Shown: piece after piece, positions 1 through 64,000 of the stretch | Numbering within the stretch: position 1 is the stretch's first letter | Layout: each line of letters starts with the position of its first letter | IMG/VR virus record: IMGVR_UViG_3300010160_000047 | Location: 1,789 to 65,788 of that record | Source: a virus | Taxonomy: Duplodnaviria; Caudoviricetes | Strand: one strand, 5' to 3' | Length of the DNA: 64,000 nucleotides | Translations under genes and position numbers: made by a program | Notes under the pieces: model-generated | What the model saw: the letters and a program-made list of their open reading frames with translations, nothing else | Databases searched by the model: none | What the model was told of the DNA's origin: nothing

Positions 1-298
1 ACCTTGGGGAATCTGTTCTTAGATTTCCAGTCAAGATAATTCCTGCATCTCCACCACGTTTTATTTTTTCAGAAGTAAAAGGATTAGTGATTTCCATTAC
101 ACCAGACCCTCTAGCCCATTTTCTTCCAAATAACGTAGTGGTTACTTCAAAAGACCATTGACCTAGGAATACATTATCCAACAAGGTTTGGATATGTGAA
201 ATCGGAAGGTATAAACTCCCATCATCATTCTTTCTGGTTGCTGTTGCATCTGGATCTTGATTCATATCCAAGATAAATTGCTTTAATTGTTCATTCAT
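1..298 (-). CDS. Rad52/Sak-like single-strand annealing protein (partial, runs off the window start)
   Basis: Not in ORF track. Manual translation MNEQLKQFILDMNQDP...SLYLPISHIQTLLDNVFLGQWSFEV...RGGDAGIILTG resembles phage Rad52-family N-termini. ATGA overlap with the upstream ORF stop. Confidence 0.65.
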   Translation of the reverse strand, partial: MNEQLKQFILDMNQDPDATATRKNDDGSLYLPISHIQTLLDNVFLGQWSFEVTTTLFGRKWARGSGVMEITNPFTSEKIKRGGDAGIILTGNLRTDSPR

Positions 299-474
299 TT
301 TTCTAGAGTTTTGCTTAATAATTCTGTTGCAGTTAAAAGTAGTTTGTTAACGTACTTCAGACGTTCAATCTCTTTGTTGTTTAATTTTTTTTTGATAACA
401 ATGTTGAATAAAATGTCCGTTACCACAGACAAATCCTCTAGCAATTCAATGTCAACCGTTACTTTTTTAGCCAT
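295..474 (-). CDS. hypothetical protein (MAKKVTVDIELL...)
   Basis: ORF track 295..513. ATG at 474 preferred because a consensus promoter lies at 502-531. Confidence 0.6.
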   Translation of the reverse strand: MAKKVTVDIELLEDLSVVTDILFNIVIKKKLNNKEIERLKYVNKLLLTATELLSKTLEK

Positions 475-501
475 AGTTTTGTTTTTTGGATGAATAATAA
501 G

Positions 502-531
502 CAAATATACCACTCTTTACCACAACGCAAA
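502..531 (-). promoter_or_regulatory. Bacteroidota primary-sigma promoter (leftward)
   Basis: Minus strand reads TTTG-N18-TATATTTG, matching the -33/-7 consensus TTTG/TAnnTTTG. Confidence 0.65.
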
Positions 532-808
532 ATAATATTACTCATTTTGTATTTTCATTAACTTATCTCCCCTACATTTCGCCAACCAAATAATAAAAGA
601 AAACCAACCACACCCTCCCTTTACAAAAAATTTTCTCTAGCAACGCACTTGGCTAGGTGTACGCCGGGGAAATTGTAACGTGGCCGCCATTGGGCTTTCG
701 TTTAACTTTACCGGGTGGCCTAACTTTTCCGCTTTGTTTGTTGTCGTAGTTGGATCTTATTACTTTGTTGCTGTGGTTGGGTTGGGCTGTGGGGTGGGTT
801 AAACTTTT

Positions 809-911
809 TTTGTTGCCATATCTTTTTTAATCTGCTTAGTTCGTATCACTTGCTTTGTCTCTCGCTTTGGTTGGGTATGGTAGGCTGTAGAGGGGATTGT
901 TAATTGTTTGT
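809..911. repeat. left copy of perfect inverted repeat (partner 63898-64000)
   Basis: 809-911 is the exact reverse complement of 63898-64000 (checked by eye). The match breaks at 912/63897 and is cut by the window edge on the other side. Confidence 0.95.
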
Positions 912-1022
912 AGCCATTATCTGCCACCTAGCAGTAGGATGGTGGCTTATTAAATTTTTATAGCCTAGAATAGCCTAAAAACCTGCGTAATATTTTTATT
1001 GTATTTTTTTTTAAGAAATAAA

Positions 1023-1054
1023 TTTGGAAAATAAATTACCACAATTTACCTTTG
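1023..1054 (+). promoter_or_regulatory. Bacteroidota primary-sigma promoter (rightward)
   Basis: TTTG-N20-TACCTTTG upstream of ORF 1122. Confidence 0.7.
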
Positions 1055-1121
1055 AGTAACAATTAGTAATATTTAGTAACTTAAAAAAGAGCATTTATTT
1101 TCATTCCGTAACAAATCGTAA

Positions 1122-1346
1122 ATGGGTAAATTTGATAAAAAAGAAGTCTGCGAATATTGCGAGGAAAAAATGAACGCAATATATAGAAACAAAAGGTTTT
1201 GCTCTACCAAATGTAGGGTCTACTGGAACAGAGCAAATAGAAATATACAAGTTTTGCCTACTCCTGTAATAATTAAAGAAGCTCCTATAGTTAATAATAT
1301 ATCATTTTGGCAGAAAATGAGAAACAAGAAAAATGGAATAAAATGA
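1122..1346 (+). CDS. small Zn-finger-like protein
   Basis: CEYC...FCSTKCR motif. Confidence 0.6.
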   Translation: MGKFDKKEVCEYCEEKMNAIYRNKRFCSTKCRVYWNRANRNIQVLPTPVIIKEAPIVNNISFWQKMRNKKNGIK

Positions 1347-1413
1347 AATGGAATCCATCAGATGGGATAGAAGATCCCGAAGAAATGCAAGACAATAATT
1401 TAAAATAATAACT

Positions 1414-1788
1414 ATGACATCAATAGAATGGTTAATAGAACAATTAATGGAAAGAGGTTTCCAAGAAAAGAATTTTGAAATTCTTAACCAAGCCAAACTC
1501 ATACACAAGCAAGAGATAATAGATGCTTATACTATTGGAAGCTACGATATGGCAGAAAAAGAATTTAAACCTGAACAATACTATCAAGAAACATTTGTAA
1601 GTAAGGGAAGTGATAACCATATTTCTGACATCAGCAAAATGGTAGAAGTTCCCCAACAAGAAATATCAGATGAAGAAATAGAGAAATCAGCAAATTATTT
1701 TTATCCATTATTAGGAGAACAAAGTAAAAAGGCATTATGGATAAATGGTTGTAAATGGTATAGAGAACAATTAAAAACTAAAACATAA
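1414..1788 (+). CDS. phage hypothetical protein
   Basis: MTSIEWLIEQL...HKQEIIDAY...EISDEEIEK, a type of small protein common in Bacteroidota phages. Confidence 0.7.
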   Translation: MTSIEWLIEQLMERGFQEKNFEILNQAKLIHKQEIIDAYTIGSYDMAEKEFKPEQYYQETFVSKGSDNHISDISKMVEVPQQEISDEEIEKSANYFYPLLGEQSKKALWINGCKWYREQLKTKT

Positions 1789-1793
1789 ATAAA

Positions 1794-1973
1794 ATGGATG
1801 CACTACAACAATTTCAAGACATCTGCGACATTGCAGACAGAAACTATCTAAATATGTTTGATACAAGAATTATCAAATGCAAACAAGAGATAGAGATGAA
1901 ACAAAGCGAACTAAAACATTGGGAGCAGATGAAGGAAATATATTTAGAAAACAAGAAGGATGTTAAAGGTTAA
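1794..1973 (+). CDS. hypothetical 59-aa coiled-coil protein
   Basis: Not in track. MDALQQFQDICDIADRNY...KKDVKG with A-rich start context, following the previous stop. Confidence 0.55.
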   Translation: MDALQQFQDICDIADRNYLNMFDTRIIKCKQEIEMKQSELKHWEQMKEIYLENKKDVKG

Positions 1974-2314
1974 TTTTATTTCTTATTCATACAATAATTA
2001 AAATAAAAAAAATGAACCAGCAAAAAATACAAAACAAAGAAAAATTCATAAGCCTATTAGTATGGGCATCTATCATTTGTATCGCTGTTGTCAGCTTGGG
2101 GCTGATATTTAAGATATGAATAGACATAAATGGTCGGTACTAGACGTATGTGAAAGATGTTCATTAGAAAGAAAAAATATAATGAATGTTATGGGAAAAT
2201 ATATCTCTCATTATAAAGTAAATAAATTATGGACTAAAATAAGACCTTTATGTATAACAAAAATTCCCAAACAAGATAATTAAAAAATACTATTAACCAA
2301 GCAATATTTTAATA

Positions 2315-2662
2315 ATGAATAAAAAAGAAAGTTTTGCTGACAATACCTATAGTTTAGCAAAAGGAATGCATCACATTAATTTAGCCAAGATGTATTTTGA
2401 AGATGTAAGATTTGGAACTACAAGCGAAATTAAAATGGTATTTAACCAGTACATACAAAAATGTGATTGGATAATGAATAATTTAAAGCACCGATTAAGT
2501 GAAGAAAATAGAAAAAATTTACAAATTGAATTAGATGATTCAATATCTTTTGAAGCAATTAATGATAAATTAGTCCGGCTAGATAGCAATCAAAGATTAT
2601 TATTAGAATCTATTATTGATAGTTTAATTAAAGGAGAAGAAATAAAAGTAGTAGAAAATTAA
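2315..2662 (+). CDS. hypothetical protein
   Basis: 115-aa ORF in operon orientation. Confidence 0.7.
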   Translation: MNKKESFADNTYSLAKGMHHINLAKMYFEDVRFGTTSEIKMVFNQYIQKCDWIMNNLKHRLSEENRKNLQIELDDSISFEAINDKLVRLDSNQRLLLESIIDSLIKGEEIKVVEN

Positions 2663-2672
2663 AATAAAAAAC

Positions 2673-4145
2673 ATGAATGTACTTTCTTTATTTGATGGAA
2701 TGTCCTGCGGTAGACAAGCTTTAGAAAGAGCAGGTATAGAGGTTGATAAATATTTTGCTTCTGAAATTGATAAATATGCCATTACAGTTACAATGGCTAA
2801 TTATCTAGATACAATTCAATTAGGATCAGTAGTAAATGTTGATGGGCATTCTTTACCTAAAATTGATTTACTTATTGGTGGATCACCTTGCCAATCATTT
2901 TCATTTGCCGGTAAAAGGAAAGGAATGAGTACAAAAGATGAACAAGAAATATTGACTCTTGAGCATTATTTGCAATTAAAATCAGAAGGATTTGAATTTG
3001 AAGGTCAATCTTATTTGTTTTGGGAATATATGCGATTGCTAAATGAGTTAAGGCAAAAAAACCCGAAAGTTTGTTTTCTTTTAGAGAATGTTGAGATGGG
3101 TGAAAAATGGGAAAAGGTATTAAGCAAAGCAATTGGAATAAATGGTATTCATATTAATTCATCTCTTGTTTCTGCACAAAATCGTAAACGTATTTATTGG
3201 ACTAATATTGGAATGCGTCCTGCTGGATTATTTGGTGATATGCAAAGTATAATTGAACAACCAAAAAATAAAAATATTTTATTAAAAGACATACTTGAAC
3301 ATGAAGTAGATAAAAAATATTATTTAAGTGAAAAACTTATTGCAGGATTTGAAAAACACAAAATAAGACATGATGAGAAAGGAACTGGTTTTGGATTTAA
3401 GCCTAAAGAAGAAAATCAAAAAGGAAATTCATTAAGAGCAAACGCATCAATTTGTGCTACTGATAATATGCTTATAGTACATAACACACAAAAAAGAAGT
3501 GCAGATAGGCCATCTATTCAAAAAAATAAAAACGCTGGTGGTAGTGGACATTTATCAAGAACGGATGGCAAAACATATAGTTTAGATACAGGAAATACAA
3601 ATGCTATTGAAATAAAATATCAAAATGAAATTGAAAAATCTTTATTAAATGAAAAAGCAACAACAATTGATGCAAGTTATTACAAAGGCTTTGGAGTAAG
3701 AAATGGAACTTGTAGGCAAGTTGTTCAAGTAAGTACAAATAATAAATCAAATGGAGGAACTCAACCATATCAACAAGATAGAATTTATGATATTGATGGC
3801 ATAAGTCCTGCACTAACAAGTCAACTGCCGAAAGGAAGTTCAATGATTTATTTAAATGAAAATCAACAGAAAAAATTTAACCCAACTATAAATTCAGATA
3901 AAGCAAATACATTAACACTTGCTCAAGGAAGAGCAGGAAGTAGTGATGAATATATGGACGCAGTTAGTAAGATTGCTAATATTACTTCACGCATTCGCAG
4001 ATTAACTCCAATAGAATGCGAACGATTGCAAACAGTTCCAGATAACTATACTAACTATGTTTCAGATAGCCAACGATACAAAATGCTAGGTAATGGATGG
4101 ACAATTTCTGTGATATCTCACATTTTTTCTTATATAAACAAATAA
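2673..4145 (+). CDS. DNA cytosine-C5 methyltransferase
   Basis: Motif I LSLFDGMSCG, motif IV GGSPCQSFS, motif VI LLENV, motif VIII QNRKRIYW, motifs IX/X RRLTPIECERLQ and LGNGW. Confidence 0.95.
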   Translation: MNVLSLFDGMSCGRQALERAGIEVDKYFASEIDKYAITVTMANYLDTIQLGSVVNVDGHSLPKIDLLIGGSPCQSFSFAGKRKGMSTKDEQEILTLEHYLQLKSEGFEFEGQSYLFWEYMRLLNELRQKNPKVCFLLENVEMGEKWEKVLSKAIGINGIHINSSLVSAQNRKRIYWTNIGMRPAGLFGDMQSIIEQPKNKNILLKDILEHEVDKKYYLSEKLIAGFEKHKIRHDEKGTGFGFKPKEENQKGNSLRANASICATDNMLIVHNTQKRSADRPSIQKNKNAGGSGHLSRTDGKTYSLDTGNTNAIEIKYQNEIEKSLLNEKATTIDASYYKGFGVRNGTCRQVVQVSTNNKSNGGTQPYQQDRIYDIDGISPALTSQLPKGSSMIYLNENQQKKFNPTINSDKANTLTLAQGRAGSSDEYMDAVSKIANITSRIRRLTPIECERLQTVPDNYTNYVSDSQRYKMLGNGWTISVISHIFSYINK

Positions 4146-4148
4146 ATT

Positions 4149-4889
4149 ATGCAGAGAGTAATAAATTTTAGTGGTGGAAAAACTAGTGCTTATATGACTA
4201 TTCACACTTATCAGCCGGGAGATTTGGTTATATTTTGTGATACCGGCAGAGAGCATGAAAAGACTTATAAATTCATTAATGATTTTGAAGCACATGAAAA
4301 TATCCCAATTATAAGGCTTAAATACATGGATCAAGAAAACCCATTTGATTTTTTATTGGCTAGAAAAAATTATAAAGTTATTCCTAATCGTATGAAACGG
4401 ATTTGTACAGTTGAGTTAAAAGTAAAAACCTGTAAAAGATATTTAAAAACATTAGGTATACTTAGATTTGAAAATTTTATTGGCTTCAGATCAGATGAAC
4501 CACTTAGAATTAAAAGACACGTTGAAAGATTCAAGAAAGTTAAAACTCAATTTCCACTATATGAAAAAGGAATAGATAAGCCAATGATTAATGATTTTTG
4601 GTCAAAAAAACTTTATAATTTAGAAATACCATCTATTTTAGGTAATTGTGATCTTTGTTTTATGAAAGGAAAGAATGCCATAATAAGTATCCTATCGGTA
4701 TATCCAGAACTTGCAGATAAATGGATTGCTGATGAAGAAAAAGCACAAGTAAATGGTATGGGTGGTGGTCATCGTTATTTTACCGATGTAGATTATAAAA
4801 CTCTTAAACAAATTGCTCAAAACAATCTCTTTAAACCTACTGATTTAAATGAAGTTGCCCCTGCATTTAATTGCGCTTGTACCACTTAA
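4149..4889 (+). CDS. PAPS reductase-like (adenine nucleotide alpha-hydrolase fold) protein with Cys cluster
   Basis: PP-loop FSGGKTS, FCDTGREH, CTVELK, IGFRSDE, GNCDLCF, C-terminal CAC. Confidence 0.85.
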   Translation: MQRVINFSGGKTSAYMTIHTYQPGDLVIFCDTGREHEKTYKFINDFEAHENIPIIRLKYMDQENPFDFLLARKNYKVIPNRMKRICTVELKVKTCKRYLKTLGILRFENFIGFRSDEPLRIKRHVERFKKVKTQFPLYEKGIDKPMINDFWSKKLYNLEIPSILGNCDLCFMKGKNAIISILSVYPELADKWIADEEKAQVNGMGGGHRYFTDVDYKTLKQIAQNNLFKPTDLNEVAPAFNCACTT

Positions 4890-4898
4890 AAAAATAAA

Positions 4899-5123
4899 AT
4901 GAATTTTGGAAAATATAAAAAAGCAAAGTATCAGTTAGTAATTGATACTAAAGTTGTATATTTTTTTGTAACTACAATACATTCAGAAGAAGAGTGTATA
5001 GAAATATTAAAAGAAGAAGCTAAATTTCATCGTACATCAATGAAAAGATATTATTCCATAAATAAAAAAGAAGATACATCAAACAGGACTCTTTTTATGG
5101 GAAAATTAGAACCATTAGGGTAA
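4899..5123 (+). CDS. hypothetical protein
   Basis: 74-aa ORF ending the rightward operon. Confidence 0.5.
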   Translation: MNFGKYKKAKYQLVIDTKVVYFFVTTIHSEEECIEILKEEAKFHRTSMKRYYSINKKEDTSNRTLFMGKLEPLG

Positions 5124-5369
5124 TACTTTTTCTTCTAAAATAAGTGTTTGGTCAGTCCCATTTTCCATTACACTTATTCTATTTTTTTTTACAACTATTT
5201 TTAATTTGCCTAAGGTAAATGGAAATTCTGAAGCTTTGCAAATAATATAACCAGCTATATCATTTAATAAAAATTGATTTGATCCTTCATTATTTAATGC
5301 TGCTACATTAGCAATATCTTTATTTAATAAACCAGGTTTTAAAAATATTATAGATAATTCTGTTTTCAT
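5115..5369 (-). CDS. hypothetical protein
   Basis: 84-aa ORF ending the leftward replication operon. Confidence 0.6.
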   Translation of the reverse strand: MKTELSIIFLKPGLLNKDIANVAALNNEGSNQFLLNDIAGYIICKASEFPFTLGKLKIVVKKNRISVMENGTDQTLILEEKVLP

Positions 5370-5375
5370 TTTTTA

Positions 5376-5972
5376 TTATTTAAATCTTGATTCTACAATT
5401 TTTAATCTTGCTCTCATATTAATAATCATTTCTTTTAACTCTTCTCTAGACCATTTTTTAGTCAATCTAGAATCTTCTAAAAGAGTTGTTGATAGTCCTT
5501 GAGATTCCATATCTAATCTTTTTGCAAATTCTATTATATTGCCATAATATAATTGATTGCATTTTTTACATTGCGGCCTCATATTTCTTAAATCCCATCT
5601 AAGGTTCATAACTGTCCGTGGCACATAATGTCCACAATCTAAATTTTTCCAATGATCTATTGTGCCACAAGTATAACAACTTGCATTACCTAATTTATCA
5701 GCTTCTAATTGTCTAATAAATTTACTTACTATTTGATCTAAATCTTGAATTAAATAATTACGTTCTGCAATAGCAGGATCAGATACTTCATTTTGTAATT
5801 TATATAATTTCCTAGATAAAGCACTTTTGTTTGTTTTATTTAATTGTGATTGCATTTTTTGTTTACTCCGGCAATTTAAACAAAATAGATTTTTCCCTAC
5901 TTTTATACAATCAACATTTTTTGCCTCACAATTTTCATTTGAACAATCGCCAAATTTAGTTCTTGGAATCAT
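5376..5972 (-). CDS. ninG: NinG/Rap-family HNH recombination endonuclease
   Basis: CYTCG...LDCGHYVPR...RWDLRNMRPQCKKCN, plus an N-terminal Cys cluster. Confidence 0.85.
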   Translation of the reverse strand: MIPRTKFGDCSNENCEAKNVDCIKVGKNLFCLNCRSKQKMQSQLNKTNKSALSRKLYKLQNEVSDPAIAERNYLIQDLDQIVSKFIRQLEADKLGNASCYTCGTIDHWKNLDCGHYVPRTVMNLRWDLRNMRPQCKKCNQLYYGNIIEFAKRLDMESQGLSTTLLEDSRLTKKWSREELKEMIINMRARLKIVESRFK

Positions 5973-6162
5973 TAGTATTATTTTGAGTGTCAGAAGAAGG
6001 CATTATTTTTACATTTTCAAACAAACCTTTTTTTCTAGCTGTTTCAATAAGCGTAATGCCATTTTCATGCAGATAATCATCGCTCATACAAGCGTGAGTA
6101 AGTTCACCAATAAAAAGAACTTTTTCAACTACTGTCATTTCAGAATACTTTTTACAAATCAT
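5956..6162 (-). CDS. hypothetical protein
   Basis: 68-aa ORF within the operon. Confidence 0.6.
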   Translation of the reverse strand: MICKKYSEMTVVEKVLFIGELTHACMSDDYLHENGITLIETARKKGLFENVKIMPSSDTQNNTNDSKN

Positions 6163-6179
6163 TGTTATAGGTTTAATAA

Positions 6180-8252
6180 TTAAAAATTAATGTCAATGCC
6201 ATTATCATCTTTATAAGGTTTCCATGTTGTTTTTGTTTCTAATATTGGAGGTATTTTTATTTCAGGTTGTTTATATTGTCTTTTATAATGCCAAGCAGCA
6301 ACTGGATCTATTGGACTTCCTCCTTCCTCTAATCTTTCTAAAAAAGCACATCCATTTTTATACATTTCAAATTTTACAGGAAAATCTAACGAAGTTGGTC
6401 TTCCTCCTGTTTCTGTATCCTTAATTTTTCGCACATGGACTTCCGTTACCATCCAATCAGTTGGATGCTGAGTAATACGATGGATAGTCAAAAAATCATC
6501 AGTTTTATTAGCTACCTTTTGTCCTCCTTCTGTGTCTGCTTTATTTGGAGCGGCTTGATATTTCTTTTCGCCATCTTTTGTTCTTGCTGCTGCTGTTACT
6601 GCGTGATGATTCACAAACCAGCCAAAATTATTTTTTTGTCCAAAAGCTTTTATTTCACTTAGAGCTTCATAATGATATTCGTGTGTACTTAATTTGCTAA
6701 ATCCACTTAAATCAATCTTTAAAGAATTGTACGGATCAATCATTCCATAATTATACTTTTTTACTTTCATCGTTTTCTTAACCATATTGATAATGTCCTT
6801 GTAATTGTATAAATCTTCTTGTGCTTTTATAAGCGAAAAATGACTTTCAATAAAATCTTTAGCTATTTTATATTCAGTTTCATTCATTGCATGATTACCA
6901 ACCAATGGCTTTCCCCAATAGAATTGTATCATTTTTCTCATAAAAGCACCAAGAGTATTCTCACTTGAAAAAATTATTCCTTTCCACCCATGATACATTG
7001 CAGCCAATAAACACAAGTACCAAGTAAAAACTGATTTACCTGTATTATCTATACCATTAGTCATTACTAAGTTTCCCTCTTTAAAAAGAAAGTGCTTATC
7101 TAAACTAGGACTCCCGGTAGTTAATCCCATCTGCAATGTGCCATCTATAACTGACTTTAAATAATCATTATAATCCTCTGGCTTAGCTAAAAAAGAAAAA
7201 TCATCATCTTCTACATTTACTCTTGAAGTTATTACCCTTGTGCTTGTTGGTTCTTTTTTAATTTCTTCCCTATCTCCATACCCTAGTTCATAAAGTTTTC
7301 TACTTGCCTCTGCAAAATCTTTATTGCATTCTAGAACAGCAAATACAGCATATGGCAGGTAAGCTTTTTCAGGTTCAAAATCGCTACTTGTAGTAAATAC
7401 CGAAAACCATTTCTTATTTTCATCGTAATTACCAGAAGTTTGAGAAGATACTTGACCTGGCCTTAAAAAAATAATCTTTGCACCTTGTCTACGGACAACT
7501 TTCCACCCATTTTTTTCTAATAACCCAACTATATCTGCCCTATTGTTATAATCATCAAATGCAGATAATCCTTTTATTTTTTTATTATTTATCTTAATTG
7601 GGGCAATAAATTCCTCAACAACCTCGTTAAATTGTCGGGCTATTCCCATTAAAGTATCTCTTTCTTCATCTGTTAATTCGCAAATACTATAAAAATCACC
7701 ATGAATTAACTTATATCCTACGGATGGATAGCAGACAATTTGACCCCCTATACCCCTAGTTTCTATAAGAACCCTCACCTTGTCATTTATCTTTGATTTT
7801 TGAGCCACTTCCTTCGCTGTGGTGTCATCCTTGCCCTTTAGTAGTTCTGATTCATAAGTTTTTTGGTAAGTTTCGTTCTTTTCTTGGTCGGTAGTAGACC
7901 GATTTGCCAACTTAGTGTTACCCCCAATATTTTTACTTCGGAAAATGAAATGGTATCCTCCATTTTTTGTTTCTTGGACAACAAGTTTTGATAATAATTT
8001 TGGATCTAGTTCGTGAATCAATCTTTTATAATTTTCACAAAGCTTACCGTCAAGGCTATATTTTTGGTCAATGTCAATAACTTCAACATTGCCTGATGGC
8101 TTACCACAAACCAATCCGACTGCAATGCAATTACTCAAATCGTATTTCTGAGTTGAATTTTGCCAATCTTTTACAATTGGTTGCTTCATTGCGTTTACTG
8201 GAATAAACTGCAACCCTTCTATTTCGTGTAATTCTTCACAATTCATAGCCAT
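6180..8252 (-). CDS. bifunctional Prim-Pol primase / DnaB-like (SF4) helicase
   Basis: N-terminal VIDID, TKNGGYHFIF and ETRGIGGQIV (AEP Prim-Pol). C-terminal Walker A GIDNTGKS, FSSEN and Walker B MIDPYN. Confidence 0.9.
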   Translation of the reverse strand: MAMNCEELHEIEGLQFIPVNAMKQPIVKDWQNSTQKYDLSNCIAVGLVCGKPSGNVEVIDIDQKYSLDGKLCENYKRLIHELDPKLLSKLVVQETKNGGYHFIFRSKNIGGNTKLANRSTTDQEKNETYQKTYESELLKGKDDTTAKEVAQKSKINDKVRVLIETRGIGGQIVCYPSVGYKLIHGDFYSICELTDEERDTLMGIARQFNEVVEEFIAPIKINNKKIKGLSAFDDYNNRADIVGLLEKNGWKVVRRQGAKIIFLRPGQVSSQTSGNYDENKKWFSVFTTSSDFEPEKAYLPYAVFAVLECNKDFAEASRKLYELGYGDREEIKKEPTSTRVITSRVNVEDDDFSFLAKPEDYNDYLKSVIDGTLQMGLTTGSPSLDKHFLFKEGNLVMTNGIDNTGKSVFTWYLCLLAAMYHGWKGIIFSSENTLGAFMRKMIQFYWGKPLVGNHAMNETEYKIAKDFIESHFSLIKAQEDLYNYKDIINMVKKTMKVKKYNYGMIDPYNSLKIDLSGFSKLSTHEYHYEALSEIKAFGQKNNFGWFVNHHAVTAAARTKDGEKKYQAAPNKADTEGGQKVANKTDDFLTIHRITQHPTDWMVTEVHVRKIKDTETGGRPTSLDFPVKFEMYKNGCAFLERLEEGGSPIDPVAAWHYKRQYKQPEIKIPPILETKTTWKPYKDDNGIDINF

Positions 8253-8736
8253 CTAATTTATTTTGAATTTTTCTGTCTAATATTTTTCTAAAACTCATGT
8301 AATTTGAAAGAACTTTTGCGATGTAGTCTACGTTTACACAATTGCCAAAGAAAACAATTTGATCCGCAGATTCGCCATTTGCGTACCTGTATCCACCCAT
8401 CGCATTAAGCCTAAATGCTAATAAAATTTCTTCCAAAGTCAACTCTTCATACCCAAAATCCAAAATAAATGTAGCGATTTCTTCAGCAATAAACCTTGCA
8501 AAAAATTCGGTATTTGGCAAAGCGCATCCGCAAATACCTGCAACTCGGAGCATTATCTGATCTACCGATATTTTCAAGTCAGATTCATCCAACTGGCAAA
8601 AAGAAAAACTAGTATACCTAGCTTCCACTATCCTTTCTTCCGTTTTGTTTAGTTTTACTGTGGGTAGCAAATCTTTGAGCAAATAACTCTTCCCCCTGTG
8701 ATTTAAAATTTCCGCTAAATTTTCCATTTTTTTCAT
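8236..8736 (-). CDS. putative helicase loader / replication accessory protein
   Basis: Lies between initiator and primase-helicase and overlaps the 3' end of the initiator. Function inferred from position. Confidence 0.55.
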   Translation of the reverse strand: MKKMENLAEILNHRGKSYLLKDLLPTVKLNKTEERIVEARYTSFSFCQLDESDLKISVDQIMLRVAGICGCALPNTEFFARFIAEEIATFILDFGYEELTLEEILLAFRLNAMGGYRYANGESADQIVFFGNCVNVDYIAKVLSNYMSFRKILDRKIQNKLDGYEL

Positions 8737-9163
8737 TTTTTAGTTTAATAATGTCTTTATCCTTATCCTTATCCTTATCCTTAACCCTATCCTTGAGGTC
8801 AATTAGACCTCTAATTAAATTAATATCTATTTTATGCTTTTTATAAATATTTTCTATACTTTCATGTACTCTATTATTGGGATTAAAAGTAGTTCCGTAT
8901 TGAAACACAAAAAAATCAGAAATCAACCAAATTGAATCTGAAATAACCTTAATTCTCTCTTTACCATTATTAAAATATATAAGGGCTTGTGTTGAGGTCA
9001 GCTTGACCTCATTAAGACTACAAAATGACCTCAAATTAACCTTAAATATACCAGCGTGATCACATGAAGAAAGTATATAAAACCAAAATAATTTATATTC
9101 AATAGACATTTCTAAAAACCAGTCTTCATCCCATATTTCCGTAGAAATAAATCTTTTAGCCAT
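8618..9163 (-). CDS. phage replication initiator-like protein
   Basis: MAKRFISTEIWDEDWF...KLFWFYILSSCDHAG N-terminus and DKDKDKDKD linker typical of phage replisome organisers. Confidence 0.75.
   Translation of the reverse strand: MAKRFISTEIWDEDWFLEMSIEYKLFWFYILSSCDHAGIFKVNLRSFCSLNEVKLTSTQALIYFNNGKERIKVISDSIWLISDFFVFQYGTTFNPNNRVHESIENIYKKHKIDINLIRGLIDLKDRVKDKDKDKDKDIIKLKNEKNGKFSGNFKSQGEELFAQRFATHSKTKQNGRKDSGS
8795..9032. repeat. iteron-like palindromes GAGGTC-N5-GACCTC (candidate origin)
   Basis: Full sites at 8795-8811 and 8994-9010, half site at 9027-9032, all inside the initiator gene. Confidence 0.6.
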
Positions 9164-9166
9164 AAA

Positions 9167-9361
9167 TTATTTTTTAAATTTTGTTTCTAAAACATCGTTT
9201 ATTTTTTGCAAAACCTCATCAGTTAATAATACTCTATCAGCAAGTATATTTGAAATATGTTCTTGTGATATACCTGATTTATCAGCTAACCAAACTTGTT
9301 TTGTTCCTTTACTTTCTAAATAATCTTTAATCTGATTTGGAATACTTTTTGAACTTTTCAT
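9167..9361 (-). CDS. Cro/XRE-family HTH regulator
   Basis: IKDYLESKGTKQVWLADKSGISQEHISNIL helix-turn-helix. Confidence 0.85.
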   Translation of the reverse strand: MKSSKSIPNQIKDYLESKGTKQVWLADKSGISQEHISNILADRVLLTDEVLQKINDVLETKFKK

Positions 9362-9381
9362 ATTTTCTTTTTTTTATTTTG

Positions 9382-9412
9382 CAAATCTATACCATAAAAG
9401 ATTTATTTCAAA
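9382..9412 (-). promoter_or_regulatory. Bacteroidota promoter for the HTH/replication operon
   Basis: Minus strand TTTG-N19-TAGATTTG. Confidence 0.7.
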
Positions 9413-9438
9413 ATTTATTTTTTAAAAGAAAAATTTTG

Positions 9439-9464
9439 AAAATTATAATTATAATTATAATTTT
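9439..9464. repeat. 26-bp perfect palindrome AAAATTATAATTATAATTATAATTTT
   Basis: Self-complementary, located between the divergent HTH genes. Confidence 0.8.
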
Positions 9465-9483
9465 GATTTTAAATAAATTAATA

Positions 9484-9786
9484 ATGAATAATAAATTATC
9501 AGAAACATCACAAGAAGCTTATGAAATGATGAATAATACTATTTTGTCTAATCATCATAAGCAAATAATAGAAGCTTTAAAAACTTTGAAAAAAGCTACA
9601 GCTGAAGAAATTGCTAATTATTTAGATTGGGATGATAAAAACAGATCAGCAAGAAGAATGTCTGAACTTGAAAGAGAACAAATTATTTATAAACCAGGAG
9701 AAAAAAGAAAAACAAAATATGGTAGAAACGCTTACGTTTATTCATTAATAAAAAAAGAAGCTACACCATTATTTTTATTTGATTAA
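9484..9786 (+). CDS. winged-helix DNA-binding protein
   Basis: IIEALKTLKKATAEEIA...ARRMSELER...GRNAYVY. Start trimmed to ATG 9484 (track gives 9337). Confidence 0.8.
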   Translation: MNNKLSETSQEAYEMMNNTILSNHHKQIIEALKTLKKATAEEIANYLDWDDKNRSARRMSELEREQIIYKPGEKRKTKYGRNAYVYSLIKKEATPLFLFD

Positions 9787-9975
9787 TGAAAAAGAAAAAA
9801 AAGGAAATACAGGTAATAGAGCCGGTTCTTATTGTAAATAATCTTTTTAAGATTTATATCTACAAAAGAAACCGGCTTTTATTAAACCCTATTCCGCATA
9901 AATTTAAGATAGATATAATAAAAATTAAGGAAATAATTCATAGAATAAATAATACATTTACATAAAATTATTTAA

Positions 9976-10203
9976 ATGGAACACGAGGTGTCTGGGTGTA
10001 TAGATTGTCCTTTGTGTAAAATAGACTTTGGTTTAAATTATTATTGCGCTCATCCAGAAAACGAAGAATATGCTTTTGTTATAGAATTAGATAAAGATGA
10101 AGAATTAATTACTCCTAATAATTGCCCATTAAATAAATATCCTTTGATGATTAAGAAAAAAAATTGGCAGGTATTTGAAAACTTTTGGAGTAAAGACAAT
10201 TAA
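9976..10203 (+). CDS. Cys-rich hypothetical protein
   Basis: CIDCPLC...C...PNNCPL. Confidence 0.65.
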   Translation: MEHEVSGCIDCPLCKIDFGLNYYCAHPENEEYAFVIELDKDEELITPNNCPLNKYPLMIKKKNWQVFENFWSKDN

Positions 10204-10233
10204 AAAACCCATCACGATTGATGGGTTTTTTAA
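10200..10233. terminator. bidirectional intrinsic terminator
   Basis: TTAAAAAACCCATCA-CGAT-TGATGGGTTTTTTAA between convergent genes. Confidence 0.85.
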
Positions 10234-10252
10234 AAATAAAAACATTTTTTTA

Positions 10253-10492
10253 CTATCCTGCGGCAGTAATAAGTGCAGCCACCGTTGAACTGGTATAAAA
10301 TACAGTTTGAATTGGTGACGGTGCATTTGGTAATACATACACAGCAGTTACACAAGCTACTCCAGAATAAAGAGTGGATGGAATAGTTTTTAAATAAATT
10401 TGAGAAGGAGGGAATGCCATCACAACTCCAGAAGGTGCGTTCCAATCATTTGAATTAGAACCATAAACAGTTACAGAAATTAAGTTTGCCAT
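10253..10492 (-). CDS. 79-aa putative virion/decoration protein, paralogous to N-terminal repeats of 24641..25858
   Basis: MANLISVTVY...AALITAAG aligns by eye with MANQIQGTVY...STLIAAAN. Confidence 0.75.
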   Translation of the reverse strand: MANLISVTVYGSNSNDWNAPSGVVMAFPPSQIYLKTIPSTLYSGVACVTAVYVLPNAPSPIQTVFYTSSTVAALITAAG

Positions 10493-10556
10493 TTTTTAAT
10501 TGTTTTTTAGCTAAAAATAAATTAACGTAGTAAAAATAATCTAATTTTAGATACAA

Positions 10557-10763
10557 ATGACAATTTTTGAACCAAAAAATTTAGTACCTTGCGTAACACC
10601 TCTTGGAGATGCATATGTTTGGTATATAAAATCCAATGGTTTTTTAGAGAACGATGAGGTTACTTGCATATTATTGGATACAGGGCAAGTTAAACACTTT
10701 ACTACGGATCAAATAAAAATATGGCATAACGCAACATATGGAATTAAAAAAGACAAAATATGA
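10557..10763 (+). CDS. hypothetical protein (small beta-barrel type)
   Basis: VTPLGDAYVWY...GQVKHFTTDQIKIWHNATYG. Confidence 0.7.
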   Translation: MTIFEPKNLVPCVTPLGDAYVWYIKSNGFLENDEVTCILLDTGQVKHFTTDQIKIWHNATYGIKKDKI

Positions 10764-11563
10764 ACAAAAAGTACTTTGATTTAATTGAAACTGCCCCCTT
10801 AACTAAAACTCAAATTTCTAGAATAGAAAAAAGGAATCAGTCTAAATTAAAAAAACATTCCGAAAAGATAAGGACAATTAGTCTAGAAAAATTAAAACAC
10901 AAAGTTGAACTTAATCACACAAATGGCCGAGTAATTATTTCAATAGATACAGAAGGGAAAAATACCCATACGTTTGAAAACGGCAGTAAAATATATATTG
11001 GTAGACAATTCAACAATTTGAATCGTAGAGAAACAGAACCAGTAAACGCATATGTAATTTCAGCAGATAGTATACCGCAGGGATCAGAAATATTGATTCA
11101 TCCAAATGCTGTTATAGATTCTAATAAAATATTTGGATTTAATGAAGACATTTCAGATATTAAATACTATTCAATTCCTGCGCATCAATGTTATTTATGG
11201 AAAAATGAAAATAATTGGCAACCATTAAAAGGATTTGTAACTGCTTTAAGAGTTTTTGAAGAATATAAGGGGTTGCTATTAGGAGTAGACCATAAGTTAA
11301 TTCCAAATGTTTTGTATATTACATCGGGAGAACTAGAGGGCAAAGTGGCACACACTTTGAAAGCTTGTGATTATGAAATTATTTTTATGGGAGATAAAGG
11401 AGTTGAAGAAAGAGTTATCAGATGCCGTCATTTTGAAGATGAAATAAATGAAAGAGAAGAAATAATTGGTATAGATATTGAAATGACAAAGAGAGTAAAA
11501 AAAGGAGATTTATTAGTAGGGATTTCATCAAGTGATGCAAAAAATATAATATTTGAATTATAA
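10760..11563 (+). CDS. GroES-like (tandem, divergent) protein
   Basis: PVNAYVISADSIPQGSEILIHPN and LEGKVA...EIIF segments resemble the divergent co-chaperonin-like proteins found upstream of crAss-like terminases. Confidence 0.45.
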   Translation: MNKKYFDLIETAPLTKTQISRIEKRNQSKLKKHSEKIRTISLEKLKHKVELNHTNGRVIISIDTEGKNTHTFENGSKIYIGRQFNNLNRRETEPVNAYVISADSIPQGSEILIHPNAVIDSNKIFGFNEDISDIKYYSIPAHQCYLWKNENNWQPLKGFVTALRVFEEYKGLLLGVDHKLIPNVLYITSGELEGKVAHTLKACDYEIIFMGDKGVEERVIRCRHFEDEINEREEIIGIDIEMTKRVKKGDLLVGISSSDAKNIIFEL

Positions 11564-11578
11564 AATTAAAAAATAAAA

Positions 11579-12463
11579 ATGGCAAAATTAATAGTACCAT
11601 CTAATCCACAAACATTACAAAATAATAATACAACTCCTCAAATAACAACTAATCCACAATTAGTTACAACACCTCAAGTTAATACATTACCAAGTCAACC
11701 AATTAAAAATACAGTACCAGTAATAAAGGGAGCAATACTTGAATCTTTTGATAAAGGCAAAAAAAAATCAACACAACCTGTAAAAGAGTATGATTTTGGA
11801 AATGAAATGATAAATTTATCAAATAAGCTTTTACCATATGATAATCAAACTGCACCTAATTTAATAAAACAAGTTTCTACTGAAACAGGAATTAAGCCGA
11901 GTCTTTTATATTCTTCAGCTTATATAGAAGGTATGAATAAAGCAGCAGCAAATCCAGATGATATTTCTGAAGCTTATGCAACACTATCAGAAAAAGATCA
12001 AACTGATTTTCCTGTAGATGGTTTTTATAATTATGGATTAGATACATTTGGCACTAGATTTAATGATCTTAAAAAATATTTGCCAGTCGGATTTGAAAAT
12101 AGATTTAAAACATTTCAAGGTAAAAATGAAAAGGGAGGCACTATATTAACAGCTGCTTTTAAAACAAATAAAGATGCGCTTATTGCGAAATCCGCAATGT
12201 TAAAATCAGAACAAGATAATGTTTTAAATTATGCTAAAGCAAATGGTATAAATTTAGATGAAGATGCTAAAGATTATTTTACTATGGCTTCATACAATAG
12301 TGGATTTGGTAATGCTAGAAAAATGATTGATGAATATAAAAAATCACCTAATAAACAAAGTTTTATTAATAATGGAGAAACTAGTTTAAAAGGGGTGCAT
12401 ACGAATGTATCAAGAAGAATGAAATTAAGACAAACTGCTACAAATTTATTAAATAAAAGTTAA
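11579..12463 (+). CDS. lytic transglycosylase / lysozyme-like protein
   Basis: ETGIKPSLLYSSAYIEG (candidate catalytic E), YGLDTFG, MASYNSGFGN. Thr/Pro/Gln-rich N-terminal linker. Confidence 0.65.
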   Translation: MAKLIVPSNPQTLQNNNTTPQITTNPQLVTTPQVNTLPSQPIKNTVPVIKGAILESFDKGKKKSTQPVKEYDFGNEMINLSNKLLPYDNQTAPNLIKQVSTETGIKPSLLYSSAYIEGMNKAAANPDDISEAYATLSEKDQTDFPVDGFYNYGLDTFGTRFNDLKKYLPVGFENRFKTFQGKNEKGGTILTAAFKTNKDALIAKSAMLKSEQDNVLNYAKANGINLDEDAKDYFTMASYNSGFGNARKMIDEYKKSPNKQSFINNGETSLKGVHTNVSRRMKLRQTATNLLNKS

Positions 12464-12527
12464 TGAAATAAAATAAATCTTTTAAAAGAAATCTATTCCA
12501 TATATTTAATTATAAAAAATTAAAATT

Positions 12528-13049
12528 ATGAAATACTTAATTATTTTGTTTTTATTATCTTTTACTTTTAATAGTTATGATAAAATAAATTATGATCAAT
12601 CTTTAAAAGAATCTTATCAAATTTCATATAATAGAACTAAGAAATTGAAATGGGCAGATTTTAAAAAAGTAAATAATAATTCAAAAACAGCAGCACTTAC
12701 AAGCAGCGGTATAACATATATTACAAATCAATATAAAAATTATAATGAAGTTTTAGTTTCTTGTGTTTTTGATAAAAATGAATCTTATTGCAATGGAAAT
12801 AATAATACAGATTATATATTAAATCATGAACAAAAACATTTTGATATAACTTATATTTTTTGCAATAAATTTATAAATAGATTAAAGGAACAAAATAATT
12901 TGAATGGAGATAAGATTTTATTTATTTACAATCAAATTATAAATGAATGGGAAGAATATCAAAAAAAATATGATTTAGAAACTAATAATTCTATAAACAA
13001 AGTTGAACAAGAAAGATGGAATAAAATTGTAGAATTACAATTAAATTAA
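12528..13049 (+). CDS. DUF922-like zincin metalloprotease with signal peptide
   Basis: MKYLIILFLLSFTF signal, KLKWADFK, ILNHEQKHFDI (HExxH), YDLETN. Confidence 0.8.
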   Translation: MKYLIILFLLSFTFNSYDKINYDQSLKESYQISYNRTKKLKWADFKKVNNNSKTAALTSSGITYITNQYKNYNEVLVSCVFDKNESYCNGNNNTDYILNHEQKHFDITYIFCNKFINRLKEQNNLNGDKILFIYNQIINEWEEYQKKYDLETNNSINKVEQERWNKIVELQLN

Positions 13050-13050
13050 T

Positions 13051-13395
13051 ATGGCAGAAAATATTGAAGATTTAAAAAAAAGATTAGAATTATATGAACA
13101 AAATGGCCCAGCTAAATTATATTATTCTTTAAATCGTAAGGCAAATGAAATGGCAGATATTCTAAATAATACAAGTCTTAGAACACTTGATTTATCTGAT
13201 GCAAAAGATAAAACATTTGAAAGAATGAAAATTATTTGGAATGATGCTACAAGTATTACTACTGCTATAACTGGATTAGCAATGGCTATTGGTATTACTG
13301 GGGATGAGGAAAAAGATGTGAAAAGAAATCAGATAATAACAACCCCAGAAAGCATAGCAAATCAATTAGGAGATAATAAAGTTCAAGATGTATAA
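13051..13395 (+). CDS. putative terminase small subunit
   Basis: Helical 114-aa ORF overlapping the TerL start. Positional inference only. Confidence 0.45.
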   Translation: MAENIEDLKKRLELYEQNGPAKLYYSLNRKANEMADILNNTSLRTLDLSDAKDKTFERMKIIWNDATSITTAITGLAMAIGITGDEEKDVKRNQIITTPESIANQLGDNKVQDV

Positions 13396-15460
13396 TAAAA
13401 TAGAAGGCGGAACTTCAATAGATATTCAAGGTTTAATTTGTAACATACCCCCACAAGGGTATGTTTTTAATTTAGCTACGAAAAAACTAGAAGCAAGAAC
13501 AATTCATAAGCGTTCAGATAATCCCAAAGATCAATATTGGGAAAGGATACCATTGCCCGGATGGTATAAAGATGTTATGAAAAAAGAGGATGCTTATGAG
13601 AAAAAAAGAAAAGAAGATGATGCTCCTTTTTATGATGAGAAATTAGAAGAATACAAAAGACAAGAATGGGACAGAAGGTTGAATGGATATTGGTTTATGA
13701 ATAATGGTAAACCAACGTATTTAACTGGATCTCATTATATGTATTTGCAATGGTTTCAGATTGATATTGGATACCCTAGATTTAGACAACCAGACTTAGA
13801 ATATTTTTACTTTTTAAAGTATGTAGAAGAAGACCCAGAATGTATGGGTATGCTTGAAATTACTAAACGAAGATTTGGTAAAACATTTAGAGGTGGTATG
13901 TTCTTGTATGATTACATTACTCGTACAAGAATGACCAATGGTGGTATCCAAAGTAAAACAGGTAATGATGCTAAGAAAGTATTTGCCAAAGCAGTAATTT
14001 CTCCATTCAAAAAATTACCTAGATTCTTTCGCCCAGAATATGATATGAGCTTGGGTGTTACTCCTAAATCAGAGATTAGATTCCAACAAACAAACGTAAG
14101 AGGTAAGAAAGCTGAAGACAACATTGATAAAGAAGAATTAGGATCAATGATTGACTGGGGAAGTGCTGATACCATTCATTATGATGGACAGAAATTACAT
14201 AGATATTTTTCGGATGAGTGGGCAAAAACAACAGAGGTAAACATATACGATAGACATGAGGTTATTCGTTATTGTTTGCTAGATGATGAAGGTAAAATTA
14301 TTGGTAAAGCCCTTTATAGTTCTACAGTTGAAAAATTGGATACAGAAAGAGATGGAATCCAACAAGCGGCAAGAACTCTTTGGAATGATAGTGATCAATT
14401 AAATAAACAGGGCAATGGAAGAACATCTAGCGGACTTTATAGATTTTTTATGACCGCAGATAGAGCTAAGAACTTTGATTTTTTTGGATTCCCTGATGTA
14501 GATAAAACAATAAAAGAAATATTAGCAGATAGAGAAACAGTTAAACATAATATTCGTTCTCTTACTAAAAGGATTAAAAAAGAAGCTAGAACTATTGAAG
14601 AAGCATTTAGTGAAGATGGGGATGATTGTATTTTTAATTCTCAAAATATAAATGAGCAACTTGCATATTTAAGACAGAATCCTGTATCTAGATTTAGATA
14701 TTTAAATTTTTACAGAGATTTGGATACGCAAAAAGTAAAATGGCGAGATGTTGATCCAAATAAAACTGAATTATATTGGAAAGTATTAATGCTTCCACCA
14801 GCAGGGCAAGACAACAAATATGTTATGAATAACAATCAAAGAATGCCAACTAGAAATAGTATAGGTGTTATTGGTGTGGATGGTTATTCAAACACTCAAG
14901 GTGGTAAAGAATATGGATCAAAATTATCTGGATGGTATTTTATCAAATATGATATAAATGACCCAGAAAATACTGGTACATTTGGAGGTCATATTTATGG
15001 CAGACCAAATGAAAAAGATGATATGTATAATCAAATACTTCTTTGTTCTGAATATATGAGTTTCCCTACTTATTTTGAGTTTGTATCAGATGATTATTAT
15101 ACTTATTTTAAAAACAGAGGCCGATTGGCATATTTAGGAAGATTCCCTAAAAACTCTATAGACCCAATTAAATTTAAAAAAGACAAAGTAGATAGACATT
15201 TTGGTTTTCCAACAACAGAATTTGCACTTACTAAACAAAATGATGCAATGACAACATTCATAGAACATCATTGTAATAAAATATTTTACGAAGATTTGCT
15301 TGAAGATTTATTAAAATTTAGACCATATAAACGTACACCTTCAGATAGAACGGTGAGTGCTATGATTACGCTTGTTTCTAGCTTAGAACCAATACCTGTA
15401 CCGCAAGTACCAAAAACACCATTAATAAAAATTTTTACTAATCAAAAAACCGCAGTTTAA
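13388..15460 (+). CDS. terL: terminase large subunit (crAss-like)
   Basis: Walker A KRRFGKT, Walker B YFSDEWAK, SSTVE coupling motif, RNase H-like IGVDGY and DRTVSA. Confidence 0.93.
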   Translation: MYNKIEGGTSIDIQGLICNIPPQGYVFNLATKKLEARTIHKRSDNPKDQYWERIPLPGWYKDVMKKEDAYEKKRKEDDAPFYDEKLEEYKRQEWDRRLNGYWFMNNGKPTYLTGSHYMYLQWFQIDIGYPRFRQPDLEYFYFLKYVEEDPECMGMLEITKRRFGKTFRGGMFLYDYITRTRMTNGGIQSKTGNDAKKVFAKAVISPFKKLPRFFRPEYDMSLGVTPKSEIRFQQTNVRGKKAEDNIDKEELGSMIDWGSADTIHYDGQKLHRYFSDEWAKTTEVNIYDRHEVIRYCLLDDEGKIIGKALYSSTVEKLDTERDGIQQAARTLWNDSDQLNKQGNGRTSSGLYRFFMTADRAKNFDFFGFPDVDKTIKEILADRETVKHNIRSLTKRIKKEARTIEEAFSEDGDDCIFNSQNINEQLAYLRQNPVSRFRYLNFYRDLDTQKVKWRDVDPNKTELYWKVLMLPPAGQDNKYVMNNNQRMPTRNSIGVIGVDGYSNTQGGKEYGSKLSGWYFIKYDINDPENTGTFGGHIYGRPNEKDDMYNQILLCSEYMSFPTYFEFVSDDYYTYFKNRGRLAYLGRFPKNSIDPIKFKKDKVDRHFGFPTTEFALTKQNDAMTTFIEHHCNKIFYEDLLEDLLKFRPYKRTPSDRTVSAMITLVSSLEPIPVPQVPKTPLIKIFTNQKTAV

Positions 15461-15572
15461 AAAAAAATAATTTTGTTATTAAAAAATGATATATTTGGGT
15501 TATATTCAGAATTACCAATGAAAAACAAACACTTAAAAATATAAAACTAATCCATTGTTGCGAAAGTAATTA

Positions 15573-18017
15573 ATGGATTTTTTTCTTATGAATAATACAG
15601 GCCAAATACTAAAAGAATTCCAATTAAATGATTTATCAGTAAAGGATAAATCGGATAAAGAATATGGATTGAGAATATCTCAATATATTGATTCTACTAT
15701 AGGTGGTGGCATTAGTTCATATTATTGGACAAGAAATAATAGGTATAAATTAAATAGAAATTCAGCCAATGGTAAAATCAATATGGCTAAGTTTCAAGAT
15801 CTTCTTGATTTCAATGGTAAAGTAAACTATGCTAACATAAATTGGCAATCAATTAAAATTGTAAATAGAATTATTTCTGGATTAGTAGGTAGATGGATGC
15901 AAAGAAATGAAAAAATCCAAATACAAGCTATTGATGATTTATCTCAACAAGATAAAATTGATGAGTATAATGAACTTGATTTTTATATAGCCAATAGAGA
16001 GATGTTGCAGAAGCTTCAAGAAGAAAGCGGTATGCAAGTTATTCCAGATAAAAAAATTCCAGAAACAAAAGAAGAATTAGATTTATGGACAACTCAATTT
16101 CAAAGATTACCAGAAGAGATTCTTTATGAAATGGGCTGTAATAACGTATTACAAGCGAATGGCTGGTTTGATACTTTGAAATATAAAATGCTACATGATA
16201 GTGCAGAAGTTGGATTCGTAGGCACTTATACATGGATGGATGACCAAGGTGTAATTCATGTTGATTACGTTAAACCAGAGAATGCTCTTTATTCTTATAG
16301 TGAATACAATGATTTTAGAGATACATCCTGGAGAGGGCAAGTAAAGTCAATGAAAATAAGTGACCTTCGTAGAAAATATGGCAAAGAATTCGGAGGCACA
16401 TTAACCGAAGAACAACTTTGGGATATTGCTAATACATCAAAAGATTACCAGTTTAATGATAAATTAAGATGGGATGTAAATTGGAATATTACTTTTTTCC
16501 GTCCATACGATGAATTCAATGTTGATGTTTTAGATTTTGAATTAAAAACTGTAGACAGCGATACTTATACAGTAATTACTACTAAAAAGAATAAAAGCAC
16601 ATTACTTAAAAAAGGAAGAGATGAATCAACTTCTGATAATAAAGAAGTAATTGATGATACAAAATACAATATCTACAGAGGTGTAATGGTTAGGGTTAAG
16701 CAGGTTATGCTTGAATGGGGTTTAAAGAGAAATATGATTAGACCCCAAGATCCAAAAGAAACAGGTAATGCAGAATTTTCGTATTCATTCTATATGTATC
16801 AAAACTATAGTATGACTAATACGGCAGTACCAGAAAAGATTGAAGAACCTGCTGATCAAATGATTTTGGCTCGCCTTAAAATGCAACAACTTGTTGCTAA
16901 AATGCGACCAACAGGAGCGTTAATCAATTGGGATGCTTTGCAAAGTATTGATTATGGCTTAGGTGATGCTAATAAGACTATTGATGTAATGAAGCTATAT
17001 GACCAAACAGGTTCGCTTTATTATAGAGGTAAAGATGATGAAGGCAATCAAATTCCAATACCTATTACTGAATTAGCAAATGCTGGATTTCTTCCTCAAA
17101 TGCAGGGTCTTATTCAGTTGTACCAATTCCATTATTCAGTACTAAAAGATGAACTTGGCGAAGATCCAAATATGGCTGCACAAGCATTAACCCCAAGGGT
17201 AACAACCGGGAATATAGATACAGCCCAACAGGTTGCAGCCAATGCTACTGACTATATGTATGATGCTTATGTAGAATGCATGAAGCAAACAGCAAGAAAA
17301 GTTTCTTGTTTATTGCACAAGTCAGTAACATTTGGCGCTAAAGCTTACAGGAATTTATTAAAGAAAGAAGAGGTAAGCACAAGAATATTTAATACAGATG
17401 TTAGGTTATTACCTACTAGTCAAGATATAATGATGCTAGATCAAAAAATGAATCAAGCCATAGCATCTAATCCTCAATTTGCAATGTTTATTGATACGTT
17501 TAAAATCATTCGTATTGCAAAAGAAGATGTAAAACTAGCCGAAGAGTATTATAGAATTTCAATGAAAAAAATGATTGAAACTCAACAGGCACAAGCTATG
17601 CAAAATCAGCAAATGACAATACAAGGTCAAATGCAATCAGCTCAAATGGCTGAAGAAGAAAAGAGAAAATCATTGGAAATGGAGTTGGCTATTAAGAAAC
17701 AAATAAGCGACCTTCAGACTAATAATGATTTGAAAAAAGCAATGGTTACTGGATTGTTTGGTATATATGAAAGAGGGTTACAAGTACCATCTGAATTAAA
17801 GGCTTTAGAATCTGAAATTATTCAAAATATAGGATTGCCTTTGTTTGCTGAAAATTTAGCAAATGTTGACCAAATGCAACAAGCTATGGCACAACAACAA
17901 CAAGAACAAGGACAACCACAAGAAGAGGGTCAAGAACAAGAGGCGCAACAAAGTCCTGAACAAGAACAAGGTGAACAAGGAATGGAAGAACAACAAATGC
18001 AAGAAGAACAAATGTAA
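15573..18017 (+). CDS. portal protein (crAss-like)
   Basis: Follows TerL. NINWQSIKIVNRIISGLVG, KMQQLVAKMRPTG, LYDQTGSLYYR, acidic Q/E tail. Confidence 0.88.
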   Translation: MDFFLMNNTGQILKEFQLNDLSVKDKSDKEYGLRISQYIDSTIGGGISSYYWTRNNRYKLNRNSANGKINMAKFQDLLDFNGKVNYANINWQSIKIVNRIISGLVGRWMQRNEKIQIQAIDDLSQQDKIDEYNELDFYIANREMLQKLQEESGMQVIPDKKIPETKEELDLWTTQFQRLPEEILYEMGCNNVLQANGWFDTLKYKMLHDSAEVGFVGTYTWMDDQGVIHVDYVKPENALYSYSEYNDFRDTSWRGQVKSMKISDLRRKYGKEFGGTLTEEQLWDIANTSKDYQFNDKLRWDVNWNITFFRPYDEFNVDVLDFELKTVDSDTYTVITTKKNKSTLLKKGRDESTSDNKEVIDDTKYNIYRGVMVRVKQVMLEWGLKRNMIRPQDPKETGNAEFSYSFYMYQNYSMTNTAVPEKIEEPADQMILARLKMQQLVAKMRPTGALINWDALQSIDYGLGDANKTIDVMKLYDQTGSLYYRGKDDEGNQIPIPITELANAGFLPQMQGLIQLYQFHYSVLKDELGEDPNMAAQALTPRVTTGNIDTAQQVAANATDYMYDAYVECMKQTARKVSCLLHKSVTFGAKAYRNLLKKEEVSTRIFNTDVRLLPTSQDIMMLDQKMNQAIASNPQFAMFIDTFKIIRIAKEDVKLAEEYYRISMKKMIETQQAQAMQNQQMTIQGQMQSAQMAEEEKRKSLEMELAIKKQISDLQTNNDLKKAMVTGLFGIYERGLQVPSELKALESEIIQNIGLPLFAENLANVDQMQQAMAQQQQEQGQPQEEGQEQEAQQSPEQEQGEQGMEEQQMQEEQM

Positions 18018-18021
18018 TTTT

Positions 18022-18381
18022 ATGCCAGATCCAACAAAAAAAACAGAAGAAAAAAAACCATCAGCACAAGCTTTTGGAGAAAAGATTAATAATGGATATC
18101 TAGTAGGTGGATCAGCAAAACTACCAGTAGGTAAAAAAACAAACATATCTTTAGGATATAATAAAGTTTTAGGCGAAGAACAACAAGGCAGCGATAAAAC
18201 AATTAGTTTATCTAAAGAAACAAATAAAGGTGGAGAAATTTCTTTAGGATATTCATCTAATAAACAAGCAAACGCTTCTTATACTACTCCTAAAGGGAAT
18301 AGTATTTCAGCAAGGTATAGTCCAATGGGAGGTGCATTAGTTTCGGCTAGAATTAATCTTAGTAAAAAGAAAAAGAATTAA
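18022..18381 (+). CDS. small basic protein with amphipathic beta-strand pattern
   Basis: Start trimmed to MPDPTKK at 18022. Alternating strands TNISLGY, GEISLGY, SISARYS. Confidence 0.65.
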   Translation: MPDPTKKTEEKKPSAQAFGEKINNGYLVGGSAKLPVGKKTNISLGYNKVLGEEQQGSDKTISLSKETNKGGEISLGYSSNKQANASYTTPKGNSISARYSPMGGALVSARINLSKKKKN

Positions 18382-18385
18382 TTTT

Positions 18386-18541
18386 ATGCCGTACAAATCA
18401 GAAGCGCAAAGAAAATATTTTAATGTTCATAAACAACAATTAGAGAAAGAAGGCGTTAACGTGAGCGAATGGAATAAAGAAAGTAAAGGCATGAAATTAC
18501 CGGGCAAAATAATTGAAGCAAAACAAAAACTTAAAAAATAA
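18386..18541 (+). CDS. 51-aa MPYKSEAQRKYF-type small phage protein
   Basis: Not in track. MPYKSEAQRKYFNVHKQQLEKEGVNVSEWNKESKGMKLPGKIIEAKQKLKK. Confidence 0.8.
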   Translation: MPYKSEAQRKYFNVHKQQLEKEGVNVSEWNKESKGMKLPGKIIEAKQKLKK

Positions 18542-18547
18542 AATAAT

Positions 18548-18865
18548 ATGCCAGATCCTAAAATGACAATGGAAAAAATGCAAACTGATACTTTGCCAAA
18601 TAAAGCAAAGGCAGATTCTTTTATGATTGAATCACTCAATAAAAAAGAAAAAGCAGAAAAAGCAGAAAAACTCGGTAAAACACTTTTAAGTTTACCTACT
18701 AAAAAAGCAGATGCTCCTCGTCCATTTGGTGCAGCAAAGAAAAGTTTTGAAGAAGCTAAAACTTTAAGATCAGAATCAACCAAAGATTCTATAAATGCAT
18801 TAAAAAATTCTTTACCGGGTAGCATTATTAATGCTAAATTAAAAAAAATAACAAATAAAGCTTAA
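18548..18865 (+). CDS. Lys-rich hypothetical (putative internal head) protein
   Basis: 105-aa ORF with MPDP start and PGSIINAK tail. Confidence 0.7.
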   Translation: MPDPKMTMEKMQTDTLPNKAKADSFMIESLNKKEKAEKAEKLGKTLLSLPTKKADAPRPFGAAKKSFEEAKTLRSESTKDSINALKNSLPGSIINAKLKKITNKA

Positions 18866-18876
18866 AAAGAAAAAAA

Positions 18877-19080
18877 ATGGGTAGAGCATTAGTAAATAAA
18901 GGAGAAATGTCGGGTTATGCTAAAGGCACTAATAGTGCATCTAAAGGCATGGCAATGGTGGGCGAAAAAGGGAAAGAAATAGTGATGATGAAAGGTGGCG
19001 AAAAAGTTATTCCAAACAATAAAATATCTAAATATATATCTGGAAAAATTATTCAAGCAAAAAATAAAAAGAAAAAATAA
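18877..19080 (+). CDS. small protein with tape-measure-type YAxGT..VGExGxE motif
   Basis: YAKGTNSASKGMAMVGEKGKEIVMMKGGEKVIPN. Confidence 0.7.
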   Translation: MGRALVNKGEMSGYAKGTNSASKGMAMVGEKGKEIVMMKGGEKVIPNNKISKYISGKIIQAKNKKKK

Positions 19081-19343
19081 TGCCTACAGTAACAAATCAA
19101 ATAGCCGCACCTGCTTTAAGAGGGCAAGGTGTAAAAGTAACTTTAAATGCAGCAGATTCTGCTAATTTAGCTACAATGTTAATTGGAGCAACTTGTACAG
19201 CATCTGGATCTTCAAATACAGGAACAATTGTTTCTATTGATACATTTGGCAATTCATTTAAAGTGAGTCCAATAAGTCCAGCAACAAGATTTGATGGCAC
19301 GGCCGTTGGTCAATTGGCAGCAGCAGTAACAATAACTTATTAA
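19080..19343 (+). CDS. putative virion structural protein
   Basis: A/T/G/S-rich 87-aa ORF in the head module. Confidence 0.65.
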   Translation: MPTVTNQIAAPALRGQGVKVTLNAADSANLATMLIGATCTASGSSNTGTIVSIDTFGNSFKVSPISPATRFDGTAVGQLAAAVTITY

Positions 19344-19361
19344 TATTTAAAATAAAAAAAA

Positions 19362-19715
19362 ATGGCACTCAGTTTAACACAAGATGTAACAACCGAATTT
19401 AATGCTAATAATGGTTATGTTGCAGATGCATCAAATTGGGATTATCTGATTTGGCAATTTGTAACTCCTTCTGGAACGATAAGCATTACTGCAACAAATG
19501 ATGCAGGATCTGTTACTGGTAGTTTTGATGGTAATTCATTAACTGCAACTAATTTTGTAACGGTTTCTGCTACTAATGCGAATGCAAGTACGGTAGTAAC
19601 ATCTGTTTCTGCTGCTGGTATTTATAGGACATCTTATGTAGGTCAATTTGTAAAATTTGGCGGAGCAGCAGCAGCGGCAACTAAAGTAATTATTCAATTC
19701 CATAAATTCAGTTAA
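19362..19715 (+). CDS. putative virion structural (decoration-like) protein
   Basis: Beta-rich, A/T/S-rich 117-aa ORF. Confidence 0.65.
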   Translation: MALSLTQDVTTEFNANNGYVADASNWDYLIWQFVTPSGTISITATNDAGSVTGSFDGNSLTATNFVTVSATNANASTVVTSVSAAGIYRTSYVGQFVKFGGAAAAATKVIIQFHKFS

Positions 19716-19716
19716 T

Positions 19717-20094
19717 ATGGATCTTACATCAGAAGTAATTAAAGGAAAACTTTTTTCTTTTCAAACATCAGCACATAGTCTTCATCTTGATACTAGATCT
19801 TATGCCGAGCATAAGGCTTTGCAAAAACTTTATGAAGGTATAGATGGAATTAAAGATGACATTCTTGAAATTCTTATGGGGTATCAAAATGGAAAAAGAA
19901 TTGGCAAAGCCAAATTGGATGAATTTCCAACCTACAGTCAAGAAGCAGTAACTGGATTAGTGAAAGAGGGAATGTCTTTTGCTTATGAACTTGAAATGTG
20001 GGCCGAAAATAAAAAGTATTGTGACATATCAAATAAAGCACAAGATTTAAGTGGTTTATTTGCAAGAACACAATATATGCTTACGCTGAGTTAA
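19717..20094 (+). CDS. ferritin/Dps-like four-helix protein (DUF5856-like)
   Basis: AHSLHLDTRSYAEHKALQKLYEGI...DDILE...QYMLTLS. Confidence 0.8.
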   Translation: MDLTSEVIKGKLFSFQTSAHSLHLDTRSYAEHKALQKLYEGIDGIKDDILEILMGYQNGKRIGKAKLDEFPTYSQEAVTGLVKEGMSFAYELEMWAENKKYCDISNKAQDLSGLFARTQYMLTLS

Positions 20095-20109
20095 AAAACA
20101 AATATATAT

Positions 20110-21264
20110 ATGTCAGAAGAAACAAACATTGAACAAACTACAATTGAGCAAGAAAATAATCTTGCCAATCCTTTCTCAGAAGAAAGTTGGAGCAATGCTT
20201 CAGTAAAAGTAGATGAAAATCAAACAAACAATTTAGAAACAAAATCAGATTCATCAAATCAATCTAAACAAGAATCAGAAAATGATGTTTTTGATGCTAA
20301 TGAGTATCTTAAATTAAAACTTGGCTTTGATGATTGGGATGATGCGCTTACTCAAATAACTGAGTTAAGAAATAAAAAAGATTTTGTTTTTGAAAACGAA
20401 GACAGCAAGAAATTATTTGATTACGTTAAAGAACAAAAGGAAGATGATCTTATAAATTTTCTGCAAGAAAAAAAGAAAATAGAAAGATTATCTTCATCCG
20501 ATGTTAAAGATGCAAACACAGCAGCAGAAATTGTAAAGCTGAGTATGGGAGTAAAAAACAAAGATTTAGAACAAGATGAAATAGATTTCCTATTTAATGA
20601 AAGATTTCAGAAACCTGCAAAACCAGAGCAGAAATATGATGAGTTAGATTCTGATTATGAAGAAAGAGTAGGCACTTGGGAAAACAGAGTTAATGAAATT
20701 GAAAAAAGACTAGTTATAGAAGCCAAACTAGTTAAACCAGAATTAGAAAAAATTAAATCAAATTTTATATTACCTGATTTAAATCCAAGTATACAAGTGA
20801 GTCCAGAAGTATTGGAAGCGCAAAAAAAATACATGGATAATTTTTATGGTAGTGTAAATGATGTAATAGGTTCATTTGAGGGTTTTACAGCTACAGTAAA
20901 AGATGAAGGAGCAGATTTTAATGTTGCATATATCCCATCCTATGAAGAAAAACAAGCCGTTGCTAACCAATTGAATTATTTTGCTGAAAACAATTTAGAT
21001 GCTAACATGATATTTGCCGAAAGATGGGTAAATGATGATAACACTATTAATGTTCAGCAAATGACAAAAGATTTGTTTTTATTGCAAAATGAAGGCAAGA
21101 TCACTCAAAAGTATGTCAACGAAGCCGCAAACAGAAGATTAGCTATGCATCTAAAAAAGCAAAGCAATATTGACTTTAGCGGAACATCAAACAGCGGAAC
21201 ATTTACACCAGACAATAGACAATCCGAAATGGATAAATTGGCTGCGATAATGTTTGCTAAATAA
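20110..21264 (+). CDS. putative capsid scaffolding protein
   Basis: Acidic, helical, immediately upstream of MCP as in crAss-like phages. Confidence 0.7.
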   Translation: MSEETNIEQTTIEQENNLANPFSEESWSNASVKVDENQTNNLETKSDSSNQSKQESENDVFDANEYLKLKLGFDDWDDALTQITELRNKKDFVFENEDSKKLFDYVKEQKEDDLINFLQEKKKIERLSSSDVKDANTAAEIVKLSMGVKNKDLEQDEIDFLFNERFQKPAKPEQKYDELDSDYEERVGTWENRVNEIEKRLVIEAKLVKPELEKIKSNFILPDLNPSIQVSPEVLEAQKKYMDNFYGSVNDVIGSFEGFTATVKDEGADFNVAYIPSYEEKQAVANQLNYFAENNLDANMIFAERWVNDDNTINVQQMTKDLFLLQNEGKITQKYVNEAANRRLAMHLKKQSNIDFSGTSNSGTFTPDNRQSEMDKLAAIMFAK

Positions 21265-21294
21265 CATTTTTAAAAACTTTAAAATCTAAACAAA

Positions 21295-22728
21295 ATGGCA
21301 GGAATTCCTACCTCAAACATTTTGCAACCGGGTGCTATTAGTACCCCATATGTGCAAAGACAGTTAATCTCTGATCTTCAGTTATTGACTCCTCAGTACT
21401 ACAAGCAGTACGTTGAAAAATATGGCAACGAAGATTTCACTTGGTGGTTATCTACCTATGGTGGAATGGAAGAAGTAAAAAATCGTAATTACTTTTGGTT
21501 TGAAAATTATGGTAAATTAATGGTTGGTATACAAGTTGCTACCGCAGTTACAGCAAACGTAGCAGGTGCAACAGTAAGTTTAACTTTGGCTTCTGGTGAC
21601 CACTTTAATTCTGGTACACAATCTCCATTGAGAGTTGGTGAAACTATCAGAATCGCATCTACAAACGTAGAAGGTGAAATCATCGCAATCACAGGTACAA
21701 CTGCTAATGCATTTACTTTCCAAATTCGTCCAAAAATTTCTACTCAAGCATTAAACACATTAGGTTCAACTCAATTGTTGACTACTGATGTTATTTTGTT
21801 TGGTGGTGATATGGATGCTGGTGAAGCTTCTACAAGCATCAATCCTCTTATCCATTTGGATCAGAAATATGAGAACAACATTACCGAAATGAGAGAATCT
21901 TGGTCAGCATCAGACTTAGCTGAAATGAGTGAGGTTTTCTATAACAGCGGTGTTTCTGGTATGGAAATGGCAGGTGGCGCACAAGCAGGTACTAGCTATT
22001 TCACTTACAAAGGATTGGTAAAATCAAACCAACGCTTCATCAACAACGTAGAGTTTAAATTAATGCGTGGTAATATTCAAAATAACTCTGGTTTAGGTAC
22101 TACTACATCTGTAGGTTCTCAAGGTATTATTCCTAAGGTTCTTGCTGATGGTGAATCAGTTGGTTATACTCCGGGTACATTGGATATTGCTAAATTGCAT
22201 GAAATCACTCGTATCATGGATGTTAATGGTTGTGCCAACGAAAATATGTGGTTACAAGATATTTATCAAAGACAAAACTTCTCTGATGGTTTGTTTAAAG
22301 AATATCCTGCTGGTGCTTACGTTTGGGGGCAAAACGAAAAGTCAGAAGAAGCCGCTATTAACTATGGTGTACAATCATTGAGAATTGATGGCTATATGTT
22401 CAAAGTTAAGAAGTACAAACAATTCAATACAGAAATGACCGTAGGTATCACTCCTGTATCTGATTACTTCCGTAATTTCGGAATGATTTGTCCTCAAGGC
22501 GAAACTCGTGATGCGAAAAATGTTACTAAAGCATACAAAAACATTACTGTTATGTATCAAGCTCCTCCAAAAGGTGGAACTACTGGTAACGCAATCAGAG
22601 TATGGCAATGGGGTGGTGGTTCTCAGAACCCAACTTCTGGTACAATGACTGACAACATTGAAACTATCACTTATCGTGGTACTCGTGTATGTGCAGCAAA
22701 CCAATTCATTATCGTTCAAGCTGGATAA
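21295..22728 (+). CDS. major capsid protein (crAss-like)
   Basis: PQYYKQYVEKYGNE, YFWFE, LRVGETI, GFG-like NYGVQSLRIDGYMF. Biased high-expression codon usage, followed by a terminator. Confidence 0.88.
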   Translation: MAGIPTSNILQPGAISTPYVQRQLISDLQLLTPQYYKQYVEKYGNEDFTWWLSTYGGMEEVKNRNYFWFENYGKLMVGIQVATAVTANVAGATVSLTLASGDHFNSGTQSPLRVGETIRIASTNVEGEIIAITGTTANAFTFQIRPKISTQALNTLGSTQLLTTDVILFGGDMDAGEASTSINPLIHLDQKYENNITEMRESWSASDLAEMSEVFYNSGVSGMEMAGGAQAGTSYFTYKGLVKSNQRFINNVEFKLMRGNIQNNSGLGTTTSVGSQGIIPKVLADGESVGYTPGTLDIAKLHEITRIMDVNGCANENMWLQDIYQRQNFSDGLFKEYPAGAYVWGQNEKSEEAAINYGVQSLRIDGYMFKVKKYKQFNTEMTVGITPVSDYFRNFGMICPQGETRDAKNVTKAYKNITVMYQAPPKGGTTGNAIRVWQWGGGSQNPTSGTMTDNIETITYRGTRVCAANQFIIVQAG

Positions 22729-22746
22729 TCAGTTGAATAAAAAAAC

Positions 22747-22779
22747 ACCCCGGGTTGAGAAATCTCCCGGGGTTATTTT
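22747..22779 (+). terminator. intrinsic terminator after MCP
   Basis: ACCCCGGG-ttgagaaatct-CCCGGGGT followed by TATTTT. Confidence 0.8.
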
Positions 22780-22842
22780 AAAATATCATCCTATGTATGT
22801 AGGAGGCATAAGCCTTAAAATTTAAAAAATAAAAAAAATAAA

Positions 22843-23745
22843 ATGGCAAGATTAAAAGATGTGAATTTTTCTATACAAGGAGAAACACAACAATCAGAAA
22901 GTTCTTTATTTCACGATGAAGTTGCAAGAATAGCAGTAGCAGATAATCCACCAACTACTGAAACAAGATTTCATATTTTTAAATTGGTAGATACCAATAA
23001 AAAAGGTGGTACTTATATTCCTAACATTGATGATGTTATTAACCCAGAAACAGGTAAAGAAGAAAGGGTTAGATTGCTTTCTGGAATAGAATCAATTTGG
23101 GTAAAAGACCAAAAGGGATTAGATCAAGATTATATAAGACAAAACGCAAAAAGTTTATCTTTCCCTAGAGGTGCAAAATGTTTGCGTATACCAGATTGGG
23201 ATAAAACAGCTTTAGAGTTTGCAAGAATATGCAGACATAATATTGGTAATCCAAACCGCAAAAGTGGAAGTAAATTTGAGTTTTTTGAATATGATCCAGC
23301 AAAACAAGCTAGAGAAGCATTTGAAAGAGAAAGCCTAGAAATTGATATGGCAATCATTGCTCGTGAATTGGATGAAATTACTTTGAAAAAATATATCAGC
23401 TTTTTGAAAATAATTATGCACGATGAACTTGGCGAACCCAAAACAATTGATTCTTTAAGAAAAGAATTAATGATGTATGCTAAGAGAAATCCATTTTTAT
23501 TCAAAGATTTAATTAATAATAAATCAATTGAAGTTGAGATTAGTTATATGATAAAGAAAGGGATTCTTTCAGCTAAAATAGATGTAGGAAGTCAACCTGG
23601 TAGAGCATTTTGGGCAAATGGCGGTGGTTTAATTGGATTAATCCCATCTAATAGACAAGCCTTGGATTATTTAACTGAGTTGGCTTTGACTAATACAGAA
23701 GAAGGAAGAACATTTCAAAAACAATTAAAAGAAACAATGAAATGA
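22843..23745 (+). CDS. conserved crAss-like post-capsid gene product
   Basis: 300 aa directly after MCP. FEFFEYDPAKQA, LMMYAKRNP. Assigned by synteny. Confidence 0.6.
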   Translation: MARLKDVNFSIQGETQQSESSLFHDEVARIAVADNPPTTETRFHIFKLVDTNKKGGTYIPNIDDVINPETGKEERVRLLSGIESIWVKDQKGLDQDYIRQNAKSLSFPRGAKCLRIPDWDKTALEFARICRHNIGNPNRKSGSKFEFFEYDPAKQAREAFERESLEIDMAIIARELDEITLKKYISFLKIIMHDELGEPKTIDSLRKELMMYAKRNPFLFKDLINNKSIEVEISYMIKKGILSAKIDVGSQPGRAFWANGGGLIGLIPSNRQALDYLTELALTNTEEGRTFQKQLKETMK

Positions 23746-24641
23746 CAATAGATGAAATTTACCAAATAATACTTTATAGTACAGCTAAGAATTTATCTCA
23801 AGGGTACGTTAGTCCTACAGATTTTAATCTTACTATAAATCAAGCACAAAAAAGCTATACATCGTATTTACTTGGTTCATTTCAACAATATATGCCTGGA
23901 AGGGCGGTTGCAAGGGTAGAATTTGGACAAAACACAATAGTCAGAACAAGGTTAGCTCCAATAATATATTGGGCAAATTTAACGGTGAATGGCTCTGGGT
24001 TTTGTTCATACCCTAGTGATTATTTACAGGCAGATGCAATGTTTACAAATACTGGATATAATCGTATTAGATGCGTACAGCAGGATTCTTTATATTCTTA
24101 TTATAATTCTGCAATAGATCCAATAACTACTAACCCTATTTATATTTTAGAAGACACAGGATTTCATTTTTTCCCTGAAACCATAGGAACGGCTAAATTA
24201 AGTTATGTAGCTAATCCTCCAGATATGGTTTGGGCATATGCAGATAATACAAATGGCATCCCAGTTTTTACAACAGGTATTCAAGGAGTAAATGTAATTA
24301 CAGGTGGTAGTGGTTATTCTTCCGCAACAGTTATATTTTCAGCCCCATCAATAGGAGGAGTTCAAGCAACAGGCACAGTAACTTTATCAAGCGGTGTAGT
24401 TACAGGTATAGTTATGACAAATAATGGTAGTGGGTATATTGGTTTAACACCTACAATGACTTTTACCGGAGTAGGGGGTACAGGTGCAACTTTTTCTGCA
24501 CCAACAATTTCAGTAAATCCAGTTTGGGATGATGCGACTATGTTAGAAATAATAGTTAGAGCATTAGCGATTATTGGTGTAAATTTACAATTAAATGTAG
24601 TTGAACAATATTCAATGGCAATTAAAAACCAAGGACAATAA
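23742..24641 (+). CDS. tail ring / head-tail adaptor protein with inserted Gly-rich beta domain
   Basis: GYVSPTDFNLTINQAQ...LEIIVRALAIIGVNL frame with inserted GGSGY/NGSGY repeats. Confidence 0.7.
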   Translation: MTIDEIYQIILYSTAKNLSQGYVSPTDFNLTINQAQKSYTSYLLGSFQQYMPGRAVARVEFGQNTIVRTRLAPIIYWANLTVNGSGFCSYPSDYLQADAMFTNTGYNRIRCVQQDSLYSYYNSAIDPITTNPIYILEDTGFHFFPETIGTAKLSYVANPPDMVWAYADNTNGIPVFTTGIQGVNVITGGSGYSSATVIFSAPSIGGVQATGTVTLSSGVVTGIVMTNNGSGYIGLTPTMTFTGVGGTGATFSAPTISVNPVWDDATMLEIIVRALAIIGVNLQLNVVEQYSMAIKNQGQ

Positions 24642-25858
24642 TGGCAAATCAAATACAAGGAACGGTTTACCAAATTGATGGCAGCCCATTATCATCTCCA
24701 ATAGAAGTTTCTTTTTTAACTAATAACATATATATTAGAGAGTATCAAATTGGTTTGATATCAGAGGTTAATGCAGCCATTGTTTATTATCCAAACACAA
24801 GCAACCAATTACAAGAACAAACATTTTTAGTTTCTGAATCCGCATCTACATTAATAGCGGCAGCAAACGTAAACGGAACTACACAAGTATCAACTACAGT
24901 TTTAGAAATAAATCAAGATCCACAAATACCGGGCGGATTAAATTTCAGTTTTCCTGCACAAGGTATTTCAATATGGCCTGTGGCTGTACCTATAGTAGGA
25001 GGGGTAAATTCATTTCTTGAATTTAAAAATAAAAAATATTACCTTCTTGAAGATGAAGCTACGTTAGTATCAGCGGCAAATGCAGGAGGTGGAGGAGGAG
25101 GAGGAGTAAGTGGAGATGGCACTACAAATTATATTGCTAAATGGTCAAATGCAACAACTCTTTCAGATTCTAATTTATTTGATGATGGAAATGTAATTAA
25201 AAGTGTTTATGGCGGTAATGATACAGGGACTTATCTTGATTTTGGGAATAAAACATTTTTATTTGGAGAAGGGGGTAATACACTACCCTATGGTTTAAAA
25301 GTTATTTTTGATAATTCTAATTCAGAGTGTTCTTTAGGCGATATTACAAATAATTATTTATTAGTAATGTTGCATATATTACCAAATCAAATAGAAACAA
25401 GATGGAACGGTTGGACTACTGGATTAAATTTAGATTATACAAATGGTATTTATAGATTTGGAGATTACGGTAATTCTAATAAAGGAACTTATTTAAATAT
25501 AGATGATACAAATAGCAAAATTTCAACTTTTTATAATTCTATTAATATTGGTTTAGATTTGGATTTTGCAAATAGTGTCTATTGTTTTGGATCACCATTT
25601 GAAGTATCTGGAATAAAAGTAGAAGAAGCTGCCAGAGTGGTAACTATAGGTGATAGTTTTGGAAATGGAAACGGAAATCGTATTACACTTGATGATTTTT
25701 TGGAAACAATAAAATTCAGTACAGCAAACGGAAATTATAAATTTGAAAATATACGAGCATATTCAGACAATACAGATGCTATTGCGAATGGATTGTCTGT
25801 AGGTGATATATACAGACACAGCATTGGTGATGTAGATCAATTATGTATTGTACATTAA
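24641..25858 (+). CDS. fibre-like virion protein (two N-terminal repeats, poly-Gly linker, beta repeats)
   Basis: GTTNYIAKW, repeated GLxLDF/Y..N.xxxFG, C-terminal YSDNTDAIANGLSVGDIYR. Confidence 0.7.
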   Translation: MANQIQGTVYQIDGSPLSSPIEVSFLTNNIYIREYQIGLISEVNAAIVYYPNTSNQLQEQTFLVSESASTLIAAANVNGTTQVSTTVLEINQDPQIPGGLNFSFPAQGISIWPVAVPIVGGVNSFLEFKNKKYYLLEDEATLVSAANAGGGGGGGVSGDGTTNYIAKWSNATTLSDSNLFDDGNVIKSVYGGNDTGTYLDFGNKTFLFGEGGNTLPYGLKVIFDNSNSECSLGDITNNYLLVMLHILPNQIETRWNGWTTGLNLDYTNGIYRFGDYGNSNKGTYLNIDDTNSKISTFYNSINIGLDLDFANSVYCFGSPFEVSGIKVEEAARVVTIGDSFGNGNGNRITLDDFLETIKFSTANGNYKFENIRAYSDNTDAIANGLSVGDIYRHSIGDVDQLCIVH

Positions 25859-25870
25859 TAAAAACATAAA

Positions 25871-26014
25871 ATGACAAACGAACAAGCATTGCAAATTTTA
25901 AAACAAGTAGTAGACCAATCTATTGGTAATGGTATTTTTAAAAATGCCGAAAGTGTTAGTACAGTACTTCAAGCATTACAAACAATAGTGAAAGAATTAC
26001 AAAAAAATAATTAA
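25871..26014 (+). CDS. 47-aa helical protein (possible fibre chaperone)
   Basis: Not in track. MTNEQALQILKQVVDQSIGNGIFKNAESV... with TAATG coupling to the next gene. Confidence 0.65.
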   Translation: MTNEQALQILKQVVDQSIGNGIFKNAESVSTVLQALQTIVKELQKNN

Positions 26015-26649
26015 TGACACGCCAACAACTTATAGAACAAATATTAAGACAAGTCTATGGCACACAGCCATCCGATGATGCTTCTATTACTCCAAACTTA
26101 GTTAATCAAATGATTAATCAAGGTATAGGGATAGTAGTAAAACAAAACTATAAGGATGCAGTACAACTTGATGGTATTGGTTATATTAATAATAGCTTTT
26201 ACACTACATTCAAAGCATTGCCTATAACGCTAGATGAAAATTTTATTTGGAAATTAACGCTTCCGCAAGTGCCAATGGGAATAGGTAGAAACGAAGGGAT
26301 TTCTACATTACAATTTAAGAATTCTAATGCTGAAATATCTAGACCAGTAGTATGGTTATCACAAGACCAAGTTACTTATTATCAATCATTGCAACAACCT
26401 CCTAATAAAACATTAGCATATCAACAAGGCGAGTCTGTATATGTAATAAGCTCTTTAATGCTTAATCAATACACAGCCACAGTAACAATAATTTCTGGAG
26501 GGGATAGTACAAACTTAGCAAGTGTTTTAAATGTTCCCGATGATTATATACCTGGGATAGTAGATTATGTAACTAAAACATTAATGTTAGCAAGGAATCA
26601 AATACAAGACAACGCAAATGATGGAAACGATGCAATCAGAACAGTTTAA
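26014..26649 (+). CDS. tail ring / tubular protein
   Basis: MTRQQLIEQI...SDDASIT...NVPDDYIPGIV...DNANDG pattern and crAss-like synteny. Confidence 0.65.
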   Translation: MTRQQLIEQILRQVYGTQPSDDASITPNLVNQMINQGIGIVVKQNYKDAVQLDGIGYINNSFYTTFKALPITLDENFIWKLTLPQVPMGIGRNEGISTLQFKNSNAEISRPVVWLSQDQVTYYQSLQQPPNKTLAYQQGESVYVISSLMLNQYTATVTIISGGDSTNLASVLNVPDDYIPGIVDYVTKTLMLARNQIQDNANDGNDAIRTV

Positions 26650-26653
26650 ATTT

Positions 26654-26917
26654 ATGAAACCAATAAGAAACCAAATATTATTCAAGCCATTAATAGTAGA
26701 TGAAAAAACTAAAGGTGGATTATTTGTACCAGATAACTACAGAAACGAGTTAGATAAAGGAACAATAGTGGAGGTAGGCGAAGGTACAAAGCAACATCCA
26801 ATGTATTTAAAGAAAGGCGATATTGGCTTTAGGGTTCATAAATGGGGGACATTAGTAGAAATAAACGGAGAGTCCTTTTATTTAATGGAAGATAGTGCTA
26901 TATTAGCCACAATTTAA
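26654..26917 (+). CDS. groES: co-chaperonin GroES (Cpn10)
   Basis: MKPIRNQILFKP..EKTKGGLFVPD...GTIVEVGEG...LKKGD...GESFYLMEDSAILA. Start trimmed to 26654. Confidence 0.92.
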   Translation: MKPIRNQILFKPLIVDEKTKGGLFVPDNYRNELDKGTIVEVGEGTKQHPMYLKKGDIGFRVHKWGTLVEINGESFYLMEDSAILATI

Positions 26918-26929
26918 AACCTATGTAAA

Positions 26930-27700
26930 ATGAGCAATACACACCAACAATATGCATCTCTTGATACAGTTATAAATTTATATTTAGACAGGTCTGAACA
27001 AAGCATACATAAATACTACAAGTGTTGGCAACTTGCTTTCTCTGGAATGGAAGAACTTGGACTTGATTTTTTTTATCAAATCAAATCAGTTAAGCTTCCT
27101 GTAAATGCCAATCTTACAGTTAGTCTTCCAGATGATTATCTTAATTACACAAAAGTAGGAATATTGAATAATAGAGGCGAAATAATCCCAATGGGTTATA
27201 ATAGCAACCTTACAACTTTTGCAGATTTACAACCAAACAGATTAGAAAAAACCCAAGACTCTACTATAGCAGACATTATTCAATTTAATACCCCTATATG
27301 GTATAATTATTGGAACAATGGTGCTTTTTCTACGCTATATGGTATTCCATCGGGATCTCCATTTGTAGGAAGTTTTAAGGTAGATAATCACAATGGAGTT
27401 ATTTTATTAAATGAGAATTATGGTTTTGATTATGTGATGCTTGAATATGTAGCTTCACCAAAACAAGGAGAAGAATATTATATTCCCATTCAATTTAAAA
27501 CTGCATTAATGTGGTATATTGCATACAATGATATTGCTATGCTTCCTAATAGTCGCAAAGGAACTCTTGGAGATAAAGAACAAAGAAAAAGAGCATATCA
27601 TAACGAAAGAAGAGTTGCAAATGCAAGATATAGACCAATAGACTTGCAATCAGCATATGAGTGGGGAATGCAAACAAATAGGCTCACAGTAAAAATTTAA
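26930..27700 (+). CDS. tail ring / tubular protein
   Basis: IKSVKLPVNANLTVSLPDDYLNYTKV, VMLEYVA, typical of crAss-like ring proteins. Confidence 0.7.
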   Translation: MSNTHQQYASLDTVINLYLDRSEQSIHKYYKCWQLAFSGMEELGLDFFYQIKSVKLPVNANLTVSLPDDYLNYTKVGILNNRGEIIPMGYNSNLTTFADLQPNRLEKTQDSTIADIIQFNTPIWYNYWNNGAFSTLYGIPSGSPFVGSFKVDNHNGVILLNENYGFDYVMLEYVASPKQGEEYYIPIQFKTALMWYIAYNDIAMLPNSRKGTLGDKEQRKRAYHNERRVANARYRPIDLQSAYEWGMQTNRLTVKI

Positions 27701-27703
27701 CAA

Positions 27704-30700
27704 GTGATAGAAGTTAGAGATTTTCGTGGTAAAATAAATCAAGATGATAATGCCTACAAAGTTCAAAAAGGGGATTATTTAGATGCATTAAACATAACTA
27801 GAGATGCTCAAGGTAATGGGCAAGACCAAGTAGTTTCAACAGTAGTAGGAAATCAAAGTATTCCTACATTAAGTGCAACCGATGGAAGTGATACTATAGG
27901 CACTACTACTACCACTACAATTTTTTTTTCAGGGTCGGTATTGCCTTTAACTAATATTTTAATTAATCTTTTTGATGGCACTACTTATACAACAGCATCT
28001 TTTTATACTACATATGGACATAGTAGTATTCCAACAATAACAGCTGCTTTATTAGCAAATGGTAATGTATTAGTTGGTACTTATACTGCTACCGATACAA
28101 CATTTTCTATAACTTTTGATAATACAATATATCTAAGTATTAGTTATACTATTACTAATGGTATGCTAGGGACAAATAAAGTTATTGGCAATTATGCCGA
28201 TAAAGTAAGAAATAGACAATATTTTTTTACTTGGAATAGTAGCGGATATAATACTATAAATTATTATGATGCTAATACTAATTCCATAATAAATTTAATA
28301 ACAGATTCTACTTTAATAGATACCGGAGGTTTAACTATTTTAAATTTTAATCCATCTTTTAGAATTAATCATATAGATATTGTTTATAGAGATGAAGATG
28401 GTGATCTTTTATTTTGGACAGATGGATTTAATCCTCCTTCTAAAATAAATGTAAAGACAGCAGAAACAGGAGGATATGGTGTTGTATTAAGAAGTTATAT
28501 TGATGTAGCCAAAGAACCGCCAACAGATCCACCATATTGTGTATATCAAGATAATGCTAGTGTTACTATAAACAATTTAAACAATAGATTATTTAAATTT
28601 AAGTATAGATATGTTTATGATGATTTAGAAAAAAGTGTAACTAGCGCACAAAGCGAAGTTGCTATTCCTAAAGAATATGTTAATCAATCTGTAATATCTA
28701 ATCCAACTAAAAATTCAAGCATATTAATTGCAGTTAAAACAGGGTTGCCTAATGTAATTAAAATTGAAATTTTAGGATCAGAATCTTTAGGAGAATCATG
28801 GTCAGATTTTTTTCTAATAAAAGTCATAGATAATTCATTTGGATTCCCTTCAGCTCAATTTAATTTTTTAAATGAACAGGCGTATTCTCCAATTCCATTA
28901 AATGAAAGTATTCAGCCATTTGATAATGTACCTCAAAAAGCATATACGCAATCGTTACCTAATGGTAATGTTTTAGATTATGGAGCAATAACAGAAAACT
29001 ATAATTTAATAACACCAGATTATTTAACTACTATTGATACGAATGTAAAATTATCAAGCTATTTAAATCAAACGGCAGAAATACTTTTATATAAAATTGA
29101 AAATCCAAATTCAATTCAAATAGTAATAGCAGGAAATCCTAATATTGGGGATTTATTTAATTTAAATTATATTTATGATACAATTCCTACAAGTACATCA
29201 ATAATTGCAACAGGAATCACAACGGCCTCTTTAGTAACAGATATAGAAAATCAATTTATTGCTTTAGGTTATACTATTCAAATAAGTGGACTTAATTCTT
29301 TAATTATAAGCGATTCTCCACATATATTAGATACTTATTTGCCTACAGGAGTATTTCCGGTAGCATTATTTGATAACAAAAATTCTAGTCTTGTATATGA
29401 TTGGGCATCTAGATATTCTTATGGAGTAGTTTATTTTGATGATAAAGGAAGAACAAATAGTGTTATAACATCTATACCTAGTTCATTTGAAACTCAACAA
29501 TATGATGAATTAGCACCTCCATCTAATCCATTAGAGATTTATATTCCACAGCAAATACTTGAAATAAATAGTGCGCCCCCTAGTTGGGCATCATATTTTG
29601 AATTAGTACGAACAAAAAATCTTACTAAAGGTAATTTTTTATATTGGGTTAGTGAAAGGACTCTTAAAGATTCATCTCCAAATTCTGCTGGATATCAATA
29701 TGCGTATATTTCTATAGGCAACTTAACTCAATATATTGTAGATAATCCTGAAATAAAAACATTAGGATATGAATTTGTAGCAGGCGATAGAATTAGATTT
29801 ATAAAATTATATGATTCATCTTTTGTAACTGCTCAAATATATACAAACCATGATTTTGAAATAGTAAATAGTGTTACTAATCCTGTTATCAATGGAATTA
29901 CCATTATTGGACAAGTAATAAAAATACTTTTACCTACAACAGTAGTTGGTATTTTTGATTTTGGCACAATTCAGTTTAATAATTATTTAATTGAATTATA
30001 TACACCTGCTCCTAATTTTTCAGATAACCTTAATCTTTATTATGAATTTGGAGAAAAATATGCAATAAATGGATTTAATACACCCCAACCATATCATAAT
30101 GGAATGATACAAAATCAAACTATTTCTCAACCAGCTATTTTTAAATTATATAAAGGAGATAGTTATTTTAGATTTAGAACAATGCCAACAGGAGGTGAAA
30201 TTAAATTTTCTATGGGTACTGGTCATATAGACTTTCAAAGTAATCTTGGGGGTACGGTAATATCAAATACCAATAACAATGCTTTATATACAGGTCAAAA
30301 TTTTACAGGGCGTAGTGGAGGAATCTCATTAGCAGGTGAAATGCCTATTACTTATAATTCCGTAACTCCTCCTAAGATTAGAATAAAAGGATTTCTAACA
30401 TATGCATCAGATGCAAATTCTTTTCAAGGAAATATTATTTTAAATGCCTATTTAATAGGTGGATTTTCCTTTAATTTTCTTGGAAATTTACCTACTACAC
30501 CGCCATTACCTCCATTAACCGCAAATCAAGACAAAACGGTTTTATTTGATTATGTAATTCAGTTGCCATCAGGATATGATGGATTACGATGGGATGTAGA
30601 ACAACAAGCAGGGACAATCAAAAAATTTGAAATTACAATAACAGATCCATATGCCATAAACCAAGGTATAATAGATCCCAATTTTTCTGATACTTATGAT

Positions 30701-31855
30701 AGTGCTGCATCTCCTAATGGGAGAGCTTGGAAGTTTGATCCAAATGCAGGACAAGCATTTAATCCTACATTAATAAGATTTGGAGGTGAATTATATGCAA
30801 ATACAACAGTAAACAATATTAATAGATTTTATGAGCAAGATAATGATCAATATGATAGAAGCAGAGGCTCAATTAAAAAGATGTTTATTGAAGGAAGAAA
30901 TCAATTTATATTCCAAGAGTTTGATGTAGGTGTAGTAACTGTATTAACACAGATTGTAAAAGACACATCAGGTAATCCTCTTTCTGCTCAAAGTGATACT
31001 TTGCTTAATAAAATAGTGTATCCATATGCAGGACAATATGGTATTGGTAATGTTCCAGAATCATTTGCTTATGGTAAAAGAGCAAAGTATTTTGTAGACA
31101 ATAATAAAGGTGTAGTATGTAGATTAAGTGCAGATGGAATAACTCCACTTTCTATTCTTTATAAAATGAATGCTTTTTTTGTAGCTAAATTAGCTGGATT
31201 TAAAGATAATTTAAACACTACAATACCTGCATCTGGAACTCCTACAGTTTATGGAGCATTTGATGCTTATACAAATAAATACATCATATCACTTTCTGAA
31301 ATAGATAGAGATGATTTGTTTCAAGACCCATATACTTTAGCATTTTTAGAAACAAGAGATGCCTCAGAAGGGTTTGAATCTTTTCTTTCTTTTCATCCAG
31401 AAAATATGGGAGCATTAAATAATTTGTTTATTACATTTAATGCAGGTGGTACTTGGACACATAATAACAATACCTATTGTAATTTTTATACGATTCAATA
31501 TAATTCTTATATAGATGGAGTATTTAATGATAATGCAATAGATAAAAAATCATTTTTGGCTATTATGCAGACCTCAAATGCCGTATGGTATTGTCCATCT
31601 ATTAAATCTCAAGTAAATACTTATGGATCAACTTCACAAGAAACAGAAATAAATGCAGCAAGATTTGTTTTGCAAGAAGGACAATATAACTCAGCAATAT
31701 TAAGAGATAAAAATAGTCCAGGTGGTTTAATTAATGGACAAACTATGAAAGGCAATTACCTAATAGTTAGATTCCAAAAAGACAATGCTAGTAATTTTTA
31801 TTATATTAATACAGTATCTTTGAAATACAATAATTCACCCTTAAACACAAGATAA
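27704..31855 (+). CDS. tail nozzle / stabilisation protein (P22 gp10-like)
   Basis: GDYLDALNI, LLFWTDGFNPPSKIN, FKYRYVYDD, YGIGNVPESFA, MKGNYL beta-propeller-type motifs. Confidence 0.8.
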   Translation: MIEVRDFRGKINQDDNAYKVQKGDYLDALNITRDAQGNGQDQVVSTVVGNQSIPTLSATDGSDTIGTTTTTTIFFSGSVLPLTNILINLFDGTTYTTASFYTTYGHSSIPTITAALLANGNVLVGTYTATDTTFSITFDNTIYLSISYTITNGMLGTNKVIGNYADKVRNRQYFFTWNSSGYNTINYYDANTNSIINLITDSTLIDTGGLTILNFNPSFRINHIDIVYRDEDGDLLFWTDGFNPPSKINVKTAETGGYGVVLRSYIDVAKEPPTDPPYCVYQDNASVTINNLNNRLFKFKYRYVYDDLEKSVTSAQSEVAIPKEYVNQSVISNPTKNSSILIAVKTGLPNVIKIEILGSESLGESWSDFFLIKVIDNSFGFPSAQFNFLNEQAYSPIPLNESIQPFDNVPQKAYTQSLPNGNVLDYGAITENYNLITPDYLTTIDTNVKLSSYLNQTAEILLYKIENPNSIQIVIAGNPNIGDLFNLNYIYDTIPTSTSIIATGITTASLVTDIENQFIALGYTIQISGLNSLIISDSPHILDTYLPTGVFPVALFDNKNSSLVYDWASRYSYGVVYFDDKGRTNSVITSIPSSFETQQYDELAPPSNPLEIYIPQQILEINSAPPSWASYFELVRTKNLTKGNFLYWVSERTLKDSSPNSAGYQYAYISIGNLTQYIVDNPEIKTLGYEFVAGDRIRFIKLYDSSFVTAQIYTNHDFEIVNSVTNPVINGITIIGQVIKILLPTTVVGIFDFGTIQFNNYLIELYTPAPNFSDNLNLYYEFGEKYAINGFNTPQPYHNGMIQNQTISQPAIFKLYKGDSYFRFRTMPTGGEIKFSMGTGHIDFQSNLGGTVISNTNNNALYTGQNFTGRSGGISLAGEMPITYNSVTPPKIRIKGFLTYASDANSFQGNIILNAYLIGGFSFNFLGNLPTTPPLPPLTANQDKTVLFDYVIQLPSGYDGLRWDVEQQAGTIKKFEITITDPYAINQGIIDPNFSDTYDSAASPNGRAWKFDPNAGQAFNPTLIRFGGELYANTTVNNINRFYEQDNDQYDRSRGSIKKMFIEGRNQFIFQEFDVGVVTVLTQIVKDTSGNPLSAQSDTLLNKIVYPYAGQYGIGNVPESFAYGKRAKYFVDNNKGVVCRLSADGITPLSILYKMNAFFVAKLAGFKDNLNTTIPASGTPTVYGAFDAYTNKYIISLSEIDRDDLFQDPYTLAFLETRDASEGFESFLSFHPENMGALNNLFITFNAGGTWTHNNNTYCNFYTIQYNSYIDGVFNDNAIDKKSFLAIMQTSNAVWYCPSIKSQVNTYGSTSQETEINAARFVLQEGQYNSAILRDKNSPGGLINGQTMKGNYLIVRFQKDNASNFYYINTVSLKYNNSPLNTR

Positions 31856-31856
31856 A

Positions 31857-32120
31857 ATGGCTGTTGCTTTTACTATAACATTGGTATCTCCATATATCTT
31901 AATTCATACAACCTCAAGTATAAATCAATTGATTCCGTCTAATAGCATACCTCAATGGGGTATTGTAGATCAAATTAATGGCGGTACAACTAATTGTGTA
32001 GTAGGTGATATTATTTGTTTTAATTCAACTGGAATAGCTTTTATGCAATATCAACCAACAGGTGATATTTATGCAATTATAGATGAAACAAAAATATTTT
32101 TTACAGAACCAATATTATAA
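31857..32120 (+). CDS. divergent GroES-like protein
   Basis: WGIVDQINGG...VVGDIICF...YAIIDETKIF parallels the GroES pattern GxVVAVG..VKVGDxVLF..YLIxxExDIL. Confidence 0.55.
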   Translation: MAVAFTITLVSPYILIHTTSSINQLIPSNSIPQWGIVDQINGGTTNCVVGDIICFNSTGIAFMQYQPTGDIYAIIDETKIFFTEPIL

Positions 32121-32561
32121 ATGGTAACAATAAAAAAAATAAGTGTAAATGAATTGCCGAAATTGATTTCTTTAGTTTATGAAGGAGATAATGATTTATT
32201 TAAAAATTTACCCGGAATGCGGTCTAATTATATGACTAAAGTAAATGGTGAATTATTGAATATTTATCAAATGGCAGAAAATAGAAGATTGTGTTATTAT
32301 AAAGTAATTTATCAAAAAAAACCTATTGGTTATTTTGTTATTTTTGAAAATACATTATATTCATTTGGAATAAATATCAAGTATAGAAAAAAAGATATAT
32401 TACTAAGTTGGTGGCAACAATTAAAAAAGACTTTAAAAAAAGGGTTCAATTGTTATTTAGATGAACAAAACGAAAGGGCAATAAGTTTTTTAGAAAAAAA
32501 CAATATGAAAGTTGTAGAAAAAGATGAAGAGCATAAAATAGTAACTTTGATTAATTGTTAG
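32121..32561 (+). CDS. GNAT-family acetyltransferase-like protein
   Basis: KPIGYFV, SFGINIKYRK, NERAISFLEKNNM. Position between nozzle and ejection genes. Confidence 0.75.
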   Translation: MVTIKKISVNELPKLISLVYEGDNDLFKNLPGMRSNYMTKVNGELLNIYQMAENRRLCYYKVIYQKKPIGYFVIFENTLYSFGINIKYRKKDILLSWWQQLKKTLKKGFNCYLDEQNERAISFLEKNNMKVVEKDEEHKIVTLINC

Positions 32562-33034
32562 ATATGGATGAGATAATTGAAAATAAAACTAAGAATGAAA
32601 GAATTGATGAATTAGAGGCCACTATGGTTGAAAATTTTCCTTTAATAAATTGTCCATTAAATCATAGATTTACAGAGGGGATGTATGTAAGAGAAATATT
32701 TATGCCAGCAGGTTCTTTGATTACAAGCAAAATACATAAAACACAGCACCAATATTTTATATTAAAAGGTGCTGTATCGGTATGGATTGATGAAGGAGAA
32801 GAGGCTTATTTAGAAGCTCCATATATTGGAATTACAGAACCAGGGACAAGGAGAGTTCTTTATGTTTGGGATGATTGCATTTGGGCTACTTCTCATCCAA
32901 ATCCTGACAATGAAAATTTGGAACAAATAGAAGAAAGAATAATAGAAAAACATGACAATACTTTATTACCGCAAGAAGTAAAAGATAAATTAAAAGAATT
33001 ACTATTGTTAAACAATAAAACTATAAACATATGA
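32555..33034 (+). CDS. cupin-like phage protein
   Basis: HRFTEGMYVREIFMPAG..SKIHKTQH...LKG..PGTRR. Confidence 0.75.
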   Translation: MLDMDEIIENKTKNERIDELEATMVENFPLINCPLNHRFTEGMYVREIFMPAGSLITSKIHKTQHQYFILKGAVSVWIDEGEEAYLEAPYIGITEPGTRRVLYVWDDCIWATSHPNPDNENLEQIEERIIEKHDNTLLPQEVKDKLKELLLLNNKTINI

Positions 33035-33609
33035 CATGGTTAGCAGTCGGTGCAGGTGTAGGAGCAGCTACAGGTTTAGGCCAAATTATATTTTCAGGAA
33101 AAAAGAAAAAAGAAAAGGCATTGGAAGCTCAAGCCGCTAATGCTCCAAAATATGGAGGAGATCAAGGTATTTCTGAATATTACCAACAATCAAAAGAAAA
33201 AGCTAATACTGCTGCACAGCAAAGTGCTTTATTCAAACAAGGCCAACAATTGCAGCAACGTAATTTAGCATCTGGATTAGCAGGTAGTAATATAGCTAAA
33301 GGAGGGCAAGGTTTAGTATCTAATTTAGTGCAAGGAGCTAATGATGCCTCTATGAGAAACTTAGTAGGTGCAGAGGCTCAAAAAGAAAGAAGATTTGGTC
33401 AATTGGGACAAGCTACTCAAATGAAATCTGCTGATGAAATGAGAAAATTTCAAATTAATCAGCAACAACCTTGGGAAACAAAATATAATTTATTGGCAGC
33501 AAAAGCAGCAAAAGCAGCTGAACAACAACAAGCAGGATTTGCTAATATAAGTGGAGCAGCAACCGGAGCGATTACAGGTGGGGCAGCAAAATACAATAGC
33601 ACATCATAA
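33031..33609 (+). CDS. internal virion / ejection protein (small)
   Basis: Gly/Ala-rich hydrophobic termini (WLAVGAGVGAATGLG; ISGAATGAITGG) with a Q/A coiled coil. Confidence 0.7.
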   Translation: MTWLAVGAGVGAATGLGQIIFSGKKKKEKALEAQAANAPKYGGDQGISEYYQQSKEKANTAAQQSALFKQGQQLQQRNLASGLAGSNIAKGGQGLVSNLVQGANDASMRNLVGAEAQKERRFGQLGQATQMKSADEMRKFQINQQQPWETKYNLLAAKAAKAAEQQQAGFANISGAATGAITGGAAKYNSTS

Positions 33610-33620
33610 AATAATAAACA

Positions 33621-35099
33621 ATGATAAACAATCCGGCAAGTCTTTATGGAGGAGGTGCTTTTAAAGTAGATTCCACAGCAGCAGTAAATTATTATTTAAA
33701 AAGACAAGCACAAGATCAAGCTAAAGAAGCAACATTAGATAAGTACTTTACTCATCTAATGGATAAGGCATCTCCTACAGGAATGAGAGTTGATAAAGAA
33801 GGAGAAGCATTTCAGCAATCATTAAATAATGCTAAGAATTATTACATACAAAACAAAAAAGCAATTTTAGGTGGGGATGTTACAGCACAACAAAAATATA
33901 TAGAATTAACAAACCAACCATTCCAAATAGTTGCAGCAAGTAAAGAGGCTTTAAATACCGCTAAAACTGCTTTGCAAATACGAAAAACAATTCAAGGACA
34001 AGGAGAAGATAGATGGACAGATCAAACTACTGGTATTGATGCAGAATCAGGATTACCAAAATTAGATGATAATGGTAATTATATGGGTTTAGTTGCCCAT
34101 GACCAAAAAATGTATGATATAAATCCAGACGGCTCAGTAACACAGAATCCAAAATTTAAATTGTTTGATATTAATTCAATACAAACAAATCCTAAATTAT
34201 TAAACGTAAAAGAATTACAAGATTATACAGATAATTCTTTAACTTCTTTTCAACCTGAAGATATAAGTTCGGGTATAATGAAAGACCCTAATAGAAAGGG
34301 ATATGAAATACCAATAATTGAAAAGGGGTTTAAAAAAGAAACTTTAGCAAAAATAGGGGAAACAGTTAAAACAATATCAGAAGACCCATCAATGAAGGCT
34401 ACAATTAATAAATTGTATCCATATAAAACGTGGCCTTTGCAACATCAAGTTGAATTTGATGCACTTAATAAATTACATAATGATTTATATGGTACTGATA
34501 TAAAAAATGGAATTGATTTATATGCTACTATGCAAGTTCAACCAAGAATGGTTACTAGAAAAGACTTAGGCACATCTAAATTAAGTGATGATGCAACAAG
34601 AGCTAGAGATCTTGAAGATAAAAAGAGGTATTTTAATTATACAAAAAATACTGATCCAACAGTAATGGCTAATGCGGATCAAGTAGAACTTGGATTTGAA
34701 AGAATTACGCCGGGTACATATGGTAATGTAAAAATTGAAGGCGGTGTAGTTAAAAATTTAGATGGTACTCCATATACTAGTCCGGGTGGACAACCTTCAG
34801 TAGATATTCCGTTAGGTGCTTTGTCAACAGAAATCATTGATGAATTCCCAACAGGAACAAAAGTAAAAAGTATTGCTGGTATTAAAGCGATAGTAGAAAA
34901 TGGTAAAATAAAATTTGCTGCTATAAAAGGTAGAGTATCTGGAAAAGATTATGGTACTATAAATAGAACTGTACTTTACAACAAAGAATTCTCAAAAAAT
35001 GCAGTTCCTGTTCCTATAAAAACCGTAACTTCAACTCCGAAAACACCAGCTGCAAAAACAGGTGGAGTAGTAATCCCAGGAATGAATAAAACACCATAA
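33621..35099 (+). CDS. internal virion / ejection protein (medium)
   Basis: Second of the small-medium-giant triplet typical of podovirus ejectosomes. Confidence 0.6.
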   Translation: MINNPASLYGGGAFKVDSTAAVNYYLKRQAQDQAKEATLDKYFTHLMDKASPTGMRVDKEGEAFQQSLNNAKNYYIQNKKAILGGDVTAQQKYIELTNQPFQIVAASKEALNTAKTALQIRKTIQGQGEDRWTDQTTGIDAESGLPKLDDNGNYMGLVAHDQKMYDINPDGSVTQNPKFKLFDINSIQTNPKLLNVKELQDYTDNSLTSFQPEDISSGIMKDPNRKGYEIPIIEKGFKKETLAKIGETVKTISEDPSMKATINKLYPYKTWPLQHQVEFDALNKLHNDLYGTDIKNGIDLYATMQVQPRMVTRKDLGTSKLSDDATRARDLEDKKRYFNYTKNTDPTVMANADQVELGFERITPGTYGNVKIEGGVVKNLDGTPYTSPGGQPSVDIPLGALSTEIIDEFPTGTKVKSIAGIKAIVENGKIKFAAIKGRVSGKDYGTINRTVLYNKEFSKNAVPVPIKTVTSTPKTPAAKTGGVVIPGMNKTP

Positions 35100-35111
35100 A
35101 AAGTATAAAAA

Positions 35112-38100
35112 ATGGATATGAATACTATTGAAGATACTAATGCAGAAGTAGAAAATTCAATAAATGAACCTATATATAAATCCAAAGATGGGCAGATAAT
35201 TACACACTCACAATTACTTAGTTCTGGATATAAAGTAAACGATATAAACGCAGGAGTTACAGATAAAACCTTATCTCTAATAGGTGATACTAAAGATGAA
35301 GATCAAGAATTCCAATCTAAAGATGGACAAAAAGTTAATACTAAAACTTTATTAAGTTCTGGATATTCTCAAAAAGATATAGACGGTGGAATATTAGATG
35401 GTATCTTAACTCCCATTGAAAAAAAAAATCAAGTCCAACCATCCGAACCAGATATTCCTATCGTGGATATATCACAAGTGGATTCAAGTGGCTCACAGGA
35501 TGGCGCATCAAATGTTATAACACCCACACCAACAGAAACTCAAGCACCAATTGATGCTAGTGGTAGAATAATCTTTGACCAAAAAGAACCATCACAACCA
35601 AAAGTAGCAGCACCAAATGAACCTGCACCTGCAAATTCAATTGATTTAATTTTACAAGCCAATGATAATTTAAATAAGAAAGTAGGCAAAATAAAAGATC
35701 AAGCAGGAAGAGAGCGTGAAATAGACCAACCAGATTTAAAAGCACAAGATGAAGGCAAAAAAACATTAGACTATCTTAAAACATTTAAGATAGATACAGA
35801 TGATTTGTACAATAAAATAAAAGACTTACCTCCAGAAATATACAATGCTACTTTAGCAAAACAAGATGGCACAATAGATTATCCTTATAGCAAAGAAAAG
35901 CTATTTGAGATGTATCAAAACGAACCTGCAAAATTTACATTTACAGTTAACCACCTAAAAAATATGGCTGATATAATTAAGGGTGCAAAAGGAGCAACTA
36001 TAGATGGACAGCCTGTAGATAAAAGTTATTTTGGCAAATTGTATAATAATTTAAATCAATCAACAACACATAAGGGGTGGTTAAATAATAAAGAACAACA
36101 AATAGAATTAATCAATAAGTATCTTCCTTCATTAGATTCTAGAAGAGTTGCATTAGATAGATTAGAAACTAATGCATCTATGTATTACACTCCTGCTAAT
36201 CCAAATGTAATAGCTGATTACAATGCATCACCTTTAAAAGATAAATTAGACCCTGCTCAATTCGCTGCATTGCAAATGCAAAAAATGTTTAATCCTAAAG
36301 CATATCAACAAGCAATTGGATTTTTAGATGTAAAGCCTCAAACAGAAACAGCAGTAACACTAGGCGTTAGTTTTACTCCAGATGGTTTCGTATTAAATCA
36401 ACCAAAAGATACAGAAACTCAAGAATCAATAAATTTAAAAGTAGGTAAAGAAACTACTCTTAAAAATTTAGCTGATGCAGGTAGATATAATACCATAATG
36501 AATTTGCAATATAAAAACGAAAAAATTGCATCTCAATTAAAACAATTTCCTACTGATCAATATTCGGAATTAGTAAATAAATACAATACTAGTGCTGATG
36601 AACTCAAAAAAATATCAGCACAAAATGAAGAATTAAAAAATAATATAGAAGAAAACTTAGGAAAATATAAAACGCCGTATATACAGCAGTATAATGCTAA
36701 TATACAAAAGGCTAATTCTATTTCTCAAGAAATGAATAGCATTTCCGAGCAGTTTAAACAAATGCCTCAAGATAATCGTGGACAATTAATTGGACAATTT
36801 AATGACAATTTAGCCAAGATAAATGCTGTCAAAGATGATTATAAAAAAGATGCAGATAAATATCCTAATTATTTTAATTTAAAATACGAACAACAAGTTA
36901 AAGATTTTATGCAACAAACCGGATTTAATGCTGTTCAGTATGGCATAATGAAATTTGGTATGGGATTAATTAAAACTGGAAGGTCAATAGAAAACGTAAG
37001 TATTAGTTTATTTGGAAATAATGAAGATAAAATAATTCATGACTTAGCTAGTTATGGAGAATCTCAAGTAGAAGCACAAGATGAATATTTACCAAGCAAA
37101 TATCAATCTGGTAACAATTTAGTTTCTATAAAAGTTAGTGATGATTTAAAATCAAAATTAGATGCAGTAATTAGAGGCAGAGATTTATCAGATTTAAATA
37201 TAGGTGATAAAGATTTTTTGAAAAACATTTTATCACAAAATCAAGATCAAGTACATACAATTACAGATACAGATAAAAATGGTAAAGGAGCTAACTTTTG
37301 GAGCTACTCTACATTGTATGCTAATACCGGTATGTTGGGAGATATTATGTCATTTGTTGTACAAGCTGGAGTATTAACTGCATTAGGTGTTCCAGAATTA
37401 GCAGCATCTGCAATACCTCTATGGACTACTACACAAGATGATTTTAGAAAAGAAGGTATAGCTAAAGGATTAACTGGATCAGAATTGGATGGATATGCTA
37501 ATTTGAATGCTACCATTATGTTTTTGGCTGGTATGGTTACTCCTAAATTAGTAGTATTAAAAAAATTAGCAGGAATAGGATCGGCAGAAAGTAAAATGTT
37601 AGCAGGTATAACTGAAGATACATGGAATACAGTAGTAAATAAAAATAGACCAATAATAGATAGAATTAAAAATTCTGTACTTGCTACTACTAAAGAAGCG
37701 GCTAAAATGACTGGAACTTTTGGTATAGCTGCTCCTGCATTACAACAAATAGTTGGCAAAGAAATGTATGGCGATAGAGTAAGTTATGGTGATATCAAAA
37801 ATAATGTAATGGAATCGGCAGAACATTTATTAAAAAGTTCTGCGGCATTATTAGCCGTTGGTGCAATTACAAATTTCAAATCAACATCTCCAGAACAAAA
37901 AGCGGCATTGTGGCAATTAGGTGCTAATCCAAAAATTAGATTAGCTGAAATAGAAGATGCATTAAAGAATGGTGAAATAAATTCAACACAAGCAGATGCA
38001 AGAAAAAAAGTAATCCAAGATGCATCAAATATCATTCAAACAATGCCCACTAAAAATATGCAGGGCAAACCTTTGACAGATAAACAAAGAGTAGATTACT

Positions 38101-41100
38101 TCTACAATTTACTTATTCAAGATAAAGCAAAAACAGAAAAGAAAAGTTTACCAATACAACAAGTAAAGAAAATTGAATATGCTGAAATGGTTGCTGACCA
38201 TTTGAATAATTTAATAGTTGATCCACAAGATGAAACTAAATTAAATGGTAGAATAAAAGAACTTAATAAAATATTAAAAGACAATGTAGATGATATTGAT
38301 GCTAAATCAGAACTTGATGCCATTAATATTCATCTTGAAAATTTAGCGCAAGAAAAAGAACCAACAAAAACTGCTGAAGAAATACTAACAGGTAAACCTG
38401 TACCCATAAAAACTTTGGAAGAAATAATTTCTGAAGAAACAATACCAGATTTAACGGTGGGTGATTTATTAGATAAAACAGGTAAATATAAAGGTCAAGA
38501 TGGATTATTTTATTTAGATGGACAAACAGTTATTTTTAAAGTTGAAGGACAAAATAAGGAATATGAACTTGGTAACATTAATGAAATAAAAGATTCTTCT
38601 ATAAAAGATTTTGGCATTGAACATAAAGAATCCGTAGTTACTATAGGAGATAATGGAGAACTAATAGTTAGAGGAGAAGAATATAAAAATAGATATTCAG
38701 ACCCATTAATGGCTATAGATAGAGATGCAAATGGGAATGTGATTGGAGTTACTTTGGAAACGAAAAATGGCAATAAAAGAAGATTTAGAGGTAATACCGC
38801 AGAAGATATAGCATATCAAATTCATTTACAAGAAATAACTAAAAATAATGAAACAAGACAATTTGAAGAATTCATCAATGAACCAGAACAACAACAGCAA
38901 ATTGACATTGGAGCAGTTCCAGAATCTACCACGGAAGGTACAGTTACAACTAATGAGCCAATTCAACGAGAAAAAATTGAACCAATCCAACAATCAGAAC
39001 AAGACCTTTCTGAAGTAAAAATTCAAGAACCATCTGAATTAGATAAAGCCAAAGAAGCAAGATTAGCTGCAAAAGAAAAGCTTAATCAAATTCGTGGTAG
39101 ATTGGGTGTAATAAGAGATACTAAAGCAGAAGCACAAGCATTATACGATTATCACGTTGCTACTATTAAACTAGCAAAAGAACACATAAAAGAAGGCATT
39201 AAAACTCTTGAAGAGTTTGCAAAATCAATTGGAGAAAAAGTTACTGAACAATTAAAAACAGCATGGAATGACGCACAAAAAAACATCCAAACAATCAAAT
39301 CTGCCTCAGAAAGTCTTAAATATAATACAGGAGAAAAAGAAGGAATATCCTATCTATCAGAATCCTCCGATGTTGACTACCCAAGTGGAGGCGGAGTACA
39401 AGGTGAAGGGGGCAAAGTTTCTCAATCAATAGTAGGTGTATGGGGTAAAGATAAAAACATACAATTTACTGGTACTACTAGAGTAAAGAACGCTGCTGAT
39501 GTTGCACATATTATGCAGTTATTGGAGAATAAAACAGTAGAACACGCATTTGCTGTACACATAGATAAAAATGGCAAATCACATATTCAATTTCTTTCAA
39601 TAGGTGGTTTATCTGGAACTGTAGTTGATCCTAAATCAGTATTAGCCGGAGCGAAAAAATTCAAATCTGTTCGTACATTTTTGATACATAATCATCCATC
39701 TGGTAATATGCAACCAAGTAATGCAGATTTAAATATTACAGCTAAAATTAGAGCAGGATTAGAACCATTAGGTATAAAGATTGAACACGTTATTATGGAT
39801 ACATTCAGCAAAGAATATATTCATATAGATGAGTTAAATGAACCTAGAGTTTATAAAAGAGATGAAAACTTACAAGACAATGTAAAATTATCAACTTATT
39901 CAATGAATGATATGATGATTTTGTCTAAGCCTATAGTAAAGGTAAGACAAGCATCTGATGCAGTAAACTTCTTACAACAGTTAAGATTTACTGCTATGCC
40001 TAAAAATGCTATGTTGCTTTTAGATTATGGCAATAGCATTATAGGTAACTATGTATTTAAAGGTGAAATAGATTACGAACAAATAACATCATTTGTAGCA
40101 GAATCTGGTATAGGAAGCAATGTTATTTTTTATGGTAATAATTTTGATAAAGCTTTAATCTCAGCAATGAGAGATAAGTTAGTTGGTTTAGATATAAAAG
40201 TACTTGACCATATAGTTACCTCAAGTGATACTACTTCAGTTAATCAGTATTATGAAAGTATGATGGAGGCAGGGCATCTATCAGAAACACAACTTAAATA
40301 CGGAACTAATATAGTTAATGAAGTAGGAGAAAGAGATCAATATAAAAAAAATGCTACTGAAGCATTAAAAGATGTAATCTACATAAAAGATTATAAAGAT
40401 GGAGCTGCATTGGCACATGGAGTAAAAAATGGAGATCCCAAAGCAATAAAACAAATGGCCGAAGAAATGGCATCAAGAATTCCAAAAGATGCTACTATAA
40501 TTCCAATGGCAGGACGTAATGGTATTGCCGGTAATATGCTTTTAGTTGCAAATGAAATATCAAAAATAAATGGCAATAAAGTTGCAGACATAATAACTGG
40601 AGAAAAAAGAGAATCGCTTTATGATTTAAAAAAACAAGGCAGAGATATTTCACAAATGAATCTTGGCTTGAAATTAAAAGGCAAAGTACCAAAAGGGGAA
40701 ATTTATGTAATAGATAATGTAGTAGCGACAGGTAAAACTGCTACTGAAATAAAAAAATTATTACCAGATTCTAAAATATTAGTTCACTCATTAGATACAA
40801 AAGTACTTAATGAAACTTTAGGTGTATCAGAAACACCTACAACATCTGTAGAAGTTACTAGTGAAAATATTAATAAATTAGATGCAAAAAAGAAAAATGA
40901 ATTAGCAGAAAAAGCAGGTATTTTTTATCATGGTACAGTTGCTAATTTTAAAGAATTTATTGCAAATAAAATAAAGTCCGGAGCAATACAAATAAAAGGT
41001 GCTTTATTTTTTACTAATAAAAAAGCAAGAGCAGATGCATTTGGATTGCAATCATATAAAAATGTTTCAAGTGAATTATTTCAATTATCAAGAGGAATAA

Positions 41101-44100
41101 TAAATTTAAATGATTACGAATCATATAAAAATTCAACTAGAGAATTGCCAAAAGATTTAATGAACAATGTAAACAATTATTTCAAATCAATTGGGATAGA
41201 AGCAACAGTAAAAACAATAGGCGATTTAGCAAAAGCATATGAAAAATATAGAAATGAAAAAGAGGCAAAATATAATGTAAAAGCTATAAAAATAAAAGAA
41301 AGTGCAAAAATAAAAGTAATAGAAGGCAAAAAAAATTGGAAAGATACATTATCTAAATTAAATATAGAAACAGGCCAGTTAAAAAACGAGTATAAAAATT
41401 ACGATGTCTTAATATTTAAAAATATTGAGGACTATCCATTAATGCAAAATCCATCAGAAGAAATAACTAATGCAGATAATATTGTAGTATTAAATCCTTC
41501 TAAAATAGAAACCATAGAAAATGAATCAGATGCCATTTCTAATTTATATAATGAAACTTTAAGAATTCCAAAAGAAAAAAGATCAGAACAACAAAACGAA
41601 CTTATATCCTCAGTTAATGAAACATTAGGAGTATCAGAACTTCCCCAACAAAAAGGTATAGCACCAATAACTGAACCTAAAACAGCAGCAGAGAAAAAAA
41701 CAGTAGCAGATCAGTTAAGACAATTAAAATCAGGCAAAGGGAAAGCGTATGATGCAGTTTTAGGCGTTCCTGTAGCCATATGGGATGGAGCAGTAGAATT
41801 GATAGCAAAGGCAATAGAAGGAAGCACAGAAGTAGCTGAAGCAATCAGAAGAGGCATTAATTACATAGAGAAGAATCATAGAGGCAAATGGGATAAACAA
41901 AACTTCAATCAAAAAGTAATAGAATCATTAGGATTTAGAGGTATTCGTGTAAATGGTGAAGATGTGATAGTTAAATCAATGGTAGATAAACAAAGTGCAG
42001 AAGTTATCAATGGTTTTTATTCACCTCTTGAACAAGGCATATTAAATGCTAAAGCAGAAAGTTTAACTGGAAAAGAATGGGCTGATAAATTACAAGCAAG
42101 TACAGATGCAGATGAATTGAAATTTACAGGAATGTCAGATTTTCTTTCTGATAATGCAAACAAATCATTAACCAAGCAAGAAGTGCTTGATTATATGAAG
42201 AACAATAGAATAGAAATTAATGAAATTCAATTAGGAGAAGGTGAAAGATCAGAATGGATAAAAAAAGAAGATGGATATTATAATTTAGGTGATAAATCTC
42301 CAGCAGATAAAAAATATAGAATAGTAGATGAAGGAACAGAATATAATGAATTTAGCATATATAGAGGTAAGTCTCATATTAAAACAGTTGAAGGATTAGA
42401 AGAAGCAAAAGAAGAAGCAGAATATATAGCATTGCAATCGCAAGGATTAGAATTTATCAGTAAAAATACTAAATATTCTGACTTTCAACTTTCTGGAGAA
42501 TCATCTAACTACAAAGAAATATTAATTACTTTACCAATTACCAAACTTCCAAAAGGGTATAAAGTAATACCAAAAAGCGAATATATCCATGGTTCTACTG
42601 AAGGTCGTAGTAATTTTCTTATAGTTGATGATGAAGGATATAGTATAATGGGAGGTAACACTAAAGAAGAAGCCATTTCTGATTTTTTAAGTTTAAGAAA
42701 AGAAAGTGGTGGATTTACATCTCCTCACTTTGATGAACCAAATATATTAGCTCACATAAGATTAAATACAAGAGTAGATGCGGATGGTAATAAAGTGGTT
42801 CATATTGAAGAATTTCAGTCTGATTGGGGTAAAGAAGGCAGAGAATATGGATTTTTAACTGAAAAAGATAGAACAGAAGGATGGAAAATAGAAGAAGCAA
42901 CAGATAGATCTGGATATTACATATTTAATCCAAAAGGCAAGAAAGTTGCATTTGAATTTAATAAAGAAGATGCTGAACTAGAATTAAATGAATTAGCTAA
43001 TATAAGCAATCAAACCGGAGAACCAATGGGATCTACTTCTCCAGCCCCTTTTGTAACAGAAACTGGTAATTGGGTAAAACTATCGTGGAAAGTAGCACTT
43101 AAAGAAGCAGTAAAAGAAGGAGCAGATAAAATTACTTGGACTACAGGAGAACAACAAAATGATAGATATCGTTTAGATAAAGATGTAGAATCAATATTAC
43201 ATAAACCAAATTCAGATGGAACTTATCAGGTAGAAGTATTTGGACATAATGGAGGCACTCTTTATTTAAATGAAAAAGCTACATTAAAAGATATAGAATC
43301 AACATTAGGAAAAGAGATAGCTGAAAAAATTGAAAAAAACGAAGGCGAAACTGAAAAAAGAGGTAAAATTTTAGAAGGCGAAGATTTAACTATAAGTGGT
43401 AAAGGAATGAAAGGGTTTTATGGTTCTCCAAGTGAAGGTAAATTAGGTATTGTAGGGGATGTAATTAAATCTATGATTGGGCAAGAACCTAAAACAACTA
43501 TATTAAATAAAGGAGTAACAGAAAATTTAAAAGCATATGAATTTGATGGAACACAAGATATTTCTGATGTACCAGGGTCTAATTTTATTAATAAAGGCGA
43601 GTGGGTAGTTGAATCTCCAACTGGACTTAAAATGATAGTTGAAGCATCTTCAAGAGAAACAGCAATTCAAGAATTTAAAGATGCTGCAAGTGATGCGGAT
43701 GTAAACATACCTAGTGGAAACGAATCAGTTCAACATTCAATAGAAATAACCCCAGAGATAAAAGAAGGAGTTAAAGAAGGTATGGGTTTATTCAAAGCTC
43801 CATTTGAAAGAACTGAATTACAAAAGGCTCAAGAAGCAAGAAGAGCAGCTAAAGCTAAACTAGATGAAATTAAAGGAAGATTGGGTATTGCTAAAGATAT
43901 AGAAGCTCAGGCACAAGCATTATTTGATTATCATAAAGCATTAGTTGCTGAAGCAAAAGAATATGTAAAATTAGGAATTAAAAAAGTAGAAGAATTTGCA
44001 AAAGAAATAGGAGAGAAAGTAGATGATGCAGTAAAGGCTGCTTGGAATGAAGCTATGGGAATAAACCCTCCGGCTAAAGTACCTGAAGATTTAAAGCATA

Positions 44101-47100
44101 TAGCTAGGATGCTAGAAACTGATGAAGAATGGACTGGTATTAGTCAAGCAAGATTGAAAGAGATAGAAGAAGTTCGTGAATTATTTGAAAGAGAAAAAGG
44201 AACTAATTGGCCAACAATACAAAGAGAAGCATTAGAACAATTAGCAAGAAAATATCCAGATGAAACTATTTATGATGCAGCAAGATTAGAAGTAGAAATA
44301 TTAGCTAATAAATATGATAATAAAGAAGATTACAACCCAACAACTAAAGACTTAGCAGTCATTCAAGAATTTAAAAGACAAACTGAACAAAAAATAGATA
44401 AACTTAAGAATAATTTAAATTCTGAAAAAGATGTAATAAGAAATTTAGCAGTCCTTAAAATTGAAGCATATCAAGATGATTTAGTAAAAGTTGGCAAAGC
44501 TTCATTTAAAAGAGAAGCAGGTACTGCATTTGGATTTAGAGCTTCTGAAAGTAGAATGGATGAGAATTATGGTTTGCAAATAAGAAAAGCGCAATTAATT
44601 AGAGCAAATGATGGAGAAGAATTATCAAAAGAAGATAATGATTTTTTAAATGACCAATGGGCAAAGGAAAAAGAATTGATGAAGAAAGAACAACAGATTC
44701 GTGAGCAAGGATTAAAAGATGCTTTTGATGTACAATTGGATAAAGTGAAGAAAGATTATGAGGAGAAAATGAAATTAATGAAAGCTAAAACAACACCAGA
44801 AGTTAGGAAACAGGCATTATCAAAAACAGGTAAAGATGTTGCTAATGTAATTAGAAGATTAAAATTAAGAGGTACAAAATTAGACTTTACTATAGGCGGT
44901 TGGAACTTAGCAGTTGAAGGTGTTGCAAAAATAGTTGAAGCTGGATTTACAGTTGCAGAAGCTATAGAGCAATTAATTCAAAATAAAACTATCGGATTCA
45001 AAACAGCAGAAGATAGAAAAATATTTGAAGACAACTTAGCATCATTCATAAACAATTTAGATAGAAGAGAAACATCTTTGGAGGACATTAAAAAGATGGC
45101 TCAAGCAAATGGTGATACTACAGTTACGATTGATATGGTTAAGAAAGGATTGATTAAAGATTTTATCAACTCACACGTTGGCGAATTTGAAAATAAAGAT
45201 ATCTTAGAAGAAGCATACAATGAGTTAAAAAAGATATTGCCAGACTTAGATAGAAATGCTCTTAGAAGAGCAATGCTTAGATTAGATGAGTTCAAGACTC
45301 CGGATAAGAAAACAATAGAGAATATGTTGGCTCAAGAAACTCGTGCATTACAAAGATTATTAGAAAAAGAAGAAAACAAAAAAGTACAAGGAAATGAGCA
45401 ACAAAAAAGATTATTAGAAAAAGAGAAAAAAAGTATTCAAAGAAAAATTCGTGAATTTCAAAGAAAATTAAAAGAAGGAGAATTTGAAAAAGAAGAACCT
45501 GTAACATTAAAAAAACAAGATGCTGAATTAATTCAATTAAATAAAGAAAAGAAAGAAGCAGAAGGTGCATTCAGAAAAAAACAACAAGAATTAGAAGAAA
45601 AAAATAAACATTGGCTACAAAGATTTGGCGATACAGTAAGAAATACTTGGGTTGCATTTTTGATTGGTTCTCCAGTTACGTTAGCAAAAGTTGGATATAT
45701 GTCTTTAGTTAGACCTTCATCTGAAATAATAAGAAAAGCTGTATTTGGTAAATTATTTAATTTGATTTATCCAAATATTTCTAAAGCAGCAGAAAGAGGT
45801 GGAGAAAGTAGTGGATTAAGACCAATAGCAGAAGGATTAAAAGCATATTTTAGACAAAATACAGCAGCATCAATTGAAAAGAAATCTCAATTAGCAATTC
45901 AAAAATACGATCAATCTGCAAAAGCTTATTATGATGCTTTAAATACAGGTGCTGATACAAAAACATTAAAAAAATTAGAAAAACAAATGAATAGAGATTT
46001 AGAAAATTCTCTTTCAAATATAATTTATCAATTTATAGGAGGCAGTTCACTTAAAGATTCTTGGCAATCATTTATAAATAGATCAAATGAAATAGAAAAA
46101 CAATTTGGTAAAGTAGATATTGAATCAATAAGAGATGGAAATGCTTTAGATAAAATGAATTATATTATGGGATTCATTGGTCGGTCGCATTCAGCCGCAA
46201 AAACATTTTCTGGTAGATTTAGTTTTGCAGTATCATTTATGAGCCGTTTAGAAGGTGCAATAAAAGATGGTTCTATATCAGATCCAAATAAAATTATAGA
46301 AATAGCACATGAATCATATCTTGATTGGGAAAGAGGTAAATATCAACAAGATAATTGGCTTACTGAAAAATGGAATGAAATAACTGCCGCAATTAGAAAA
46401 AATACTTCTAAAAATCCAAAATGGAAACCATTTGATAAAGGGTTAGAATTTTTAACTAAATCAGAAGTAGCCATTACAAGAGTTCCGGTAAATGTATTGT
46501 GGGAACAAGTAGGTGAATATGCAAGAGGAGCATTTGTTGCGCCTATTAAGGCATATAGAGAAATTAAATCTGCTAAAGCACAAGCTAAAATGGAAGGATA
46601 TGATAAAGCAGTAAATAGTGCTGAATTCAAAAAAAGAGTTAATGAGATTGTTTCTACTATGGATCAAGACCAAGCAGCTAGAATATTTAGATTATTTACT
46701 AAAGGAGGATTGGGTCTTGGATTGTATGGCTTGACTTTAGTTACTGGATTAATGCATTTTGGAGTATTCCCTCACAAAGGACAAAAGCAAAAGAAAGAAG
46801 AATATGAATTAGAACCAGAAGAATTGAATCCGGGTCAAGTCATGTTTGGTGATGATAAATTAGGAGAAACTGCATCTAAATTAGTAGAACATACTCCAGC
46901 ATTATGGCCATCATTTATGGGATTGGGATTAGCTAAAATATATGCAGATGATGTAAAAGCAGGTAAAATGACTTCTCAAGCAGCATGGGATGCAGTTTAT
47001 ACTCATTTGCAGATTGTAGAAGGAGCAATACCTCAAACAAAAGTTTTCAGTCCATTAAATGTTATTAAAGGTGTAGGTAAAACTTGGGCAGGGAAAGCAA

Positions 47101-47711
47101 GTAGTTATGGTATGTTTGATAGTTTGATAGATGCAAAAGGTAACTTTATAGATAAAGAAAAAGAAGGATTGAAATTAACTAGTCCAGAAGTTTTGAGATT
47201 AGAAAAATATGGAGTTGCTCCTTTAGAATTAGGTACAAGAAAACAATACAAAATAGAAATAGATAAGACTCATCCAAAAGAAGGATTAACTCCAAAAGGA
47301 AAAGAATATGCATTAATGAATCCTCACGAATTTACTAAATTTACCGAATACAGAAAGTCATACATTAATGAAACTCTTAGAGAATTGTATAGAGCGGAAG
47401 ATGGTGCTTATATTGGAGTAGATAAAGATTTTAATCCAGATTATACTTATTTAAAACCAAATAGAACCATATATAATTTGATGCGAAATTTGGCAAACAA
47501 ACCAGTTGATGGAGCAACAATTGAATTAAACAAACAAGTTCTTGCTGAAATAATGCCAATAATAATTAGTCAATCTTCAATAGTTGCAAAAAACAAATTA
47601 ATAGAAGAAGGATTATTACCAGAATCAAATTATGAAGATGAAGAAGGGAATGAAAACATAATGACAATAAAAGAAATTATTCAAGATTTATATGAAAATA
47701 ACACGCCGTAA
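35112..47711 (+). CDS. 4199-aa polyvalent internal virion protein (JAB/RadC x2, PRTase, ADP-ribosyltransferase-like, EEFQSDW domain)
   Basis: HNHPSGNMQPSNAD (JAB, ~39687), degenerate second RadC ending VLDHIV, YVIDNVVATGKT (PRTase), FYHGT...FFTN...VVLNPSKI (ART-PolyVal-like, ~40923-41517), HFDEPN..HIR..IEEFQSDW (~42807). Confidence 0.9.
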   Translation: MDMNTIEDTNAEVENSINEPIYKSKDGQIITHSQLLSSGYKVNDINAGVTDKTLSLIGDTKDEDQEFQSKDGQKVNTKTLLSSGYSQKDIDGGILDGILTPIEKKNQVQPSEPDIPIVDISQVDSSGSQDGASNVITPTPTETQAPIDASGRIIFDQKEPSQPKVAAPNEPAPANSIDLILQANDNLNKKVGKIKDQAGREREIDQPDLKAQDEGKKTLDYLKTFKIDTDDLYNKIKDLPPEIYNATLAKQDGTIDYPYSKEKLFEMYQNEPAKFTFTVNHLKNMADIIKGAKGATIDGQPVDKSYFGKLYNNLNQSTTHKGWLNNKEQQIELINKYLPSLDSRRVALDRLETNASMYYTPANPNVIADYNASPLKDKLDPAQFAALQMQKMFNPKAYQQAIGFLDVKPQTETAVTLGVSFTPDGFVLNQPKDTETQESINLKVGKETTLKNLADAGRYNTIMNLQYKNEKIASQLKQFPTDQYSELVNKYNTSADELKKISAQNEELKNNIEENLGKYKTPYIQQYNANIQKANSISQEMNSISEQFKQMPQDNRGQLIGQFNDNLAKINAVKDDYKKDADKYPNYFNLKYEQQVKDFMQQTGFNAVQYGIMKFGMGLIKTGRSIENVSISLFGNNEDKIIHDLASYGESQVEAQDEYLPSKYQSGNNLVSIKVSDDLKSKLDAVIRGRDLSDLNIGDKDFLKNILSQNQDQVHTITDTDKNGKGANFWSYSTLYANTGMLGDIMSFVVQAGVLTALGVPELAASAIPLWTTTQDDFRKEGIAKGLTGSELDGYANLNATIMFLAGMVTPKLVVLKKLAGIGSAESKMLAGITEDTWNTVVNKNRPIIDRIKNSVLATTKEAAKMTGTFGIAAPALQQIVGKEMYGDRVSYGDIKNNVMESAEHLLKSSAALLAVGAITNFKSTSPEQKAALWQLGANPKIRLAEIEDALKNGEINSTQADARKKVIQDASNIIQTMPTKNMQGKPLTDKQRVDYFYNLLIQDKAKTEKKSLPIQQVKKIEYAEMVADHLNNLIVDPQDETKLNGRIKELNKILKDNVDDIDAKSELDAINIHLENLAQEKEPTKTAEEILTGKPVPIKTLEEIISEETIPDLTVGDLLDKTGKYKGQDGLFYLDGQTVIFKVEGQNKEYELGNINEIKDSSIKDFGIEHKESVVTIGDNGELIVRGEEYKNRYSDPLMAIDRDANGNVIGVTLETKNGNKRRFRGNTAEDIAYQIHLQEITKNNETRQFEEFINEPEQQQQIDIGAVPESTTEGTVTTNEPIQREKIEPIQQSEQDLSEVKIQEPSELDKAKEARLAAKEKLNQIRGRLGVIRDTKAEAQALYDYHVATIKLAKEHIKEGIKTLEEFAKSIGEKVTEQLKTAWNDAQKNIQTIKSASESLKYNTGEKEGISYLSESSDVDYPSGGGVQGEGGKVSQSIVGVWGKDKNIQFTGTTRVKNAADVAHIMQLLENKTVEHAFAVHIDKNGKSHIQFLSIGGLSGTVVDPKSVLAGAKKFKSVRTFLIHNHPSGNMQPSNADLNITAKIRAGLEPLGIKIEHVIMDTFSKEYIHIDELNEPRVYKRDENLQDNVKLSTYSMNDMMILSKPIVKVRQASDAVNFLQQLRFTAMPKNAMLLLDYGNSIIGNYVFKGEIDYEQITSFVAESGIGSNVIFYGNNFDKALISAMRDKLVGLDIKVLDHIVTSSDTTSVNQYYESMMEAGHLSETQLKYGTNIVNEVGERDQYKKNATEALKDVIYIKDYKDGAALAHGVKNGDPKAIKQMAEEMASRIPKDATIIPMAGRNGIAGNMLLVANEISKINGNKVADIITGEKRESLYDLKKQGRDISQMNLGLKLKGKVPKGEIYVIDNVVATGKTATEIKKLLPDSKILVHSLDTKVLNETLGVSETPTTSVEVTSENINKLDAKKKNELAEKAGIFYHGTVANFKEFIANKIKSGAIQIKGALFFTNKKARADAFGLQSYKNVSSELFQLSRGIINLNDYESYKNSTRELPKDLMNNVNNYFKSIGIEATVKTIGDLAKAYEKYRNEKEAKYNVKAIKIKESAKIKVIEGKKNWKDTLSKLNIETGQLKNEYKNYDVLIFKNIEDYPLMQNPSEEITNADNIVVLNPSKIETIENESDAISNLYNETLRIPKEKRSEQQNELISSVNETLGVSELPQQKGIAPITEPKTAAEKKTVADQLRQLKSGKGKAYDAVLGVPVAIWDGAVELIAKAIEGSTEVAEAIRRGINYIEKNHRGKWDKQNFNQKVIESLGFRGIRVNGEDVIVKSMVDKQSAEVINGFYSPLEQGILNAKAESLTGKEWADKLQASTDADELKFTGMSDFLSDNANKSLTKQEVLDYMKNNRIEINEIQLGEGERSEWIKKEDGYYNLGDKSPADKKYRIVDEGTEYNEFSIYRGKSHIKTVEGLEEAKEEAEYIALQSQGLEFISKNTKYSDFQLSGESSNYKEILITLPITKLPKGYKVIPKSEYIHGSTEGRSNFLIVDDEGYSIMGGNTKEEAISDFLSLRKESGGFTSPHFDEPNILAHIRLNTRVDADGNKVVHIEEFQSDWGKEGREYGFLTEKDRTEGWKIEEATDRSGYYIFNPKGKKVAFEFNKEDAELELNELANISNQTGEPMGSTSPAPFVTETGNWVKLSWKVALKEAVKEGADKITWTTGEQQNDRYRLDKDVESILHKPNSDGTYQVEVFGHNGGTLYLNEKATLKDIESTLGKEIAEKIEKNEGETEKRGKILEGEDLTISGKGMKGFYGSPSEGKLGIVGDVIKSMIGQEPKTTILNKGVTENLKAYEFDGTQDISDVPGSNFINKGEWVVESPTGLKMIVEASSRETAIQEFKDAASDADVNIPSGNESVQHSIEITPEIKEGVKEGMGLFKAPFERTELQKAQEARRAAKAKLDEIKGRLGIAKDIEAQAQALFDYHKALVAEAKEYVKLGIKKVEEFAKEIGEKVDDAVKAAWNEAMGINPPAKVPEDLKHIARMLETDEEWTGISQARLKEIEEVRELFEREKGTNWPTIQREALEQLARKYPDETIYDAARLEVEILANKYDNKEDYNPTTKDLAVIQEFKRQTEQKIDKLKNNLNSEKDVIRNLAVLKIEAYQDDLVKVGKASFKREAGTAFGFRASESRMDENYGLQIRKAQLIRANDGEELSKEDNDFLNDQWAKEKELMKKEQQIREQGLKDAFDVQLDKVKKDYEEKMKLMKAKTTPEVRKQALSKTGKDVANVIRRLKLRGTKLDFTIGGWNLAVEGVAKIVEAGFTVAEAIEQLIQNKTIGFKTAEDRKIFEDNLASFINNLDRRETSLEDIKKMAQANGDTTVTIDMVKKGLIKDFINSHVGEFENKDILEEAYNELKKILPDLDRNALRRAMLRLDEFKTPDKKTIENMLAQETRALQRLLEKEENKKVQGNEQQKRLLEKEKKSIQRKIREFQRKLKEGEFEKEEPVTLKKQDAELIQLNKEKKEAEGAFRKKQQELEEKNKHWLQRFGDTVRNTWVAFLIGSPVTLAKVGYMSLVRPSSEIIRKAVFGKLFNLIYPNISKAAERGGESSGLRPIAEGLKAYFRQNTAASIEKKSQLAIQKYDQSAKAYYDALNTGADTKTLKKLEKQMNRDLENSLSNIIYQFIGGSSLKDSWQSFINRSNEIEKQFGKVDIESIRDGNALDKMNYIMGFIGRSHSAAKTFSGRFSFAVSFMSRLEGAIKDGSISDPNKIIEIAHESYLDWERGKYQQDNWLTEKWNEITAAIRKNTSKNPKWKPFDKGLEFLTKSEVAITRVPVNVLWEQVGEYARGAFVAPIKAYREIKSAKAQAKMEGYDKAVNSAEFKKRVNEIVSTMDQDQAARIFRLFTKGGLGLGLYGLTLVTGLMHFGVFPHKGQKQKKEEYELEPEELNPGQVMFGDDKLGETASKLVEHTPALWPSFMGLGLAKIYADDVKAGKMTSQAAWDAVYTHLQIVEGAIPQTKVFSPLNVIKGVGKTWAGKASSYGMFDSLIDAKGNFIDKEKEGLKLTSPEVLRLEKYGVAPLELGTRKQYKIEIDKTHPKEGLTPKGKEYALMNPHEFTKFTEYRKSYINETLRELYRAEDGAYIGVDKDFNPDYTYLKPNRTIYNLMRNLANKPVDGATIELNKQVLAEIMPIIISQSSIVAKNKLIEEGLLPESNYEDEEGNENIMTIKEIIQDLYENNTP
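38848..39018 (+). CDS. candidate overprinted 56-aa ORF (+1 frame inside the giant gene)
   Basis: MKQDNLKNSSMNQNNNSKLTLEQFQNLPRKVQLQLMSQFNEKKLNQSNNQNKTFLK, with AACTAAAAATA before the ATG. Confidence 0.45.
   Translation: MKQDNLKNSSMNQNNNSKLTLEQFQNLPRKVQLQLMSQFNEKKLNQSNNQNKTFLK
39268..39432 (+). CDS. candidate overprinted 54-aa ORF (+1 frame inside the giant gene)
   Basis: MTHKKTSKQSNLPQKVLNIIQEKKKEYPIYQNPPMLTTQVEAEYKVKGAKFLNQ, ending just before the JAB domain. Confidence 0.4.
   Translation: MTHKKTSKQSNLPQKVLNIIQEKKKEYPIYQNPPMLTTQVEAEYKVKGAKFLNQ
40809..41639 (+). repeat. 24-bp direct repeats (NETLGVSE) flanking the ART-like module
   Basis: AATGAAACTTTAGGTGTATCAGAA (40809-40832) vs AATGAAACATTAGGAGTATCAGAA (41616-41639), 22/24 identical. 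Confidence 0.85.
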
Positions 47712-47783
47712 AAATAATACGCATTTAAAAGATTTTAATATATTTTTGACAATAATAATTATATTTGCTAAACCTCTAAAAAA

Positions 47784-48302
47784 ATGCCTTACTCACAAAA
47801 TTTTACAGTAGCGCAAACGCCAATTAATCCTGCCTACATAATAGTTACAGATACTAGTACTGGATCTGATCCATTAATAATAGGTAGAACTATAACTATT
47901 AAAGATTCTTTTGGTAATTATTTAGTACCAGAAGGAATAACTACAAATTATATAGATTGGCCATTGGTAGATATTTCAATCTCATTAAATATTTTAACGC
48001 AAGATGTTGCAGCCAATGTATTAGTAGAATGGTTGTATGCTGGGCCTGTAATTCAATATTCACTTAATAGAAACTATTGTTTTTCTCAATACAATAAACA
48101 ATTCCTTTATTATTTAATTCAATTACAAGCACATAATTATGCTATAATTCAAGACAATAATTATTGGGGAAATGTAGGTATTTTTTGGACTAATATTACA
48201 GGCGCAATAAACGCAGTTGAAATAGGGGATGATATAGCAGCTTCACAAGCTTGTCTTTCAAGAGCAACATTTATGGCACAAAATCAATCAATTTATTTTT
48301 AA
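47784..48302 (+). CDS. putative tail-associated structural protein
   Basis: PKD/Ig-like N-terminus (IIVTDTSTGSD). First gene after a TATATTTG -7 box at 47760-47767. Confidence 0.6.
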   Translation: MPYSQNFTVAQTPINPAYIIVTDTSTGSDPLIIGRTITIKDSFGNYLVPEGITTNYIDWPLVDISISLNILTQDVAANVLVEWLYAGPVIQYSLNRNYCFSQYNKQFLYYLIQLQAHNYAIIQDNNYWGNVGIFWTNITGAINAVEIGDDIAASQACLSRATFMAQNQSIYF

Positions 48303-48303
48303 G

Positions 48304-48837
48304 ATGTCACAATTAACGATACCGGAAATAATTGAGTTAGGGGATATAAGTGTCCCCTTTTCTGCTAATTATCAAGCCAAGGGAAGTTTGTATGGGACTA
48401 GGTTAGCATTTTCTGCACCACAAACCATAGCGTTAGTTACCGATGCTTTAAGATGGCATTGGGATGATTTTCCCGGAGATAGTACGTTAAGAGGTGTAGC
48501 TAATTATTTATATTGGTTATGCGGTAAGTTTGCATTAGAAGGGCAATATGTTATTTCTGGCACAGGTGGCGGTACAGTTATACCAATTAATCCAATTGTA
48601 GCTCCTACCCCAATAGAGTTTGAAGTTACAGGATCTTCATTTATGATAAATGGTCAAAGTGTACAAGCGATACCATCTTTTGTTGGATACAATTTATTAT
48701 TTATTAGAAATAACATTCCTCAATCCATAGTTAATATGGGAGCATCTTATTTCTCATGGGATAAAAATACAGGAACATTTACTTGTTATCCAGCAGCAGT
48801 TTCGGGAGAGTTATTTCAATTATATCCATACATTTAA
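48304..48837 (+). CDS. putative tail-associated structural protein
   Basis: 177-aa ORF, helical N-terminus plus small beta C-domain, preceding the fibre gene. Confidence 0.6.
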   Translation: MSQLTIPEIIELGDISVPFSANYQAKGSLYGTRLAFSAPQTIALVTDALRWHWDDFPGDSTLRGVANYLYWLCGKFALEGQYVISGTGGGTVIPINPIVAPTPIEFEVTGSSFMINGQSVQAIPSFVGYNLLFIRNNIPQSIVNMGASYFSWDKNTGTFTCYPAAVSGELFQLYPYI

Positions 48838-48841
48838 AATT

Positions 48842-51800
48842 ATGAAAAAAATATTTTTACTACTATCTTTTTTTTTGATTTGTGCGATCTCGTATTCTCA
48901 GCAATACCCAGTCACGCAAAATTTAGGTGCGCCTAAAACATTAGTTGTAACCAAAGGCGGAATCCAAGTTGATAGTTCTCTTATACTTCCTCATTTTCCC
49001 GATACAGCATCTGCTAATATATCTACTTTTATAAAAAAATATCCAGGGACATTAATAAGAGTAGGGGATAGTCTTTATGTAAGAAGTGCAGATACTACTA
49101 CTTGGTTGCCATTGAATAGTGGAAATGTAAACATCATAAATAATTTCTTTACTTATAATACCCGATTGATTTCGGGAAGTGCTGTTTGGGATTCTTTATT
49201 AATATATAGTGTTACTAAGTGTATTTATTATATTAATGGCAATTTATACGGTTCGGCAGCTACCAATGTAACACTAGCAGCTGCTGATTCTTCCAATCCA
49301 AGGATAGATGTTATTTATTGCGATACTTCGGGAAATGTTGGGGTAATAACAGGTGTCTCCTCACCCGATCCTGTAAAGCCTGTAGTTAATCCTCTATCAC
49401 AAATAGAATTAACTCACATAGATGTAAATGCCCAAGCTACAACACCAGCAGGCATCAGTAAAAAGATAATCTACAATGAGAACACAGGGCTTCCAGGGGA
49501 GTGGACTACATCAAGTACAAGTGGTGCAATTACATTTAACTACGCAACCAATCCATATAAAGATTTAGTTTCTGCATTTTTTGATGGAGGAGCTGCACTT
49601 AATCAAAGTGCTATATTTACCAATAACGCAAATGTTAACGCAGACACCCTTAGTCTTTTGTCTATGTACTTGAGGTTAAATTCAGCTGTAGCGTCTATTT
49701 CTAAAACACTATTGGCTATACAGCTTTTTAAATCGGGAGTTTTGGTCTCAACTACAATTCAAGTGGAATCTGGTCGTTACGGATACAATGAAAATATTTT
49801 ATCTGCATATCAGCAGTTAGCAATACCCTTCTCCGACTTTACTTTTAGAAACCCCACGGACAAAACCTTTGACCAAATAAGAATAATTGCATACGATGTT
49901 GTTAAGTTGGGATTCCAAATAGACTACATAACAGCTCAAGTTGGAGGCAATCCTCCTCCTGTGACTAGCAACTATTGGTCTTTGTCTGGGAACGACATCT
50001 CGGCTTCCCCAACATCTGTATTAGGAACAACAAGTAAGAATCCTTTAAGTATAGTTACATTAGGGGTAGAGGCTATAAATATAGCCGAAGATGGAATAAT
50101 AAGACTACCTAGAATATTTAGCAATACAGACACTACAACTTACAAGCCATTGGCTATAAATACAAACGATGGGGAGCTAGTGCGTATGGACTCATGGATT
50201 GGAGGTGGAACAGGAAGCGTTACAGCAGTTACTGGGGTAGCTCCTGTGTTTTCAAGTGGGGGAACAACTCCCTCAATATCCATGTCTATAGCCTCAACTA
50301 GCACAAATGGTTACCTAACACAAGGCGACTGGAACATCTTTAACAACAAACTAAATCCTGCTGACACCATTTCCCTGTCAACCAGAGTAAATAATGCCTA
50401 CAATAGCGTAACCAGACTGTCAGATACAAGTTTCTATTTAAAGAAACCTAATGATGTTAAGGATACAATTTTGTTGGGGAACTCAATAGTTTACGCAGAG
50501 AATCCAATAATGGCAAGGGTGTCTAATGACTCTAACATTATCTACTTTAACCCAGATACTGCTAATGTATGGAGAGGTGGAAGTGGAACTATACCAACAT
50601 TACAACAAGTATTAGATAATAATCATAATTTAGTTAATAACAATAATTTTCAAGGAACACTTGCTGGTACTGCCCAAACAGGAAATAATGTAAATGCTTT
50701 TGGTAATAGCGCAGGTGAGTTTAATACAGGTATTTGGGTAAATGCTTTTGGTAATGCTGCGGCTGAAACAAATGTTGGTAATCAAGTTAATGCCTTTGGA
50801 ATTGCAGCAGGACAAGACAACTCAGGTTCAGATGTAAATTTTCTAGGAAACTTAGCAGGAAATGCTAATTCTGGAGGGTCTGTAAATGGATTAGGATTAT
50901 ATGCAGCAAAAGATAATACAGGAAATAATGTAAATGCTTTTGGATATAATACTGGAGTTGGAAATACTGCAAATGATATAAATCTTTTCGGTAAAAACGC
51001 ATCAGCTACAGCTAACAATCAAATAGTATATACAACAGATGATGGTACATATCAAACTAGATTACAACAAAATAATACACAAGATAATTTAATAAACATT
51101 CCTAACGAAAGTGGAACATTATTATTAGATGCTCCTGCTGATGGTAATTTATATGGAAGACAAAATAATGCTTGGGCAATAGTAAGTGGCGGTAGCGGAA
51201 CGGTAACAAGCATATCTCAAGGATATGGCATCACTAATTCCCCCAACCCAATAATAGCAACAGGAACTATAACAGTAGATACAGCAACATTGTCTGGTAA
51301 GTATGTTAGAATAACAGATACAGCCAATATGCTTAGTCCATACCCAATAGGAAGTGGTGCTGCTACTACAGTTGCTTTTTGGGATGGCACACGTTCGTTA
51401 ACAAACAACTCACAAATAGCTATTGATAATTCTTCACCAACAAGTCCATCTTTACAAATTAGAGCAAGTACGGTAACTACAAGGTCATTTATGAATCCAA
51501 CTTATAGTGGTGTACAATACAATGCTACTAATTATGCAATAAATAATATCTCCACAACTACACCTTTATTTATAAATCACGAAGAAATAATCAATAGAGA
51601 AAGTAGATTGTACTCTAATTCCTTGCAATTTTCTAATTTATCCACAAGTGGTTATGTTACATTGAGTCCCCCAACATCATTTAATAACCGAAACTACACC
51701 CTGCCAGATAGCAGCGGAACTATAGCCTTAAATGAATATACAGTTAACAGCATTTCCCGAACACCAGGAAAAGATTCTATTATATTTTATGTAGGCTCTA

Positions 51801-52627
51801 CAAGATATGCTATCAAAGATAGTGTGGGAACTGCAACAGGATTTGTTCCATATACAGGAGCAACTACAGATGTTGATTTAGGAACTCATATATTGTCTGC
51901 ACAAGGATTAAGAGTTACTGGTACAAATGGAGCTGGAGATTTACATTTAAGACACCAAGCAACTGATGCAACTGCTACAGGTCAGTCTACTGCATTGTTC
52001 GCTGATGCTAATGGAGATTTGAAGTACAAAAATGCAGGTAATTTTTACACAACTTTAAAAACTTCGGGCAATGCAGCCGACGCTATTTATACTTATCCAT
52101 CAGCAACAACAACATTGATAGGCGCAGCAGATACATCTGTATTGCAAAGAAAGAACATTGCTGCTTATTCATTACAGGCTAACAATACGGCATCAGCAGC
52201 AAATGTAACTACACAAACATACAGAGATGTTGCAGAGGCAGCTATTTCTGGAACAATTACATGGACAAGTGGAACTGCTCCAACAACATTAATATCGGCA
52301 AACTATCAATGGCAACAAATAGGTAAGGTCGTAACTGTGCAAGTGAGTTTATTATATACGAATCCGAGTACTCTTATTTCTGCATTTACATTTCCTTTGC
52401 CTTCAGATATGCCATTGCCAGTAACACCTACAGGGTGGAGTGCCGCAAGTAGTTATTTATTTACGGGTTCAGCAAGTAGTCATGCTACAACATCATCATT
52501 ATCTACGAGTGCTTTAGCAAGTTTTATACGAAGAGATGCGGCAAATACGGGATACGAAATAGGTGGAGGAGGGGCATTATCTTCAGCAAGAGGGTGGAAA
52601 ATTAATTTAACATATAAAGCGCAATAA
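48842..52627 (+). CDS. tail-fibre-like protein with N-terminal signal peptide
   Basis: MKKIFLLLSFFLICAISYS/QQ. Fibre motifs PTLQQVLD, APADGNLYGRQNNAW, GTVTSI, FVPYTGATTDVDLG, and about seven 15-aa VNAFG repeats. Confidence 0.8.
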   Translation: MKKIFLLLSFFLICAISYSQQYPVTQNLGAPKTLVVTKGGIQVDSSLILPHFPDTASANISTFIKKYPGTLIRVGDSLYVRSADTTTWLPLNSGNVNIINNFFTYNTRLISGSAVWDSLLIYSVTKCIYYINGNLYGSAATNVTLAAADSSNPRIDVIYCDTSGNVGVITGVSSPDPVKPVVNPLSQIELTHIDVNAQATTPAGISKKIIYNENTGLPGEWTTSSTSGAITFNYATNPYKDLVSAFFDGGAALNQSAIFTNNANVNADTLSLLSMYLRLNSAVASISKTLLAIQLFKSGVLVSTTIQVESGRYGYNENILSAYQQLAIPFSDFTFRNPTDKTFDQIRIIAYDVVKLGFQIDYITAQVGGNPPPVTSNYWSLSGNDISASPTSVLGTTSKNPLSIVTLGVEAINIAEDGIIRLPRIFSNTDTTTYKPLAINTNDGELVRMDSWIGGGTGSVTAVTGVAPVFSSGGTTPSISMSIASTSTNGYLTQGDWNIFNNKLNPADTISLSTRVNNAYNSVTRLSDTSFYLKKPNDVKDTILLGNSIVYAENPIMARVSNDSNIIYFNPDTANVWRGGSGTIPTLQQVLDNNHNLVNNNNFQGTLAGTAQTGNNVNAFGNSAGEFNTGIWVNAFGNAAAETNVGNQVNAFGIAAGQDNSGSDVNFLGNLAGNANSGGSVNGLGLYAAKDNTGNNVNAFGYNTGVGNTANDINLFGKNASATANNQIVYTTDDGTYQTRLQQNNTQDNLINIPNESGTLLLDAPADGNLYGRQNNAWAIVSGGSGTVTSISQGYGITNSPNPIIATGTITVDTATLSGKYVRITDTANMLSPYPIGSGAATTVAFWDGTRSLTNNSQIAIDNSSPTSPSLQIRASTVTTRSFMNPTYSGVQYNATNYAINNISTTTPLFINHEEIINRESRLYSNSLQFSNLSTSGYVTLSPPTSFNNRNYTLPDSSGTIALNEYTVNSISRTPGKDSIIFYVGSTRYAIKDSVGTATGFVPYTGATTDVDLGTHILSAQGLRVTGTNGAGDLHLRHQATDATATGQSTALFADANGDLKYKNAGNFYTTLKTSGNAADAIYTYPSATTTLIGAADTSVLQRKNIAAYSLQANNTASAANVTTQTYRDVAEAAISGTITWTSGTAPTTLISANYQWQQIGKVVTVQVSLLYTNPSTLISAFTFPLPSDMPLPVTPTGWSAASSYLFTGSASSHATTSSLSTSALASFIRRDAANTGYEIGGGGALSSARGWKINLTYKAQ

Positions 52628-52803
52628 TGAAGCACATCAGACAAATTAATAGTGTTGGAACTAATACTTATACAGTAGTAGTTACTGAAGGATGGATGTT
52701 GCCATTAGAGGATTTTCCTGCTGTAGTAGAGCATCCCGAATCATTTGAAATATCAGAGGAAGAAATTCCCGAACAACATCAATACCTTATTTACCAATCA
52801 TGA
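52627..52803 (+). CDS. 58-aa acidic protein (possible fibre assembly chaperone)
   Basis: Not in track. MKHIRQINSVGTNTY...EHPESFEISEEEIPE; TAATG and ATGA coupling on both sides. Confidence 0.75.
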   Translation: MKHIRQINSVGTNTYTVVVTEGWMLPLEDFPAVVEHPESFEISEEEIPEQHQYLIYQS

Positions 52804-55800
52804 GGAAACTTTTATTAATTATTCTTTTTCTTCCTTTGTTTGCTTCTGCAAGAAAGTTTTATGTTTCTTCAAGTACGGGAAATGATAGTTATACATTTCT
52901 ACAGGCGCAAAATCCAGCTACACCTTGGAAATCACTAAAGACTATTACCGCCTTTGGTTCATCACTTAATAATGGATTTCAGCAATTTACAACATATCCA
53001 AACAAGGCTGCTGCTGGAGATACATTTGTATTTAAAAGAGGAGATTTATTTGATAACGGAGAAACTTATTATTCATCATTTTTTTGGATAAACTATATTC
53101 CAGATGGATATTCGTGTCCAAGTGGAACTGCATTAAATCCTATTGTATTCACTAATTATGGTGACCCTAATCTTGCATTACCTAATTTCTTATATCCAAC
53201 TGCATCAATTGCTACTAATGAAAATAGAAATGTATTTGAATTAGGCGGTGTCACAAATATAATTATAGATGGATTACAATTCAATGATAACAGAGGCTCA
53301 TTTAGTATCCAAGATAAAGTTAACCCTGCACCAACAAGAAGTGGGATATGGTTGGGAACAAATACCTTCGGAACTTGGATTGATACAACAATAATAGAAC
53401 GAAAAGTAAAAGATTGTATAGTAAGAAATTGTGTATTTAATAATATATCTTTTGCTATTGGCTCTTTAGCTGGCATTAGGTGCGAAATTTATAATAATAC
53501 AATAACTAACTTAAAAGCCTGTGTTGATACTATTGGTGTAAATGATGTTGGAGCTGGTGCTTTTGAAGGACTTAATGGATATTTTAATAAGATACATCAT
53601 AACTATGTAAGAGGTGCTTGGGCTAAGTCTGGGAGAATATCTTCATCTAATGGATTACTAGGTGTTGGTTGTGATATATTCAATCTTAAATATTCATCAA
53701 TAAGCTATAATACCTTTGTTGATTGTTCGGGAGCTTATGAGATTGGGAACATTGATTTTGCAGATGCTAATGCTGGTGCGCAGTATGATACATTCGCATA
53801 TAATAAAGTAATTAATTGTGGGCAGTTAGGCTATATACATGGAGAATCTAATGACCCATTTGGCGGCAAGGTAAGAAATATATTTAATTGGAATAATGTT
53901 ATTATCAATAATAATACATCACGAATAAATGGTCCTAATTTTGGGTATGACTTATATAATGATGGACAGTCATTTAGAGGGAATTCATTGGGACAATATG
54001 CGTGGTGGTTTTTCAGAAGTCCAATTAAATGTCCAGATAATGCATTACCTGAATCAAATCAAACATGGAGTAATCCAATTAATCCATCTTGGTGCAATTG
54101 GAATAGTCATAAATTTAATATACAATACTCATCAGATAATTTTGTTGGAAATCCAGATACAATAGTAGATATAAGAAATAATATTTTTTATTGTACTACT
54201 GGAGACCAAATAATATATGATGCATCCAGAACTAAACAAAAGCATAGCAATAATATTTATTATATTAAGGGTGGGTTTTTATTTCCGACATCGCTGGGTG
54301 GAACTTTAGGCACTAACGAAAGAATATTTACAACAAAGTTTTTTAAAGACACATCAGCAGCGCTACCAGAGAATTGGGATTTAAGAATAGATTCAGCTAC
54401 AAGTCTTGCAGTTACTGGGGGCGCATCAATTCCAGGATTTTCTACAGATTTTGCAGGTAACCCAATAATAGGCATTCGTACTATGGGTATCTATCAATTT
54501 GCATCTGGCGCAATTACTCCATCAGTAACCACACTTGCAACCACATCCATATCATATACAACTGCTCTTATTGGGGGCAATATAACTTCTGATGGTGGCG
54601 CACCAATATTAAGGAGTGGATTAATGTACAGCACTATACCGTTAGGCACAGATACTCTTTCGGGGGTTAAGGTTATTAATCCTGTCTTGGGAACTGGCGT
54701 GTATACATCACCGATAACAGGGCTTACTTCTTCAACAACTTATTATGTAAGAGCGTTTGCAGTTAACAACATAGGAATAACATGGGGCGCTAATGTTTCG
54801 TTCATTACACTAACGCCTCCAACATTAGCAACAGTTATCACTTCCCCAGCAACATCAATAACTATATCTGCTGCTACACTTGGGGGTAATGTTACCTTAG
54901 ATGGTGGTGCTTCAGTTACAAGAAGAGGAGTAGTCTACAGCACATCAGTTATATCTGACACTAATAGTATTACAGGAGGGGGGAGATTGGCTAGTGGCAC
55001 AGGCACAGGATTATATACCATCCCAGTAACAGGGTTAGCAATTAATACGCTATATCACGTTAGGGCATTTGTAGTTAATTCCGTAGGCGTTTACCTAGCA
55101 CCAGAGGTTACGTTTACAACACTAAATATCCCCACACTTACAACACTAGCAGCAACATCTATTACATCTAGTACGGCATCTAGTGGCGGCAACATTAGTT
55201 CTAATGGAGGCTCTCCTGTAATAAGAAGAGGATTGGTATATAATACTATACCAATATCAGATACAGGAATCAATCCAAAAGTAATAGATTTGAGTGGGGG
55301 AACAGGCAGTTACACATCATTGTTGTCTTCCCTAACACCCAATACAACTTATTATATATTAGCCTTTGCTGTAAATGCTAATGGTGTTGCCTATGGGAAT
55401 GTTCTAACATTTAACACGATAATTGCTTCCATACCTACGGTAACATGGGCAGGCGTTAATCTTGGTGTTGTAACCTCGGTAGTTAATGGGAATGTAGCAT
55501 CAGAAGGCAGCGCACCAGTTACAAGAAGAGGATTTATTTATAGTCTAACTACTCCATTGCCAGCAGATACAAATAGTGGAATTAAGGTCATAGCGACAGG
55601 AGGAGGATTGGGTGCTTTTCAAGCTACATTAACAGGGCTAACGGCTCTTACAACTTACTATATAAGACCATTTGCGGTAAATTCGGTAGGGGTTAGTTTT
55701 GGTGCGGAAACATCATTTAGAACGCAAGGAGCTTCATCAGTTACTACCACTCCCCCAACAGCCATAACAGCAACATCTGCAACCACAGGAGGAGTTATAA

Positions 55801-57029
55801 CTGACTATGGTAGTACTTTTGTAGTTAAAAGACAATTAATATACAGCACATCGCCTATTGTAGACACTAATAGTACGGTTGGCGGTGGTACATTAAGCTA
55901 TACTCCCAATATAACAGCATATCCTATTCTATTAACTTCACTACTTCCCAACACCACTTATTATATAGCAGCGTTTGTAGTTAACGCCCTTAATTTTTTA
56001 ACAATTGGGAATCGCCTAAGTTTTACTACACTACAGTTATTATCCATACCAACGGTAACAACCAACGCAGTTACATCCATTACTTTAACATCAGCAAATG
56101 CTGGAGGCAATGTTACATTTGACGGCAATAGTGCAGTAACAAGAAGAGGTATATTGTACAGTACATCGCCACTTGGGGATACAACTACAGGCACTAAGAT
56201 TATTAGTGGAACTGCTGGAACTGGTAGTTATACTATTCCCTTGAGTTCCCTAACATCTAATACAATATATTACACTAGGGCATTTGCAGTTAATTCTATA
56301 GGAGTTGCTTATGGGGATAATGTTGCCTTTGTTACACCATTACCATTATCTACACCTTCAATAGTAACGATTCCTCCATCATCAATAGGGATAACAACTG
56401 CATTAAGTGGGGGCAACATTACATTTGATGGCAACAGCGCAGTTACACGAAGAGGACTAATCTACAGCACATCCGCAATAACCGACACAAATAGCGTTAC
56501 TGGAGGTGGTAGAATAATCAGCGGCACTATAGGTATAGGCACTTATACTTCTTCCCTAACAGGACTAACAGGCAATACTCTATATTACATAGCTGCATTT
56601 GCTGTTAATTCCATAGGGGTAACAATAGCCAACCAAATAACATTTACAACTCTGCCAGCTCCCACAGCACCCTTAGTAACAACCCTACCTGCTACCTTTA
56701 TAACTATTAGCACAGCAGTAATAGGGGGCAACGTAACATCTGATGGTAATTCTACAGTAACACGCAGGGGTCTAGTATACAGCACAGTTTCTCCAATAAG
56801 CGACACGAACAGCATAGTAGGGGGCAATCTAATTATATCGGGTAGTGGCTTGGGGACATTTAACGCATCCTTGTCTTCCCTAACATCTAGCACAACTTAC
56901 TATGTAAAGGCATTTGCTCTTAACTCAGTAGGAATTACTTATGGCAATGAAGTTAACTTTGCAACACCAGTTTTTACACCAAGGTTTAGTTTTTTAAGGA
57001 TCAAGCGCCGGTATGTCCAAAAGCCTTAG
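52800..57029 (+). CDS. secreted-type beta-helix protein with eight FN3-like repeats
   Basis: MRKLLLIILFLPLFASA/RKFYVSSSTGND, PWKSL, GDTFVFKRG (pectin-lyase-like beta-helix), then 8 repeats of GGNxTxDG..RRG..YYxRAFAVNxxG (~54515-56966). Confidence 0.85.
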   Translation: MRKLLLIILFLPLFASARKFYVSSSTGNDSYTFLQAQNPATPWKSLKTITAFGSSLNNGFQQFTTYPNKAAAGDTFVFKRGDLFDNGETYYSSFFWINYIPDGYSCPSGTALNPIVFTNYGDPNLALPNFLYPTASIATNENRNVFELGGVTNIIIDGLQFNDNRGSFSIQDKVNPAPTRSGIWLGTNTFGTWIDTTIIERKVKDCIVRNCVFNNISFAIGSLAGIRCEIYNNTITNLKACVDTIGVNDVGAGAFEGLNGYFNKIHHNYVRGAWAKSGRISSSNGLLGVGCDIFNLKYSSISYNTFVDCSGAYEIGNIDFADANAGAQYDTFAYNKVINCGQLGYIHGESNDPFGGKVRNIFNWNNVIINNNTSRINGPNFGYDLYNDGQSFRGNSLGQYAWWFFRSPIKCPDNALPESNQTWSNPINPSWCNWNSHKFNIQYSSDNFVGNPDTIVDIRNNIFYCTTGDQIIYDASRTKQKHSNNIYYIKGGFLFPTSLGGTLGTNERIFTTKFFKDTSAALPENWDLRIDSATSLAVTGGASIPGFSTDFAGNPIIGIRTMGIYQFASGAITPSVTTLATTSISYTTALIGGNITSDGGAPILRSGLMYSTIPLGTDTLSGVKVINPVLGTGVYTSPITGLTSSTTYYVRAFAVNNIGITWGANVSFITLTPPTLATVITSPATSITISAATLGGNVTLDGGASVTRRGVVYSTSVISDTNSITGGGRLASGTGTGLYTIPVTGLAINTLYHVRAFVVNSVGVYLAPEVTFTTLNIPTLTTLAATSITSSTASSGGNISSNGGSPVIRRGLVYNTIPISDTGINPKVIDLSGGTGSYTSLLSSLTPNTTYYILAFAVNANGVAYGNVLTFNTIIASIPTVTWAGVNLGVVTSVVNGNVASEGSAPVTRRGFIYSLTTPLPADTNSGIKVIATGGGLGAFQATLTGLTALTTYYIRPFAVNSVGVSFGAETSFRTQGASSVTTTPPTAITATSATTGGVITDYGSTFVVKRQLIYSTSPIVDTNSTVGGGTLSYTPNITAYPILLTSLLPNTTYYIAAFVVNALNFLTIGNRLSFTTLQLLSIPTVTTNAVTSITLTSANAGGNVTFDGNSAVTRRGILYSTSPLGDTTTGTKIISGTAGTGSYTIPLSSLTSNTIYYTRAFAVNSIGVAYGDNVAFVTPLPLSTPSIVTIPPSSIGITTALSGGNITFDGNSAVTRRGLIYSTSAITDTNSVTGGGRIISGTIGIGTYTSSLTGLTGNTLYYIAAFAVNSIGVTIANQITFTTLPAPTAPLVTTLPATFITISTAVIGGNVTSDGNSTVTRRGLVYSTVSPISDTNSIVGGNLIISGSGLGTFNASLSSLTSSTTYYVKAFALNSVGITYGNEVNFATPVFTPRFSFLRIKRRYVQKP

Positions 57030-57156
57030 TAATATTATTACGATAAAATATTTTATTTAATGTGTTGATTTTATAGTTAATTTTGAAGAATGAAATTAAT
57101 AAGGCATAATATTTGCATTATTATTTGTGTACCACCATTTATCCTACTTTAAAACT

Positions 57157-57345
57157 ATGACTATGAAAACCATTCTTAATAATTCAGTTGATTGGGTAAG
57201 CATTAAACTTAATGCAATTTGCCTTATTGGATTGATTGCCACTTCTAATTTACTTAGTATATTTACATTAATTGCAACAGTTACAACTATCTTGTACAAT
57301 GCTATTCGTATTTACAAAGAAATAAAAGAAAATAAATCTAAATAA
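57157..57345 (+). CDS. small membrane protein (holin/antiholin-like)
   Basis: Hydrophobic core with basic C-terminus. Start trimmed to ATG 57157. Confidence 0.6.
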   Translation: MTMKTILNNSVDWVSIKLNAICLIGLIATSNLLSIFTLIATVTTILYNAIRIYKEIKENKSK

Positions 57346-57346
57346 T

Positions 57347-57595
57347 ATGAAATCACCTTTTTTAACTTTAAATTCAAGGGACTTTATAAAAGGTCTATTT
57401 GTAGCAGTACTTACTGCGATAGTTACATTTATGTACACTTCATTACAAAATGGATCATTAACTTTTGATTGGAAAGCTATTGGGATGGCGGCCTTGTCTT
57501 CGGCATTGGCTTACATTATGAAAAATCTGTTAACCAATTCTAGCGATCAGCTATTGGCAACAGAAAAAAAAATGTCAAGCGATGAAAGCATATAA
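57347..57595 (+). CDS. holin
   Basis: Two TM helices (FIKGLFVAVLTAIV; WKAIGMAALSSALAYIMKNL) in the lysis cassette. Confidence 0.75.
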   Translation: MKSPFLTLNSRDFIKGLFVAVLTAIVTFMYTSLQNGSLTFDWKAIGMAALSSALAYIMKNLLTNSSDQLLATEKKMSSDESI

Positions 57596-58178
57596 CCTGC
57601 TAGGTGTTTTTTTGTTAAGTATTTTATTCATATCCAACTCTTGCAATATAGAGAAAAGAGTAGAAAAACAACAAGAGGCATTTGATAACATTGGTAAAAA
57701 ATGGTTGGGGCTTCATCCATGTGCCAATGATAGCAGTTATATATATCTACCGGGCAAGAGGGATTCCATCCCATTTTTAATTCCTGTATTAGTAAAGGAT
57801 ACGATGGAAATTAAAAAGCAGATAGACAGTCTTAATATTTATTTGGATAGAAAATATAATGACCAAAAAATAGATTGCAAAAATCAAGTTCGTGAATCAT
57901 ATAATGCTGGATACCAAAAAGCCGAATTAGTTTGGAAAGATAAATTATCTAAAATAAAAATCCCACTTCCAGTAATAGATACCCTAAAAATAACCTTAAA
58001 AGACAAGCAAGCCATTAAATTACTTGTTAGTGATTTAACTGATACCCAAAAAAAACTAACTGATACTCAAATAAATTTAGAAAAATTTAAAGGCAAAAAA
58101 GATAAATGGTTTTTATTGTTTATCCTAGCTTGTGCTTTATTGCTTACTAGCATTTTTTTTAATATCAAAAAGCTATGA
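57582..58178 (+). CDS. putative unimolecular spanin
   Basis: N-terminal lipoprotein signal (LFISNSC) plus C-terminal TM helix (WFLLFILACALLLTSIFF), located between holin and endolysin. Confidence 0.7.
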   Translation: MKAYNLLGVFLLSILFISNSCNIEKRVEKQQEAFDNIGKKWLGLHPCANDSSYIYLPGKRDSIPFLIPVLVKDTMEIKKQIDSLNIYLDRKYNDQKIDCKNQVRESYNAGYQKAELVWKDKLSKIKIPLPVIDTLKITLKDKQAIKLLVSDLTDTQKKLTDTQINLEKFKGKKDKWFLLFILACALLLTSIFFNIKKL

Positions 58179-58630
58179 AAGATAAAATAAGTATTCTACG
58201 TTTAGAGTATTTACATCCTAAAGTCAGATTAGATTTTAGTAATTTTATAGAAGAGGCAGAAAATAAATTAAATATAGTATTAAGAATTTCCCAGGGATTG
58301 AGAACAATGGATGAACAGCAAGCCCTTTATGATATAGGCAGAAAAATCTCTGGCCCAATAGTTACCAATGCCAAAGCAGGAAGCAGTTATCATAATTATG
58401 GTTTAGCTATTGATCTTGTTGTTTTAGTAAATGATAAAATAGATTGGAATTATGATATGGGCAAACTACTGCCTTATTCCATCAAACAACAAATCACATG
58501 GGGTGGTAGTTGGCGTAAATTTAAAGACAAACCTCACTTTGAAAAAACATTCGGAATTAACTGGCGTGATATGTTAGCCAAGTATAAAAAAAAAGATTTT
58601 ATACCCGGTACAAAATACATAACTTTATAA
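58175..58630 (+). CDS. endolysin, peptidase M15 (L-Ala-D-Glu type)
   Basis: GLRTMDEQQALY, VTNAKAGSSYHNYGLAID, WGGSW..DKPHFE. Confidence 0.93.
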   Translation: MKDKISILRLEYLHPKVRLDFSNFIEEAENKLNIVLRISQGLRTMDEQQALYDIGRKISGPIVTNAKAGSSYHNYGLAIDLVVLVNDKIDWNYDMGKLLPYSIKQQITWGGSWRKFKDKPHFEKTFGINWRDMLAKYKKKDFIPGTKYITL

Positions 58631-58655
58631 TCTTAGATGATGTTTAATGATTGAT

Positions 58656-58722
58656 AACCCTGCTTATTCTTAGGTGGGGTTTTTTAATTAATAAAGCAAC
58701 CTGTATTAGGCTGCTTTATTTT
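58656..58722. terminator. paired terminators between convergent late and early regions
   Basis: AACCCTGCTTA..TAGGTGGGGTT-Tn and AATAAAGCAACCT-GTATT-AGGCTGCTTTATT hairpins. Confidence 0.75.
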
Positions 58723-58751
58723 GGAGATTCACTAAGGATATATAAAAAGGT

Positions 58752-58994
58752 TTAATTTTTACTAGTAAAGAAATCAAAATTATTAGGGTTCTCTTTTGAG
58801 GAATTATTGAGTGTGTCTGAAATGTATTCTAACATACATAAATCTTCTTTCTTTTGCCCAATATTATACTTAGACTTTTGGAAATCTTTATATAAATTAA
58901 TGGCCACTTCATATTGGACATCATAATCCAAAGAATCATAAATGCTATTTATTTTTTTTAGCACACAAGAAAAAAGATACTCCGAATATTTCAT
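58752..58994 (-). CDS. early hypothetical protein (paralogue of 61262..61486)
   Basis: YKDFQKSKYN...KEDLCMLEYI. Confidence 0.65.
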   Translation of the reverse strand: MKYSEYLFSCVLKKINSIYDSLDYDVQYEVAINLYKDFQKSKYNIGQKKEDLCMLEYISDTLNNSSKENPNNFDFFTSKN

Positions 58995-59015
58995 AATTAT
59001 AATTTAAATTGTAAA

Positions 59016-59207
59016 TTAAATTTCTTCAACTAAAATAATTTCTTCCTTTGGTAATTCGCCTTTTTTTAATTGTTTAAAGATATTCATAACTTTAGATAAA
59101 GCATCATTCCCACAACAACTACTTCCAGATACATACATACTGTTTTTATTAATGTAATAAGTTATAATACCATCGCCATCTGTTTTTTTTACTAGTTCTA
59201 ATTTCAT
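59016..59207 (-). CDS. early hypothetical protein (paralogue of 60094..60324)
   Basis: MKLEL...IILVEEI. Confidence 0.65.
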   Translation of the reverse strand: MKLELVKKTDGDGIITYYINKNSMYVSGSSCCGNDALSKVMNIFKQLKKGELPKEEIILVEEI

Positions 59208-59224
59208 AATTTTAGTTTTTAGAT

Positions 59225-59434
59225 TTATAAATTTTCTTGTAAGCGAATGTTTTCGGTTAACTTAATAAATTTTTCTTTAGTCTTCATATAACTATCCCAC
59301 AACTGCATGATCCGATTTGCATTATCAATACCTTCTCGTTTAGCTGATCTAGTACCAAATTTAAATTCTTTGCACCAATCGTTATAGCTTGGTTGGTTTA
59401 CAGGATAAACACTTTTTACTTTAAGGAGCTGCAT
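59225..59434 (-). CDS. early hypothetical protein
   Basis: ORF with A-rich leader. Confidence 0.65.
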   Translation of the reverse strand: MQLLKVKSVYPVNQPSYNDWCKEFKFGTRSAKREGIDNANRIMQLWDSYMKTKEKFIKLTENIRLQENL

Positions 59435-59460
59435 AGTTTTTAGATTTATGGGTTAATAAA

Positions 59461-59673
59461 TTATTCAATTCTAATAACTTTAATTCCGGATGCACCAGCA
59501 TCTCTAGTTGCATATTTATTACTACTTTGCTGTCTTTTAATCATTTCAGATAAGTGCTTCCGGAACAGTTTTATATCTTCCTTTGGAATAGATATGTATG
59601 TGTCTTCCTTTAAGCCTAATGTCTGAAAGATTATTTTTGCTGATTGATAAGTATTACTTTGATTGTGTGCCAT
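59461..59673 (-). CDS. small DNA-binding-like hypothetical protein
   Basis: Start trimmed to MAHNQS. TACCTTTG -7 box at 59682-59689, C-terminal GIKVIRIE. Confidence 0.55.
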   Translation of the reverse strand: MAHNQSNTYQSAKIIFQTLGLKEDTYISIPKEDIKLFRKHLSEMIKRQQSSNKYATRDAGASGIKVIRIE

Positions 59674-59711
59674 AATACTTACAAAGGTAGTGTTATTTAT
59701 ACGCATAAGCA

Positions 59712-59990
59712 TTATGTCTTTTTACTTTTTAAGAAATCATATTCTGTAATTGTGTAAATTAGTATGGGCTTAAATCCAATCTCCTCTAAAAAATCAACTG
59801 CAACCATATCAATCTCAAGTAATTCATCAACCTGTTCTCTTAACAAAGAGTCAGGTAATTTAAAAGTGATCTGGTTTTTTGCATATTTTTTAATGTCGCC
59901 CATAGTTCCATACATAAGATTCTCGTTGTTATCAATATCCCATAAACGATAAATATTGATCTCTTTTTTTTCTGTTTTTTTCATGTTCAA
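59712..59990 (-). CDS. early hypothetical protein
   Basis: ORF track. Confidence 0.6.
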   Translation of the reverse strand: MNMKKTEKKEINIYRLWDIDNNENLMYGTMGDIKKYAKNQITFKLPDSLLREQVDELLEIDMVAVDFLEEIGFKPILIYTITEYDFLKSKKT

Positions 59991-60093
59991 TATTTTTAAG
60001 GTTTAATGTATTTATTTTTAATTGCTAGAATTTGTATTATTAGTTCTAATGCTCTTTTCATGTGCGATTGGTTTAGTTTTTAAATGACTAAAT

Positions 60094-60324
60094 CTAAATT
60101 TCCGTAGATAAGATAACCTTCTGATAATTAGCACTACCATTACCTTCTATGACTTCGTGATACATTTTTGTGGCATCTGCCAAGCATTGGGCAGTCTTTT
60201 CTTCATTATTAGTAAGAAGGTTACCGGCATACATACAATGGCCATCAAGCCTTTGGCCGTCAACGAAAACCCAATAAAATGCATCCTTGTTTACTTTGAC
60301 ATCTAAGATCAGTTCGTACTTCAT
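60094..60324 (-). CDS. early hypothetical protein
   Basis: MKYEL...VILSTEI. Confidence 0.65.
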   Translation of the reverse strand: MKYELILDVKVNKDAFYWVFVDGQRLDGHCMYAGNLLTNNEEKTAQCLADATKMYHEVIEGNGSANYQKVILSTEI

Positions 60325-60389
60325 AATTTTAAATTTTAAGGTGATAAATAATTAGTGATAAAAATACGCATTTATTTGATAAGAAAAAC

Positions 60390-60710
60390 TTAAATATTAT
60401 TATTTGAATTATTTTTTTGATTACAAAATAACTCTAACCTGTCAAACCATTCGCCGTCCCAATCATCTCTATCTTTATTCAATTCTTCAAACTGGTCAGT
60501 CCATTCTTGTGCTAATTCATATAACCCACCTATACCCTCTATTACTCCAGTTAAACCTATTACACCACCTTGATCCTCATCATAATCACTAATGAATCTT
60601 ACTATTTCAAAGTGAGTTTCCGCCCACGATGTAAAGCCGTTTGGGAACTTGTCAGCCATGGCAAAATAATAATGCCCATTTTCATGTTGTTTTGTTTCGT
60701 AGTATGTCAT
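60390..60710 (-). CDS. acidic early hypothetical protein
   Basis: FPNGFTSWAETHFEIV...GGLYELAQEWTDQFE. Confidence 0.7.
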   Translation of the reverse strand: MTYYETKQHENGHYYFAMADKFPNGFTSWAETHFEIVRFISDYDEDQGGVIGLTGVIEGIGGLYELAQEWTDQFEELNKDRDDWDGEWFDRLELFCNQKNNSNNNI

Positions 60711-60730
60711 TGTGTTATAGTTTTAGTTAG

Positions 60731-60934
60731 TTAATCTTTATTGATTTGTTTTAATATAACTTCTTTCCAATGTTGTGGTAAATCATTGCAACTTATTACT
60801 TCTTCATTTCCTTTGCAATCTGCATCCGCATCTTCTTTACTTCCAAAGATTACAATGTCTCCGTTTCCAAAATCTAATACGTGGTCAGTTTTTTTGTCGT
60901 ATATGACAAAATCAGTTTTAAATAATTTTTTCAT
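60731..60934 (-). CDS. early hypothetical protein
   Basis: ORF track with A-rich leader. Confidence 0.65.
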   Translation of the reverse strand: MKKLFKTDFVIYDKKTDHVLDFGNGDIVIFGSKEDADADCKGNEEVISCNDLPQHWKEVILKQINKD

Positions 60935-60973
60935 TTGATTTAGTTTAAGTGATTAATTTAGTTAATGAATTAT

Positions 60974-61213
60974 TTAAGATTTAATAATAAATTTTATATA
61001 ATGTTGACCTAACCCTCTATAAGCGCAATCAACTGAAGCCTCAGTTAGTTGACCTACTCTGCTTATTAAATGAAAAGAATGAACACCTTCTACTTTTGGA
61101 AAGTAAAAGAAGTGAACACCTTCTGATGCCTTCTGCTTTGCCAGTTCAACAACTTTATAAGCAGTATCCATTAATTTTTGTTCGGTAGCGTTTTGATTTA
61201 CAATAATTTTCAT
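60974..61213 (-). CDS. early hypothetical protein
   Basis: ORF track. Confidence 0.65.
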   Translation of the reverse strand: MKIIVNQNATEQKLMDTAYKVVELAKQKASEGVHFFYFPKVEGVHSFHLISRVGQLTEASVDCAYRGLGQHYIKFIIKS

Positions 61214-61261
61214 AATTAAAAGTTTTATTGATTAATAATATTTATGTTTTATACTGGCAAT

Positions 61262-61486
61262 TTAATTAGTGTAGAATTCCATAAGATTTCTTACATAGTC
61301 TGCAATGCAATCGTATTCTGATTTATTTGGATCATTAAATTTGCTATTCAAGAAATTATTATAATGATTACAGCATGACTCCCAAATAAGGTCTAAAGAC
61401 TGGTCTTCAAAGAAGCTTTGTAAGTTTAATTGTTCATGCATAATAAATACAGGATAAGCATTTAAAAAATTTGGATTTGTGTTCAT
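61262..61486 (-). CDS. early hypothetical protein
   Basis: YNNFLNSKFN...SEYDCIADYV. Confidence 0.65.
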   Translation of the reverse strand: MNTNPNFLNAYPVFIMHEQLNLQSFFEDQSLDLIWESCCNHYNNFLNSKFNDPNKSEYDCIADYVRNLMEFYTN

Positions 61487-61576
61487 GGCTTTAAGTTTTA
61501 TTGGTTATTAATTTATTTCGTGATAAAATTACGCAATCATTTGTTAATTAGTTCCCAATGTATTGCTAATGTTTTG

Positions 61577-61810
61577 TTAATAGGCTATTAGATTTGGGAT
61601 GGCATCAACTTCGTGCGCTGGTACTTGAAAGGTATGTATGTATTGATATTTTTTCAAAATACAATACCCAGTATTCTCAACTATAGCTTTGACTTGGCCA
61701 AAGTTTTGCCGTGTATAAATAAACCCAATACAACCACCTTGCAAGGGCTTAATTTCCACCTTTAAGTTATTAATATTGAATTCGTGTATTAAGTTTTTTA
61801 CGCTTCTCAT
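61577..61810 (-). CDS. early hypothetical protein
   Basis: ORF track. Confidence 0.6.
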   Translation of the reverse strand: MRSVKNLIHEFNINNLKVEIKPLQGGCIGFIYTRQNFGQVKAIVENTGYCILKKYQYIHTFQVPAHEVDAIPNLIAY

Positions 61811-61821
61811 AATTATAATTT

Positions 61822-62106
61822 TTAGGAGTTTAATAATGTTTTGAAACCTTTGTAAATACTATTTTTGTAGTTATTACTAATGTGTTGATCCAGTATTGTG
61901 CCGGATGCCAAAAGCAATGTACCAACACTACAAAAGCGAATCTCTATAGTATCCAACAACTGGCTGAATGTTTTACCTTGCTTTAAAGCGGTTAATAATT
62001 CAGACTTGTTACATACTACAGGGTCATCAAATTTGCCGGTAATTTTCGCTTTAATATGGGCATCAGCAATCAATTTAATTTCGGGTGTTATACGCTTTGC
62101 TTTCAT
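61822..62106 (-). CDS. early hypothetical protein
   Basis: ORF track. Confidence 0.6.
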   Translation of the reverse strand: MKAKRITPEIKLIADAHIKAKITGKFDDPVVCNKSELLTALKQGKTFSQLLDTIEIRFCSVGTLLLASGTILDQHISNNYKNSIYKGFKTLLNS

Positions 62107-62108
62107 GT

Positions 62109-62270
62109 TTATTTTTTTTTAGATTTATTAATAAGTTCAATAAGTTTTTTTTCGGCATCAGCATAATACTTACAGACAACAATTATTTTGTTGTCTTTAT
62201 AGATTGGCCAACCAGTAAATGAGTTATATTTTGGGAGGGGTATCGTTGTTTTTTCTCCTATTTTATACAT
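62109..62270 (-). CDS. 53-aa early hypothetical protein
   Basis: Not in track. MYKIGEKTTIPLPKYNSFTGWPIY..., fills the gap between neighbours. Confidence 0.5.
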   Translation of the reverse strand: MYKIGEKTTIPLPKYNSFTGWPIYKDNKIIVVCKYYADAEKKLIELINKSKKK

Positions 62271-62282
62271 AAGTTTACTTTT

Positions 62283-62540
62283 TTAGAGTTTATAATCATA
62301 TAAGTTTCTAGAATCAACAACAAAAAAGTAATCTTTGTCGCTGGTCATTACATAATTGTGACCTATTCGGTGCAATTCACTATTATATTTAACAACATAA
62401 CTTTCACTTTCTTTTTTAATGAATTCAACTTCAATTAAGAAAGGTTTTTTTTCTTGATACAATCTATTTATCATATCATTTATTGCATCAAATGGACTGA
62501 TATTGAAAATATCTTCATTCATTACTATTTTTTTTGCCAT
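62283..62540 (-). CDS. early hypothetical protein
   Basis: ORF track. Confidence 0.6.
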   Translation of the reverse strand: MAKKIVMNEDIFNISPFDAINDMINRLYQEKKPFLIEVEFIKKESESYVVKYNSELHRIGHNYVMTSDKDYFFVVDSRNLYDYKL

Positions 62541-62583
62541 AAGTTTATTGTTTATTAGTTTATTAATATTGTTTTATTATTGC

Positions 62584-62790
62584 CTAAATTAAGCCGTGTT
62601 TATTGCGCTGTAGACGGTCAAATTTTTGTAAACATTGCTTAAAGCCGTGTATACTTTTATCAATTTCCAGTAATATCAAAAGTTGATCAACTCGGGCCTG
62701 TGTACTTACTTTTTTTGATTCATTAAACTGTAACCCAGTTAACGAAGCGCTTAATATTTTTTTGGGCTGTAATGGTTTTTTATTTCGCAT
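62584..62790 (-). CDS. early hypothetical protein
   Basis: ORF track. Confidence 0.5.
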   Translation of the reverse strand: MRNKKPLQPKKILSASLTGLQFNESKKVSTQARVDQLLILLEIDKSIHGFKQCLQKFDRLQRNKHGLI

Positions 62791-62904
62791 AATAATAATA
62801 TTTAAAGATTAATAAAATTGTGAGCTAGTAAACAAATTAAGATTAATAAAAAAATAGTTAGGTAATCTTTGTTTTTTTGTGCCATAATATAAAATTAAAT
62901 GATT

Positions 62905-62943
62905 AAAAAATAAATTAAGCCCGATTAAATTAATAACCGGGCT
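62905..62943 (-). terminator. terminator after the GP88 gene
   Basis: AGCCCG-N14-CGGGCT stem followed by a T-rich run on the minus strand. Confidence 0.5.
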
Positions 62944-62950
62944 AATTAGA

Positions 62951-63820
62951 TTAATAAACGCTAAAAGCGCTATTTTGTGGAATTATAAAAGCATTATTTG
63001 AAGTATCAATCTTTGCTTTAACTTTTTTAAATTTAAGGCCTATAATTACACTTTTTTTGTCTTTATATCTTATGTCGGATATGTCGCCGTCAATAACAGG
63101 GAAACCCATAAACGATGTTGGTAAAACTTTGCCTTCAAATACCATTGCGACACGGCCTAAATTATTGTCTAATATGTTTATACATTCAATCATATTATGG
63201 CCGCTAAAAGAGGCCGTGAGGTCATAATTTGAAGCCGTTATTTTATTAAAACGATTTAAAACTTTTGTGTAATCATAAAACTGGACATCGTTAAATTGAT
63301 CTAATATATTAACCCCATTTAAGTTAAATAATCTCACATCAATATCGCTAGTTCCATTTAAACGGACGGAAAAATTAAAACCCTTGTTTTGTGCTTTCTT
63401 TTTTGCTTTGGCAATTTCACCAAATAACAGGCCACAAAATAACTCTCTATTTTCAAAAAATAGTTTTGTCTTTTCAATTCTAGCTTTGTTTATTTTTCCG
63501 CTAGTATCAATTTTATTATGTCCGGAATTATGTAAACAAGCTTTTACACATTCCATGGTTGACATACTGCAAACATTATATCCGCTTTGGTTACTGGGAG
63601 CTAAGTAAATTATAAAGGTCATCTCATTAAACTTTTCACCTTTAATTATTTTACTGCTACTATTAACCGACCCCAAGTAACTAAAATTTACAAGGCCTTT
63701 TTTCTTAGCGCTGGCAATTGACGGCGCTGTTTTAATATTTATATCTTTTTGTAAACTGTCGGCAATGTGATTAATTTTATCAATCACTTTTGAAAGATCA
63801 CTTTTGTTTGTAATAATCAT
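62951..63820 (-). CDS. GP88-family protein (Cys-triad, radical-SAM-like)
   Basis: YLAP...NVCSMSTMECVKACL, VRLNGTSD, FYDYTK, YDLTAS, VIDGDISDIRY..IGLKFK. Confidence 0.8.
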   Translation of the reverse strand: MIITNKSDLSKVIDKINHIADSLQKDINIKTAPSIASAKKKGLVNFSYLGSVNSSSKIIKGEKFNEMTFIIYLAPSNQSGYNVCSMSTMECVKACLHNSGHNKIDTSGKINKARIEKTKLFFENRELFCGLLFGEIAKAKKKAQNKGFNFSVRLNGTSDIDVRLFNLNGVNILDQFNDVQFYDYTKVLNRFNKITASNYDLTASFSGHNMIECINILDNNLGRVAMVFEGKVLPTSFMGFPVIDGDISDIRYKDKKSVIIGLKFKKVKAKIDTSNNAFIIPQNSAFSVY

Positions 63821-63848
63821 AAAAATATTTTTAGGTGTGAATAATAAC

Positions 63849-63876
63849 CAAAGATAAGGTAATAATATTACGCAAA
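63849..63876 (-). promoter_or_regulatory. candidate early promoter overlapping a 16-bp motif
   Basis: TTTG-N16-TATCTTTG on the minus strand (spacer shorter than consensus). Confidence 0.5.
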
Positions 63877-63897
63877 GAACAAACAGTTATACCTTTC

Positions 63898-64000
63898 ACA
63901 AACAATTAACAATCCCCTCTACAGCCTACCATACCCAACCAAAGCGAGAGACAAAGCAAGTGATACGAACTAAGCAGATTAAAAAAGATATGGCAACAAA
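63898..64000. repeat. right copy of perfect inverted repeat (partner 809-911)
   Basis: Exact reverse complement of 809-911, truncated by the window end. Confidence 0.95.

Follow-up and report, generated by a model that had tools for sequence, protein, structure and literature searches.

The +1 open reading frames and their host gene

The window analysed here is a stretch of 64,000 nucleotides from a phage of the Caudoviricetes that is known from metagenomes alone and has a dsDNA genome of roughly 66 kb. The phage lineage occurs in many freshwater metagenomes and in one genome contig of Parafilimonas terrae, whose element (L032) is the sole relative linked to a cultured host. Its start contexts, together with one prophage-like relative, suggest a host range within the Bacteroidota. 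Within the structural module, after the terminase, portal and virion proteins, lies a plus-strand gene (35112..47711) whose frame 0, as defined by the open reading frame (ORF) and its Pfam matches, encodes a multidomain virion protein of polyvalent type, 4199 aa in length. We found 45 large homologues of this protein, and SNF2, methylase, ParB-like and LPD Pfam domains are present among them. The host protein carries a RadC-like JAB domain (39486..39800, plus strand, frame 0, aa 1459-1563), which matches Pfam PF04002 with an E-value of 9.9e-20 and 71.1 bits, above the gathering cut-off of 22.1, and which is also PHROG 10276. A blastn search of positions 38499-39899 against GenBank phages gave zero matches, and a scan of IMG/VR with the single protein gave no confirmed locus.

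The conserved N-terminal core of the host protein is closed by a frame-0 domain of about 140 aa, here called module A (38433..38867, plus strand), which was recognised in alignment A4 (17 sequences, 13 invariant columns) and in an AF2 model with a mean pLDDT of 80.1. It is beta-rich and ends in a long helix, AEDIAYQIHLQEITKNNE. In Foldseek searches module A had no match in the PDB at E<=1e-3, and in BFVD it had one match, which is unnamed (E 8.3e-7). The last codons of module A supply the start context and the AUG of the first of the two +1 ORFs described below.

The initial annotation reported two ATG-initiated ORFs in the +1 frame of the host gene, and both exist as described. ORF1 (38848..39018, plus strand) encodes 56 aa and is net basic; ORF2 (39268..39432, plus strand) encodes 54 aa. 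They lie inside the host gene and flank a helical repeat, after which the RadC/JAB match comes next. Among the +1 ATG-ORFs of the gene they are the two longest, the third longest having 32 aa, and the +1 frame as a whole is broken into 461 stop-to-stop spans that average 8.1 codons. At its second copy the helical repeat has no comparable ORF; the longest +1 ATG-ORF there has 23 aa (43537-43608).

Codon shuffling had been proposed as a check on these ORFs. Length by itself turned out to lie within chance expectation, while the separate evidence of constraint, given below, is favourable for ORF1. In shuffles of the host gene (2000 each by codon permutation and by synonymous shuffle) the longest +1 ORF had at least 56 aa with a probability of 0.267 and 0.116, respectively, and the second longest had at least 54 aa with a probability of 0.059 and 0.009. 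For a 54-aa ORF the probability was 0.118 in the synonymous shuffle with the span of ORF1 set aside and 0.351 in whole-gene permutation. The idea that the linker keeps the +1 frame open through its composition holds in part, yet 3.58 stops would be expected in ORF1 and 3.00 in ORF2. Given the protein and the codon usage of the gene, the probability of an open frame is 0.006 for ORF1 and 0.008 for ORF2, both of which are post-hoc picks among thousands of windows.

Conservation of the +1 frame

Conservation at ORF1 was analysed in 14 loci, the window and 13 non-identical relatives sharing its linker, with an alignment guided by frame 0. Three loci (L021, L025 and L029) were left out, their translations being identical over the displayed 150 codons to those of L020, L001 and L004, as were 16 loci (L005-L019 and L031) with a different linker that is unalignable there. 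The +1 frame is open in 13/13 of the relatives as well as in the window, over spans of 41-85 codons. With each protein and its codon usage taken as given, the probability of an open frame per locus is 0.0014-0.25, and the sum of log10 values is -19.8, for loci that are related and with span ends chosen post hoc. At the ORF1 site the loci share the +1 motif [ML]-x-x-[FL]-Q-K-L-P-[KR]-K-x-Q-L-x-[LI]-[ML]-x-x-F, where frame 0 is a variable linker. The initial annotation had pointed to a protein-like core, LTLEQFQNLPRKVQLQLMSQF, and this is exactly the conserved part of ORF1. The constrained core, LTLEQFQNLPRKVQLQLMSQFNEK (38902..38973, plus strand), was delimited by the six-frame test, codon usage across loci, strain variation and AF2, and is predicted to form a helix, a Leu-Pro kink and a second helix. 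It is preceded by about 18 unconstrained N-terminal aa and followed by a variable basic tail.

The pattern of variation by codon position is reversed in the motif. Identity at codon positions 1, 2 and 3 is 0.64, 0.71 and 0.39 in module A and 0.47, 0.49 and 0.63 in the motif part, where the frame-0 third positions are the best conserved. Position 3 is better conserved than position 1 in 14/20 motif codons versus 4/67 module A codons (Fisher p 1.6e-8). The mean BLOSUM62 score in the motif is 1.78 for the +1 frame versus 0.55 for frame 0, and in module A it is -0.09 versus 2.56. In a six-frame test on an ungapped block of 20 codons from the 14 loci, the +1 frame scores 2.55 with an identity of 0.44 and 0 stops, frame 0 scores 0.73 with an identity of 0.24, and the antisense frames score at most 0.98 with 3-20 stops, so that only the sense +1 frame is favoured. 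The invariant +1 Leu is encoded by CTA, CTG, CTC, TTA and TTG in different loci, the +1 Pro by CCA, CCG and CCC, and the +1 Arg by CGG, CGC, AGA and AGG; in frame 0 these sites are variable and encode S, A, T, P, I, V or D.

A near-identical strain, represented by contigs from freshwater metagenomes (DNA runs), gives the same picture on a shorter time scale. The motif has five single substitutions, of which four leave the +1 residue unchanged and none leaves the frame-0 residue unchanged, while outside the motif 2/25 are silent in the +1 frame (Fisher p 0.0026 versus the motif) and 16/25 in frame 0 (p 0.014). One clustered change replaces VPEST with IPTIT in frame 0 and FQNLP with FQQLP in the +1 frame. 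In the N-terminal part of ORF1, the substitution A>G at 38882 is silent in frame 0 and gives N>S in the +1 frame. The check for synonymous constraint that had been suggested for both ORFs therefore comes out positive for ORF1: the relatives, the strain and the six-frame test demonstrate, as judged by sequence comparison, purifying selection on the +1 amino acids of about 22 codons (38902-38973), over which frame 0 merely stays open. Frame 0 has a conserved motif of its own, IQREKIEP (38961..38984, plus strand), directly downstream of the +1 core and in partial overlap with it. Alignment A1 of 12 homologues gives the consensus VQREKIEP, and the frame-0 score climbs again at alignment codons 114-118.

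Start contexts were scored with a matrix built from 28 phage starts and compared with 302 internal ATGs. An A-rich start context had been noted, and we find it at ORF1 (3.45 bits) and not at ORF2 (-0.59 bits). The score of the AUG at 38848 lies at the 98.3rd percentile of the internal ATGs and above 32% of the real starts, and its context, which has no Shine-Dalgarno sequence, is typical for this phage. All 14 loci, the GC-richer ones included, have one to four ATGs upstream of the core. The conserved frame-0 residues K-[ND]-N-E largely account for both the AUG and the A-rich context, and codon choice gives weak evidence that the ATG is kept (product of probabilities 10^-1.82, over related loci).

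In the AF2 model of the ORF1 peptide residues 21-26 and 29-52 are helical, with a pLDDT of 95 over residues 21-40. A profile of the 14 peptides had 3 matches only among 1.84 billion proteins. One of these, P0046 (49 aa), belongs to the type of the ORF1 peptide; P0047 (78 aa) and P0048 (126 aa) have the motif in frame at their C-termini. The three are singletons on contigs of 933-3112 nt and are known as predicted proteins only. A search for relatives of P0047 found none, and the N-terminal parts of P0047 and P0048 have no significant likeness to module A. Searches with the ORF1 peptide gave nothing above noise in Pfam and PHROGs and no usable match in the ESM Atlas, and the best hit of a profile search of the PDB, RNA15, was not significant (E 0.091). 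A scan of IMG/VR with A3 confirmed 3 loci among 72 pattern matches, all of them already known. The +1 motif was found in 1/401 Bacteroidota genomes, the known one. Apart from P0046-P0048, none of 48 stored proteins has a frame-0 copy of the motif, and none occurs in the other frames of the window and the loci. Co-folding of module A (A4) with the ORF1 peptide (A2) scored 0.04, a result of 'no answer' that is evidence neither way.

ORF2 behaves differently and is not supported as a gene: the strain and the homologue L037 show no +1 constraint, and the start context is weak. In the strain 4/6 substitutions alter the +1 residue (T>K, S>L, E>A and K>R) and 3/6 are silent in frame 0. In L037, the only DNA-level homologue for this region (51% aa identity), the BLOSUM62 score is 0.91 for frame 0 and 0.09 for the +1 frame; the ORF2 frame is open there, at a locus where the probability of this is 0.30. 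The start context of ORF2 scores lower than 96% of real starts. Among the 18 proteins listed, the frame-0 sequence under ORF2 is widely conserved as the leader that precedes JAB. A tblastn search of phages gave 9 records, none reaching the first 68 query residues (the ORF2 part), relatives were found in 0/401 Bacteroidota genomes at E<=1e-20, and a degenerate pattern for the region recovered a single IMG/VR locus, L033. As these searches yielded little, the verdict on ORF2 depends on a single distant homologue and a single close strain. The initial annotation itself had cautioned that the second ATG may be incidental, and this caveat was well placed: ORF2 fits the chance reading fully and is judged incidental, apparently an accidental open frame over the conserved frame-0 leader of the JAB module.

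Module junction, linkage and alternative explanations

The stop codon of ORF1 (39016-39018) lies at a module junction (39012..39019, plus strand) that is marked both by strain contigs and by the ends of homologue matches. A 19.6-kb contig from run X3 aligns to 38400-39019 and again to 39012-39500, and between the two matches it carries about 257 nt that the window lacks; contigs from X9 and X13 diverge at 39019 and 39012, respectively. Among the homologues, the matches of P0016, P0007 and P0024 end at about aa 1306-1346, and the match of P0002 begins at aa 1306. The ORF1 segment thus ends at a junction beyond which the downstream cargo modules differ, and the downstream neighbours vary among relatives while the ORF1 peptide stays constant. 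The +1 motif occurs once each in four genome records (G001-G004), in which no JAB match was found; in the linkage scans the motif model matched 4/5 of the records searched and JAB 0/5. The sole JAB-bearing provirus found, G007, lacks both the motif and module A. The motif is dispensable for module A, because 16/32 of the fetched module A loci (L005-L019 and L031) have a different linker in which the motif is absent. From the presence of the peptide without JAB in G001-G004, and its absence from G007, it follows that it is co-inherited with the upstream module and not with a swapped effector. By these sequence matches the ORF1 segment is present once per genome, is passed on together with module A and does not depend on the JAB domain.

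This linkage bears directly on the proposal that ORF1 and ORF2 encode nested inhibitors or chaperones that are cognate to the adjacent effectors and move with each swapped module. ORF1 does lie at the entrance of a variable cargo region with its stop at the module junction, and the peptide is small, conserved and, from its modelled structure, probably partner-binding. The downstream neighbours nevertheless change while the peptide persists, and the motif and JAB occur separately, so ORF1 does not travel with a swapped effector as a cognate inhibitor should. ORF2 is without +1 constraint and the second helical repeat is without a counterpart. Co-occurrence with an effector domain thus fails, cognate pairing is largely refuted, the overprinted effector-immunity system is not borne out, and we consider inhibitors or chaperones of this kind very unlikely; the linkage result corrects a tempting reading. 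Chance deserves still slightly less credit as an account of both ORFs. It would make them products of an acidic, Leu/Ile/Val/Met-poor linker in an AT-rich genome, with the +1 similarity a by-product of frame-0 conservation, in keeping with ORF lengths within shuffle expectation and with AUGs that arise from [ND]-[EGA] codon pairs, as is fully the case in ORF2. In the ORF1 motif, however, frame 0 is the less conserved frame, substitutions fall at frame-0 first positions, and Leu and Arg are retained across codon families. The codon positions, codon families, strain and six-frame test refute chance for the ORF1 core, and it stands for ORF2. Least credible of all is conservation of the nucleic acid itself, whether as a site of recombination or cassette exchange, as RNA structure or as an internal promoter, or else of an antisense gene. 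The segment does adjoin a recombination junction, but its variation has a period of three and its amino acids are kept through different codons. An RNA structure is opposed by a fold z-score of -0.36 and zero Rfam matches in 38000-40000. The antisense ORF counted here (38826..38993, minus strand, 55 aa, in phase with frame 0) was rejected as a gene on the scores and stops of the antisense frames across the 14 loci.

A different route to the same core has to be weighed, since the 18 N-terminal aa of ORF1 are without +1 constraint and the constrained part could be reached otherwise, for example by a frameshift. Some ribosomes would shift to the +1 frame between the upstream stop (38842-38844) and about 38900. 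They would make a shortened isoform that lacks the cargo, has about 1250 aa of core and module A, and ends in the conserved helix-kink-helix as its tail. The confinement of constraint to the C-terminal half of the +1 ORF fits such recoding, as does its position exactly at the boundary of core and cargo, and in P0047 and P0048, the only predicted proteins with other N-termini, the motif is likewise a C-terminal tail. Recoding of this +1 kind is rare in bacteria. By eye, no conserved slippery or hungry-codon site is seen in the nucleotide alignment of the 14 loci, the MFE z-score of -0.36 for 38820-39030 indicates no stable RNA structure, and an AUG in a context like that of real starts is present at all loci. 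We therefore regard recoding as rather unlikely, and the same low probability applies to its extension, in which a recoded C-terminus would be a translational stoichiometry switch in polyvalent proteins, with the tail motif shared by small free-standing proteins (P0047 and P0048). Were it true, each virion would receive a fixed ratio of a cargo-less 'structural' ejection protein to the full-length effector-carrying protein.

The explanation we prefer, with fair confidence, is that ORF1 is a real overlapping coding sequence that starts at the AUG at 38848 and has an accessory role, and that ORF2 is accidental. On comparative evidence ORF1 is a same-strand +1 coding sequence laid over the acidic linker between module A and the next domain. 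It would be initiated independently, in the A-rich, G-poor context without a Shine-Dalgarno sequence that is like that of the phage's own genes. The product would be a basic peptide, about 56 aa long. Its working part, an amphipathic helix, a Leu-Pro kink and a helix, may dock onto a partner. Our best guess is that it acts as a small accessory factor in the assembly, packaging or delivery of the core of the giant protein, and it may have a general chaperone role; the role is a guess because the searches with the peptide gave no family, fold or partner. ORF1 marks where the conserved core of a polyvalent protein gives way to its exchangeable cargo, and as a junction peptide it offers a concrete experimental handle on how giant proteins are packaged, dosed and processed.

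Comparison with known systems

In gene layout ORF1 resembles Rz1 within Rz, the spanin genes of lambda, where a small phage gene is entirely embedded in a longer one, shares its strand, occupies its +1 frame and sits where the longer gene is less constrained. The likeness concerns layout. The host gene of ORF1, unlike that of Rz1, encodes a 4199-aa virion protein in the virion module and is not a lysis gene. ORF1 was rejected as an o-spanin because the peptide has no Cys, no lipobox and no hydrophobic signal sequence. Phage structural regions can also yield programmed frameshift isoforms, as in lambda G/GT, and +1 shifts occur in the structural genes of Listeria phage PSA. As in these cases, the ORF1 region could give two products with an alternative C-terminus in another frame, but here no shift site or stimulator was found, and a shift would shorten the product and not lengthen it. 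The core also recalls the bacterial sliding-clamp-binding motif, QL[SD]LF, in that Q-[LIM]-x-[LIVY]-[LM] is found in 14/14 loci. The ORF1 pattern differs in that it extends over about 19 residues, has helical periodicity, contains an invariant Leu-Pro and is predicted to be helical, and we treat possible clamp binding as a lead only.

The host protein itself resembles the polyvalent proteins described by Iyer et al. 2017 (PMC5512222) in being very large and multidomain, with a RadC/JAB domain, and in lying in a virion module. In the main text of that paper the words 'frameshift' and 'overlapping' are absent, and a nested gene in a polyvalent protein is not described there. Overprinted genes of small viruses and phages, which represent the general class of de novo overlapping genes, likewise place a new frame over an existing gene and are detected by conservation of the alternate frame and by fewer silent-site changes in the host frame (PMC8227390, PMC3494269, PMC4316641). 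Unlike those overprints, ORF1 lies in a phage of roughly 66 kb, with no obvious pressure towards compaction, and its overlap is confined to an inter-domain linker, so that the host frame is nearly unconstrained there. Since frame 0 only 'stays open' and the +1 frame bears all the constraint, the locus should be useful for calibrating detectors of overlapping genes. Missed by gene callers, ORF1 would be a second message kept in the linker of the largest virion protein of its lineage and, set beside the small-virus cases, would show overprinting in clean natural form in a large dsDNA phage.

Shifted-frame ORFs in a giant polyvalent-type gene

The gene at 35112-47711 (plus strand) lies downstream of terminase, portal and virion-protein genes in a record of 65,788 bp, most of which is the window, with a G+C content of about 30%, and encodes a protein of 4199 aa. 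A RadC-like JAB domain occupies aa 1459-1563 (Pfam PF04002, E 9.9e-20), and SNF2, methylase, ParB-like and 'LPD' Pfam domains are found among 45 large homologues. The protein is of the polyvalent type (Iyer et al. 2017, PMC5512222). A ten-A run is present near the start of the gene (35419-35428), and a 34-aa +1 ORF with a TTG start (35416-35520) lies at or after it.

The two ATG-initiated +1 ORFs reported in the initial annotation are present exactly as described, ORF1 (38848-39018) with 56 aa and ORF2 (39268-39432) with 54 aa. No other +1 ATG-ORF of the gene is as long, the third having 32 aa, and +1 stop-to-stop spans average 8.1 codons. Their length alone is nevertheless not beyond chance in the codon-shuffling check that had been proposed. 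In 2000 codon permutations the probability of a longest +1 ATG-ORF of at least 56 aa was 0.267 and that of a second of at least 54 aa was 0.059; in 2000 synonymous shuffles that keep the protein the values were 0.116 and 0.009. Without ORF1, a 54-aa ORF has a probability of 0.118 in the synonymous shuffling; for the gene taken whole, the permutation value is 0.351. The composition of the frame-0 linker, to which the open frame had been attributed, is insufficient alone, since given the protein 3.58 (ORF1) and 3.00 (ORF2) +1 stops are still expected locally (P(open) 0.006 and 0.008, for windows chosen post hoc).

Constraint on the +1 frame

Scans with an alignment of module A, the frame-0 domain at 38433-38867, recovered DNA of relatives at 24 loci from IMG/VR, seven from JGI metagenomes and one, a Parafilimonas terrae contig (L032), from a genome collection. 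The linker is of the window's type in 16 of these 32 loci (L001-L004, L020-L030 and L032), and each of these 16 has an open +1 frame encoding a recognisable peptide; the remaining loci (L005-L019 and L031, also 16) have a different linker, in which no ORF1-like peptide was found. After removal of three duplicates (L021, L025, L029), 13 relatives and the window were analysed. Common to their +1 peptides is the motif [ML]-x-x-[FL]-[QK]-x-L-[PT]-[KR]-x-x-Q-[LIM]-x-[LIVY]-[LM]-x-x-[FYLH], encoded in the ORF1 core at 38902-38973.

Codon positions and BLOSUM62 scores were compared on an alignment guided by frame 0, so any bias favours frame 0. Mean nucleotide identity at codon positions 1, 2 and 3 is 0.64, 0.71 and 0.39 in module A and 0.47, 0.49 and 0.63 in the motif part; identity at position 3 exceeds that at position 1 in 14 of 20 motif codons versus 4 of 67 module A codons (Fisher p 1.6e-8). 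The mean BLOSUM62 score is 0.55 in frame 0 and 1.78 in +1 across the motif, and 2.56 and -0.09, respectively, in module A. A six-frame test of the ungapped 20-codon motif block gives 2.55 for the sense +1 frame, which has an identity of 0.44 and lacks stops, against 0.73 for frame 0 and 0.37 for +2; none of the three antisense frames exceeds 0.98, and they contain 3-20 stops. The +1 scores in the core arise because +1 residues are kept through different codons while frame 0 wanders: an invariant Leu is encoded by CTA, CTG, CTC, TTA or TTG across loci, Pro by CCA, CCG or CCC, and Arg by CGG, CGC, AGA or AGG, and the overlapping frame-0 residue varies among S, A, T, P, I, V and D. Neither an RNA structure (z -0.36) nor an Rfam match was found in the ORF1 region. 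These sequence comparisons show that selection in the core acts on the +1 protein rather than on frame 0, the DNA or a folded RNA. A 55-aa antisense ORF overlapping the core (38826-38993, minus strand, TTG start, in the phase of frame 0) scores low and has stops in relatives, and is therefore not the constrained frame. Directly after the +1 core, the frame-0 motif IQREKIEP (38961-38984; consensus VQREKIEP) is kept in many homologues, so the two frames alternate in carrying constraint; this motif may serve as a site of processing or recognition.

The region 38400-39500 is present wholly or partly in 24 public runs, mostly labelled as freshwater or lake metagenomes. Contigs of a near-identical strain from four of these (X3, X9, X13 and X17) were compared, and 30 single substitutions, all on the long X3 contig, were classified. 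Outside the ORF1 core, 16 of 25 substitutions are silent in frame 0 and two in +1; inside it none of five is silent in frame 0 and four are silent in +1, the fifth being E>Q (core versus outside, Fisher p 0.0026 for +1 and 0.014 for frame 0). At 38916-38926 a clustered change turns frame-0 VPEST into IPTIT, while in +1 it changes only FQNLP to FQQLP besides two silent codon changes. The N-terminal part of ORF1 has a single substitution, at 38882, which leaves the frame-0 residue unchanged and replaces N by S in +1, so constraint begins near 38902. We take the near-identical strain as independent confirmation of the +1 constraint.

The situation is different for ORF2, beneath which frame 0 encodes a JAB-module leader that is conserved widely (..EG[IV]S[YF]LSES..DY..[VI]Q..G....[VI]W.K.K[ND].QF.GTT) and occurs in the majority of the 18 listed proteins. 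Comparison with L037, its only DNA-level homologue (51% aa identity), gives scores of 0.91 for frame 0 and 0.09 for +1, and identities at the three codon positions (0.38/0.47/0.44) give no +1 pattern; the +1 frame of L037 is open as well, but with P(open) 0.30. In the close strain four of six substitutions alter the +1 residue (T>K, S>L, E>A, K>R) and three of six are silent in frame 0. ORF2 also has a poor start context and unremarkable length. On the two comparisons, with L037 and with the close strain, we read ORF2 as an accidental open frame, in line with the earlier caveat that its ATG may be incidental.

The junction of core and cargo modules

In BLAST comparisons aa 1180-1600 show a mosaic pattern. 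The part upstream of about aa 1306 matches P0016 (86%), P0024 (76%), P0007 (72%) and other homologues, and from aa 1306 the helical repeat and JAB domain match another protein, P0002, at 88%. Because BLAST partners switch at about aa 1306, ORF1 (frame-0 aa 1246-1302) belongs to the end of the upstream unit. This unit is module A, a conserved domain roughly 140 aa long and predicted (AF2, pLDDT 80.1) to be beta-rich, with small beta units and a long C-terminal helix. Pfam and PHROG gave no match for it, and structural comparison with the PDB none at E<=1e-3; it may represent a polyvalent-protein domain not described before. The helical repeat, of about 80 aa, is present twice in the protein (approximately 39036-39275 and 43815-44054), and its first copy (aa 1306-1404) matches two places in P0002, at 88% and 55% identity.

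The junction is also sharp in DNA. In the X3 contig, window positions 39019 and 39012 are separated by about 257 nt peculiar to that contig, and other strain contigs break off or diverge at 39012-39019; the ORF1 stop codon is at 39016-39018. The ORF1 motif profile has one match in each of the four virus records that carry L001-L004 (G001-G004) and none elsewhere in them, and the JAB region has no match in G001-G005. Motif and module A are both absent from G007, the single IMG/VR provirus found to carry JAB. ORF1 is therefore the last element of the conserved core. It had been proposed that ORF1 and ORF2 encode nested cognate inhibitors or chaperones that travel with swapped effector domains. 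This effector-immunity interpretation is not supported, as the motif occurs where the JAB region has no match, the JAB domain occurs without the motif, and ORF1 follows the upstream unit. The pattern across these records indicates that ORF1 sits at the junction where cargo modules differ and does not accompany the JAB domain.

Expression, peptide and relation to known systems

Leaders of 28 sampled phage gene starts are A-rich and G-poor, without a Shine-Dalgarno sequence. These starts, together with the relative in the Parafilimonas terrae contig, hint at a host in the Bacteroidota. On a matrix of the 28 starts the ORF1 AUG scores 3.45 bits, which places it at the 98.3rd percentile among 302 internal ATGs; 32% of the real starts score lower. 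This result bears out the phage-like A-rich context noted initially. One to four ATGs lie upstream of the core in all 14 loci, GC-richer ones included. Codon-choice evidence for ATG retention is weak (10^-1.82) because conserved [ND]-[EGA] pairs give rise to the ATG. A +1 recoding event giving the protein's conserved core an alternative C-terminus is a less probable route; inspection by eye of the codon alignment of the 14 loci showed no shift site, and no stimulatory fold was found at ORF1. Independent initiation of ORF1 at its own AUG is the favoured prediction, given the start-like context and the upstream ATGs in every locus.

The ORF1 peptide is predicted (AF2, 14-sequence alignment) to form a helix at residues 21-26, a kink at Leu-Pro and a helix at 29-52, with a pLDDT of 95 over residues 21-40. 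Its flanks are of low complexity and basic, partly as a by-product of the acidic frame-0 linker, because GAA reads AAx in +1. Searched against 1.84 billion proteins, the motif profile has three matches, all singletons on contigs of 933-3112 nt: P0046 (49 aa) is built like the ORF1 peptide, and P0047 (78 aa) and P0048 (126 aa), both ENA predicted proteins, carry the motif in frame at the C-terminus after unrelated N-terminal sequence. Searches of Pfam, PHROG, the PDB and the Atlas revealed no relationship for the peptide.

The hallmarks of an o-spanin are all missing from ORF1. Neither a full-text literature search nor the main text of PMC5512222, in which the words 'frameshift' and 'overlapping' are both absent, yielded an account of a gene nested within a polyvalent protein. 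In general terms ORF1 belongs with the overprinted genes. Our results show it to be a real and conserved coding segment that overlaps the giant gene and is tied to the junction of core and cargo.

Follow-up and report, generated by a model that had tools for sequence, protein, structure and literature searches.

Conserved Sec-type leaders on a fibre-like and a tailspike-like giant protein of a Bacteroidota phage: candidate exported appendages

Tailed-phage particles, fibres included, assemble in the cytoplasm as a rule. Classical fibres (e.g. T5, T7) and tailspikes (HK620, P22) carry no leader and are assembled in this compartment. Host-type export signals on phage genes are also in print. The Q-rule describes a glutamine at position +1 of Bacteroidota signal peptides (Bochtler et al. 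2018, PMC5837995); five genes of unknown function that follow it have been reported in Porphyromonas phages (PMC10367356), and 'Cryophage' carries phage-encoded type IX cargo genes (PMC7468147). Like the proteins described below, these are phage products with host-type export signals, but they are presented there as genes of unknown function or as host-surface-altering enzymes rather than as tail fibres, and the term 'tail fiber' does not occur in the main text of PMC10367356. Among cellular proteins, the MAT fibres of Bdellovibrio bacteriovorus combine a signal peptide, a conserved beta-rich N-domain of ~130 aa, a mosaic trimeric build and variable tips (Caulton et al. 2024, PMC10769870), although they belong to a predatory proteobacterium and are not phage genes.

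Among cultured phages, the Bacteroidota podophage phi18:3 of Cellulophaga (Pachyviridae, KC821620.1), whose terminase is about 27% identical to that of the present phage, encodes three consecutive large proteins (gp085, gp086 and gp087) with classical leaders and a glutamine at +1. Immediately after them come small membrane proteins and a lysin, an order like that of the present locus. In the record all three leader-bearing proteins carry the label 'structural protein, experimental MS/MS proteomics', a detection that could reflect co-purification, and their leaders go unmentioned. Literature searches returned no paper describing export leaders on tail fibres, in line with an earlier note on this DNA that knew of no characterised system of this kind; the related print consists of the Porphyromonas-phage and 'Cryophage' papers.

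The locus lies in a window of 64,000 nucleotides (IMGVR_UViG_3300010160_000047:1789-65788) from the 65,788-bp genome of an uncultured short-tailed phage of Bacteroidota (Table 1). Two large genes, A and B, come after a 4199-aa giant gene and two small genes; behind them lie genes for two small membrane proteins, for a lipoprotein with a membrane helix at its C-terminus and for an M15 endolysin. They thus occupy the receptor-binding position before the lysis genes that had been claimed for them, where classical fibres are also found. The membrane proteins would act as holins and the lipoprotein as a spanin-like factor; the 82-aa membrane protein has relatives of 56-64% identity directly 3' of the B-like gene in six related contigs. 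The 172-aa protein at the head of the module has relatives of 35-37% identity by tblastn (L021/L027, L022, L058) and no Pfam or PHROG match, and the 177-aa protein has neither a Pfam/PHROG family match nor a tblastn relative in the compared loci. The translational coupling of A and B put forward earlier holds in an indirect form, through a 58-aa ORF whose ATG overlaps the stop of A (TAATG) and whose own stop overlaps the ATG of B (ATGA); a direct link between the two giants falls away. This ORF is conserved at 48-66% identity in L021/L027, L025 and L058, and in two related contigs (L024, L045) the A-like and B-like genes adjoin with nothing between them.

Table 1. Features of the A/B module and the adjoining lysis genes, with positions counted from the first letter of the window
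Feature	Coordinates	Strand	Basis or remark
172-aa leaderless protein, module head	47784..48302	+	relatives adjoin A-like genes
177-aa leaderless protein	48304..48837	+	stop 4 nt before ATG of A
ORF A, 1261-aa mosaic tail-fibre-like pre-protein	48842..52627	+	
A leader, aa 1-19	48842..48898	+	Q20 invariant; leader in 140 of the 150 best relatives
A conserved N-terminal domain, aa 20-110, invariant D54-T55	48899..49171	+	
A beta-sandwich, carbohydrate-binding-module-like region, aa 105-370	49154..49951	+	AF2, Foldseek
A trimer-forming tail-fibre motif region, aa 455-548	50204..50485	+	
A C-terminal domain, aa 1093-1261, candidate distal tip	52118..52624	+	
58-aa acidic leaderless ORF	52627..52803	+	between A and B
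ORF B, 1409-aa pre-protein: leader, beta-helix, 8 Fn3-like repeats, basic tail	52800..57029	+	
B leader, aa 1-17	52800..52850	+	-1 residue in homologues; Met-starting variants
B right-handed parallel beta-helix, aa 18-560, glycanase/tailspike-like	52851..54479	+	AF2, Foldseek
B 8 Fn3-like repeats, ~103 aa each	54522..56975	+	Pfam fn3-type matches
B short basic C-terminal tail, ends RIKRRYVQKP	56976..57026	+	conserved in phage forms
Two small membrane proteins, 72 + 82 aa	57127..57595	+	holin-like by position
198-aa lipoprotein with C-terminal membrane helix, unimolecular-spanin-like	57582..58178	+	N-terminus and C-terminus
M15 peptidase endolysin, without leader	58175..58630	+	PF13539 3e-12; phrog_2649 endolysin 3e-30
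Terminator-like hairpin, end of late/lysis unit	58656..58681	+	11-pair stem, then T run; called by consensus match alone

Protein A starts MKKIFLLLSFFLICAISYSQQYP, with an MKK n-region, an uncharged hydrophobic core of 13 residues and S-Y-S before a predicted signal peptidase I cut after S19, which would expose Gln20. Protein B starts MRKLLLIILFLPLFASARKFY, with an MRK n-region, an 11-residue uncharged hydrophobic core and A-S-A before a predicted cut after A17, between ASA and RKFY, with arginine at +1. The basic n-region, the core of ~10-15 residues and the small residues at -3 and -1 that signal peptidase I substrates display are present in both proteins; the glutamine of the Q-rule is present in A and not in B. 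The calls rest on these classical rules and on conservation, and agree with the earlier attribution of Sec signal peptides to both giants and of a Q-rule start to A. When a crude leader filter was run over the 65,788-bp genome (all six-frame ORFs, minimum 50 aa), five ORFs passed, and A, B and the lysis-cassette lipoprotein account for three of them. Translation from an internal start had been named as a point that would count against the signals. No in-frame ATG, GTG or TTG occurs between codons 12 and 89 of A (77 codons past the leader) or between codons 13 and 185 of B (172 codons past it), so that a leaderless full-length isoform begun at a canonical internal start is not available, and the short in-frame stretch from the upstream stop to the ATG holds no start codon in either gene.

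Both the A-like and the B-like gene carry a leader in all six syntenic phage contigs. Among relatives of the N-terminal domain of A, 140 of the best 150 representatives pass the filter, the other 10 being mostly truncated gene calls; glutamine stands at +1 in 7/7 A-like loci (the truncated L022 counted), and Q20 is invariant in alignment A4. Of the 35 viral loci that contain a B-like gene, 33 encode it with a leader, and the two leaderless variants (L046, L057) place their Met exactly at the predicted cut boundary. The mature start is the same in 89 of 112 homologues of B, with A, S or G at -1 in 88 of these 89, and the +1 residue is arginine in most relatives, bacterial type IX cargo included. 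Leaderless homologues, which the earlier note had counted against its own proposal, are therefore rare among these relatives. While the leader sequence drifts, the n-h-c layout, the -3/-1 rule and the +1 glutamine of the A family stay, a pattern to be expected only under continued cleavage by signal peptidase I. Judged from sequence, the leaders of A and B are genuine. They are not general in the wider clade: the fibres of MW202828.1 and of Flavobacterium phage elemoF are leaderless and begin with N-terminal motifs of their own, but such fibres stay beside the M15 lysin, at the same spot as A and B.

Protein A has a mosaic build, in which a conserved N-domain is followed by swapped modules and by a motif of ordinary leaderless fibres. 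The N-domain has 375 cluster representatives at E<=1e-3 and starts at residue 18-27 in most of the best 150. The AF2 model of the carbohydrate-binding-module-like region has a pLDDT of about 80-95, and its top Foldseek matches are CBM8, CBM11 and other beta-sandwich CBMs. Over about 45-55 aa, the trimer motif (aa 455-505) shares 54-76% identity with many leaderless tail fibres, some of which carry PF13884, and the C-terminal domain is 36-74% identical to the C-termini of relatives P0002-P0019. A homotrimer model scored an ipSAE of 0.82 against 0.00 for the best control, a pass that may reflect likeness to solved fibres. Of 30 solved pairs, 20 reach the score mark, as does 1 of 23 single chains; three runs of the model shared at least 67% of contacts, with a partner pLDDT of at least 66. 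Trimer motif and mosaic build, both found in classical fibres, sustain the earlier description of A as fibre-like. The likeness of A to the MAT fibres is one of layout; the C-terminal domains of the MAT fibre Bd2133 rank 32 among its fold matches, weakly (TM 0.11 on query).

The general O-glycosylation motif of Bacteroidota, D-(S/T)-(A/I/L/V/M/T), is modified in the periplasm (PMC11611037). Protein A contains 13 such motifs against 5.4 expected, a number reached by 4 of 1000 shuffles, and 28 leader-bearing relatives contain 535 against 164.8 expected (3.25-fold), whereas 26 leaderless fibres with the same trimer motif contain 47 against 91.5 (0.51-fold). Five control motifs gave ratios of 0.43-1.24 in the A family. 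The 198-aa lipoprotein has 4 motifs against 0.5 expected. There is no excess in B (6 against 4.8), the ratio for B-like viral ORFs overall being 2.1-fold, and the other 17 phage proteins tested show no enrichment. The phi18:3 proteins, analogues rather than homologues of A and B (tblastn gave no match at E<=1e-3), differ from A in lacking an excess (1 against 3.0-3.5 expected in each). The motif content suggests that A is probably O-glycosylated by the general system of the host in the periplasm.

The AF2 model of the beta-helix of B has a pTM of 0.81, and Foldseek gave 44 PDB matches at E<=0.001. The top folds are GH136 lacto-N-biosidases (6e-11), PL6 alginate lyases, chondroitinase B and the HK620 tailspike, with a sequence identity of 9-14% to solved enzymes; the domain is predicted to be a tailspike-like glycan enzyme or binder. 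Leader and beta-helix are 55-58% identical over about 570 residues to host type IX cargo. These bacterial relatives, mostly from Chitinophagaceae genomes, share the leader, the beta-helix and the RKFY mature start, but have SprB repeats (PF13573) and the sorting domain PF18962 (listed for 35 of 112 matches by our own count) instead of Fn3-like repeats and a basic tail, and only B is encoded in a phage late operon. With a type IX sorting domain, these relatives must cross via Sec. Eight stretches of B match the N-domain of NF049889 at a spacing of 101-105 aa, and the basic tail occupies the place of the sorting domain. B-like genes also adjoin lysis genes in unrelated phage backbones, in L031 together with several more leader-bearing genes; this placement, with the closeness to host surface proteins, is a counterpoint to a virion role.

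Given genuine conserved leaders, the absence of internal starts and the motif excess in the A family, export is the most economical reading. Export of A and B by Sec is very likely, and their maturation would very probably take place in the periplasm, a compartment separate from the cytoplasm in which particles are assembled. It is proposed that, late in infection, the host Sec translocon would export both pre-proteins and signal peptidase I would remove the leaders, after which the exposed Gln20 of A could cyclise to pyroglutamate. A would be a trimeric fibre with beta-sandwich modules of carbohydrate-binding type, and B a beta-helix of tailspike type that acts on or binds glycans and is carried on a stalk of eight Fn3-like domains; they would fold and trimerise in the periplasm, where A would probably be O-glycosylated. 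DNA-filled particles would arise in the cytoplasm in the usual way and would meet the appendages only once holin, endolysin and spanin have broken down the envelope; docking onto the particles would then follow. P22 tailspikes and T4 fibres can be added to particles in vitro, and we know of no documented mechanism of late docking for such phages. Taken whole, the reading of A and B as exported host-recognition appendages that join virions at lysis has, in our estimate, a nearly even chance of being correct. The earlier note had proposed either this or display on the infected cell. Its leaders and their conservation stand; joining of virions is favoured, in view of the mosaic fibre build of A, the late-operon position and, by analogy, the MS/MS annotation of phi18:3, and display on the cell is the weaker part.

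A smaller but appreciable possibility is that A and B, or B alone, are exported accessory factors that never form part of the particle. They could be a free glycan depolymerase and an adhesin, helping progeny to escape by loosening capsule or matrix; other possible roles are to cover up or break down receptors on the dying cell and the debris it leaves, or to shut out superinfecting phages. The kinship of B with host type IX surface cargo, its likeness to glycoside hydrolases and polysaccharide lyases and the recurrence of B-like genes beside lysis genes in unrelated backbones, with the extra leader-bearing genes of L031, all point this way, as do the printed precedents of Q-rule genes (PMC10367356) and 'Cryophage' type IX cargo (PMC7468147). 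Furthermore, a 159-aa leaderless ORF elsewhere in the tail module (32555-33034) matches PHROG short tail fibre / tail fibre adhesin families (3e-31), so that A and B are not provably the sole fibre candidates. However, A is built like a virion fibre (lineage-conserved N-domain, shuffled distal modules, trimer motif), Pfam, PHROG and other genome searches found no further large fibre or spike gene, phi18:3 has analogous proteins with leaders that its record lists as structural by MS/MS, and related phages have leaderless classical fibres at the same spot.

It is improbable that the leader is kept yet unused for export, with A and B folding and attaching in the cytoplasm and the leader serving as an attachment or oligomerisation element, or being removed by another protease. 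The established rule of cytoplasmic assembly would fit, large fast-folding trimers are in general poor Sec substrates, and the leaderless variants L046 and L057 suggest that the B domain can work without export. Against this, n-h-c layout, -3/-1 rule and +1 glutamine are kept while the sequence drifts, the 3.25-fold excess of a motif modified in the periplasm has no cytoplasmic explanation, and hosts pass far larger members of this family through Sec.

Less probable still is display on the infected cell, in which A and B, once exported by Sec, would be carried to the outer surface by type IX secretion or another route and would re-dress the cell. In favour of this, B has type IX cargo as its bacterial relatives, the end of the basic tail in phage forms resembles the end of the sorting domains of that cargo, and Bdellovibrio exports phage-fibre-like trimers with leader and conserved N-domain (PMC10769870). 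However, Pfam revealed no type A (PF18962/TIGR04183) or type B (TIGR04131) sorting domain in A or B, and NCBIfam none at E<=10 in either whole protein or the last 120 residues, a search in which HMMER filters may hide very weak matches. Neither protein has a conserved lipobox, and the tail of ~10-15 residues compares with sorting domains of ~80 residues that are recognised as a fold (PMC11611037). An annotation artefact, with the true start elsewhere and the hydrophobic N-terminus untranslated, could appeal to the general unreliability of start calls and to nothing further, and is very improbable given the start-free stretches inside and upstream of both genes and the protein-level conservation of the leader in hundreds of relatives.

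The textbook view places the whole assembly of tailed phages in the cytoplasm, and a conserved export route for the receptor-binding parts would depart from that. Returning to the reading of A and B as exported appendages, it is possible, though on balance we hold it slightly more tentatively than the reading for this phage, that a large group of Bacteroidota phages completes its particles outside the cytoplasm, sending receptor-binding fibres and spikes through Sec to be trimmed, capped with pyroglutamate, O-glycosylated in the periplasm and docked only at lysis. If true, docking after lysis would be a new assembly step for tailed phages. The host Sec system, signal peptidase, glutaminyl cyclase and O-glycosylation system would then be phage dependency factors, infectivity would hinge on host genes for secretion and glycosylation, and host-made glycans would coat the very proteins that set host range. 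In practice, Bacteroidota phage fibres produced for study may have to be expressed in the periplasm if they are to fold, and it would be unsafe to take every leader-bearing phage gene for a 'moron' or host-surface factor. The cultured phage phi18:3 offers a system in which the question is directly testable.

The N-termini of A, a large fibre-like protein, and B, a β-helix protein with Fn3-like repeats, both show the succession of basic, hydrophobic and small residues typical of signal peptidase I substrates, with cleavage predicted after S19 and A17, respectively. A crude leader filter applied to all ORFs of the genome of at least 50 aa is passed by five, including A, B and the lipoprotein of the lysis cassette. 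Beyond the leader, no in-frame ATG, GTG or TTG occurs until codon 89 of A and codon 185 of B, and a leaderless full-length form made from a normal start is therefore unavailable. The proposal of the earlier note that both giants carry Sec leaders thus stands, and the start-codon scan led to rejection of an internal leaderless isoform of either protein. A lipoprotein signal on A was also rejected: Cys14 is not conserved and the residues preceding it match no lipobox. In family searches neither A nor B showed a type IX sorting domain.

Positions of the features discussed (window coordinates unless residues are indicated)
Feature	Position	Description
Gene A	48842-52627	1261 aa; N-terminus MKKIFLLLSFFLICAISYSQQYP
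A, leader and N-domain	residues 1-95	56-64% identity to one set of relatives
A, candidate glycosylation site D54-T55	49001-49006	in the N-domain
A, second module	residues 107-452	common to another set of relatives
A, short motif	residues 455-505	54-76% identity to many ordinary leaderless tail fibres, some with endosialidase-chaperone domain PF13884
A, glycine/asparagine-rich repeat block	residues about 600-740
A, C-terminal domain	residues 1093-1261	common to relatives
58-aa ORF	52627-52803	acidic, leaderless; overlaps A stop and B start; 48-66% identity in three related contigs
Gene B	52800-57029	1409 aa; N-terminus MRKLLLIILFLPLFASARKFY
B, basic C-terminal tail	56976-57026	R-x-R-K-K-F/Y-V-x-K or S-R-L-K-F-K-N type
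Spanin-like lipoprotein	57582-58178	198 aa; lipoprotein-type N-terminus and C-terminal membrane helix; resembles a unimolecular spanin
Terminator-like hairpin	58656-58681	strong
TAnnTTTG, two sites	47741-47767	before a 172-aa gene
TAnnTTTG, one site	57078-57085	before the lysis genes
173-aa ORF	12528-13049	leader-like N-terminus
159-aa ORF	32555-33034	leaderless; tail module
Raised G+C	48001-58000	0.35-0.39 over A and B genes

Most homologues retain the leader; the earlier note had named homologues without it as a refutation. B-like genes occur at 35 viral loci, some of them identical copies on different contigs, and 33 of the 35 have a leader. A search with the mature N-domain of A (residues 20-110) against 1.84 billion proteins gave 375 cluster representatives (E≤1e-3), and 140 of the best 150 pass the leader filter; the other ten comprise one borderline leader, one upstream mis-start, seven truncated starts and one leaderless fragment of 85 aa. 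A strict regular expression undercounted these leaders (84/150), and a hydrophobicity filter together with the N-termini themselves was used instead. Among the first 20 columns of a 14-sequence alignment of A only Met1 and Gln20 (+1) are invariant, with retention of the hydrophobic pattern. Six related viral contigs (L021/L027, L024, L025, L038, L045 and L058) preserve the module in the order A-like gene, small ORF (in three of them), B-like gene and gene for an 82-aa membrane protein. Both large genes are leader-bearing in all six, and Gln occupies +1 in 7/7 A-like genes when the truncated copy of L022 is counted. When 185,579 species genomes were scanned with a single peptide pattern from the A N-domain, no relative was found, which is weak evidence of absence.

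The two leaderless viral exceptions (L046, 9992-11659; L057, 878-2797; 28-30% identity) have Met exactly at the predicted mature N-terminus, which supports the predicted cleavage site of B and is evidence that versions without a leader occur. L046 shares synteny with L031, a small phage whose replication module differs and whose B-like copy has a leader; the leader has therefore been gained or lost between related phages. In L031, four consecutive leader-bearing ORFs (804, 173, 152 and 567 aa; 10001-15296) are flanked by small membrane proteins and lysis-like genes. Among 112 protein relatives obtained with B residues 1-580, 89 have an RKFY-type mature start preceded by at least 12 residues, with A, S or G at -1 in 88 of them. 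Leaders are truncated in three, and in the 20 that lack the motif the N-termini mostly indicate a leader followed by a different domain. By our count 35 of the 112 carry the type IX sorting domain PF18962, usually alongside SprB repeats, and one is named a T9SS type A sorting domain protein by NCBI.

A second line of evidence comes from the general O-glycosylation motif of Bacteroidota, described in PMC11611037 as D-(S/T)-(A/I/L/V/M/T). The spanin-like lipoprotein served as internal positive control, and none of 17 other phage proteins tested shows an excess. For 23 of the 28 leader-bearing A relatives the observed count was reached by at most one of 500 shuffles, and five control motifs gave ratios of 0.43-1.24 in the A family. 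The excess would be an independent sign of periplasmic life, glycosylation itself being predicted. In the N-domain of A, D54-T55 is invariant in 14 diverse relatives, and the following residue completes the motif in 11 of the 14, making this pair a candidate conserved glycosylation site.

Occurrence of the O-glycosylation motif; expectations derive from shuffled sequences, and relatives are not independent of one another
Set	Observed	Expected	Shuffles reaching the count, or ratio
A	13	5.4	4/1000
Spanin-like lipoprotein	4	0.5	1/1000
B	6	4.8	343/1000
28 leader-bearing A relatives	535	164.8	3.25-fold
26 leaderless fibres sharing the trimer motif only (2/26 also the 107-368 module), probably from phages of other phyla	47	91.5	0.51-fold
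112 B relatives	846	455.8	1.86-fold
27 leader-bearing viral B-like ORFs	130	62.0	2.1-fold

A is a mosaic of five parts. An AF2 model of residues 1-620 is confident for 105-370 only, and this part of the model matches β-sandwich carbohydrate-binding modules. A trimer model was built from three copies of residues 440-620 (ipSAE 0.82 vs 0.00 for the best control; at least 67% of contacts shared by three runs; partner pLDDT at least 66). In calibration the score mark was reached by 20/30 solved pairs and 1/23 single chains, counts that apply only roughly to the trimer of A since the calibration ran two copies with its own alignments; resemblance to solved fibres may account for the pass. Residues 18-560 of B are predicted to form a right-handed β-helix (pTM 0.81), with fold matches to GH136 lacto-N-biosidases, PL6 alginate lyases, chondroitinase B and the HK620 tailspike. 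The β-helix is succeeded by eight Fn3-like repeats, each of about 103 aa, and these by a short basic tail. This tail is conserved in phage forms of B (also in L024, L025, L027, L038, L045, L031 and L036). The type IX sorting domain occupies the same point in bacterial relatives and its end resembles the final residues of the phage tail, which matches no sorting-domain profile. Phage-record searches gave no match for A and, for B, Fn3-repeat matches alone in four uncultured records. Single-protein locus searches returned only the short shared motif for A and nothing for B, so that alignment queries were required. PDB sequence searches yielded nothing useful, and an ESM Atlas look-up with A residues 1-110 gave a score of about 0.8, no better than chance.

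B is followed by genes for two small membrane proteins, the spanin-like lipoprotein and an M15 endolysin. The translational coupling of A and B described in the earlier note holds in that stops and starts overlap, but it is indirect, passing through the 58-aa ORF, which has no family match and could encode an assembly or export chaperone for one neighbour. Neither sigma-70 promoters (60 vs 56.8 expected) nor, genome-wide, the Bacteroidota-type TAnnTTTG (112 vs 115) exceed chance, and only the positions of the three tabulated TAnnTTTG sites were used, as hints.

Export of A and B is very probable. The best single account, offered tentatively, is that they would pass through Sec late in infection, lose their leaders and fold in the periplasm, A also trimerising and probably being glycosylated, and would dock onto particles built in the cytoplasm once holin, endolysin and spanin merge the compartments. 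In P22 and T4, ready-made spikes or fibres dock onto particles in extracts. A virion role is consistent with the location of both genes in the late operon, the fibre-like build of A and the lack of another large fibre or spike gene in family scans of the genome. Moreover, the relatives MW202828.1 and Flavobacterium phage elemoF hold classical leaderless fibres beside the M15 lysin. In the cultured Cellulophaga podophage phi18:3 (KC821620.1), gp085, gp086 and gp087, encoded directly before membrane proteins and lysin, all start with a leader whose last residue is S or A, with Gln next, and are recorded as 'structural protein; experimental MS/MS proteomics'. However, these three lack homology to A and B and are not enriched in the motif. 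B-like genes also adjoin lysis genes in phages of unrelated backbone, B closely resembles host surface proteins, and the 159-aa ORF matches PHROG families named short tail fibre (3e-31) and tail fibre adhesin (2.5e-23); it has no Pfam match, and its sequence looks like a small β-barrel rather than a fibre. These points would suit exported factors acting outside the virion, a rather unlikely alternative to docking at lysis. That the leaders are present but unused is considerably less probable; the existence of leaderless B-like copies would suit it, and the motif excess speaks against it. Surface display, the other fate suggested in the earlier note, is more doubtful still, since without a sorting domain or a conserved lipobox it would lack a known route. 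An artefact of start annotation is barely credible.

The window takes up 64,000 bases of a phage genome that forms one contig of 65,788. Among its products are a large terminase and a portal (PHROG E 2e-68 and 1e-53), several virion structural proteins and a 4199-aa protein with a RadC/JAB domain; no integrase was found among 10 early-region ORFs scanned. About 340 nt upstream of the terminase gene, and separated from it by a 114-aa ORF, the 173-aa ORF matches DUF922 below threshold (E 2e-4, 22 bits vs a cut-off of 27). The terminase shares only 25-28% identity with its counterparts in 87 phage records (68 Flavobacterium, 15 Cellulophaga, 2 Tenacibaculum, 1 Maribacter, 1 uncultured). Species genomes contain 163 confirmed bacterial relatives of the first domain of B. 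The top four, at 55-58% identity, are three MAG contigs of Chitinophagaceae and a fourth contig with a different bin name, and most of the 77 loci listed are titled Chitinophagaceae, Ferruginibacter or Sediminibacterium. From these relatives we infer a freshwater Chitinophagaceae-type host (Bacteroidota), which differs from the host group of the terminase records. A contig (L065) in a MAG titled actinomycete carries a B-like gene 56% identical to that of the phage; it was probably mis-binned and comes from a Bacteroidota genome or a phage. The G+C content over the A and B genes exceeds that elsewhere in the window (about 0.26-0.34), which may reflect a Gly/Thr/Ser/Ala-rich composition or foreign origin.

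Four published observations come closest. One study took the lack of signal peptides on phage DGR target proteins as support for their phage origin (PMC6199706). Five Q-rule genes of unknown function in Porphyromonas phages were interpreted as modifying the surface (PMC10367356), a cryoconite phage was reported to carry type IX cargo genes (PMC7468147), and phage-like fibres with leaders were described in Bdellovibrio (PMC10769870). None of the papers found in literature searches deals with Sec export of tail fibres in tailed phages, in line with the earlier note, which knew of no characterised system.
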